In this document: one piece after another, positions 1 to 32,000 of the stretch
How positions within the stretch are numbered: the first letter of the stretch is position 1
How the letters are laid out: each line of letters begins with the position of its first letter
NCBI RefSeq assembly: GCF_000007145.1
Contig: NC_003902.1
Span: forward strand, 607,436 to 639,435
DNA length: 32,000 nt
Direction of reading: 5' to 3'
Source of the DNA: Xanthomonas campestris pv. campestris str. ATCC 33913
GTDB taxonomy: Bacteria > Pseudomonadota > Gammaproteobacteria > Xanthomonadales > Xanthomonadaceae
Notes under the pieces: generated by a model
What the model was told of the DNA's origin: nothing
Databases searched by the model: none
What the model saw: the letters and a program-made list of their open reading frames with translations, nothing else
Position numbers and translations under genes: made by a program

Positions 1-2
1 TG

Positions 3-395
3 GTGTCGCGCGCCGGCGAGGTCCCCCAACAACCACCAGATCGCCTGTCGAATGTCCTGGTGTGCATCGGCTTGGGATACGGCCTGCAGGCGAGCGTTCA
101 GTGGGCCGCGCAACTGGGCTGGGCCGCGGCATTGTGCTGCGTGGCCACCGCCTACGTGCGCATGCTCGGGCTGGCCTGTGGCACCGCCGAGCCGCGGCAG
201 GGGCCGATGAGTCGCGTGCAGCGCATGCACTGGTTGTCGTTGATGACCGTGCTGGCGCTGCCGCTGCAATGGATGGGCCAGCCGCGTGCGGCGGCGTGGG
301 TGTTGATTGGCGCACTGGCGGTGTTGATCGCCGGTGCGGTGCTGACGGTGGTGTTGCGGCTGCGCATGATCGTGCGCGCATTGGAGTGGACATGA
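3..395 (+). CDS. CDP-alcohol phosphatidyltransferase-family membrane protein, C-terminal part (5' end outside window)
   Basis: The frame is open to the left window edge and the sequence is hydrophobic and multi-helix. '..PPDRLSNVLV..' fits the distal D-x3-D part of the CDP-alcohol transferase motif. The stop overlaps the next start (ATGA 392-395). Neighbours are a PlsC-type acyltransferase and a CdsA-type enzyme. Confidence 0.5.
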   Translation: MSRAGEVPQQPPDRLSNVLVCIGLGYGLQASVQWAAQLGWAAALCCVATAYVRMLGLACGTAEPRQGPMSRVQRMHWLSLMTVLALPLQWMGQPRAAAWVLIGALAVLIAGAVLTVVLRLRMIVRALEWT

Positions 396-1024
396 TTGCC
401 CGTTTGATCGCGCGTGCCTGCAGTGGCGCCATCCGCACCCTCACCGGTGCCCGCGCGTTGTGGCGCGGCTGCGCGCCGTCCAACGAACGCCGCGTGTACT
501 ACGGCAACCACGCCAGCCACGGTGACTTCGTGCTGATCTGGTCCTCGCTGCCGGCCAGCCTGCGGCATGAAGTCCGCCCGGTGGCCGCGGCCGATTACTG
601 GCAACGCACCGCATTGCGCCGCTACCTGATCCACGCGGTGTTCAACGGCGTGCTGATCGAACGCGATGCGGCGCGCCGCACCCGCGACCCGGTCGAATGT
701 CTGTGCGATGCGGTGGACGCCGGCGATTCGCTGATCCTGTTTCCCGAGGGCACGCGCAATCCCGACGAGGGCGTGTTGCCGTTCAAGAGTGGGCTGTACC
801 ACCTGGCGCGGCAACGCCCGGAACTGGAGTTCGTGCCGGTGTGGATCGATAACCTCAAGCGCGTGATGCCCAAGGGCAAGTGGCTGCCGTTGCCGCTGTT
901 GTGCACCACCACTTTTGGTGCGCCATTGCGGCTGGAGGCCGACGAAGACAAGCAGGCGTTTCTGGCACGTGCGCGTGAGGCGCTGCTGGCGTTGTCGCCG
1001 GACCAGCTGGAGGCGCGCGCATGA
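392..1024 (+). CDS. Lysophospholipid / 1-acylglycerol-3-phosphate acyltransferase family protein (PlsC-like)
   Basis: ATG at 392 lies inside track ORF 62..1024. Acyltransferase motif I 'NHASHGD' (H-x4-D) and motif III 'FPEGTR' are present. The 62-391 extension overlaps the upstream gene and is rejected. Confidence 0.85.
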   Translation: MIARLIARACSGAIRTLTGARALWRGCAPSNERRVYYGNHASHGDFVLIWSSLPASLRHEVRPVAAADYWQRTALRRYLIHAVFNGVLIERDAARRTRDPVECLCDAVDAGDSLILFPEGTRNPDEGVLPFKSGLYHLARQRPELEFVPVWIDNLKRVMPKGKWLPLPLLCTTTFGAPLRLEADEDKQAFLARAREALLALSPDQLEARA

Positions 1025-1995
1025 ATCCGTATGCGTTCAGTGGGCAGTTGCAGCAGTCCTCGATGCACCAGCAGACGCTATGGTTGTTCAGCGGCATTGC
1101 GCTGGTGTTGGTGGTGGCCACGCTCATTTCCGAAACCTTGCGTTGGCGTGCGCGCGCGCAGCCCAGCGCAGTGCTCGATAATCTGGTGGCCCGCATCCGC
1201 GCCTGGTGGGTGATGGCCGGCGTGGTAGGCATTGCGTTCGTGTTCGGGCGCGCCGGGGTGATCGGGCTGTTTGCGCTGGTGTCGTTGTTCGCGCTGCGCG
1301 AGTTCATCACCCTCACGCCCACCCGGCGCGGCGACTACTACGCGCTGCTGGCGGCGTTCTACATCGTGTTGCCCTGGCAGTACGGGCTGGTGTGGACGGG
1401 TTGGTATGGCATGTACACGTTGCTGATCCCGGTCTATGCGTTTTTGGTGCTGCCGATCCTGGCCACCATCGGCGGCGACACCACGCGTTATCTTGAGCGC
1501 ACCGCCAAGGTGCAGTGGGGCTTGATGATCTGCGTGTTCTGCATCTCGCACGTGCCGGCACTGCTGAATCTGGAGATCCCCGGTTATGCCGGGCGGAATC
1601 TGCTGCTGATCGCCTTCCTGGTGATCGTGGTGCAGTCCTCGGACGTGTTGCAGTACGTGTGGGGCAAGCTGGCCGGCCGGCATCTGATTGCACCGAAGCT
1701 GTCGCCGTCCAAGACCGTGGAAGGCTTCATCGGTGGCGTGCTCTCAGCCAGCCTGCTCGGCATGGCGCTATGGTGGATCACCCCGTTCGCACCGTGGCAC
1801 GCGTTCGGGCTGGCGCTGGTGGCCAATCTGATGGGCTTCTTCGGCGGGCTGGTGATGTCGGCGATCAAGCGCGATCGCGGCATCAAGGATTGGGGCCACA
1901 TGATCGAAGGCCACGGCGGCGTGCTCGATCGACTGGATTCGGTGTGTTTCGCCGCGCCGGTGTTCTTCCACCTGATTCGCTACGGCTGGGCGTAA
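1021..1995 (+). CDS. Phosphatidate cytidylyltransferase family (CdsA-like) integral membrane protein
   Basis: Contains 'SKTVEGFIGGV' and the C-terminal signature 'SAIKRDRGIKDWGHMIEGHGGVLDRLDS'. Multiple hydrophobic helices. ATGA overlap with the upstream gene at 1021-1024. Confidence 0.85.
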   Translation: MNPYAFSGQLQQSSMHQQTLWLFSGIALVLVVATLISETLRWRARAQPSAVLDNLVARIRAWWVMAGVVGIAFVFGRAGVIGLFALVSLFALREFITLTPTRRGDYYALLAAFYIVLPWQYGLVWTGWYGMYTLLIPVYAFLVLPILATIGGDTTRYLERTAKVQWGLMICVFCISHVPALLNLEIPGYAGRNLLLIAFLVIVVQSSDVLQYVWGKLAGRHLIAPKLSPSKTVEGFIGGVLSASLLGMALWWITPFAPWHAFGLALVANLMGFFGGLVMSAIKRDRGIKDWGHMIEGHGGVLDRLDSVCFAAPVFFHLIRYGWA

Positions 1996-2562
1996 GAGCG
2001 GCTAACAAAACGTAGCGAGCAGTCGTCAGGTGGGTGCGGACGGCGCGGAGGAACCGGAGTGTACTTGGGTACATGCCGATTCCGAGCACCGGCCGTGCCC
2101 GCCTGGCGGCTGCGCAGTCGTTTTGATAGCTGCTCTAAGCGTGTAACCGAGTGCGACGCAAGGCTGGCAGCGGCGCCGGTCATCGGGCCGATGAAGGCAC
2201 GGCCCGGGCGGAGCTGCCGCCAGCGCCTGGATCGTCACGCGAATGGGCGAAACCATCGGGCAGGCCGTCCATCCGCTTCGCTGCCTGCGCAGTGCTGCGC
2301 GTTGCCGAACGTCAGTCGTCGCATCACGCCATCCCCGGCACGATGAGAAGTGCGAACGATGCACGTTCTGAAGACGACGAAGGATCACAGGCATCCAACA
2401 ACGCACTTCTCATTCACGAGTTTGCACGTCGCAGTGGCGCGTGGTCATGGTGTCGCGTTTTCAGTATGAGGCGAGGTCGTTGCCAGATTCGAGCGGCGCG
2501 CCGAACGGTTCTACTCTTGCAAGCTGCGTTGACGAACATAATCCGGAACCGATCGCATATTG

Positions 2563-2609
2563 AAAAAAAAAGCCGATATTCCGGGGCGTGGACTGCCCCG
2601 GATCTTCGG
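2563..2609 (-). terminator. Orphan intrinsic-terminator-like hairpin plus U-run (read on minus strand)
   Basis: The minus strand reads CCGAagatCCGGGGCagtccacGCCCCGGaataTCGGc followed by T9. The inner stem is 7 bp (2581-2587 / 2595-2601) and the outer stem is 4 bp (2573-2576 / 2606-2609). The A9 run at 2563-2571 on the plus strand supplies the T9. No credible minus-strand gene lies upstream of it. Confidence 0.3.
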
Positions 2610-3016
2610 TAATGCGCACCTGTCTTCTGCTGTGGCGACCGTTGCCGAGCACGGCTGTCCGACGATCTGGATTCGCCGATCCATTTACTCGACTTGTTCA
2701 ACGGCAACGACGCTTTCGGCGAGGCGTCCATTCGCTGTTTGTTGCAACGGCTGTCGCGCAGGAGCCAGCCTTGCCATCACCCCGGCTGCGTCTTGCAGTC
2801 ACGGCCATCCATGACCCTGCGATTCAAGCAAGACGCCGCAGCGCACGTGCGCCTCGGGGCGTTCGTCGATAACCCACCATCGCATGCCGGCACTGCCCTT
2901 GCCGACGGCAGGATCCGTCTCGCCATGACGGCGGGATGATCCGTGCCACCTCATCGGCCAGGACACGCCTGCCGGTTTTGCGCAGCTGCCTGGAACATCC
3001 AGATGAGATCAACCAT

Positions 3017-6000
3017 ATGAATCGCGAAAAAGTCTTGGCATTACGCACTTGCACGAACAACATGTCCGATCATTGCGGGCTGATCTGGCCACTGTCCGGC
3101 ATCGTCGAATGTCGGCATTGGCAACCCAGCATCAAACAGGAAAACGGCTTGACCGGCTTGTTGTGGGGACAGGGCACCAATGCGCATCTGAACATGCATG
3201 CCGACGCGCATTGGGTCGTCTGCATGGTGGACACCGCCGACATCATCTGGCTGGGCGAAGAGGGAATGATCAAGTTCCCCAGGGCGGAGGTGGTCTACGC
3301 CGGCAACCGTGCAGGCGCGATGAGCTGCATCGCCGCCGGCATCGAGCAACATTCGCCACCCAAGCCCGAGCCGCCTGCAGACAGTGTGATTGCTGCGGAG
3401 TTCACTCCCAAGGCGGCGCATGCGCAATTCACGGCGCCCATCGTTGAAAGCGGTGCGCATTCCACCGCGCCACTGCCATCGCCGCCTAATGGCATCGGCC
3501 CACAAGCCGCGCAGCCGTCAAATGCGATCCTGCGTACCCGCGAAATCGCCACCTATGGCAGCACGCTCACTGGCGCCGATCAGAGTCAGCTGATCGCAGG
3601 CTATGGAAGTACCGAGACCGCGGGGAACGGCAGCGAGTTGATCGCCGGCTACGGCAGCACCGGCGTGGCCGGATCCGACAGCACCATCGTTGCCGGCTAT
3701 GGCAGCTCTCAAACGGCCGGAGGCGGAAGCACGCTGACTGCCGGGTATGGCAGCACACAGACCGCCCGCAATGGCAGCGAGCTGACGGCCGGTTACGGCA
3801 GTACGGAAACCGCCGGTGCAGACAGCTCGCTGATCGCAGGCTACGGCAGCACGCAAACCTCCGGCGGCGACAGCTCGTTGACTGCCGGCTATGGCAGTAC
3901 CCAAACCGCGCAGAACGGCAGCGACCTCACCGCCGGCTACGGCAGCACCAGCACGGCGGGCACCGATAGCTCGCTGATCGCCGGCTACGGCAGCACCCAG
4001 ACCTCGGGCGGAGAGAGCTCGCTCACTGCCGGCTATGGCAGCACGCAGACGGCGCAGGACGGCAGCGACCTCACCGCCGGCTATGGCAGCACAGGCACCG
4101 CAGGTGCAGATAGCTCCCTGATTGCTGGTTATGGCAGTACGCAGACATCCGGCAACGACAGCTCGCTGACGGCGGGCTACGGCAGCACCCAAACCGCCCG
4201 TACCGGCAGCGACCTCACTGCGGGTTACGGCAGCACCTCCACCGCTGGTGCGGACAGCACGCTGATCGCCGGTTATGGCAGCACCCAGACTTCCGGCGGG
4301 GACAGTTCGCTCACCGCCGGCTACGGCAGCACCCAAACCGCGCGCAAGGGTAGCGACCTCACGACGGGGTACGGCAGCACCTCGACCGCCGGCGCGGACA
4401 GCACCTTGATCGCCGGCTACGGCAGCACGCAGACCTCGGGTAGCGAGAGTTCGCTCACGGCTGGCTATGGCAGTACGCAGACCGCACGCAAGGGCAGTGA
4501 CCTCACCGCCGGCTACGGCAGCACCTCGACCGCCGGTGCGGACAGCACCTTGATCGCCGGCTACGGCAGCACGCAGACCTCCGGTGGCGAGAGTTCGCTC
4601 ACCGCTGGCTATGGCAGTACGCAGACCGCACGCAAGGGCAGCGACCTAACCGCCGGTTACGGCAGTACCTCGACGGCTGGCGGTGACAGCACGCTGGTCG
4701 CGGGCTACGGCAGCACCCAGACCTCCGGCGGCGACAGTTCGCTGACCGCCGGCTACGGAAGCACGCAGACCGCACGTAGCGGCAGCGATCTGACCACCGG
4801 CTATGGCAGCACCTCGACGGCTGGTGGCGAGAGCACGCTGATTGCCGGTTATGGCAGCACGCAGACATCGGGCAATGCCAGTTCGCTCACTGCCGGCTAC
4901 GGCAGCACGCAGACAGCACGCAGCGGCAGCGATCTGACCACCGGCTATGGCAGCACCTCCACTGCTGGCGCCGACAGCACCTTGATTGCCGGTTACGGAA
5001 GTACCCAGACCTCCGGCGGGGAAAGTTCGCTCACTGCAGGCTATGGCAGCACGCAGACCGCGCGCAAAGGCAGCGACCTGACCACCGGCTACGGCAGCAC
5101 CTCCACCGCCGGTGCCGACAGCACCTTGATTGCCGGTTACGGCAGCACCCAGACCGCTGGTGGCGAGAGCTCGCTGACGGCGGGCTATGGCAGCACGCAG
5201 ACCGCGCGTAAGGGCAGTGACCTCACCGCCGGTTACGGCAGCACCTCCACCGCAGGTTCGGACAGTTCGCTGATCGCCGGCTATGGCAGCACGCAGACGG
5301 CCGGCTTCAAAAGCATCCTGACCACCGGCTACGGCAGCACCCAGACCGCGCAAGAGGGCAGCCTGCTCACGGCCGGCTATGGCAGTTCCTCAACGGCCGG
5401 TTCGGACAGTTCGCTGATCGCCGGCTATGGCAGCACGCAGACGGCCGGCTTCAAAAGCATCCTCACCGCAGGCTATGGCAGCACCCAGACCGCGCAAGAG
5501 CGCAGCACCCTCACCACCGGTTACGGCAGTACATCGACGGCAGGGCATGACAGTACGCTGATCGCCGGTTATGGCAGCACGCAGACGGCCGGCTACAAGA
5601 GCATTCTCACCACCGGCTATGGCAGCACCCAGACCGCGCAGGAAAGCAGTTCGCTGATCGCCGGCTACGGCAGTTCCTCCATGGCCGGCCCGGACAGCTC
5701 GCTGATCGCCGGTTATGGCAGTACCCAGACTGCCGGTTACGACAGCTTCCTGACGGCCGGTTACGGCAGTACCCAGACCGCGCAGAGCAGCAGCTGGCTA
5801 ATCACCGGCTACGGCAGTACGTCCACCGCCAGCTTCCAGAGTTCGTTGATTGCCGGCTATGGCAGCACGCAGACGGCCGGCTACGAAAGTACCTTGACCG
5901 CCGGCTACGGCAGCACCCAGACGGCGCAGGAAATCAGTTGGCTTACCACCGGCTATGGCAGCACGCAAACGGCCGGCCATGGAAGCATCCTGACCGCCGG

Positions 6001-7018
6001 TTACGGCAGCAATTCCACCGCAGGTTACGAAAGTACCCTGATCGCGGGCTACGGCAGCACCCAGACCGCAGGTTACGAAAGCACCCTGACCGCCGGTTAC
6101 GGCAGCACGCTGACTGCGCTGGAAAACAGTTCGCTTACCGCCGGCTACGGCAGTACCGAAATCGCCGGGTTCTCCAGCACGCTAATCGCCGGCTATGGCA
6201 GCAGCCAGACCGCCGGTGGCGACAGCACCCTGACGGCAGGCTACGGCAGCACGCTGATGGCTCTGGACAACAGCACTCTGACGGCAGGCTACGGCAGCAC
6301 CGAGACCGCAGGGCAGGACAGCTCGCTGATCGCAGGTTATGGCAGCAACTTGACCAGTGGCGTGCGCAGCTATCTGACGGCCGGCTATGGCAGCAACCAG
6401 ATTGCAAGCTACGGAAGCTCGTTGATCGCCGGGCACGAAAGCACCCAGATCGCCGGCCATCGCAGCATGCTGATTGCGGGCAAGCTGAGTTCGCAGACGG
6501 CCGGTTCGCGCAGCACGCTGATCGCCGGCAGGGGCAGCATCCAGACTGCAGGCGATCGCAGCAAGTTGATCGCCGGCGCCGACAGCACCCAGATCGCCGG
6601 CGATCGCAGCAAGTTGTTGGCCGGCAGTAACAGCTTCCTCACCGCAGGGGACCGCAGCAAACTCACCGCAGGTGACGATTGCACGCTGATGGCAGGCGAC
6701 CGCAGCAAGTTGACCGCCGGAAAGAACAGCATCCTGACCGCGGGCGCCAACAGCCGGTTGATCGGTAGCCTGGGCTCCACCCTCACCGGTGGCGAAGACT
6801 CGGTACTGATCTTCCGATGCTGGGACGGCAAGCGCTACACCAACATCATTGCCAAGACCGGAGAGGAGGGCGTGGAGGCCGACATCGCCTATCAGGTCGA
6901 CGACGACAAGAACGTGGTCGAAAAATTCGACGATCCGTTCGACACCATCGTGCTTCGGCATGATGGCGGGCCCGCTTCTGCGGCCGATCACGCGCTGGTG
7001 GAGCAGGCGCCCAATTGA
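3017..7018 (+). CDS. inaX: Ice nucleation protein (InaX/InaZ family), 1333 codons
   Basis: The N-terminus 'MNREKVLALRTCTNNMSDHCGLIWP..NGLTGLLWG' matches the conserved Ina N-domain as I remember it for InaZ/InaX. It is followed by 68 tandem 16-residue 'AGYGSTxTAxxxSxLT' repeats and the C-terminal cap 'IFRCWDGKRYTNIIAKTGEEGVEADIAYQVDD'. The start is placed at ATG 3017 where family similarity begins. The track ORF starts 27 codons earlier at 2936. Confidence 0.93.
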   Translation: MNREKVLALRTCTNNMSDHCGLIWPLSGIVECRHWQPSIKQENGLTGLLWGQGTNAHLNMHADAHWVVCMVDTADIIWLGEEGMIKFPRAEVVYAGNRAGAMSCIAAGIEQHSPPKPEPPADSVIAAEFTPKAAHAQFTAPIVESGAHSTAPLPSPPNGIGPQAAQPSNAILRTREIATYGSTLTGADQSQLIAGYGSTETAGNGSELIAGYGSTGVAGSDSTIVAGYGSSQTAGGGSTLTAGYGSTQTARNGSELTAGYGSTETAGADSSLIAGYGSTQTSGGDSSLTAGYGSTQTAQNGSDLTAGYGSTSTAGTDSSLIAGYGSTQTSGGESSLTAGYGSTQTAQDGSDLTAGYGSTGTAGADSSLIAGYGSTQTSGNDSSLTAGYGSTQTARTGSDLTAGYGSTSTAGADSTLIAGYGSTQTSGGDSSLTAGYGSTQTARKGSDLTTGYGSTSTAGADSTLIAGYGSTQTSGSESSLTAGYGSTQTARKGSDLTAGYGSTSTAGADSTLIAGYGSTQTSGGESSLTAGYGSTQTARKGSDLTAGYGSTSTAGGDSTLVAGYGSTQTSGGDSSLTAGYGSTQTARSGSDLTTGYGSTSTAGGESTLIAGYGSTQTSGNASSLTAGYGSTQTARSGSDLTTGYGSTSTAGADSTLIAGYGSTQTSGGESSLTAGYGSTQTARKGSDLTTGYGSTSTAGADSTLIAGYGSTQTAGGESSLTAGYGSTQTARKGSDLTAGYGSTSTAGSDSSLIAGYGSTQTAGFKSILTTGYGSTQTAQEGSLLTAGYGSSSTAGSDSSLIAGYGSTQTAGFKSILTAGYGSTQTAQERSTLTTGYGSTSTAGHDSTLIAGYGSTQTAGYKSILTTGYGSTQTAQESSSLIAGYGSSSMAGPDSSLIAGYGSTQTAGYDSFLTAGYGSTQTAQSSSWLITGYGSTSTASFQSSLIAGYGSTQTAGYESTLTAGYGSTQTAQEISWLTTGYGSTQTAGHGSILTAGYGSNSTAGYESTLIAGYGSTQTAGYESTLTAGYGSTLTALENSSLTAGYGSTEIAGFSSTLIAGYGSSQTAGGDSTLTAGYGSTLMALDNSTLTAGYGSTETAGQDSSLIAGYGSNLTSGVRSYLTAGYGSNQIASYGSSLIAGHESTQIAGHRSMLIAGKLSSQTAGSRSTLIAGRGSIQTAGDRSKLIAGADSTQIAGDRSKLLAGSNSFLTAGDRSKLTAGDDCTLMAGDRSKLTAGKNSILTAGANSRLIGSLGSTLTGGEDSVLIFRCWDGKRYTNIIAKTGEEGVEADIAYQVDDDKNVVEKFDDPFDTIVLRHDGGPASAADHALVEQAPN
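3545..6808 (+). repeat. Ina central repeat domain: 68 x 48-nt units with 144-nt (3-unit) higher-order periodicity
   Basis: Counted by hand from the translation. Units 1-36 are near-identical 48-residue triplets. Units 37-60 carry aromatic or His residues after the 'TAG'. Units 61-68 lose GYGS and become Arg/Lys-rich ('AGDRSKL'). Confidence 0.95.
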
Positions 7019-7072
7019 GCAGGAGCAGGAAAGAGCACCTCATCGATCCGCGCTTCGGATGATGGGCATCGG

Positions 7073-7098
7073 CCAGCTGCCACGCAGGCGGCAGCTGG
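7073..7098 (+). terminator. Hairpin downstream of ina (9-bp stem CCAGCTGCC/GGCAGCTGG, 8-nt loop), no U-tract
   Basis: A perfect inverted repeat is seen 55 nt after the ina stop. The absence of a T-run makes the terminator function uncertain. Confidence 0.25.
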
Positions 7099-7432
7099 AC
7101 CGCGTGTATGCAAGGCATGTCATGCAGCCAGGTCAGGCGACGGTTGGGACGCGCTCGTCGCTGCGGCGCCCTGGCGCGCGGCATGCGGTGAGCGGGCGCG
7201 TTGTGCAGCTAGGCGGCCGTGTAACGCGATTGACCGGCACATGCGAGCGCCTTGCAGTCGATGGCGTCATTGCCGGCAAGTGCAGCGCGTACGCTGGTCC
7301 AGCAATCCAGCAACTAACGCTTGGCGTGACCGCTGCGACGCGAAGTCTTCTGCTGTTCCGGGCCATCCGCGCACCGGCCCGCGCAACAGTAGGTATCGGG
7401 AGGAATGCTCTTGCGATTCCCGATTCCCAAAC

Positions 7433-7720
<288 letters not shown>

Positions 7721-7820
7721 TCACGAAGCCGGGACGCGTGGCCGGCGAGGGGGAGTGAGTCTAGCGCGTGACCTCACCGCTCGCCACGCCCATGTGGGGT
7801 GGCGCTCAGGTCGCGTCCGC

Positions 7821-9110
7821 TCAACGGAAATCAAAACTGAAGGCGGCCGTGCTCGCGGCCGGTTCGCGGACGCGAAACGCCACCTGCACCGCTTGGCCGG
7901 GCGCCAGCGTGTCCTGCGCGGCGGGCGCCTGGCCCAGATAATCCTGCGGGCTGCACACCCGCGTGCCGATTACCCGGCCGTCGGCATCGGACAGCGACAG
8001 CTGCAGCCACGGCCAGGCCTGTGCCCAGCGTGCATCGTTGCGGAAGCTGGCCTGGATCTGCAGCACGCCCGGGTAGGCGGGCAGCGGGCGCACGTCGCGC
8101 GTCAGCAGGGTCAGCGTGGCCGGGTCGCGCCACGGCGGCAGCGCGCAGCGCGCAACGGCACAGGCCGCACTCACCAGCGGCCGCCAGCGCGCGTCGCCGG
8201 CCAGGCGCGCGCGGTCGGCGATCACGATCTGCAGGCCCAGCAGCAGTACCAGGCCGACCAGCACCGCCCATTGCCAGCCGCTGGCGCGCAGCCGCGGCCG
8301 GACCAGGCCGCGGCGGGCGAAGGCGGGTTCCAGCGTAGGGGCCGGAGTTGGGGAGGAGGATGGCGACGCTGGTGTGGATGTGGATGTGGATGCCGATGCC
8401 GATGCCGATGCCGATGTGGACGTGGGGGCGGGCGTGGTTGCGGTGTCGTCCGGATCTGCTTCCAGCTCGGCCTCGGTCGATGCACCTGCCTCTGCTTCCG
8501 GGGCCGCCTGGGGAGCAGCGGGGGCAGGCTGGCCGTCTTGATTGGCCGGGGGGGACGCCTGCGGCGTTTGCGTGACTGTGGCGCCTGGCGCGCTCGCAGC
8601 GGACTGCGCTGCAATTGCAGGTTGGTCGGGGGCGTTGGTTGCGTGTGCTGCTGCGGCCGGAGCTAACGGAGCTGTAGACGTTGCTACAACTGCCGGAGCG
8701 ATCGCCGCCGCTGCAGTGGGCCGGTCGTCTGCACTGCGGCGCATGGCCGGGTCCGCAGTCTGTGCAGACGAATGCGCCGGCACCGGTGCGGGTGGCGTGG
8801 CAGGCAACGGCAGGGGCGACGCCGGCAGCGGCGCGTCTCGCCGTGTGGGTGCAATCAGGGTGTCAGGCGCACGTGCAGTGGCGTCTGGCGGAGCGGCCTC
8901 CGTGCTGCGTGGTGGCGCTGGCAACGGACGTACCGGCGCCGGAACGGGCGTGGCCAGCGGCGCTGCCACCGGCGCGGGCTCGGGGGCAGGCACTACGGTG
9001 TCGGCCGGCGCGGTCGAAGGCGCGGGCGGGGTCGGGACCAGCGGCGGGGCGGCCGGGGCCGCACGCAGGAACGTGGCAAGCGGGCGGCGCGGAGGCGGAG
9101 TCTCGGACAT
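7821..9110 (-). CDS. Pro/Ala-rich membrane protein with DUF3426-like C-terminal domain
   Basis: About 270 residues of low-complexity P/A/T sequence are followed by one TM helix ('WQWAVLVGLVLLLGLQIVIA') and a C-terminal beta-rich domain ending 'QVAFRVREPAASTAAFSFDFR', typical of DUF3426. It lies upstream of fis as in other Xanthomonadaceae (recollection). Start is either ATG 9110 or TTG 9143. Confidence 0.7.
   Translation of the reverse strand: MSETPPPRRPLATFLRAAPAAPPLVPTPPAPSTAPADTVVPAPEPAPVAAPLATPVPAPVRPLPAPPRSTEAAPPDATARAPDTLIAPTRRDAPLPASPLPLPATPPAPVPAHSSAQTADPAMRRSADDRPTAAAAIAPAVVATSTAPLAPAAAAHATNAPDQPAIAAQSAASAPGATVTQTPQASPPANQDGQPAPAAPQAAPEAEAGASTEAELEADPDDTATTPAPTSTSASASASASTSTSTPASPSSSPTPAPTLEPAFARRGLVRPRLRASGWQWAVLVGLVLLLGLQIVIADRARLAGDARWRPLVSAACAVARCALPPWRDPATLTLLTRDVRPLPAYPGVLQIQASFRNDARWAQAWPWLQLSLSDADGRVIGTRVCSPQDYLGQAPAAQDTLAPGQAVQVAFRVREPAASTAAFSFDFR
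8374..8421. repeat. In-frame hexanucleotide microsatellite (GTGGAT x3, GCCGAT x4, GTGGAC) inside the DUF3426 gene
   Basis: Read directly from the sequence. On the coding (minus) strand it encodes the 'STSASASASASTSTST' tract. Confidence 0.9.
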
Positions 9111-9395
9111 CGGCAGGCGTGCAGCGGGAAGACCGCTATTCAACCACGCGCGCGCCGCATGGCGAACCCGCTGCCGCTGTCAGTGACTGCGGCACCCACC
9201 TGGTGCATGCGGCGCCACGGCGCGGTGCCCCAGGGACGTGCCGCCATGCCGCAGGTGTCTTCAGACAGGCCGACGTTTTATCGCAAGCACTGTTTCCAGC
9301 GAACACTGCCTTGCGATGAAAGGGATTAGGCGGTGCCGCCGCGCCGCACAGGCTCAGGCGACTGCCCCGCGGAGCAACAAGGCCCCGCGTGTAGC

Positions 9396-9773
9396 TCAGC
9401 GCCGCCGGCGCGGCTTGCCTTCGGCCAGCAGCAGATCGAGCAGGCCGGTGCGCTGGCGCGGGGCCAATGCGTCGAAGCGCGACAGCAGCACGCGCTGCTG
9501 CTCATCCAGGTGGCGGTATTGGGCGGGTTCTTCGGCAATCGAGGACACCGGCGGGCCGAACACGCGCTCGCCGCGGCCGGTGGCCAGATATTCGAACGTC
9601 ATGCCGCTGCGCTTGGCCAGGCCGATCAGGTTGTCCACCGACGGCGCGGTGCCTTCGGCCATCTCCCATTGCGCCACCGCGCTGCGGGTCACGCCCAGTT
9701 CGCCGGCCAGGGCTTCCTGGGTCAGCTTGGTCAAGCTGCGGGCCTCGCGTACACGCTCGTATAGCTTGCTCAC
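9396..9773 (-). CDS. XRE-family helix-turn-helix transcriptional regulator
   Basis: 'LTQEALAGELGVTRSAVAQWEMAEGTAPSVDNLIGLAKRSGMTFEYLATG' is a classic Cro/C1 HTH_3 domain. The start is set at GTG 9773 ('VSKLYERVREAR'). The track ORF extends to 9890 through non-coding-looking sequence. Confidence 0.75.
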   Translation of the reverse strand: MSKLYERVREARSLTKLTQEALAGELGVTRSAVAQWEMAEGTAPSVDNLIGLAKRSGMTFEYLATGRGERVFGPPVSSIAEEPAQYRHLDEQQRVLLSRFDALAPRQRTGLLDLLLAEGKPRRRR

Positions 9774-9921
9774 ACGGACACCGGTGGCGGGAACGGGCCG
9801 GGAGATATAGCGCCAGCGACACAATCGAATAGTTCGTATGACTTTCATATCGGCAGATGTTTGCGATACTGGCGTTCGCTGGGTGATCACGACATCACAG
9901 CGAACTCAAGGAGGAGCCGTC

Positions 9922-10416
9922 ATGTGCAAACGTCTGTGGGGCTGGCGTGCGGCGCCGCGCCCAAAACCTGTGCCGCCGACACCCTGGCCGGCCTATTCGC
10001 CGCTGGATCCAGCCGTGGCGCGCTTTGCGGGTGCGGCCCGCTACCTGGTCTGGCGCCGCGACCAGGACTGGACCGCGGTGATCGACGGGCTGCACTGGGG
10101 GCCGGCGCTGGCGCCCCGGTGGTGGGCATGGCGACATCGCCATTGGCGGCTGCTGGCCGCCGGCATGGGAGTGCTGGGCAGTGCGGGCGGGCTGTGGCTC
10201 GCCAGTGCATCCGCCGGCGGCTGGTTGCTGGCGTGGGCGGCGCTGGGTCTGGTCGAGCTCGGTATGCGCGCGTCTGCGGTGCGGCAGGCCAGCCGCTGGC
10301 GGTGCGCGGCCCTGCAGCGTGCTGGCTGGCAGCCGGTGACCCAGCTGCGCGCCATCAGTGTCGAGGATGCCGTCACCACCGCGCGAATCCGCAGCGGTGA
10401 ACTTCGGCCGGAGTGA
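9922..10416 (+). CDS. Hypothetical Trp/Arg-rich membrane protein
   Basis: A strong SD, AAGGAGG (9908-9914), lies 7 nt before ATG 9922. Third-codon positions are very GC-rich. There are two hydrophobic segments ('LLAAGMGVLGSAGGLWLASASAGGWLLAWAALGLV'). It is divergent from the XRE gene. No family recognised. Confidence 0.6.
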   Translation: MCKRLWGWRAAPRPKPVPPTPWPAYSPLDPAVARFAGAARYLVWRRDQDWTAVIDGLHWGPALAPRWWAWRHRHWRLLAAGMGVLGSAGGLWLASASAGGWLLAWAALGLVELGMRASAVRQASRWRCAALQRAGWQPVTQLRAISVEDAVTTARIRSGELRPE

Positions 10417-10417
10417 G

Positions 10418-11338
10418 TCAGTGGCGGCGAACGCCGTCGATGCGTACCCATTCCGCGTCGTATTCGCAGTGCAGGTGCTCGAACCAGGGCGTGTAGCGCT
10501 GCACCAGGTCCTGCTCCTGGCCCTGCATGATGCCCGACAGCGCAATGCGCCCGCCGGGCGCCACGCGCGCGGCCAGGGTCTCGGCCAGCGCGTCCAGTGC
10601 GGTGGCCAGGATATTGGCCAGCACCACCGGGTAGGTCTGCACGGGTTCGTCCTGCGGCAGGTACACCTGCATTTGCGCTTCCATCGCATTGCGCTCGGCA
10701 TTTTCGGCCGTGGCCAGCAACGCTTGCGGGTCGTAATCCACGCCCACCGCGTTGGCCGCACCGAGCTTGAGCGCGGCCAGGGCCAGGATGCCGGATCCGC
10801 AGCCGAAATCCAGCACGCTGCAGCCCTGCAACTGGCCCTCGCCGGCCAGCGCATCCAGCCAGCGCAGGCACAGCGCGGTGGTCTGGTGGGTGCCCGAGCC
10901 GAACGCCAGGCCCGGATCCAGCCGCACCACCGCCGCGTCGGGCGTGTTGGCCTCTTCGGGCAGGTCCTGATTCCACGGCACGATGAAGGTGCGCGCGCCA
11001 AAGCGCATCGGCTTGAACTGGTCGATCCAGGCCCGTTCCCAGGCGCTGTCTTCCACGCTGCGAAACGTCGCATGGCGCGTGTCCAGGCTCGGGTCGAAGG
11101 CTTCCAGCGCGGCCAGCAGCATCAGCGGGTCGCTGTCGCCGTCGAACAGCGCGGTGAGCTCTGTCTCCTCCCACAACCGCACCTCGCCCACGCCCGGCTC
11201 AAGGATGGCGCGCTCGTTGATGGTGCCGGCATGGGCATCGAGCATGGTCACGGCCAAGGCGCCCACATCTTCCAGCGCGTTCTCGAAACGGGGCTGGGTG
11301 GCGCGGGTGCAGGGCAGGGTCAATTCAAGGAACGGCAT
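10418..11338 (-). CDS. prmA: Ribosomal protein L11 methyltransferase
   Basis: '[10 protein letters not shown]..' N-terminus. SAM-binding motif '[20 protein letters not shown]', followed by '[10 protein letters not shown]' and 'VLANILA'. ATG at 11338 lies inside track ORF 10418..11419. Confidence 0.9.
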
Positions 11339-11536
11339 CGGGACGGTCGCGGCGGTAAAACGTGCATCGTAGACGATTCGCGCGCCACGCCCTGAGCGGC
11401 GCGTGGCAGCACGGCCCATCGCCTACGCTGGGAAACGCGTTGTCTGCGGCTGCACGTGTTTGTTGGAGGGAAGGAGAGCGGCAGCCTTTTGCGTGTGTGG
11501 CGTGCTTCGCACCGATCATGTGGATGGAACGAATCA

Positions 11537-11721
11537 CCGAATCCCAAATCCCCAATCGCCGACTCCCGATTCCCGATTCCCGATTCCCGACTCCCGACTC
11601 CCGACTCCCGATTCCCGACTCCCGACTCCCGATTCCCGATTCCCGACTCCCGATTCCCAATTCCCAATTCCCAATTCCCAATTCCCGAATCCCGAATCCC
11701 GAATCCCGAATCCCGAATCCC
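11537..11721. repeat. Heptamer array: 23 phased units GA(C/T)TCCC / AATTCCC / GAATCCC (11561-11721) plus degenerate leader units
   Basis: Counted directly. The complementary strand reads (GGGANTC)n. It lies in the divergent intergenic region between prmA and the 11825 gene. Confidence 0.95.
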
Positions 11722-11824
11722 ACAAAAGCGCTAGCGCCCGCTTCAACGCCGACCCGCAGCAGCGCCGGTGATAGACTCCGCGCCGTCGCTGCGGGACGTT
11801 CCCGCGCCAGGCCTGTTGCCGTCC

Positions 11825-12745
11825 ATGCCGCTCGTTCGTGCCCGCCATCTCTGGCTGTTGCTCGCTCCCGCCGCGCTTGCGGCGGCGTGGTGGCAGGCGC
11901 GTCCGCAAACAGCGGGCGTCGCGCCCGCGGCCGTCGTGGAGACCGCGGCTGCGCACGTCGCACCCACAGCCGGCCAGCCGCACGCGGTGCCCGAGCGCAG
12001 CGCTGCGTTGCAGCTGGCGCGCGGCACCGCAGGCGAGCCGCCGCAGGATCTCTACCGCTACGCGCAGCAACTGCAGCAACAAGTGCGCGCCGGTGATGCG
12101 CAGGCCGGTTGGCGCTTGAGCCGGGTCTACGACTACTGCGCCCCCTATGCGGTGAGCCCGGCTGGCTACGCGGCCGACAGCGCCTGGATCGCCAGCCAAC
12201 CCGCGCCCGGCGTGGCCGCCATGCACGCCGCACGCGAACGCGTGGCGCAGCGCTGCGCCGGCTTTGCGCCCAGCGACGGGCTGAGCCCGCGCGTGGTGGC
12301 CCAGCAACGTCAGGCCGCTGCGCGTGCCGGCAGCCTCGCTGCCGAAGCGGCCATGCTTGCGTTGGGCGAACCCTTGCAGACCACGCCCGGCTACAAGCGC
12401 GCGCTGGTTCAGCGCGTGCTGGCCTCGCGCGACCCGGAAGCGTATCTGGCGCTGGCGCCGGCGATGGGCGCGCGCGCCAGTGGCGATGACAGCCTGGACG
12501 GCTATGTGGCGGGCGATCAGTTCGCCGAGCTGGCCTGGCAGGTCGCCGCCTGCAGGCTGGGTCTGGATTGCAGCGCGCAAAGCACGCTGGTCACCAGTTA
12601 TTGCGCCAACGCGGGCATCTGCTCGCGCGATAGCGCACAGGATTTCGTGTCGTTCGTATTCGATGCCGCGGTGCCGCGGCAGGGAGCAGACAAGGTGGAT
12701 GAGATGGTCGATACACTCGTAACGCGGTCGGAGACACAGTCATGA
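11825..12745 (+). CDS. Hypothetical exported Cys-containing protein
   Basis: ATG 11825 gives a signal/anchor-like N-terminus, '[23 protein letters not shown]'. GC3 is high throughout. There is a C-terminal Cys cluster ('[26 protein letters not shown]'). No family recognised. Confidence 0.6.
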
Positions 12746-13107
12746 ACTATCGTCGGTTGGCGCACGGCGCCAAGTTCTGGTTCTGGGTGGCGCTGTTCGT
12801 GGCGTATTCGGCCGCAGCGGTGGGCATCGTGATGATCGACACCGCCGATCACCGCTACCAGCCGCTGTCGGTCAAGCGCATCACTGTCGGTGCCGACGCG
12901 CAGCTGCGCCAGCACGGCGCCAGCCAGGTGGCCGCGGTGTATCGCGCCAGCAGCGGCATGCCGTTCGCCTCGCTGCCGGCCGGCGCCACGTTCCAGGTGG
13001 TGTGGCCGGATGGCTCCACCGAAACCATGACCGTGGTCGACCCATCCTCGCCCAGCGGCGCGGTGCCGGTACCCGGCAGCCAGCAACCGGCAGCAAAGCG
13101 CCGTTGA
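12742..13107 (+). CDS. Hypothetical membrane-anchored small protein
   Basis: ATGA overlap with the upstream gene (12742-12745). N-terminal TM 'FWFWVALFVAYSAAAVGIVMI'. High GC3. Confidence 0.6.
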   Translation: MNYRRLAHGAKFWFWVALFVAYSAAAVGIVMIDTADHRYQPLSVKRITVGADAQLRQHGASQVAAVYRASSGMPFASLPAGATFQVVWPDGSTETMTVVDPSSPSGAVPVPGSQQPAAKRR

Positions 13108-13119
13108 GTGCCGCGGATG

Positions 13120-13630
13120 TGCAGTGATGCGCGATTGCGCGTGCGAGCGGCCAATGGCCGCGCACGCGATGCGCTCCACACGTCGAAGCCGGTCACACAG
13201 TTTTGCGCGCAGGTGTAACGCGCAGATCGTTCGCCACGCAGCACTGATGCATGGCCGCGCACGCGATGCGCTCCACACGTCGAAGCCGGTCACACAGTTT
13301 TGCGCGCAGGTGTAACGCGCAGATCGTTCGCCACGCAGCACTGATGCATGGTCGCGCACGCGAAGCGCTCCATGCGATGAAGCCGGTCACGCAGTTCGGC
13401 GCGCAAGCATGACGCGCAGGTGGTTCGCCACGCAGTACTGACGCATGGCCACGCACGCGATGCGCTCCATGCGATGAAGCCGGTCACGCAGTTCGGCGCG
13501 CAGGCGTGACGCGTAGGTGGTTCGCCACGCAGTACTGACGCATGGCCACGCACGCGAAGCGCTCCATGCGATGAAGCCGGTCGCACGGTTCGGCGCATAG
13601 ACGTGACGCGTAAGTCGTTCGCCAGATAAC
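13120..13630. repeat. 97-bp tandem repeat, about 5 copies
   Basis: The landmark 'ATGG(C/T)C(G/A)CGCACGCGA' recurs at 13154, 13251, 13348, 13445 and 13542, a period of exactly 97. Copies 1 and 2 are identical by eye; copies 3-5 diverge. Each unit holds small palindromes such as TGCGCGcaggtgtaaCGCGCA. Confidence 0.9.
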
Positions 13631-13694
13631 ACGCTGGCGCAATGCCGCGGCCCTGTAGTTTGAACACTACGCTCCCAGCGCACACGTAGACACG

Positions 13695-13721
13695 AAAAAG
13701 GCGGGTTTACCCGCCTTTTTC
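13695..13721. terminator. Bidirectional rho-independent terminator (serves accC on minus strand)
   Basis: AAAAA-GGCGGG-ttta-CCCGCC-TTTTT, located 20 nt beyond the accC stop. Confidence 0.85.
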
Positions 13722-13740
13722 TTGGCCAGCGCTACTGCGA

Positions 13741-15108
<1,368 letters not shown>

Positions 15109-15548
15109 GGGAATAGGGAGTCGGGAATGGGGAATGGGTAGATGCGGGCATCAGGCGGCTCCACGTCTGCGTAGGGCGTTCATCAGTGCAGTGAGCTTGG
15201 CGAACACCAGGTCGACCTGACGGCGGACGCTCTGGTCATCTTCACTGCGGCTGTAACCCAGTCGGGCGGCGATCTGGACTTGCGTGTCCAGTTCGGAAAG
15301 CGATCCACGTGCGATGGATAGAAAACGGGAGTAATCGGGAGTGGAGCGTCGTGCCGCACCTTCGGCGATGTTCGACGGGATGCTGACGGCTGCGCGGCGC
15401 AATTGCGCAGTCAGGCCGTAACGCTCCTGGTCGGGAAATACCTCGGTCAGTCGGTAGATCATTTCGACGAGCTCCATGGAATCACGCCAGGCGTCCAGAC
15501 GTTCGTGAGGCCGCTGTGCCGATTCCCGATTCTCCACTCCCGATTCCC
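15109..15548. mobile_element. Putative heptamer-terminated insertion cassette carrying a four-helix-bundle gene, between accB and accC
   Basis: Left arm 15109-15136 is GGGAATA GGGAGTC GGGAATG GGGAATG followed by GGTAGA. Right arm 15521-15548 is GATTCCC GATTCTC CACTCCC GATTCCC, preceded by TGCC, so the arms are inverted. The same termini recur at 23005-23120 without a gene. Confidence 0.35.
15151..15537 (-). CDS. Four-helix-bundle protein (23S rRNA intervening-sequence protein / Avd-like family)
   Basis: 'HERLDAWRDSMELVEMIYRLTEVFPDQERYGLTAQLRRAAVSIPSNIAEGAARRSTPDYSRFLSIARGSLSELDTQVQIA' matches the family pattern (..IY.LT..FP..E.Y.L..Q.RRAA.SI..NIAEG..R....). The GTG start at 15537 lies inside the right heptamer arm. 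Confidence 0.85.
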   Translation of the reverse strand: MENRESAQRPHERLDAWRDSMELVEMIYRLTEVFPDQERYGLTAQLRRAAVSIPSNIAEGAARRSTPDYSRFLSIARGSLSELDTQVQIAARLGYSRSEDDQSVRRQVDLVFAKLTALMNALRRRGAA

Positions 15549-15554
15549 GGCAAA

Positions 15555-16037
15555 TCAGCCAATCACAAACAGCGGCTGATCGAACTCCACCGGCTGGCCG
15601 GTGTCGCTGAGGACGGCGACGATGGTGCCGGAGATGTCGGCTTCGATCGGGTTGAACATCTTCATCGCTTCGATGATCGCCAGCGTCTCGCCGGCCTTGA
15701 CCTGCTGGCCGACGGTGACGAAGGCCGGCTTGTCGGGCGAGGGCGAGGTGTAGAACGTGCCCACCATCGGCGCGCGCAGCACGTGGCCTTCCGGCAAGGC
15801 GGCGCCCTGCTTGGCGCCACCGGTGGAGGCTTCGGTGGGCGACTGCATCGGCATGGTGGCCGCCGGTGCGGGCGCGGCGGGGGCCGGCGCGTACTGCTGC
15901 ATCGGGGCGCTCATCACCTGGGTGCCCTTGGGCACGCGGGCCAGACGCACGCTTTCTTCGCCTTCCTTGATCTCGATTTCGGCGAGATTGGATTCTTCGA
16001 GCAGGTCGATCAGTTTCTTGATTTTGCGGAGATCCAT
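15555..16037 (-). CDS. accB: Acetyl-CoA carboxylase biotin carboxyl carrier protein
   Basis: '[16 protein letters not shown]', a Pro/Ala linker, and the biotinylation motif 'EAMKM'. Confidence 0.97.
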
Positions 16038-16116
16038 AAGGGCCTCTTGAGGTGAATCGGTGGAGAGTGCCGGCGGGTGCCGGCGGAATGGGGTGGGGTG
16101 TGGCGCGAAGTGCGTG

Positions 16117-16563
16117 TCAGCTGTCGCGCTCCAGGCGCGCGATCACCGCTTCCAGCGCCAGCCGGTAGCTGTCGGCGCCGAAGCCGCAGATCACGCCGGC
16201 GGCCTTGTCGCTCAGATAGCTGTGGTGCCGGAACGGCTCACGGGTGTGCGGGTTGGACAGATGGATTTCCACGAACGGCAGGCCAACACCCAGCAGCGCA
16301 TCGCGCAGCGACACCGAGGTGTGGGTGAAGGCGGCCGGGTTGATCAGGATGAAGGCGGTGCCGTCTTCGCGCGCGGCGTGGATGCGCTCCACCAGCACGT
16401 GCTCGGCATTGGACTGCAGGCAGTCCAGCGTGTGCCCGGCCGCCTGCGCACGGTCCACCAGCGCCGCATCGATCTGCGCCAGCGTGGTGCGCCCGTAGAC
16501 CTCCGGCTCGCGGGTGCCGAGCAGGTTGAGGTTGGGGCCGTGCAACAGCAGCAGGTGGGCCAT
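16117..16563 (-). CDS. aroQ: Type II 3-dehydroquinate dehydratase
   Basis: '[20 protein letters not shown]', '[16 protein letters not shown]', '[19 protein letters not shown]'. Confidence 0.95.
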
Positions 16564-16851
16564 GACATCCGGAAGAGCGGAAAGGCCGGAAGTCTGCGCG
16601 ATGCAGGCAATGCTGTCCAGATGGGCGAAGTTATCGATGTTTTAAACAATCGTTTGATTCTTGCGCCGCCCCCGCGCCAAGCGTGGATTGGCGGGCTGTG
16701 CCGCGCATGAAGCGCTGGTGCACAGCGTGCTGGAGTTGGCGCGTTGCAGTTCGCTACGCGCATGTGGCCTCAGGCGCTGCACCGAGGCCGCACCTGGAGT
16801 ATCCAGTCTTCCGTGTCGGCGAACCGTGCGAATGTGCGCAGATTGCCGCCC

Positions 16852-17285
16852 GATGGCAGCAGCGCACGTGTGGGTATTCAAGCGCGTTGCCGACCGAATT
16901 GGCGCCACAGACCGCATTGGCAGCTATCGGCAGCCCGGGCGCTGAAGCGATGACCTCCAAGGACGCGCAGTGCGAGCGCGCTGGGGCAGCGTTTCGCGAC
17001 CCGATGGCAGCACGCGTCAGGGCGGGAGAATCAAATCTGTTGCCGACCAGCGTCAGCGTGCGCCACAGACCGCGCGTGCCAGTTATGGGTGGCCCAGGCG
17101 CACAAATGATGGCCCTCCAGGGTGCGCCCCGCGCGAGCGCGTTGGCTGCGGTGCGTTTGCTTGAAGCCTGAGCGCGCTGCGCGCAGCAGCGCATCACTCA
17201 GCGAGCAAATTACTGCGCAATGGCAGCAACGCAGATGCGGGGTGTTCAAACGCGCGTGGCCGACCGAAGTAGCGCGGCAGGCCGC
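16852..17285. repeat. Three degenerate copies of a ~65-70 bp dispersed element in the aroQ-dsbD gap
   Basis: Copies at 16852-16915, 17003-17073 and 17219-17285 share (G/A)ATGGCAGCA..CGC..G(T/G)(T/G)GCCGACC(G/A)A..GCGCC/GGCAG. The similarity was judged by eye only. Confidence 0.4.
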
Positions 17286-17392
17286 GCCGCCATCTTGCGG
17301 CCGCTCACACGTAATGACGCCATTGCCCTCAGCCGGTCACCGGAACGCGCCATGCCAGCGCGCCGCGGCAGTCAGTACTGATTGGCTGGGCC

Positions 17393-19699
17393 TCAGCGCG
17401 CTGCGCGCAGCAGCGCATCTTCGGTGATGGCGCCGGTGAGCACGGTGGGCAGTACCGCCGGCGGTGCGCCCGGGCCGTAGACCACGTACAGCGGCACGCC
17501 GACTGCCTGGTGCTGGTCGAGGAAGGCGCTGATCTTCGGGTCGACGTTGGTCCAGTCGCCCTTCATGTAGACCGCATCCACGCGGCGCAACGCGTCGCGG
17601 AAGTCGGTGCTGCTCAGCACGTTCTTTTCGTTGGCCTTGCAGGTCACGCACCAGTCGGCGGTCATGTTGACGAACACCACGCGGTTGTCTGCGCGCAGGC
17701 GGTCCAGCAACTCGGGGGTGTAGGTGACGCTGCCTTCGGTGGCGGTGGCACGCGGCAGGCTGAGGCGGGTGACCGCCACCACCGGCACGATCGCCAGCAC
17801 CAGCATCGCCGCGGCCAGGCCCATGCCCAGGCGATGGCTGTTCCAGCGGCTGCGTTCGAACCACCACAGGCCCAGCGCCAGCAAGGTGGCGCCGACCAGC
17901 ATCAGCGCCAGCGCATCCACGCCACGCTGCTTGCCCAGCACCCACAGCAGCCAGATCGCGGTGAGGTACATCGGGAAGGCCAGCACCTGCTTGAGCGTCT
18001 CCATCCAGGCGCCGGGCGTGGGCAGCCGCCGGGCCAGCGAGGGGATGAAGCCGATCAGCAGGAACGGCAGCGCCAGGCCCAGGCCCAGGGTCAGGAACAC
18101 CAGCATCGCCAGCGGCGCAGGCGCGGTGAACGCATACGCCAGCGCGGTGCCCATGAACGGTGCAATGCACGGGCTGGCGACCACGCAGGCCAGCACGCCG
18201 GTAAAGAAGTCGCCCAGCGGCCCGTTGCGCGCAGCCAGCGATTGGCCGATGCCGCCCAGGTTGCTGCCCAGCGTGAACACGCCCGACAGGCTCAGGCCCA
18301 CCGCGAACATCAGGTAGGCCAACGCGGCCACGAACCACGGCTGCTGCAGCTGGAAGCCCCAGCCGGCAGCCTGGCCGGCAGCGCGCAGGCCGATCACCAG
18401 CCCGCCGATCGCAGCGAAGGACACCAGCACGCCCAGCGAATACCAGATGGCGTGGCTGCGCGCGTGGTTGCGGCTCTCGCCGCTGTGGGCCAGGCCCAGC
18501 ACCTTCAGCGACAGGATCGGCAGCACGCAGGGCATCAGGTTCAACACCAGCCCGCCGGCCAGCGCCAGCAGCAGGATGGCGAGCAGGTTGCGCTCCAGGT
18601 GCGGTGGGCGGCTGCGCTCCGGGTTGCCGGCCGTTGCGTCGGGGCCGGGTGCGGCATCCGCAGGCGGCCCTGGGGCGGCGCGCTCGGCGGCCACTTCACC
18701 GGCCGACAGCGGCGAGATCAGCAGCGGGGTGGCAGTGGCCTGGTTGTGCGGCGACACCGTGCCGGCCGGCAGGTCCAGGCGCACGCGCCGGGTCATCGGC
18801 GGGTAGCAGATGCCATCGGACTGACAGCCCTGGAAGGTGGCCACCAGCGTCACGCGGGCCGGATCGGGGCGGTCGCGCAGCAGCGGCAGGGTGACTTCGG
18901 CCTGGTCGAAATACACCACCACATCGCCGAAGTGCTCGTCGCGGTGGGTGCGGCCCTGCGGCCACCGCGGCAGGCCGGTGCGGATGTCGCTGGTGCCTTC
19001 CAGCGACAGCGAGGTGCGGTCGCGGTAGAGGTAGTAGCCGGGGGCCGGGGTGAAACGCAGCAGCAGGCTGTTGCCGTCGCCGACGATCGCCTCGAAGTTG
19101 AAGGCCTGGTCGGCCGGCAGCGGCAGGGCGTCCACGCCGGCAGTCTGGCCGGGCGCGCCGAACAGCCGTGCGCCACTGGGGCCGCGCGGCACCAGGGCGC
19201 CCAGGCTTTCGCGCGGCGGAGCGGTGGTTGGCGCGTCGGGCAGGTCCACGCGCAGTTCGCGGCGTTGCGGCGGGTAGCACACGCCGGCATCGGCGCAGCC
19301 CTGGTATTGCACCTGCAGGATCGCGCTGCGCTGGCCGGGCGCGGCCTTGCCGGCCAGGCTGGCCTGCAGCGCGGTGCGGTAGGTCTGCACCTGGCCGAAG
19401 AATTCGTCGTGCTTGCTCTCGCCTTCAGGCAGATCCAGCGCACCGGCAGTGAAGCCCTGGCCGGATTTGACGCTGATGCGATGCCGGTACAGGTAGTAAC
19501 CCGGGGCGATCTTCCAGGTCAGCGCGATGCGGTCACGTCCATCGGCCTTGGCGCTCAGTGCGAAGGCCTGGTCCACCGGCAGCAGGTCTGCCTCGGTAAC
19601 CGCCTGCGCCGCTGGCGCGGTCAGCAGCAGCGGCAAGGCGACGAACAGGGGCGCGACCAGTACGGCGCAGCGGGCGATCCAGCGGGACAGGGACTTCAT
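17393..19699 (-). CDS. dsbD: Thiol:disulfide interchange protein DsbD with two tandem N-terminal alpha domains
   Basis: Signal peptide, then two copies of the 'P.DQAF...GYYLYR...DE(F/H)FG...QGC...G.CYPP' module. These are followed by a multi-TM core ('LMPCVLPILSLK', 'ASPCIAPFMG') and a C-terminal thioredoxin domain with 'WCVTCK'. Confidence 0.93.
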   Translation of the reverse strand: MKSLSRWIARCAVLVAPLFVALPLLLTAPAAQAVTEADLLPVDQAFALSAKADGRDRIALTWKIAPGYYLYRHRISVKSGQGFTAGALDLPEGESKHDEFFGQVQTYRTALQASLAGKAAPGQRSAILQVQYQGCADAGVCYPPQRRELRVDLPDAPTTAPPRESLGALVPRGPSGARLFGAPGQTAGVDALPLPADQAFNFEAIVGDGNSLLLRFTPAPGYYLYRDRTSLSLEGTSDIRTGLPRWPQGRTHRDEHFGDVVVYFDQAEVTLPLLRDRPDPARVTLVATFQGCQSDGICYPPMTRRVRLDLPAGTVSPHNQATATPLLISPLSAGEVAAERAAPGPPADAAPGPDATAGNPERSRPPHLERNLLAILLLALAGGLVLNLMPCVLPILSLKVLGLAHSGESRNHARSHAIWYSLGVLVSFAAIGGLVIGLRAAGQAAGWGFQLQQPWFVAALAYLMFAVGLSLSGVFTLGSNLGGIGQSLAARNGPLGDFFTGVLACVVASPCIAPFMGTALAYAFTAPAPLAMLVFLTLGLGLALPFLLIGFIPSLARRLPTPGAWMETLKQVLAFPMYLTAIWLLWVLGKQRGVDALALMLVGATLLALGLWWFERSRWNSHRLGMGLAAAMLVLAIVPVVAVTRLSLPRATATEGSVTYTPELLDRLRADNRVVFVNMTADWCVTCKANEKNVLSSTDFRDALRRVDAVYMKGDWTNVDPKISAFLDQHQAVGVPLYVVYGPGAPPAVLPTVLTGAITEDALLRAAR

Positions 19700-19704
19700 G
19701 AACG

Positions 19705-20037
19705 TCAGGATTCCTTGCGGGTTTCGGCACGCACCCAGTCCAGGTAGGCCGGCAGGCCGGCGCTGGCCTGCACGGCAATGGCTTCGGGCACGTCGTAGGG
19801 ATGCAGCGCCTGCAGCCGCGCGATGGCGTCAGGCAGGCGGTCTTCCCAGGTCTTGATCAGCAACTGCACTTCGTTGGATTGCTCGATGGCCCCGTTCCAG
19901 TGGTACAGCGAACGTGCGCCGGGCAGTTGGGTGACGCAGGCGGCCAGCCGTTCCTCCAGCAGTGCCCGCGCGATGCGATCGGCGCTTTGGGCATCCGGGC
20001 AGGTGCTGAACAACAAATGGAGAGAGAAGGCGCTCAT
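19705..20037 (-). CDS. cutA: Divalent-cation tolerance protein CutA
   Basis: 110 aa, with 'RLAACV..L.....SLYHWNG.IE...EV.LLIKT' and 'LHPYDVPE'. It sits immediately upstream of dsbD, as in the E. coli cutA-dsbD arrangement. Confidence 0.9.
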   Translation of the reverse strand: MSAFSLHLLFSTCPDAQSADRIARALLEERLAACVTQLPGARSLYHWNGAIEQSNEVQLLIKTWEDRLPDAIARLQALHPYDVPEAIAVQASAGLPAYLDWVRAETRKES

Positions 20038-20637
20038 CAGACAGGGCAGTGTAATCCCCCAATTGCGGGGGATCGACCGCGCCTTCCGGCACGGCGCCGC
20101 CGCTTCGTGGACGATCGGGGGCTTGATTCAGCATGGGACGCCCGGGCGTTGGCAGGTTGGTAGTGGAGCGGGGCGATGTGGGGCCGGGGGCACGCGACCT
20201 GGGGTCCTGGCTGGGCAACCGGGATCGATGCTTCATCGGACGCCAGGGCATTGTCGGCCCGATGGTCAGCGCGGCGATGCCGGCTAGGGGCGCAACTCAG
20301 GCGGCGCATACATTCGGTCATCTGCCGAAGCAGGGCATTGCGCTGCTGGCGAGACCTGGCCCTTGTGGTCAGACCGTCGAGGGAGATTGCGTGTGGATGG
20401 GCGCGTGTTTTGGTGTGCCGAAGACCAGGCCGCCGCCGCTGTGCTCAACAACGATGACAAGGCGGGCTGCATCGCCCAGCAAAAACACCACTGCACTTCG
20501 AACTGGCTACTTGACCCCAACCGGCGCCACGCCAGGCACGCCGCCGCCGATGTTCCAGTGAGGCGCGCCCGGCGGAACCCTGGCCGCCGGGCGCACACCG
20601 CACCGGCCTGACGCAGTGCGCGCCGGGCCGGGGTGGA

Positions 20638-22428
20638 TCAGTTGGCCAGCTGGCAGCTGGCCGGCTTGGCCGAGGAGAACAGGCTGGAGGTGGCCCATTC
20701 CGGGTGATCCACAAACGGGTTGCGGTTGCCCTGGAAGCTGAAAACCACCTGGTTGCGAGCGCGTTCGGCGTCGTCCGGCGGGTCGGCCTGGTGCCAGGCC
20801 AGCAGCGTGGACAGCAGGCCCATGTAGGCCGGCGAGGCCGAGGTCTGCACGATCCGGCTGCGATCGTCGGTGAGCTCCAGGTCCGGCTCGGACTGCCCGG
20901 TGGCCGCGTCAGTGCCGCCTTCATAGCGGATCGCCATGTACATCACCGCGCGCGCCATGTCGGCCTTGCGCCGGCCCCACACCTCGAAGGTGCCGCCGTT
21001 GCCGTCGGGGGTGCGCACCCAGTTGGAATTGCCCGGGTAACGCCCGCTGCCACCGCCGCTGCCGTCGTTGACCTCGGTCACCCGCTCGCCGCAGCTGCTG
21101 GTGCAGGCGGCATAGGGCTTGTTGCCGCGGTCGGCATTGAAGGTGGTGTCGGTCAGATACAACATGTGGGTATCGGTGTAGGGCGCGTAAGGCAGGCCGC
21201 GGTCGCCGGTGGCGCTGCCGAAACCCAGCGAGTTGGGCCAGGTGTGCTCGCGGTTGTAGGTGAGCCCGCTGCCGGTGCCGGCCCGGTCGCTGACCTTGGC
21301 GTAGCTGCGGTTGCGGTAGGCGTCCAGGATCCGCCCGCTGTTGTTGGGGTCCTCGTCGGCCATCTCCAGGATGGTCCAGGTGCTGGTGCCGGTGCCGCTG
21401 TAGGGGTAGACCGTGTGGCCGCGGATGGTGGCGTTGAGCGAGCAGCGCAGCTGGCTGGGGCTGGTGGTGTTCACCCGCGAGTAGTAGCCGGTGCCGCCGC
21501 CGCTGGCCGTGGCCACGGTGAAGGCGATCGACTGATTGCCGGCCGGGCTCAGCCCGCTGGCGTCGCGGATGGCGCTGGCGGTGATGGCCAGGGTGCAGCG
21601 TTCGCCGCCGACCAGGGCGGTATTGGTGGACAGGGTGAAGCGGGTGCCAGTCGTCGGGTAGCTCAGCGCCACCGTGCCGGAGCTGGCGCAGCTCAGCGCG
21701 AACGCGCCGCTGCTCAACGTGACCGCCTCGCTGAAGCCCACGGCCAGGTCGCCCGCCGCCGGGAAACCGGTGGCGCCCTGGGTGGGCGTGGTGCTGGTGA
21801 TGGTGGGTGCGCCGGTGGTGCCGCCACCGCCACTGCCGTTGAAGGTCTGGCCGCGGTTGCAGGCGCCGAAAGTCTGCGCCGACGAACCGGCCCAGCTGAA
21901 GTTGGCCGCGCTGCTGCCGGTGCCGGTCAATTGCAGCGAGCTGCCCACCGCGCTGCTGTTGCTCTCGCTCACCGGCAGGTTCTGGCTGGTGACGCCGGCG
22001 GCGGGGCCACCGCTGCCGGTGATGGCGCCTTCGTAGCTGAGGAACTGCACCAGTTGCCCGCTCGGGTCCACCAGTGCCAGGCCGTCGTTGGGGCCGTTCT
22101 GCACGCCGTTGCTGGCGTAGCTGACCGTGGCAATGCGCACCTGGCTGCCGCAACTGACCACGCTGCCGGGCGGTACCGCCGTGTTGGCGTAGCTCACCGC
22201 CGCGCTGGGCGCGCTGCCGTTGTAGAGATAGATGCGGTAGCCGCTCAGCGACTCGCCGGCGGTGGCCACCACTTCCACGCCTTCGCCGCTGTCGCCGGAG
22301 GCGCCCGCGTCGTCATAGTGCAGTTCGTTGATGAACACCGCCGCGTGCGCGGAGGGAACGGCCAGCGCCACGGCGCAGGCCAGGGGGAGCGCACAGCGCA
22401 GGGACACAACTCGGGACGGCAACCTCAT
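20638..22428 (-). CDS. Secreted nuclease: lamin-tail-like domain + Ig-like region + endonuclease I domain
   Basis: AAGGAG SD 6 nt before ATG 22428. Signal peptide 'MRLPSRVVSLRCALPLACAVALAVPSAHA'. 'VFINELHYDDAG..GEGVEV...LSGYRIYLYNGS' is the LTD of ExeM/NucH-type nucleases. C-terminal 'NREHTWPNS', 'DTHMLYLTD..FNADRGNKPY' and 'GNRNPFVDHPEW' are endonuclease I motifs. Confidence 0.85.
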   Translation of the reverse strand: MRLPSRVVSLRCALPLACAVALAVPSAHAAVFINELHYDDAGASGDSGEGVEVVATAGESLSGYRIYLYNGSAPSAAVSYANTAVPPGSVVSCGSQVRIATVSYASNGVQNGPNDGLALVDPSGQLVQFLSYEGAITGSGGPAAGVTSQNLPVSESNSSAVGSSLQLTGTGSSAANFSWAGSSAQTFGACNRGQTFNGSGGGGTTGAPTITSTTPTQGATGFPAAGDLAVGFSEAVTLSSGAFALSCASSGTVALSYPTTGTRFTLSTNTALVGGERCTLAITASAIRDASGLSPAGNQSIAFTVATASGGGTGYYSRVNTTSPSQLRCSLNATIRGHTVYPYSGTGTSTWTILEMADEDPNNSGRILDAYRNRSYAKVSDRAGTGSGLTYNREHTWPNSLGFGSATGDRGLPYAPYTDTHMLYLTDTTFNADRGNKPYAACTSSCGERVTEVNDGSGGGSGRYPGNSNWVRTPDGNGGTFEVWGRRKADMARAVMYMAIRYEGGTDAATGQSEPDLELTDDRSRIVQTSASPAYMGLLSTLLAWHQADPPDDAERARNQVVFSFQGNRNPFVDHPEWATSSLFSSAKPASCQLAN

Positions 22429-22553
22429 CGACAGCTCCTTGTGATCGGGGAATGCGGTCCCGACTGTAGAACCAACGCATGACAATCGTTGGTACCTGGT
22501 TCCATTTCGTCACCGCGCATGGGTGCGTCAGCGAAAAAATTTTGCGCCTGGCC

Positions 22554-22582
22554 CTTGAAAGCCGCGCGCCCAGCACAATCTC
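22554..22582 (+). promoter_or_regulatory. Putative sigma32-type heat-shock promoter for groESL
   Basis: CTTGAAA (22554-22560) is a perfect -35 match. After a 14-nt spacer, CACAATCT matches CCCCATNT at 5 of 8 positions. Confidence 0.35.
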
Positions 22583-22623
22583 TGGCCCGCACCCGCTTTG
22601 TCGGGTTTTTTCCGCGCGCTGTG

Positions 22624-22650
22624 CTGGCAGTCGTCACATACGAGTGCTAA
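22624..22650 (+). promoter_or_regulatory. CIRCE-like HrcA operator (degenerate left half)
   Basis: cTgGCAgTC-N9-GAGTGCTAA compared with consensus TTAGCACTC-N9-GAGTGCTAA. The right half is perfect, the left half matches 6 of 9, and the spacing is exact. It lies 50 nt upstream of groES. Confidence 0.45.
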
Positions 22651-22700
22651 AATCGCCGATAATTTCCAGACCAATCAATCACTTAAGAGGGTCTTTCTCT

Positions 22701-22988
22701 ATGAGCATCAAGCCGCTTCACGACCGCGTTGTAGTCAAGCCGATCGAAGCCGACGAAGTTTCCGCCGGCGGCATCGTGATCCCGGACTCCGCCAAGGAAA
22801 AGTCCACCAAGGGTGAAGTCGTCGCCATCGGCGCCGGCAAGCCCCTGGACAACGGCAGCCTGCGCGCGCCGGTGGTCAAGGTTGGCGACAAGGTCATCTA
22901 CGGCCAGTACGCCGGCAGCAGCTACAAGTCCGAAGGCGTCGAGTACAAGGTGCTGCGCGAAGACGACATCCTGGCGGTCATCGGCTGA
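22701..22988 (+). CDS. groES: Co-chaperonin GroES
   Basis: '[41 protein letters not shown]', 95 aa. ATG 22701 lies inside track ORF 22479..22988, with AAGAGG upstream. Confidence 0.97.
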
Positions 22989-23004
22989 TCAGGCGCTATG
23001 CGCT

Positions 23005-24774
<1,770 letters not shown>

Positions 24775-24807
24775 TCCAGCCCCACCGGTTGTTGCCTCAA
24801 AAAAGGA

Positions 24808-24831
24808 CCCCGCCGAAAGGCGGGGTTTTTT
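24808..24831 (+). terminator. groESL rho-independent terminator
   Basis: CCCCGCC-gaaa-GGCGGGG followed by TTTTTT. Confidence 0.9.
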
Positions 24832-24936
24832 GTCACAACACGTTTGCGTAGATGTGCGCGCGCGTGTTGGCGAAGTTTTGCTTCACTCGGCATACTCTGA
24901 CGAGAGTTTCGACGTATTTTCATAAAGGCATTCTCC

Positions 24937-27840
24937 ATGTCCACTCTGCCAGCGCCATCGAGCGGCGGTGTCTATCCCAGTGGTCAGCCTGGGTCGCATC
25001 GGTACTCACATCACCAGGGCAAGTTCTTCGCTCATTGGTTGACGTTGCGTAGTCGTGACGAATCGGCAGTTGCACGTGCCTTGTCTGCTGCGCGCGTCGA
25101 TATGAACCCGCATCAGGTGGATGCCGCTTTATTCGCGCTCAAATCGCCTGTGGAGGCGGGCGTGTTGCTTGCCGACGAGGTTGGACTCGGCAAGACCATC
25201 GAGGCCGGCCTGGTGCTGGCCCAGCATTGGGCACAACGTCGCCGCCGTCTGCTGTTGATCGTCCCTGCAACGCTGCGCAAGCAGTGGACACAGGAGCTCG
25301 AAGAGAAGTTTCAACTACCGTCCGTCATTCTCGAGAGCAAATCGTTCAATGCTTTTCGTCAGCTCGACGTAAGCAATCCTTTTCAGATCGAAGACGCGAT
25401 CATCGTGACGTCCTATGAGTTTGCCGCAAGCAAGCAAAAAGAGCTCGCTGCGGTCAGCTGGGATCTGGTCGTGCTGGATGAGGCACACAAGCTGCGCAAC
25501 TTGTACAAGGGCAAGAGTGCGTCAAAGCGTGCTGTCGCCTTGAACGAAGCGCTGCGTGGCAGGCGAAAGGTCCTGCTGACCGCCACGCCGTTCCAGAATT
25601 CGTTGATGGAGTTGTATGGGCTAGTGTCCTTCATCAGCGACGAGTTCTTTGGTAGTCAGAAGGCGTTTCAGATGCAGTACGCCTCAGGTCGGAGCTCCGA
25701 AGCTCGTCTTAACGACCTGAGGCATCGGCTCAAGCCGATTTGCCACCGTACCTTGCGTCGTCAGGTCCAGGCCGAAGGTGGCATTAATTTCACCAAGCGC
25801 TTTTCCATCACTCAGGACTTCACGCCTTCCGACGAGGAGCTTGAGCTCTACGACAAGGTTTCGGCTTACCTGCAGGATCCTTCCATCCTTGCCATCAAGC
25901 CGACAGCCCGGCATCTGGTGACATTGGTGGTACGCAAGATTCTCGCCTCCTCGACGTTCGCCATCGCCGATACGCTCGAGACGATCATCGGTCGACTCGA
26001 GTCCAACCAGGCGCTCACCGCCAAGCAGATCGAAGATTTCGAGACCGTCGACGAACTCAGTGATGAGCTGGATTCCGATGGAATGGAAAGGCAGGGCGAT
26101 GCGCCGGATAGCGATGCCTTGCAGGCAGAGCTGTTCTGCCGCGCGCAGGAAATCGATCGTCTGCGCGGTTACCGTGACCTGGCCAAGCAGATTCAAAGCA
26201 ATCGCAAGGGCGACGCGCTATTACTGGTCCTCGGGCGAGCGCTTGCGATGGCCGAAAAGCTCGGCGGGCAACGTAAGGCAGTGATCTTTACCGAGTCGCG
26301 GCGCACACAGGAGTACTTGCGTGTCCTGCTCGAAGAACATGGCTATGCCGGACGAACCGTCCTGCTCAATGGAAGCAACGACGACGTCGATTCCAGGCAG
26401 CTGTATGCCGACTGGCTGGAGCGTCACGCCGGCTCTACGCTTGTTTCAGGTTCCAGGACGGCAGACATGAAGGCCGCAGTGGTCGAAGCTTTTCGCGATC
26501 ATCGTGATGTTCTCATCACAACCGAAGCAGGCGGCGAGGGCATCAACCTGCAATTCTGCTCGTTATTGGTCAACTACGATCTGCCATGGAATCCGCAGCG
26601 TGTGGAGCAGCGGATCGGGCGTATCCATCGCTATGGTCAGAAGAGCGATGTGGTCGTGGTGAATTTCGTCAATCGCAAGAATCGTGCGGATCAATTGGTG
26701 TTTGAGCTCCTGGAAAAGAAGTTCAAATTGTTTGACGGTGTATTTGGTGCCAGCGATGAGATATTGGGTGCGATCGAATCCGGTGTGGACATCGAGCAGC
26801 GGATCCTGCGCATCTATCAGAACTGTCGCGACGCCGCGCAGATCGAGTCGGAGTTCGCTACCTTGCAGGCTGAGCTGGACGAGAGCATCGGCCGGCGCGA
26901 GGAAAGTGCGCGGCGCATGCTGCTGGAGCATTTTGACGAGGATGTCGTACGCAACTTGCGCTCACGTCGCGCAGGCATGCTTCATAAGATCAATCAGTAT
27001 GAAAGTCAGTTTCTACACCTGATCGCTGCCGAACGTCCTAAAGCGCGCATCAGCGACAAGCTGGTTAAACTGGAGGAAGGCGATTACGCCGTCAGCTGGC
27101 CGCCGGCCGAAGAAGCCAACGCCGGGCTGTTGAGGCCGGACAAGGGGTTGGGGGAAAGGCTTTGCCGCCAGGCCAAAGAACGTCCGACTCTACCTGGTAC
27201 GCTTCATTTCGATTACGCCGCTGTGGATGCGCAGCGTGCCGATGTGCGCCAGTGGCTGGGAAGCAGAGGGCAGCTGCGTGTAGCGTTGGTCACCATCCAG
27301 ACCGCGGAGGAAGTGCTGGAAGAGCTGGTGTGCAGTGCGCTGTGCAGTGATGGGCGTGTCGTGCCCGACGAGACCGCTGCGCGTCTGATGGAAATTCCTG
27401 CCCGCTTTGTACCACGGCACCGCGTCGCCGAAGATCGTGCGCTTCCCGCTTTTGAAGCGGCAGTTGAGCGCGTGCTGGCAGAGGCAAACAAGCGTAACGA
27501 GAGTTGGTTTTTGCAGGAGTCCGAGCGCCTTGATCGTTGGGGCGAGGATCAAAGACTATTGCTGCAGCAGAGTATCGACGAATTCGACCTGCAGGTGCGC
27601 GATGCCAAACGCACCTTGCGTCAGCTCGAGACCCTGGAGCAGAAAGCCCAGCTCAAACGCGAGATCAAGCGGATCGAGCAGCAGCGTGATGATGCCATGC
27701 TGGATTTTTTTGAAGGTAGAAAGCGCATCGAGCGTAGCCAGGACGTGATGCTGGAGCGGGTCGAAAATGCGTTGCGCACGCAGCACACCGTACAGGTGCT
27801 GTTTGATGTGGAGTGGACCTTGGAGCATCCCGAACCATGA
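24937..27840 (+). CDS. SNF2-family helicase with ~350-residue C-terminal coiled-coil extension
   Basis: Motif I 'ADEVGLGKTIEAG' (GLGKT 25183-25197), motif II 'DEAHKLRN' (DEAH 25477-25488), 'LLTATPFQNSLMELYGL', 'AVIFTESRRT', 'TEAGGEGINLQ', 'NYDLPWNPQRVEQRIGRIHRYGQ'. GC and GC3 are lower than in the flanking core genes. Confidence 0.9.
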   Translation: MSTLPAPSSGGVYPSGQPGSHRYSHHQGKFFAHWLTLRSRDESAVARALSAARVDMNPHQVDAALFALKSPVEAGVLLADEVGLGKTIEAGLVLAQHWAQRRRRLLLIVPATLRKQWTQELEEKFQLPSVILESKSFNAFRQLDVSNPFQIEDAIIVTSYEFAASKQKELAAVSWDLVVLDEAHKLRNLYKGKSASKRAVALNEALRGRRKVLLTATPFQNSLMELYGLVSFISDEFFGSQKAFQMQYASGRSSEARLNDLRHRLKPICHRTLRRQVQAEGGINFTKRFSITQDFTPSDEELELYDKVSAYLQDPSILAIKPTARHLVTLVVRKILASSTFAIADTLETIIGRLESNQALTAKQIEDFETVDELSDELDSDGMERQGDAPDSDALQAELFCRAQEIDRLRGYRDLAKQIQSNRKGDALLLVLGRALAMAEKLGGQRKAVIFTESRRTQEYLRVLLEEHGYAGRTVLLNGSNDDVDSRQLYADWLERHAGSTLVSGSRTADMKAAVVEAFRDHRDVLITTEAGGEGINLQFCSLLVNYDLPWNPQRVEQRIGRIHRYGQKSDVVVVNFVNRKNRADQLVFELLEKKFKLFDGVFGASDEILGAIESGVDIEQRILRIYQNCRDAAQIESEFATLQAELDESIGRREESARRMLLEHFDEDVVRNLRSRRAGMLHKINQYESQFLHLIAAERPKARISDKLVKLEEGDYAVSWPPAEEANAGLLRPDKGLGERLCRQAKERPTLPGTLHFDYAAVDAQRADVRQWLGSRGQLRVALVTIQTAEEVLEELVCSALCSDGRVVPDETAARLMEIPARFVPRHRVAEDRALPAFEAAVERVLAEANKRNESWFLQESERLDRWGEDQRLLLQQSIDEFDLQVRDAKRTLRQLETLEQKAQLKREIKRIEQQRDDAMLDFFEGRKRIERSQDVMLERVENALRTQHTVQVLFDVEWTLEHPEP

Positions 27841-29153
27841 GTAATTCACGTGAATTGGGGGATTTGCTCGAGCAGATTCGGCTGGGCGAAGACTCGCAGC
27901 TGGAATTCAAGCGCGTCGTGTTCGAAAACGACAAAATCAAAGGCCCGAACGGGGATAGCCTTAGCCAGGAAATCGCGGCATTCGCTAATGCCATCGGTGG
28001 GCGCCTGATCCTGGGTGTGGACGACAAGACCCGCGACGTGGTCGGGATTCCATTGGATCGATTGGACGCGGTCAGCATCTGGCTCGAGAACTGCGTGCAT
28101 GACCGCATCAAGCCCGAGCCCACCATCTATTTGCGGCGCAGGCTGGTCCCTGATCGCTCCGGTACCGAGCATGCCGTTTTGGTGATCGATATACCGCGTT
28201 CGCTCTATGTCCATCTCGCCCCAGGTGGTTATTTCCGCCGTCAGGGCAGTTCCAAGCACGAACTGCCGCCAAACGAATTGTTGCGTCTCATGCAGTCGCG
28301 GCAGCGCGCCGGAACTCTGGGGTTCGATGAGATGCCCGTGCTGGGCTGTACGCAGGCGAACTTTGATGCTGCGCTGTACGGTCGCTTTCTCGGCACAACC
28401 GATGAACCTGAGGAACTGCGCCTACGCAAGCTGAAGCTGCTGGTTCCGGGAGAGCCTGGCGAGGAGTGGGCCAGCGTCGCAGGCGTCTTGATGGCGACGG
28501 CCACGCCAAGCGATTGGCTGCCGCAGGCCTATGTGCAGTGCGTGCACTATGCCGGTACCGAGAAGACTGCCCAGGAGCAACTGGATGCGCAGGATATCCA
28601 GGGTCCGCTGGATCAGCAGATTCGTCAGGCTGCCGCCTTCGTACTGCGAGGCATGCGCACTGCGGCACGCAAGAATTTGGGCCGGATCGACGTGCCCCAG
28701 TTCGATCCAGAGGCTGTATTCGAGGCCATCGCCAACGCCGGTGCGCATCGCGACTACTCGATCAGCGGGGCGCCTGTGCAGGTGCATCTGTTCACCGACC
28801 GGCTGGAGATCACCTCGCCCGGCGCGTTGCCTAACTCCCAATCGGTGGAGTCGATCGCCCTGCGCACCGCCACCCGCAATGAACTGTTGACCAACCTACT
28901 GGCGCGTTGTCCGGTCGAGATGGAAGGCGTCGGCCGGAGCCGCGTGATGGAGAAGCGTGGCGAGGGCGTGCCGCAGATACTTAATCGCAGCGAGCGCCTA
29001 TCTGGGCATCGGCCAAAGTTCGAGTTGCTGGGTGAAAATGCATTACGTGTGACGTTGTACGCAGCCGATCCTGAAACGAGCCCGCTATTGAACGAAGCCG
29101 GTAGAGGCAGTGTGGGCCTCCCCCATGCGGGCTTTGCCCGCGACGATGGCTGA
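27837..29153 (+). CDS. AlbA_2 (Schlafen-like) domain protein with HATPase_c_4-like C-terminal module ('RecG-like' putative regulator family)
   Basis: ATG 27837 overlaps the helicase stop (ATGA). Contains 'EDSQLEFKRV', 'AAFANAIGGRLILGVDD', and later 'FEAIANAGAHRDYS', 'LEITSPGALP', 'TRNELLTNLLAR'. Confidence 0.8.
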   Translation: MSNSRELGDLLEQIRLGEDSQLEFKRVVFENDKIKGPNGDSLSQEIAAFANAIGGRLILGVDDKTRDVVGIPLDRLDAVSIWLENCVHDRIKPEPTIYLRRRLVPDRSGTEHAVLVIDIPRSLYVHLAPGGYFRRQGSSKHELPPNELLRLMQSRQRAGTLGFDEMPVLGCTQANFDAALYGRFLGTTDEPEELRLRKLKLLVPGEPGEEWASVAGVLMATATPSDWLPQAYVQCVHYAGTEKTAQEQLDAQDIQGPLDQQIRQAAAFVLRGMRTAARKNLGRIDVPQFDPEAVFEAIANAGAHRDYSISGAPVQVHLFTDRLEITSPGALPNSQSVESIALRTATRNELLTNLLARCPVEMEGVGRSRVMEKRGEGVPQILNRSERLSGHRPKFELLGENALRVTLYAADPETSPLLNEAGRGSVGLPHAGFARDDG

Positions 29154-29191
29154 AGAATTGATCTACTGCTGATAGAAGTAGGTGGAGTCGC

Positions 29192-29212
29192 TAGCTCTCG
29201 TACCAAGAGCTA
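29192..29212 (+). promoter_or_regulatory. Perfect 7-bp-stem hairpin (TAGCTCT-cgtacca-AGAGCTA) in the AT-rich spacer before the PHP-ATPase gene
   Basis: Read directly from the sequence. No T-run follows. The function (operator, processing site or weak terminator) is unknown. Confidence 0.25.
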
Positions 29213-29281
29213 TCCCTGCGGCCATAGGCAGGTATAAGTTGAAATACGAAACAACTGACACAAAAGCCAAGGAGAGCCGAT

Positions 29282-32000
29282 ATGACAGACTTCCCAGGAG
29301 CGCGCTGGTGGCGTTGCGATTTCCACAATCACACGCCAGCATCCAGCGACTACCGCGGCAACACCGCATACTCGGATCGTGATTGGCTTCTGGACTACAT
29401 GCGTGCCGGGATCGACTGCGTTGCGATAACCGATCACAATTGTGGCGACCGCATTGACGCGTTGCGCGGCGCTTTGGCCGTTCTTGCCGCCCAACAGCCG
29501 GCTGATCCAGCTTATCGCCCATTGGTACTTTTGCCCGGCGTAGAAATTACTACTTCTGAAGGTCTGCACCTACTGGCGATCTTCGACGAGGCTGAGCCTG
29601 CGGGCACCATCAATCGTGTATTGATCCGCATCGATTGCCCGAAGCTTGGGAAGAATCACGACAAGCAGTGCGGCAAGAATGCATTAGACACGATCGAGGC
29701 AATTCGGAAGGAAGGGGGAATTGTTGTCGCCGCCCATGTAGACAGCAACAACGGTCTGTACGAGACACAGGCGACCAGTTCCGCCAGTGGTGTGCTGTGT
29801 TATAAAACACGCTTGAAATCAAGAACACTCGTCCAGATCCTGCCCGGAATAGATGCGGCCCAAGTGGTGAACGAATGCAACCCCGCAATCGCTGGCTATC
29901 TGCCTGCGCTACGCGAGCGCGTCGCCATTGTCGCTGGTTCGGATGCGCACATGCCTGCTGAAGCTGGTTCGGCTAGCACCTGGGTCAAGATGAGTCGTCC
30001 TAGCTTGCGGGCATTGCGCATGGCGCTGGTTGATCATAAAGGCAGCGTCCAGCGTTTCGATTCAACACTGCCGAACCCTAACCGCACACCGCCACTGTGG
30101 CTGAGCGGTCTTAGTGCTGGCCCGCTGCAGCTGCGCCAGAATCCGCAGCAGGGTCAGCTAAACGTCGAGTTCAACCCATGGTTCAACAGCATCATCGGTG
30201 GACGTGGCACTGGTAAGTCGTCGTTGGTGGAACTGCTGAGAATCGTGCTTCGTCGAGATGGCGATCTGGCAGGCGAGCGTAGTGGTCCACTAGCGCAGAT
30301 CCATGATGTCTTCAGGAATTTCGCGCTTGCCAATGACAAGGACGGCCGTGGCGCCCTGCGTTCCGATACCAAGATCCAGGTCAAACTGAATAAGGATGGG
30401 CAAGCGATGGCCGTGGCATGGGACAAGCGTTCCGGCCTGACAACGATCGAAGAACATACTGGTAGCGACTGGTCGCCGGTACCGGAACAAATTGATGACG
30501 ACTATGTGCGCAATCGCTTCCCGGTGACGGTACTGAGCCAGAAGCAGATCTATGCGCTTGCTGAACAGCGCGGCTACCTACTCGAGTTGCTCGACCGGCA
30601 ACCGCAGGTTGACAAAGCACAATGGCAGCGTCGATTCGACGCGATGCGCCAACGCTTCCTTGGCCTTCGTGCACAAGCGCGGCAACTGGCGCCCGACTTG
30701 AGCCAGCGGCCTGCGCTTGAAGCCGAACTGCGTGACACCGAGCGCAAGCTCAAAGCGCTGGAACTGTCGCACCATGCAAGCAGCTTGCAGGCCTATCAGC
30801 GTGCGCGGCGCCAACTGAGCGCGCAGCAGAACCTGCTCGCGCAGTGGCAGAGCGACCTCGAAAGCATGCGACCAGTGGTTGAGGATTCCGACCTGTTTCG
30901 GCGCATCGAGTTCGAAGGATTCGATCAGGCCACTGGCGATGAAGCCGAGTTCATAGGATTGGTCGAGCAGGTTGAGTCGGAGCTACGCGGCCACTACGAG
31001 CAGATTCGGACTGCCGTGTCGCAGATCGAGGCTACCCTGGCGACGACACCTGCCCGTTTCGCCGCCTTACGCTTGCAGGTTGCGATTACGCAAGCGCAGG
31101 CCGACTATCAGGCGCTGCTGGAGAGACTGAAGTCTCAGGGAGTGGAATCGCCCGATCAATACGCGGCACTGGTCGCCCGGAGGGACGAACTGCAGAAGGA
31201 GCTAAAGCGTCTGGATGCAGGTCTTCATGAACAGGCAGGCTACATACAGCAAGCAGAGCAGGTGCTTGAGGAATTGACGCAGCTGCGCCATGAGATTAGC
31301 GAAAGCCGGAAAGATTTCATCACAGAGATCAACCAGCGGGCAGGGAATAGAATTCGTCTGAGTCTGTCGCGTTTCGGTACGCCGGAAATTGCCGAAACTC
31401 GCTTCCGTGAGTTGATCAAACAACCCACAGCGTTCGCCGAGGATATCTACGAAGTGCTGGAGGGCGGCGCCAGACGCGGTGTGCTGCACCGGTTGTTCAG
31501 CGCATCTGTCGCGGACTTCGAGAACGAGCTCTCTGCTTTGAAGAAAGAGATCCTACGCATGCGGCAGGAACCTGCCAAGCATGAGGACCTGCTCGGCGAA
31601 AAAGTTAACAAACGACTACGAACGCACATCGAAACCAGACTTGGTGAGCTGGAGATTGATGAATTGCTGACGTGGTTTCCGGATGACGGTCTCGATCTTA
31701 TGTTCACGCAGAGCGGAAAATCGCGATCAGTGGACGGAGCTTCCGCAGGCCAGAAAAGCGCTGCTGTGTTGTCTCTACTGCTGGCGTTTGGCGGAGAGCC
31801 GTTGATCGTGGATCAGCCTGAAGACGATCTGGACAACGCAATGGTGATGGATCTGGTCGTCAGCCAGATACGCGCCAACAAGACGCATCGGCAGTTGATC
31901 GTTGTTACCCATAATCCAAATGTGGTGGTCAACGGGGACGCTGAATGGGTAATACCAATGCATTTCCATAAAGGTCAAATCGATGTGGATGCGACTGGCT
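29282..32000 (+). CDS. PHP-domain phosphoesterase fused to SMC/Rad50/SbcC-type coiled-coil ABC ATPase (3' end outside window; absent from supplied ORF track)
   Basis: SD AAGGAGAG (29269-29276) precedes ATG 29282. I translated 906 codons by hand to 31999 with no stop. PHP motifs: 'CDFHNHT', 'ITDHN', 'GVEITT', 'AAHVD', 'GSDAH'. Walker A 'GGRGTGKSS' (30197-30220), a ~480-residue Q/E/R/L-rich segment, signature-like 'SAGQKSA' (31742-31759), Walker B 'LIVDQPEDDLD' (31802-31834), and 'VVTHNPN'. Confidence 0.85.
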   Translation, partial: MTDFPGARWWRCDFHNHTPASSDYRGNTAYSDRDWLLDYMRAGIDCVAITDHNCGDRIDALRGALAVLAAQQPADPAYRPLVLLPGVEITTSEGLHLLAIFDEAEPAGTINRVLIRIDCPKLGKNHDKQCGKNALDTIEAIRKEGGIVVAAHVDSNNGLYETQATSSASGVLCYKTRLKSRTLVQILPGIDAAQVVNECNPAIAGYLPALRERVAIVAGSDAHMPAEAGSASTWVKMSRPSLRALRMALVDHKGSVQRFDSTLPNPNRTPPLWLSGLSAGPLQLRQNPQQGQLNVEFNPWFNSIIGGRGTGKSSLVELLRIVLRRDGDLAGERSGPLAQIHDVFRNFALANDKDGRGALRSDTKIQVKLNKDGQAMAVAWDKRSGLTTIEEHTGSDWSPVPEQIDDDYVRNRFPVTVLSQKQIYALAEQRGYLLELLDRQPQVDKAQWQRRFDAMRQRFLGLRAQARQLAPDLSQRPALEAELRDTERKLKALELSHHASSLQAYQRARRQLSAQQNLLAQWQSDLESMRPVVEDSDLFRRIEFEGFDQATGDEAEFIGLVEQVESELRGHYEQIRTAVSQIEATLATTPARFAALRLQVAITQAQADYQALLERLKSQGVESPDQYAALVARRDELQKELKRLDAGLHEQAGYIQQAEQVLEELTQLRHEISESRKDFITEINQRAGNRIRLSLSRFGTPEIAETRFRELIKQPTAFAEDIYEVLEGGARRGVLHRLFSASVADFENELSALKKEILRMRQEPAKHEDLLGEKVNKRLRTHIETRLGELEIDELLTWFPDDGLDLMFTQSGKSRSVDGASAGQKSAAVLSLLLAFGGEPLIVDQPEDDLDNAMVMDLVVSQIRANKTHRQLIVVTHNPNVVVNGDAEWVIPMHFHKGQIDVDATG

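Follow-up and report, generated by a model that had tools for sequence, protein, structure and literature searches.

A probable mosaic of Ppl, Schlafen and SNF2 helicase defence modules at a variable groESL-side locus of Xanthomonas

Introduction

Ppl was reportedly presented by Gao et al. in 2020 as a single-gene system. In E. coli, Ppl provides single-gene phage resistance through a 3'-5' exonuclease that is gated by NTPs and 3'-OH ends (PMC11482910, PMC12904381). Bacterial Schlafens (pSlfns) are recognized by the motif E-x4-(E/D)-x-K (bioRxiv 10.1101/2025.07.24.666596), and their commonest class, Schlafen-HisKinase, is a widespread backup effector (PMC12839542; bioRxiv 10.1101/2025.07.24.666596). 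[quoted passage not shown] Phage-triggered tRNA cleavage and abortive infection were shown for pSlfn architectures other than HisKinase, and two of the seven assayed pSlfns were protective, both being DUF262 or Ig-like fusions and not members of the HisKinase class (bioRxiv 10.1101/2025.07.24.666596); for HisKinase-class Schlafens, no protection or cleavage data were found in the published literature that we searched. The hosts named for such 'guilt by embedding' are, in the preprint by Payne et al. (2024, bioRxiv 10.1101/2024.01.29.577857), Hma, BREX, DISARM and type I restriction-modification (R-M) systems; the one 'type III' that a term search of that text returned was DRT type III, so that type III R-M is not among the listed hosts.

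Here, we compare with these systems a block of three genes located downstream of groESL in Xanthomonas campestris pv. campestris ATCC 33913, at the end of a 32,000-nt stretch of DNA (the window), which an initial annotation had put forward as a candidate undescribed defence system.

Results

Three same-strand genes of foreign composition follow groEL

The 3' end of groEL lies at position 24774 of the window and is followed by these features:

about 24806..24831, plus strand: intrinsic terminator of groEL and left junction of the island, stem-loop GGACCCCGCC-GAAA-GGCGGGGT followed by a T-run
24832..24936, plus strand: leader of gene 1, 105 nt, 49.5% GC, presumed promoter region
24937..27840, plus strand: gene 1, a 967-aa RapA-like/DrmD-like SNF2 helicase (Pfam, PADLOC, AF2/PDB fold)
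27837..29153, plus strand: gene 2, a 438-aa pSlfn with a GHKL/histidine-kinase-like domain (Pfam, AF2, Foldseek)
27888..27911, plus strand: predicted Schlafen catalytic motif of gene 2, E18-DSQL-E23-F-K25, of the form E-x4-(E/D)-x-K
29086..29087, no strand: recombination breakpoint (blastn comparison of L018 with the window and with L011)
29154..29281, plus strand: spacer between gene 2 and the Ppl gene, 128 nt, 46.9% GC
29282..32000, plus strand: gene 3, a Ppl/TrlF-family PHP exonuclease with an ABC (SMC/Rad50-like) ATPase (PADLOC, NCBIfam, motif alignment)

The coordinates of the three genes, the ATGA shared by the gene 2 start and the gene 1 stop (27837-27840) and the 128-nt spacer were all as initially placed, and Pfam agreed with the domain calls (SNF2-rel_dom and Helicase_C; SLFN_AlbA_2 and HATPase_c_4; PHP_C, which was weak, and SMC_N/AAA_23/AAA_21). 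The reported drop in GC content after the groEL terminator was likewise reproduced: GC was 0.577 in the block vs 0.667 in the remaining window, and GC3 fell from about 0.85 to 0.63–0.71 (0.675, 0.711 and 0.628 for genes 1, 2 and 3; 0.865, 0.839 and 0.921 for groES, groEL and endonuclease I). The claimed shift in codon choice held for AAA (24–42% of Lys codons in the SNF2 and Ppl genes vs 2% in groEL) and TTT (53% of Phe codons in the SNF2 gene vs 0% in groEL), but not for GAA, in which groEL is rich too, while ATT was increased only in the Ppl gene. A consensus promoter scan of the gene 1 leader gave no match exceeding shuffled expectation, and scans of the spacer for terminators or promoters returned none above chance.

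The suggestion that further components might follow past the window end was not borne out, as gene 3 ends approximately 110 nt beyond it; next come a broken yghX-like hydrolase gene, two genes for XopX effectors and one for a TonB receptor, and this region 3' of gene 3 contains no integrase, no tRNA, no methyltransferase and no additional defence gene. Up to 10 kb on either side, the neighbours are groESL, endonuclease I, cutA, dsbD and the yghX-like, XopX and TonB receptor genes.

Gene 3 is a distant Ppl and gene 2 a Schlafen-HisKinase protein

Gene 3 is 942 aa long (read from locus L001), of which 906 codons fall inside the window. Against the initial view of an undescribed system, it is already named by NCBI, whose families here are 'anti-phage protein Ppl' and 'TrlF family AAA-like ATPase': it matched the PADLOC Ppl profile PDLC02208 (E 2e-136, 4–856 of 894 profile positions) and passed the NCBIfam TrlF model NF045780 (531 bits, cut-off 350, positions 2–943 of 944), while scoring below the cut-off of the strict equivalog Ppl_antiphage NF042955 (562 vs 1000 bits). 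The protein comprises a PHP domain (approximately aa 6–250), Walker A (306–314), the signature SAGQKS (821–826), Walker B (841–851) and an H-loop (877–878), and both its PHP motifs (DFHNHTP, AITDHN, PGVEI and GSDAH) and its ATPase motifs (GGRGTGKSS, SAGQKS, IVDQPEDDLD and THNPN) are kept down to a homologue of 27% identity. By analogy with the E. coli homologue, it would be activated by phage-made 3'-OH DNA ends and a falling NTP pool. Elsewhere, Ppl homologues are solitary or lie in BREX (PglX|PglZ), in Hma or between type III Mod and Res, in agreement with the 'embedded defence gene' pattern described before (bioRxiv 10.1101/2024.01.29.577857).

Gene 2 combines a Schlafen lobe (aa 18–143; SLFN_AlbA_2, E 9e-16) with a HATPase_c_4 domain (aa 311–407; E 1e-20). 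The full-length Foldseek match of its AF2 model (pLDDT 88.2) was 3LMM; the N-terminal half matched SLFN14, SLFN5, SLFN11, SLFN13 and the SAMD9 tRNase, the C-terminal half PDK and histidine kinases, and sequence matches in the PDB were SLFN14, SLFN8 and SLFN5. E18, D19 and K25 do not vary among 60 homologues, in which conservation of E23 reaches at least 90%, and the motif E-x4-(E/D)-x-K is found in 45 of the 48 locus-derived homologues. Database labels for gene 2 homologues read 'predicted HTH transcriptional regulator' or 'ATP-binding protein'. With its Schlafen/AlbA_2 fold, catalytic motif and GHKL fusion, gene 2 belongs to the pSlfn HisKinase class, which, contrary to the initial view of an undescribed system, had been listed before among defence or backup effectors. 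It was placed in the SNF2-linked pSlfn clade, while Ppl-linked Schlafens form a separate one. From the fold and the intact E-x4-E-x-K, we predict that gene 2 encodes a latent RNase, which probably acts on tRNA and would abort infection.

Gene 1 heads a family that partners type III Mod and Res

Gene 1 has a helicase core at approximately aa 47–620, matching Pfam SNF2-rel_dom and Helicase_C, and, at the C terminus, an alpha+beta domain that includes a long helical hairpin (aa 700–967). Walker A (G83–T87), DEAH (181–184) and motif VI (Q558–Q568) are invariant in 72 homologues, and we predict a RapA-like SNF2 dsDNA translocase. The best PDB folds for the AF2 model (pLDDT 78.9) were RapA, over the full length, and the best PADLOC match was DrmD (PDLC02619, E 3e-195), with BrxH (E 6e-71) and HmaA (E 1e-57) far weaker. 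Equivalence to DISARM DrmD was rejected by NF038318 (DISARM_DrmD_b, 640 bits vs a cut-off of 950) and NF038317 (259 vs 610). A housekeeping RapA was rejected as well: NF003426 gave 168 bits vs a cut-off of 576, just two short helices precede the helicase core in the model where RapA has N-terminal Tudor domains, and the gene is missing from sister strains.

A helicase-anchored survey covered the best 80 of at least 575 relatives, which span many phyla, at 44–95% identity across at least 94% of the length of gene 1. In this set of 80, Mod and/or Res lie 3' of the helicase in 45 of the 50 loci with at least 7 kb of downstream sequence (both in 42). Although type III R-M had initially been excluded, this family is in fact the hallmark partner of type III Mod/Res, and gene 1 is by orthology a member of an SNF2-headed type III R-M operon family, itself defined by context. 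A Schlafen gene directly follows the helicase in 30 of 74 loci, and Ppl adjoins it in 3 of 80, again among the best 80 of at least 575 relatives. The cargo in the slot between helicase and Mod is highly variable and includes IetAS, Gabija-like genes, AAA_21+DUF4276, Abi_C and a MORC-like gene, among others. The helicase family was also found in 74 of 5,426 complete E. coli genomes. For the combination of SNF2 with canonical type III Mod/Res, no name was found in PADLOC v2, NCBIfam r20 or the literature searched.

The same site exists in several states

Four contexts with 100% identical GroEL (L012, L016, L019 and L020) have only a 660-bp spacer at this site, and in the alignment with L012 identity extends up to the terminator T-run, with unrelated sequence beyond. 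Since strains with identical GroEL are without it, the block is an accessory island, which bears out the initial view of a compositionally foreign defence islet at a variable groESL-side locus.

In the sister X. campestris strain L018 the site reads SNF2-Schlafen-Mod-Res; the Mod and Res of sister loci matched MTase_III (E 4e-190) and REase_III (E 2e-284). The window and L018 are 98.7% identical over 9.1 kb up to position 29086, and past this breakpoint L018 has Mod and Res instead of Ppl. The breakpoints in L018 lie 67 nt ahead of the gene 2 stop and 19 nt ahead of the yghX-like gene, where homology resumes. In Silanimonas, the same site carries groESL-SNF2-Schlafen-Mod-Ppl-Res, with SNF2, Mod and Res each approximately 77% identical to the Xanthomonas proteins and a 4-nt overlap between the Mod and Ppl genes, and the gammaproteobacterial MAG L029 has SNF2-Schlafen-Mod-Ppl-Schlafen'-Res. 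Mod and Res are both absent from the window and from L001, and the same trio occurs in X. melonis and Xanthomonas sp. NCPPB 3582, that is, in at least three Xanthomonas lineages; outside Xanthomonas, the helicase-anchored survey of 80 loci did not show it as a recurrent three-gene unit. Other strains have IS insertions that break Ppl at two different sites.

All three genes of the trio are intact and under purifying selection (dN/dS 0.05–0.09; against X. melonis 0.061 for SNF2, 0.051 for Schlafen and 0.091 for Ppl, with dS of 0.43–0.58 for SNF2 and Schlafen). The synonymous divergence of Ppl alleles is about three times that of their neighbours, which suggests independent exchange.

Discussion

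We consider it likely that the block is a small, horizontally exchanged mosaic in which three defence modules, each described on its own, are combined, and not a dedicated three-gene machine, and its setting is a variable groEL-to-TonB-receptor locus of Xanthomonas. Given that sister loci carry SNF2-Schlafen-Mod-Res or SNF2-Schlafen-Mod-Ppl-Res, the trio appears to be a derivative without Mod and Res. From these arrangements we infer an order of events in which Mod and Res would have been lost, either in a deletion or through a recombination event that broke within the 3' end of gene 2; with regard to direction, loss of Mod/Res and swap-in of Ppl are both possible. Gene 1, a putative dsDNA translocase whose family usually heads an SNF2-(cargo)-type III Mod-Res operon, would thereby have been left with Schlafen and Ppl, and the three genes, possibly co-transcribed from a promoter upstream of the helicase, most probably act as independent layers, as judged from their genomic contexts.

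The tightness of the same-strand arrangement (the ATGA overlap, no predicted intergenic terminator, the Mod/Ppl overlap in Silanimonas and the persistence of the trio) would also fit a cooperative unit. On a broader reading, which we find rather unlikely, the SNF2 helicase may define an unnamed multi-phylum class of type III R-M 'supersystem' (SNF2, cargo slot, Mod, Res) that is groEL-anchored in Xanthomonadales with a stably recruited Schlafen RNase and Ppl, and whose accessory layer (SNF2, Schlafen and Ppl) outlives Mod/Res as a cooperating, methylation-independent unit. In one possible scheme, the translocase would expose or deliver DNA ends to the Ppl exonuclease, with the Schlafen RNase as abortive backup. 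It is unlikely, too, that the trio forms one integrated system without methylation self-marking, in which scanning or remodelling of foreign DNA would fall to SNF2, sensing or regulation to the Schlafen-HisKinase protein and the part of nuclease effector to Ppl. The operon-like layout, the retention of the Mod/Res-less trio under purifying selection in X. campestris, X. melonis and NCPPB 3582, and the presence of Ppl in one operon with the helicase throughout 55–64% Ppl divergence in Xanthomonadales all speak for such a system, as does the more frequent absence of Mod/Res next to Schlafen (4 of 16 SNF2-Schlafen pairs vs 1 of 34 Schlafen-less helicases; Fisher p = 0.03, kinship ignored). However, E. 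coli Ppl works as a single gene (PMC11482910, PMC12904381), and beyond Xanthomonadales the helicase family pairs with Mod/Res and rarely adjoins Ppl, itself solitary or part of BREX, Hma or type III systems. The separate clades of SNF2-linked and Ppl-linked Schlafens, the independent exchange suggested for Ppl alleles and the L018 locus, where Mod/Res take the place of Ppl behind the same SNF2-Schlafen pair, likewise argue against integration.

Less probable still is that Ppl alone is active, helicase and Schlafen being non-functional remnants of a type III R-M operon minus Mod/Res. The usual helicase partner is missing in the window, and the IS insertions in Ppl show that the locus can decay; yet genes 1 and 2 are full length with every catalytic motif intact, their low dN/dS was measured over dS of 0.43–0.58 against X. 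melonis, likewise without Mod/Res, and three more SNF2-Schlafen loci (L032, L035 and L060) lack Mod/Res. That genes 1 and 2 have no role in defence and, standing beside Ppl, encode a RapA-like factor for transcription recycling and an HTH/ATP-binding regulator is highly improbable: RapA is the closest full-length solved structure of gene 1 and the database labels of gene 2 homologues concur, but the RapA model score, the absent Tudor domains, the presence/absence polymorphism inside one species, the foreign composition, the near-constant linkage of the helicase family to type III Mod/Res and other defence cargo, and the Schlafen fold with its conserved nuclease motif all contradict it.

In the mosaic that we favour, the apparently novel trio resolves to Ppl, a bacterial Schlafen and a DrmD/RapA-like helicase and is not a new system type. 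The site offers natural 'cassette genetics' (empty, SNF2-Schlafen-Mod-Res, SNF2-Schlafen-Ppl and IS-broken Ppl, with SNF2-Schlafen-Mod-Ppl-Res in another genus), and these states are ready, isogenic-like variants for asking if a host system and the defence genes embedded in it work together. The helicase emerges as a very widespread, nameless type III R-M partner in many phyla, and the recurrence of Ppl in methylation-based systems is a hint that the DNA ends generated by restriction may act in synergy with an exonuclease that senses ends.

Compared with known systems, gene 3 shares the end-to-end architecture of Ppl (PHP motifs HxH, DH, E, H and DxH, followed by an ABC ATPase that has a long helical insert) but represents a distant clade of the family, and here, as in relatives, it lies inside a helicase/type III R-M operon instead of being solitary. 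Gene 2 resembles the pSlfn HisKinase class in its Schlafen fold, E-x4-E-x-K motif and GHKL-type domain (HATPase_c_4), and in that the class is embedded in or adjoins methylation-based defence operons; it differs in that only 30 residues follow the kinase-like domain, making a C-terminal wHTH unlikely, and in having an SNF2 helicase and not BREX as its partner. Gene 1 has the SNF2 core of DrmD, BrxHII, HmaA and RapA, its best HMM matches being DrmD models, and its family, like the first three, is linked genetically to a DNA methyltransferase. In contrast to HmaA, it has no nuclease domain (NOV_C in HmaA), in contrast to RapA no N-terminal Tudor domains, and the usual partners of its family are canonical type III Mod and Res.

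As a whole, the locus is not DISARM class 1, a PADLOC call that needs all five components, as DrmA, DrmB (DUF1998), DrmC (PLD) and DrmMI are absent within 10 kb on both sides. Nor is it Hma (HmaABC) or BREX type 3, given the far stronger DrmD match and flanks without HmaB/HmaC or PglX/PglZ/BrxC. The window is not type III R-M either, as neither it nor L001 holds a Mod or Res gene, and hence the locus cannot tell self from non-self by methylation; the likeness to EcoP15I-like type III R-M lies in the sister loci where, at the same site, Mod/Res come right behind the same SNF2-Schlafen pair. A further parallel is with embedded defence genes, as Ppl with or without Schlafen, IetAS, Gabija-like genes and other cargo are nested in multi-gene methylation-based systems; here, an SNF2-headed type III R-M operon is the host, and the window lacks its Mod and Res but keeps the cargo.

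A three-gene accessory island downstream of groESL

The initial annotation had placed a block of three same-strand genes directly behind the groEL terminator, and both its coordinates and its gene calls, including the ATGA overlap between the first two genes and the spacer in front of the third, proved correct. The block is laid out as follows:

24774, plus strand: end of the groEL ORF
about 24806-24831: groEL terminator, GGACCCCGCC-GAAA-GGCGGGGT followed by a T-run
24937-27840, plus strand: gene 1, SNF2 helicase, 967 aa
27837-29153, plus strand: gene 2, Schlafen-HATPase protein, 438 aa, ATGA overlap with gene 1
29282 to the window end, plus strand: gene 3, Ppl, 906 codons within the window, preceded by a 128-nt spacer

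Pfam searches recovered the anticipated domains, namely SNF2-rel_dom/Helicase_C in gene 1, SLFN_AlbA_2/HATPase_c_4 in gene 2, and PHP_C (weak) together with SMC_N/AAA_23/AAA_21 in gene 3. The composition shift noted by eye was likewise borne out, with a GC content of 0.577 in the block versus 0.667 in the remaining window, and GC3 values of 0.675, 0.711 and 0.628 for genes 1, 2 and 3 (groES, 0.865; groEL, 0.839; endonuclease I gene, 0.921). Of the codons named as markers of this shift, AAA and TTT were clearly enriched, while GAA was not distinctive and ATT was elevated in gene 3 only.

Elsewhere in the window, we noted an ice-nucleation protein gene (2936-7018, plus strand, 1,360 aa) with 49 Pfam Ice_nucleation repeat matches, and the Xanthomonas sRNA sX9 (2000-2074, minus strand; Rfam RF02228, 93.6 bits) as the sole Rfam match. 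A small gene of the 23S_rRNA_IVP family lies between accB and accC (about 15150-15540, minus strand; L011:2016-2402), and its called length ranges from 103 to 144 aa across strains.

The exact gene 2 protein, labeled 'ATP-binding protein [X. campestris pv. campestris]' at NCBI, occurs on many complete Xanthomonas chromosomes, which allowed the block to be followed past position 32000. There, gene 3 is 942 aa long and extends about 110 nt past the window end. Next in order come a yghX-like dienelactone hydrolase gene, which is split, two XopX type III effector genes on the opposite strand and a gene for a TonB-dependent receptor. This flank contains neither an integrase, a tRNA or a methyltransferase nor any additional defence gene, and a tRNA scan of the window itself returned none. 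Looking up the exact GroEL protein yielded ten distinct contexts, four of which (L012, L016, L019, L020) lack all three genes. These empty sites share the order groEL, 660-bp spacer, intact hydrolase gene and TonB receptor gene, without XopX. The block is therefore an accessory island.

Comparison with the empty site placed the left junction of the island exactly at the T-run of the groEL terminator and the right junction about 10 nt 5' of the hydrolase start codon. The yghX-like gene encodes 295 aa at empty sites, whereas island strains have it split as 158 (+136) aa (L001:14312-19685) and are also the only ones to carry the two tandem XopX genes. Since the occupied and empty-site hydrolase alleles are only 85.7% identical, compared with 97.8% for the left flank, the imported DNA reaches further to the right. 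Neither direct nor inverted repeats of at least 8 nt occur at the boundaries and, given also the absence of tRNA genes from the window, we see no transposon or integrase signature; the junctions fit acquisition by homologous recombination via the conserved flanks rather than by transposition. Within the 660-bp groEL-yghX spacer (L012:11641-12300), the groEL terminator recurs in degenerate form together with about 200 nt of the sequence following it, which could be the scar of an earlier exchange at this hotspot.

Gene 3 encodes the known defence protein Ppl

The initial annotation had described gene 3 as a fusion of a PHP phosphoesterase and a Rad50-type ATPase. The PADLOC Ppl model matched gene 3 from end to end (E 2e-136), and the protein passed the NCBIfam model 'TrlF family AAA-like ATPase' (531 bits, cut-off 350), the name that an identical protein already bears at NCBI, while missing the strict 'anti-phage protein Ppl' equivalog (562 bits, cut-off 1000). 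The PHP motifs DFHNHTP, AITDHN, PGVEI and GSDAH and the ABC-ATPase motifs GGRGTGKSS, SAGQKS, IVDQPEDDLD and THNPN are all kept, down to a homologue of 27% identity. Sequence searches of the PDB, either with the single sequence or with a 4-sequence profile, returned only generic SMC, Rad50 and ABC matches. In published work, ppl restricts T7 and consists of one gene encoding both ATPase and PHP domains (PMC11482910), and PMC13223576 lists it among single-gene systems attributed to reference 20 of that paper. Together, the model matches, motifs and published descriptions identify gene 3 as a known defence gene. According to a 2026 review, E. coli Ppl is an ssDNA 3'-5' exonuclease with two triggers, NTP depletion by phage, which lifts its inhibition, and 3'-OH ends produced by phage homing endonucleases (PMC12904381).

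In some X. campestris strains, the gene is interrupted by an IS carrying a DDE_Tnp_1 transposase, which splits Ppl into 340 + 611 aa at loci L007, L008 and L013, whereas at L015 the split is 296 + 662 aa and the IS differs in position and orientation. These interruptions are independent inactivations in different strains.

Gene 2 is a histidine-kinase-class Schlafen

Along its entire length, the AlphaFold model of gene 2 (pLDDT 88.2) matched 3LMM, an uncharacterised protein from bacteria. The N-terminal half of the model resembled the nuclease domains of human and rodent Schlafens as well as the SAMD9 tRNase, and the C-terminal half resembled GHKL kinases. The catalytic motif E-x4-(E/D)-x-K, here E18-DSQL-E23-F-K25, is conserved across 60 homologues. 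Gene 2 belongs to the histidine-kinase class of prokaryotic Schlafens. In a 2025 preprint that classified 5,930 such proteins, histidine-kinase-like fusions were the commonest class (34%, with a further 19% also carrying an HTH), and protection was reported for two other architectures only (bioRxiv 10.1101/2025.07.24.666596). [quoted passage not shown]

Gene 1 belongs to a helicase family associated with type III restriction-modification

The best HMMs for gene 1 were DrmD models (PADLOC, E 3e-195; NCBIfam DISARM_DrmD_b, 640 bits), and RapA gave the best full-length superposition with its structural model (pLDDT 78.9). Full-length homologues sharing about 50% identity are numerous in Enterobacteriaceae, Pseudomonas, Methylococcales, Planctomycetes and others. 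A scan of species-representative genomes returned at least 575 relatives, of which the best 80 were kept for analysis of their context. Among these, the type III methyltransferase (Mod) and/or helicase-nuclease (Res) gene lay 3' of the helicase in 45 of the 50 loci whose downstream sequence spanned 7 kb or more, with both present in 42; PADLOC called these genes MTase_III and REase_III, and Mod at L029 and L059, where there are frameshifts or ORF-calling errors, was detected by tblastn. Gene 1 is the hallmark helicase of an operon that is widespread and associated with type III restriction-modification (R-M), and of which Mod and Res are missing here.

The slot between helicase and Mod is highly variable in content. 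A Schlafen gene directly follows the helicase in 30 of 74 loci, often overlapping its stop codon, while the Enterobacteriaceae carry IetA/IetS and other loci carry Gabija-like genes, AAA_21+DUF4276, Abi_C, a MORC-like ATPase, DUF6119 or GmrSD_N+HEPN, among others. The SNF2-IetA-IetS-Mod-Res operon sits inside a CP4-57-like island (L021-L025, L188; Enterobacteriaceae including E. coli) and is carried by 74 of 5,426 complete E. coli genomes, under generic PGAP names only; its gene order places the ietAS system of Gao 2020 within a type III R-M operon.

Related arrangements point to a reduced derivative

A sister X. campestris strain (L018) carries SNF2-Schlafen-Mod-Res at the same site. It is 98.7% identical to the window over 9.1 kb, up to position 29086, 67 nt short of the stop codon of gene 2, and homology restarts 19 nt 5' of the hydrolase gene. 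In Silanimonas, another genus of the Xanthomonadales, the order is groES-groEL-SNF2-Schlafen-Mod-Ppl-Res, with a 4-nt Mod/Ppl overlap, and a gammaproteobacterial MAG (L029) has SNF2-Schlafen-Mod-Ppl-Schlafen'-Res. Protein identities between Silanimonas and Xanthomonas were 76.8% for SNF2, 77.5% for Mod, 77.8% for Res, 70.8% for Schlafen and 55.5% for Ppl. That SNF2, Mod and Res have diverged to the same extent speaks for SNF2-Schlafen-Mod-(Ppl)-Res as the older unit. On this view, the trio of the window would be a reduced form of that unit, with the exact order of events being a proposal. The trio recurs without Mod/Res directly 3' of groESL in X. melonis and Xanthomonas sp. NCPPB 3582.

In Silanimonas another groEL copy, a partial one (aa 223-536, 86% identical; L189:12643-13584, L190:14678-14821), lies downstream of the island, the upstream groEL being full-length in L190 (1212-2795) and truncated at the contig end in L189 (2-760). 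About 940 bp of the 3' part of groEL are thus present as a direct repeat, a possible clue to the way in which islands target this conserved gene.

Independent layers or a single system

The reading that we favour over all others, and consider probable, is that the three genes are independent layers sharing one islet. A single integrated system, as the initial annotation had it, is rather unlikely. Its operon-like layout speaks for it, with no terminator predicted between the genes, in a consensus scan whose promoter and terminator counts equal the shuffled expectation and carry no information on transcription units. So does the strong purifying selection on genes 1, 2 and 3 without Mod/Res (dN/dS 0.061, 0.051 and 0.091 against X. 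melonis), as does the absence of Mod/Res from 4 of 16 SNF2-Schlafen pairs versus 1 of 34 helicases without Schlafen (p = 0.03, not phylogenetically corrected). However, the three families do not travel as a unit outside Xanthomonas, Ppl adjoining the helicase in only 3 of the best 80 of at least 575 relatives. Among 49 Ppl-anchored metagenomic loci, Ppl is often solitary or nested in other systems, and the Schlafen directly 3' of it in 10 of 40 Ppl-anchored loci belongs to a clade distinct from the SNF2-linked one, into which the window Schlafen falls.

Moreover, dS between X. campestris and X. melonis is 1.25 for Ppl versus 0.43 and 0.58 for the neighbouring genes. Ppl of X. melonis and NCPPB 3582 (L028:14345-17170, L192:9001-11826) is 80-82% identical to window 29282-32000, beside SNF2 and Schlafen genes 95% identical to those of the window. 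The dS difference suggests independent exchange of the Ppl allele within the islet, in keeping with separate layers. That the helicase and Schlafen genes, left without Mod and Res, are inert remnants is improbable next to their low dN/dS, and a non-defence role for these two genes is more improbable still.

Comparison with known defence systems

Several established labels were considered for the block and rejected: DISARM, as gene 1 falls below both DrmD cut-offs despite its best HMMs; housekeeping RapA, as it also falls below the RapA cut-off; Hma and BREX, given weaker matches to HmaA (E 1e-57) and BrxH (E 6e-71) than to DrmD; and type III R-M, as Mod and Res are absent from the window. We found no name for the SNF2-headed type III R-M arrangement in PADLOC v2, NCBIfam or the literature searched, an absence that is no proof.

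The feature is real and the block is a defence islet. The undescribed three-gene system first suggested is not supported, as two of its genes are named defence genes and the third is a type III R-M-associated helicase. What this leaves to explain is what the helicase does, why SNF2-Schlafen persists without R-M and why Ppl is repeatedly nested in methylation-based systems, which makes the locus a convenient natural test bed. On metagenomic contigs (L120, L118, L146, L122, L136), Ppl with or without Schlafen lies inside BREX type 1 (between pglX and pglZ), Hma and type III Mod/Res loci, as in BrxC-PglX-[Ppl-Schlafen]-PglZ-BrxL, HmaA-[Ppl]-HmaB-HmaC, HmaB-[Ppl-Schlafen]-HmaC and Mod-x-Ppl-Res, a pattern that a preprint describes as embedded defence genes (bioRxiv 10.1101/2024.01.29.577857).

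What the first reader, a model, noticed from the sequence alone, without database searches (positions are those of the whole stretch)
29282..32000. Long ORF missing from the supplied ORF track: PHP phosphoesterase fused to a Rad50/SbcC-like coiled-coil ATPase
Seen:
- ATG 29282 has a good SD, and the frame stays open for 906 codons to the window end.
- The ORF track shows only short antisense ORFs here, presumably because this ORF has no stop codon inside the window.
- The N-terminal ~290 residues carry the His/Asp/Glu ladder of PHP metal-dependent phosphoesterases. The H-x-H motif is at 29324-29332 in 'CDFHNHTPASSDY'. Further motifs are 'ITDHN', 'GVEITT', 'AAHVD' and 'GSDAH'.
- Next comes Walker A 'GGRGTGKSS', then a long heptad-like Q/E/R/L-rich insert.
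- The C-terminal head half has 'SAGQKSA', 'LIVDQPEDDLD' and 'VVTHNPN'.

Established:
- A split ABC head around a coiled coil is the Rad50/SbcC/RecN/SMC layout.
- PHP domains act as exonucleases or phosphoesterases in PolX, DnaE and YcdX-type proteins.

Inference:
- This is a single-chain analogue of SbcCD/Mre11-Rad50 in which PHP replaces the calcineurin-fold nuclease. It would be a plausible DNA-end or structure-sensing effector.
- It resembles my unverified recollection of the single-gene 'Ppl' candidate (PHP plus ATPase, Gao et al. 2020). It also recalls an NCBI family label, 'TrlF family AAA-like ATPase'.
Basis: partly seen in the sequence, partly recalled or inferred. Interest (0 to 1): 0.8.

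Follow-up and report, generated by a model that had tools for sequence, protein, structure and literature searches.

The report
Ppl-like phage-defence nuclease with Schlafen partner
The long unlisted ORF is a real gene for a known type of anti-phage enzyme (a PHP nuclease fused to an SMC-like ATPase, already named TrlF by NCBI), and relatives of this gene usually travel with a Schlafen-type RNase gene that the characterised single-gene E. coli relative Ppl lacks.

Summary
ATG 29282 follows an AAGGAG Shine-Dalgarno site, and the frame stays open for 906 codons to the window end. Every quoted motif is present. A near-identical 942-aa Xanthomonas campestris protein is annotated "TrlF family AAA-like ATPase", so only about 36 residues are missing.

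The protein passes the NCBIfam TrlF cut-off (492 vs 350 bits). It aligns end to end with anti-phage Ppl (31% identity to E. coli Ppl) but fails the Ppl equivalog cut-off (533 vs 1000). All nine PHP metal ligands and all ABC motifs are invariant across the family. A confident AlphaFold model shows PHP, an SMC/JetC/Rad50-like head, and a short coiled coil with no zinc hook.

In 61 of 80 homologous loci (61 of about 77 with readable downstream sequence), TrlF is followed at once by a Schlafen-nuclease/GHKL protein with an intact Ex4ExK site. The two proteins co-evolve (r = 0.77). E. coli Ppl has no such partner.

In this window the partner lies upstream, translationally coupled to a DrmD-like SNF2 helicase. 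Together the three genes form a low-GC island after groEL. Related islands add type III Mod/Res genes or sit inside BREX operons.

The parts
29282..32000 (+). TrlF-family (Ppl-like) gene, 5' 906 of 942 codons; runs off the window end
   Evidence: Open frame. NCBIfam TrlF 492 bits against cut-off 350. Near-identical 942-aa P0001, named TrlF family AAA-like ATPase [X. campestris].
29269..29274 (+). Shine-Dalgarno AAGGAG, 7 nt before the ATG
   Evidence: Read directly from the sequence.
29282..30076 (+). PHP phosphoesterase domain (residues 1 to about 265). Metal ligands are H15, H17, D23, H52, E88, H96, H152, D221 and H223.
   Evidence: All nine positions are invariant in alignment A1. Hits: CehA/McbA metallohydrolase E 1e-15; PHP_C; PHP structures 9etk and 2anu by profile. 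The AF2 model is confident here.
30197..30220 (+). Walker A motif GGRGTGKS (residues 306-313)
   Evidence: Invariant in A1. Aligns to the SMC/Rad50 P-loop.
30536..30547 (+). Q-loop SQKQ (residues 419-422)
   Evidence: Invariant in A1.
30614..31342 (+). Helical coiled-coil insertion (residues 445-687). The apex loop is at 535-551 (30884-30934) and has no Cys, so there is no zinc hook.
   Evidence: AF2 secondary structure shows helices 445-534 and 552-687, with lower pLDDT at the apex. The sequence shows no CxxC there.
31742..31753 (+). ABC signature motif S-A-G-Q (residues 821-824)
   Evidence: S821, G823 and Q824 are invariant.
31802..31834 (+). Walker B and D-loop, LIVDQPEDDLD (residues 841-851). 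Gln845 occupies the position where ABC ATPases have the catalytic Glu.
   Evidence: DQPEDDLD is invariant in A1. It is also present in true Ppl from Photobacterium and E. coli.
31907..31915 (+). H-loop T-H-N (residues 876-878)
   Evidence: Invariant in A1.
27837..29153 (+). Conserved partner gene: prokaryotic Schlafen nuclease domain + GHKL/HATPase_c_4 domain (438 aa). Ex4ExK at 27888-27911 (E18, E23, K25); GVDD at 28014-28025; GHKL N-box at 28722-28757.
   Evidence: Pfam SLFN_AlbA_2 and HATPase_c_4. Profile hits to SLFN14/13/11/5/12, with the catalytic residues aligned. AF2 pLDDT 85.6. Foldseek matches 3lmm, the Schlafens and PDK/HK853. A homologue lies next to TrlF in 61 of 80 loci.
24937..27840 (+). 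SNF2 helicase (DrmD/BrxHII/RapA-like, 967 aa). Its stop overlaps the Schlafen start (ATGA at 27837-27840).
   Evidence: Pfam SNF2-rel_dom and Helicase_C. NCBIfam DrmD_b 640 bits, below the 950 cut-off. PADLOC DrmD E 3e-195. Junction sequence. An SNF2 gene lies directly upstream of the Schlafen gene in L084, L086, L087, L088, L089 and L090.
29154..29281 (.). 128-nt spacer between the Schlafen gene and TrlF. In Silanimonas a type III mod gene occupies this position.
   Evidence: No mod remnant was detected, and no promoter or terminator consensus match lies within the spacer. Silanimonas gene map.
24801..24832 (+). groEL terminator hairpin with a T-run, marking the left border of the island
   Evidence: Sequence GACCCCGCCGAAAGGCGGGGTTTTTTG. 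GC falls from 0.68-0.70 in the housekeeping flank (0.60-0.64 across groESL) to 0.55-0.60 in the island.

Best explanation
The ORF encodes a TrlF-family protein, a full-length homologue of the anti-phage protein Ppl. It has an N-terminal PHP metal-dependent nuclease fused to an SMC/Rad50-like ABC ATPase whose head is split by a short coiled coil. By homology with E. coli Ppl, it most likely acts as a latent 3'-to-5' exonuclease. Bound NTPs would hold it off, and it would be released when phage infection lowers NTP pools and creates free 3'-OH DNA ends, so that it degrades phage DNA. Shown here: family membership, intact catalytic and nucleotide-binding motifs, the fold, and location in a low-GC defence island after groEL. 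Inferred: the activity, the trigger and the anti-phage role in Xanthomonas. In this genome the gene belongs to a co-directional three-gene cluster: an SNF2 helicase, a Schlafen-GHKL gene, and TrlF. The Schlafen-GHKL gene is the habitual neighbour of TrlF across bacteria, so TrlF probably does not act entirely alone here.
For: Family and homology:
- NCBIfam TrlF scores 492 bits against a cut-off of 350. Ppl scores 533 bits over model positions 1-853 of 882.
- PADLOC Ppl gives E 2e-136.
- Identity to RefSeq-annotated E. coli Ppl is 31% over residues 6-938, E 1e-113, with every motif aligned.
- The nine PHP ligands and the Walker A, Q-loop, signature, Walker B/D-loop and H-loop motifs are invariant in 25 diverse homologues.

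Structure:
- The AF2 model has pLDDT 86.9 and pTM 0.75.
- Foldseek top hits are the SMC head, JetC, MukB, Rad50 and RecN, with E 1e-11 to 1e-8.

Published mechanism of Ppl:
- PMC12904381 (section 'DNA-end sensing').
- PMC13434339, reference 51 (Xu et al. Mol Cell 2026;86:180).

Defence context:
- DrmD-like SNF2 and Schlafen genes are adjacent.
- The island has 55-60% GC against 68-70% in the housekeeping flank.
- Homologues are embedded in BREX, DUF1156/DUF499, type I and type III R-M operons.
Against: - The protein fails the curated Ppl equivalog cut-off (533 against 1000) and is only about 30% identical to Ppl. Substrate and trigger could therefore differ.
- No experiment exists for any TrlF-clade protein in the literature I could search.
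- The Walker B Glu is replaced by Gln across the family, so ATP hydrolysis may be weak. That fits an NTP-sensing role but is untested.
- The primary Ppl paper could not be read. Its mechanism is taken from two secondary citations.
- The near-constant Schlafen partner of this clade suggests that a single-protein model is incomplete.
Confidence: 0.72

Rival explanations
1. TrlF and the Schlafen-GHKL protein form an obligate two-component system. One protein senses infection (DNA ends or an NTP drop, through the SMC-like ATPase or the GHKL domain). Either the PHP DNA exonuclease, the Schlafen RNase, or both then act as effectors, giving combined DNA degradation and tRNA/rRNA cleavage (abortive infection). 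This extends the best explanation rather than excluding it.
For: - A Schlafen-GHKL homologue (42-50% identical) lies directly downstream of TrlF in 61 of 80 loci from many phyla. It usually starts within 25 nt of the TrlF stop or overlaps it.
- An unbiased clustering of neighbouring ORFs finds it as by far the most frequent neighbour.
- Pairwise distances of the two proteins correlate at r=0.77, with 0 of 2000 permutations reaching that value.
- The catalytic Ex4ExK and GVDD motifs are invariant.
- In the published screen only DUF262- and Ig-like-fused pSlfns protected. The HisKinase-fused representatives that were tested alone were not among the protecting ones (PMC13056530, section 6).
Against: - E. 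coli Ppl works as a single gene and has no Schlafen gene within 7 kb.
- About 16 TrlF loci with enough downstream sequence lack the partner.
- In the window's own lineage the Schlafen gene is translationally coupled to the SNF2 gene, not to TrlF. It also persists in loci that lack TrlF: L087, L089 and L090.
- Co-inheritance on a mobile cassette can produce a mirror-tree correlation without any physical interaction.
Confidence: 0.4
2. TrlF (with or without Schlafen) is a back-up or guard module for a restriction-modification-type system, comparable to PrrC or RloC in type I R-M loci, or to PARIS. It stays silent while the R-M or BREX machine works and fires when a phage anti-restriction factor disables that machine. 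In Xanthomonas the guarded Mod/Res genes are absent and only the SNF2 helicase remains.
For: - About 16 of 37 substantial co-directional genes directly upstream of TrlF are DNA methyltransferases or specificity subunits: N6_N4 Mod, PglX-like, DUF1156, HsdS.
- Downstream genes include Res, DUF499, HsdR, PglZ and BrxL.
- Silanimonas has SNF2-Schlafen-Mod-TrlF-Res at the same site after groEL.
- In L090 an OLD-like ABC ATPase + DUF4276 pair follows the Schlafen gene in place of TrlF.
- PMC12839542 interprets Schlafen-HisK-wHTH genes and OLD-ABC modules inside BREX/BR loci as back-up effectors.
Against: - Many cassettes sit in housekeeping contexts.
- The window and L088 have no Mod or Res at all, and no remnants were found.
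- Ppl is activated by DNA ends and NTP depletion, not by anti-restriction proteins (PMC12904381).
- Nesting inside defence operons is common for independent defence genes.
Confidence: 0.2
3. It is a housekeeping DNA-repair enzyme: a single-chain functional analogue of SbcCD/Mre11-Rad50 that processes hairpins or double-strand breaks in the host chromosome.
For: - The fold resembles Rad50, RecN and SMC heads.
- PHP domains serve as proofreading or repair exonucleases in PolX and DnaE (general knowledge).
Against: - The gene lies in a low-GC island with variable content among close relatives.
- The phyletic pattern is sporadic and the neighbours are defence genes.
- The curated relatives are anti-phage proteins.
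- There is no zinc hook and the coiled coil is short.
Confidence: 0.05

Closest known systems
Ppl (PplA), single-gene anti-phage system of E. coli (Gao et al. 2020; mechanism in Xu et al. Mol Cell 2026)
   Same: The architecture matches end to end: PHP, ABC head N-lobe, coiled coil, head C-lobe. Identity is 31% over the full length, E 1e-113. The PHP ligands match, as do GxxGxGKS, SQK, SxGQK, DQPEDDLD and the H-loop. The NCBIfam Ppl model is matched over positions 1-853 of 882.
   Different: The score of 533 is below the equivalog cut-off of 1000, whereas a Photobacterium Ppl scores 1473. E. coli ppl stands alone on a plasmid with no Schlafen or SNF2 gene nearby. The TrlF clade is usually followed by a Schlafen-GHKL gene and is often nested in R-M or BREX operons.
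NCBIfam NF045780 'TrlF family AAA-like ATPase'
   Same: It passes the curated cut-off (492 against 350, even though truncated), and the near-identical RefSeq protein carries this name.
   Different: None at the family level. I found no published function or origin for the name.
Rad50/SbcC-Mre11/SbcD, and SMC-like defence ATPases (JetC of Wadjet, LmuB of Lamassu, RecN)
   Same: It has a split ABC head with a coiled-coil insertion. Foldseek E values run from 1e-11 to 1e-8 against SMC, JetC, MukB, Rad50 and RecN, and PADLOC LmuB gives E 2e-11. A nuclease is coupled to a DNA-sensing ATPase.
   Different: The nuclease is a PHP domain fused in cis, not a calcineurin-fold subunit. The coiled-coil arms are short (about 90-135 residues). 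The apex has no CxxC zinc hook or hinge. Walker B reads D-Q rather than D-E. The C-terminal half also resembles OLD-family ATPases (AAA_21, AriA), so its exact position within the ABC ATPases is unresolved.
Prokaryotic Schlafen defence nucleases, pSlfn-HisKinase(-HTH) class (Taboada et al. Nat Microbiol 2026, PMC13056530); this concerns the partner gene
   Same: The partner has the Ex4ExK catalytic motif, a Schlafen C-lobe-like fold and a GHKL/HisKinase-like domain. This is the most common pSlfn architecture: 34% HisKinase plus 19% HisKinase-HTH.
   Different: That paper does not mention PHP, SMC or an ATPase. A specific pairing with TrlF, or with an SNF2 helicase, is not described in the papers I could search.
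PrrC / RloC (ABC or Rad50-like ATPase fused to a nuclease, encoded inside type I R-M loci); comparison from my own knowledge
   Same: An ABC-type NTPase is fused to a nuclease, and the gene is encoded between modification and restriction genes. NTP-sensitive latency is described for PrrC.
   Different: PrrC and RloC are anticodon RNases, not PHP DNA exonucleases, and there is no sequence relationship. A guard function was not tested here.

Membership tests
TrlF family AAA-like ATPase (NCBIfam NF045780) | Whole-protein HMM score at or above the curated cut-off (350 bits) | tested here: met
   492 bits, E 5.5e-147, for the truncated 906 aa. Nine further homologues score 534-647.
TrlF family AAA-like ATPase (NCBIfam NF045780) | Full-length architecture: PHP + AAA-like/ABC ATPase, about 900-950 aa | tested here: met
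   Model positions 2-907 of 944 are aligned. The full-length protein is 942 aa. The AF2 domain layout agrees.
Ppl anti-phage protein (NCBIfam NF042955 equivalog; PADLOC Ppl) | HMM score at or above the equivalog cut-off (1000 bits) | tested here: not met
   533 bits. A Photobacterium protein scores 1473. PADLOC Ppl scores 454 bits, E 2e-136, with no cut-off given.
Ppl anti-phage protein (NCBIfam NF042955 equivalog; PADLOC Ppl) | PHP domain with a complete metal-ligand set | tested here: met
   H15, H17, D23, H52, E88, H96, H152, D221 and H223 are invariant in A1 and aligned to E. coli Ppl.
Ppl anti-phage protein (NCBIfam NF042955 equivalog; PADLOC Ppl) | Stand-alone single-gene system | tested here: not met
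   The window has a co-directional SNF2-Schlafen-TrlF cluster. 61 of 80 homologous loci have an adjacent Schlafen-GHKL gene. E. coli ppl has none.
Ppl anti-phage protein (NCBIfam NF042955 equivalog; PADLOC Ppl) | NTP-inhibited 3'-5' ssDNA exonuclease activity and phage protection | not testable with these tools
   Known only from the literature on E. coli Ppl (PMC12904381; PMC13434339 ref 51).
Rad50/SbcC | ABC head motifs split by an antiparallel coiled coil | tested here: met
   Motifs are invariant. Helices span 445-687 between the head halves. Foldseek matches Rad50, SMC and RecN.
Rad50/SbcC | CxxC zinc hook at the coiled-coil apex | tested here: not met
   The apex at 535-551 reads DSDLFRRIEFEGFDQAT and has no Cys. 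It is a low-pLDDT loop, and no conserved Cys appears there in A1.
Rad50/SbcC | Separate Mre11/SbcD calcineurin-fold nuclease partner | tested here: not met
   No such gene lies in the island. The nuclease is a fused PHP domain.
DISARM (tested for the neighbouring SNF2 gene) | DrmD HMM at cut-off, together with the core drmA, drmB and drmC genes | tested here: not met
   DrmD_b scores 640 against a cut-off of 950. No drmABC genes lie in the window or in L001; the flanks are groEL and a DLH fragment.
Prokaryotic Schlafen nuclease, pSlfn (tested for the partner gene) | Ex4(E/D)xK catalytic motif in a Schlafen C-lobe-like domain | tested here: met
   E18, E23 and K25 are invariant and align to the FTE-STHVE-FK motif of SLFN14 (E211/E216 by the entries' mutant names). 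GVDD also aligns. Foldseek matches SLFN14, SLFN5, SLFN11 and SLFN13.
Type III restriction-modification | mod (N6_N4 MTase) and res (ResIII helicase-nuclease) genes | tested here: not met
   Both are absent from the window and from Xanthomonas loci L001 and L086, with no remnants. They are present around TrlF in Silanimonas and Polaromonas.

The most novel reading that the evidence does not exclude
TrlF plus the Schlafen-GHKL protein is a distinct, widespread and so far undescribed two-gene defence module. It would couple a Ppl-like, NTP-gated PHP DNA exonuclease with a Schlafen RNase. The module moves as a cassette and repeatedly inserts between the methyltransferase and the restriction or effector genes of BREX, BREX-related, type I and type III R-M systems. 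In the Xanthomonas lineage it has been rearranged into an SNF2-Schlafen-TrlF trio. If true, this could explain why the most common bacterial Schlafen architecture (pSlfn-HisKinase) was not among the fusions that protected when tested alone.
Probability: 0.4. Interest if true: 0.6.

Novelty: new member of a known kind. Interest (0 to 1): 0.38.

Why it matters
For the gene itself the result is mostly tidying up. A long ORF was absent from the ORF track only because it runs off the window. It is already annotated in RefSeq, and it belongs to a family whose E. coli relative, Ppl, now has a published mechanism.

The comparative result is the useful part. Most members of the wider TrlF family are not single-gene systems. 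They carry a co-evolving Schlafen-GHKL neighbour with an intact RNase site, and the pair is repeatedly nested inside methylation-based defence operons.

That gives a concrete, testable hypothesis about how the commonest class of bacterial Schlafens is controlled. It also bears on whether Ppl-type DNA-end and NTP sensing is wired to an RNA-cleaving abortive response. Finally, it warns against transferring the single-gene Ppl model to every protein that hits the PADLOC/DefenseFinder-type Ppl profile.

Tried and rejected
- **Origin of the name TrlF.** Two literature searches returned only spectroscopy (TRLFS) and unrelated papers.
- **Primary Ppl paper.** Xu et al. 2026 (doi 10.1016/j.molcel.2025.11.011) is not held. 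The ABC ATPase classification by Krishnan et al. 2020 is not held either. That paper might already describe a PHP-ABC/Schlafen linkage.
- **Solved structure of Ppl or TrlF.** None was found by sequence, by profile or by fold.
- **Promoter or terminator in the 128-nt Schlafen-TrlF spacer.** No consensus match lies within the spacer, and the counts over the scanned region are not above the shuffled expectation.
- **Mod/Res remnants in Xanthomonas.** None were found by tblastn or by short-word blastn. Similarity to Silanimonas begins only about 16 nt before the TrlF start. The direction of change, loss or gain of mod/res, therefore stays open.
- **SNF2 helicase as a core partner of TrlF.** Rejected. 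Only 8 of about 80 TrlF loci have an SNF2 relative within range, and only Polaromonas has a close one. The SNF2 gene is instead the constant neighbour of the window-type Schlafen gene.
- **DISARM membership for the island.** Rejected.
- **Enterobacterial or vibrio partner-less homologues as true Ppl.** Rejected. Of the ten proteins tested, only L079 passes the Ppl cut-off.


Full report
**1. Observation**

The frame starting at ATG 29282 stays open for 906 codons to the end of the window. AAGGAG lies 7 nt upstream of the ATG. The mechanical ORF list shows only short antisense ORFs across 29163-31707. That tool omits ORFs that run off the source, which explains why the gene is missing from the track.

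The ORF is not a chance product of a GC-rich genome. A near-identical protein (P0001, three substitutions over 906 aa) is 942 aa long and is named "TrlF family AAA-like ATPase [Xanthomonas campestris]". It lies on a complete 5.04-Mb chromosome. The window therefore comes from X. campestris or a very close relative and lacks only the last 36 codons.

**2. What the protein is**

- **Pfam.** Only fragments are seen: AAA_21 and AAA_23 pass their gathering scores, while SMC_N and PHP_C fall below theirs.
- **NCBIfam.** Two full-length matches appear. Ppl_antiphage scores 533 bits, E 1e-159, against an equivalog cut-off of 1000. TrlF_fam_ATP scores 492 bits against a cut-off of 350.
- **PADLOC.** The Ppl model gives E 2e-136.

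By the curators' thresholds the protein is therefore a TrlF-family member and a homologue of Ppl, but not an equivalog of it.

A 25-sequence alignment of homologues 33-82% identical to the query was examined for conserved positions.

- The nine positions expected for a trinuclear PHP site are invariant: H15, H17, D23, H52, E88, H96, H152, D221 and H223.
- So are Walker A (GGRGxGKS), the Q-loop (SQKQ), the signature (SxGQ), Walker B with the D-loop (DQPEDDLD) and the H-loop (THN).
- The residue after the Walker B aspartate is glutamine in every sequence. ABC ATPases normally have the catalytic glutamate there.
- The same holds in genuine Ppl from Photobacterium and E. coli.

From general knowledge of E-to-Q mutants of ABC ATPases, this suggests nucleotide binding with slow hydrolysis. 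That is an inference and was not tested.

An AlphaFold2 model built on this alignment is confident (mean pLDDT 86.9, pTM 0.75). It shows:

- an alpha/beta PHP domain (residues 1 to about 265);
- an N-terminal head lobe;
- a helical insertion (445-687) with a low-confidence apex loop (535-551) that contains no cysteine;
- a C-terminal head lobe.

Foldseek against the PDB returns the SMC head with coiled coil, JetC, MukB, Rad50 and RecN (E 1e-11 to 1e-8). No chain combines PHP with such a head. Sequence and profile searches of the PDB likewise find no Ppl or TrlF structure.

The family is large. An exhaustive search found 699 clusters at 50% identity with E<=1e-30.

**3. Relation to the characterised Ppl**

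RefSeq annotates "ppl: anti-phage protein Ppl" on two E. coli plasmids. That protein is 31% identical to the Xanthomonas protein over residues 6-938 (E 1e-113), and all catalytic motifs align.

[quoted passage not shown] NTPs bound to both its PHP and NTPase domains hold it inactive. Phage-induced nucleotide depletion, together with 3'-OH ends made by phage homing endonucleases, activates it. The source is PMC12904381. The primary paper, Xu et al. Mol Cell 2026;86:180, is cited in PMC13434339 and in 10.64898/2026.05.12.722862. It was not readable here.

A phage protein, Bas63 gp130, counters Ppl (PMC11482910).

**4. Surroundings in the window**

The gene is the last of three co-directional genes that start just after the groEL terminator.

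- **SNF2 helicase, 24937-27840.** It is closest to DrmD/BrxHII/RapA-type helicases but falls below the DrmD cut-off.
- **Schlafen-GHKL gene, 27837-29153 (438 aa).** Its ATG overlaps the SNF2 stop (ATGA).
- **TrlF, from 29282,** after a 128-nt spacer.

GC content drops from 68-70% in the housekeeping flank (60-64% across groESL) to 55-60% across these three genes.

The middle protein has Pfam SLFN_AlbA_2 and HATPase_c_4 domains. A family profile matches the nuclease cores of SLFN14, SLFN13/8, SLFN11, SLFN5 and SLFN12, as well as the CRISPR-associated Schlafen Cash. The invariant E18, E23 and K25 (the Ex4ExK motif) and the GVDD motif align to the Schlafen catalytic residues.

Its AF2 model has pLDDT 85.6. 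It matches three groups of structures:

- the uncharacterised structural-genomics protein 3LMM, over its full length;
- Schlafen proteins, at the N-terminus;
- PDK and histidine-kinase ATP-binding domains, at the C-terminus.

It therefore belongs to the commonest class of prokaryotic Schlafens, pSlfn-HisKinase(-HTH). That class makes up 34% plus 19% of 5,930 pSlfns (PMC13056530).

**5. Conserved pairing**

I fetched 80 TrlF loci from species-representative genomes and searched them with the window's neighbouring proteins.

- The Schlafen-GHKL protein has a 42-50% identical, full-length homologue in 61 of the 80 loci.
- It always lies on the same strand, immediately downstream of TrlF. It usually starts within 25 nt of the TrlF stop or overlaps it.
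- About 16 loci with enough downstream sequence lack it.
- An unbiased clustering of all neighbouring ORFs finds this gene as by far the most frequent neighbour.
- Pairwise distances of the TrlF and Schlafen proteins across 64 loci correlate at r=0.77. None of 2,000 permutations exceeded 0.19. This shows that they are inherited and diverge together. It does not prove contact between them.
- The genuine E. coli ppl locus has no Schlafen or SNF2 gene within 7 kb. The only sampled protein that passes the Ppl cut-off (Photobacterium, L079) also lacks the partner.
- Partner-less loci are not generally Ppl, however. Hafnia, Pectobacterium, Vibrio and others are TrlF by score.

**6. Larger context**

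The cassette is often nested inside other defence operons.

- **BREX type 1-like:** PglX-like methylase, TrlF, Schlafen, a 782-aa protein, BrxL (L035, L023, L012).
- **BREX-related type:** SNF2/NOV_C, DUF1156, TrlF, Schlafen, DUF499 (L060 and relatives). PMC12839542 calls this kind of locus BREX-related.
- **Type III R-M:** SNF2, AIPR, Mod, TrlF, Res in Polaromonas (L015).
- **Type I-like:** L057.

Of 37 substantial co-directional genes directly upstream of TrlF, about 16 are DNA methyltransferases or specificity subunits. Downstream genes include DUF499, Res, HsdR and PglZ.

PMC12839542 reports Schlafen-minimal-HisK-wHTH genes inside BREX and BREX-related loci in at least 1,017 taxa and reads them as back-up effectors. 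It does not mention PHP or Ppl. No held paper combines Schlafen, PHP and ABC ATPase.

**7. The window's own lineage**

In Silanimonas the TrlF protein is 54% identical to the window's. The same site after groEL carries SNF2, Schlafen, Mod, TrlF and Res. Xanthomonas sp. NCPPB 3582 has the same SNF2-Schlafen-TrlF trio as the window.

I sampled four close homologues of the window's Schlafen protein. Each has an SNF2 helicase directly upstream. What follows the Schlafen gene varies:

- TrlF directly (L088, a second trio without mod or res);
- an OLD-like ABC ATPase, DUF4276 and DUF4268, then Mod and Res (L090);
- decayed Mod and Res, without TrlF (L087, L089).

In neighbour-joining trees, both the Schlafens and the TrlFs of these SNF2-linked loci cluster together. 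Between Silanimonas and Xanthomonas the SNF2 protein is 78% identical and the Schlafen protein 71%, but TrlF only 54%.

Xanthomonas shows no remnant of mod or res. I therefore cannot say whether they were lost here or gained elsewhere.

In this lineage TrlF looks like fast-evolving, exchangeable cargo in an SNF2-Schlafen-anchored island. In most other lineages TrlF and Schlafen form a tight pair.

**8. Mechanism**

Best supported (confidence about 0.7): the protein works like Ppl. It would be a latent PHP 3'-5' exonuclease, gated by nucleotide occupancy of the PHP and ABC sites and by access to 3'-OH DNA ends. The short coiled-coil ABC module would mediate dimerisation and DNA sensing.

- *Shown here:* homology, intact sites, fold and defence-island context.
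- *Inferred:* activity, trigger and phenotype.

Three alternatives remain.

- **Obligate pair with the Schlafen protein (about 0.4).** TrlF and the Schlafen-GHKL protein would function together, adding an RNA-cleaving arm. This extends the main explanation rather than replacing it.
- **Guard role for R-M or BREX machinery (about 0.2).** This is comparable to PrrC, RloC or PARIS. It is suggested by the nesting but contradicted by the stand-alone trios.
- **Housekeeping repair role.** This is unlikely.

**9. Novelty and verdict**

The finding as stated is correct but not new. The gene is already annotated in RefSeq, and its family has a characterised member. I file it as a new member of a known kind.

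The part worth following is the conserved TrlF-Schlafen pairing and its modular insertion into methylation-based systems, which I could not find described. Two obvious sources were unavailable, so this claim of novelty is provisional.

Noticed in passing
window 2936-7018 (+): A 1360-aa ice-nucleation protein gene (Pfam Ice_nucleation, 1259 bits, 49 repeat stretches). This is a known kind of gene in Xanthomonas (InaX type).
   Followed up: no
window 20638-22485 (-): A large Endonuclease_1 protein with Lamin-tail and Big_5 domains, about 600 aa and probably secreted. It is transcribed divergently from groES.
   Followed up: no
window 7241-10416 (+): Four consecutive plus-strand ORFs (176, 303, 185 and 192 aa) downstream of the ice-nucleation gene have no Pfam match. 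Whether they are real genes was not checked.
   Followed up: no
window 31802-31822; alignment A1; L079; L091: Walker B reads D-Q-P-E in every TrlF and Ppl protein examined, with Gln where ABC ATPases have the catalytic Glu. This is a natural 'EQ' variant that may make the ATPase a nucleotide sensor rather than a motor.
   Followed up: partly
L090 7247-10003: After the same SNF2-Schlafen pair, an OLD-like ABC ATPase (AAA_15/AAA_21), DUF4276 and DUF4268 precede Mod and Res, where other islands carry TrlF. This suggests an exchangeable slot for ABC-ATPase/nuclease modules.
   Followed up: partly
L067 7543-8781: TrlF is followed, with a 4-nt overlap, by a 412-aa ORF that tblastn with the window's partner does not detect as a Schlafen. 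It is probably the one downstream ORF with a HATPase_c_4 hit (that call reports family counts only), so it may be a variant partner with a different N-terminal domain.
   Followed up: no
L084 versus window 24937-32000: Divergence within one island is uneven. Between Silanimonas and Xanthomonas, SNF2 is 78% identical and Schlafen 71%, but TrlF only 54%. Across loci the mean pairwise distance is 0.64 for TrlF and 0.48 for the Schlafen protein.
   Followed up: partly
L001 13991-18453 (-), outside the window: Two large genes (704 and 657 aa) with no Pfam hit lie downstream of TrlF in X. campestris CP067002. In Xanthomonas sp. NCPPB 3582 a TonB-dependent receptor gene occupies that position. HipA-like toxin genes lie further downstream in both.
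   Followed up: no
window 22479-22988: The mechanical ORF for groES is 169 aa, but the gene as called is 95 aa. High-GC sequence inflates the N-termini of ORFs. The same applies to the 446-aa ORF against the 438-aa gene for the Schlafen protein.
   Followed up: yes
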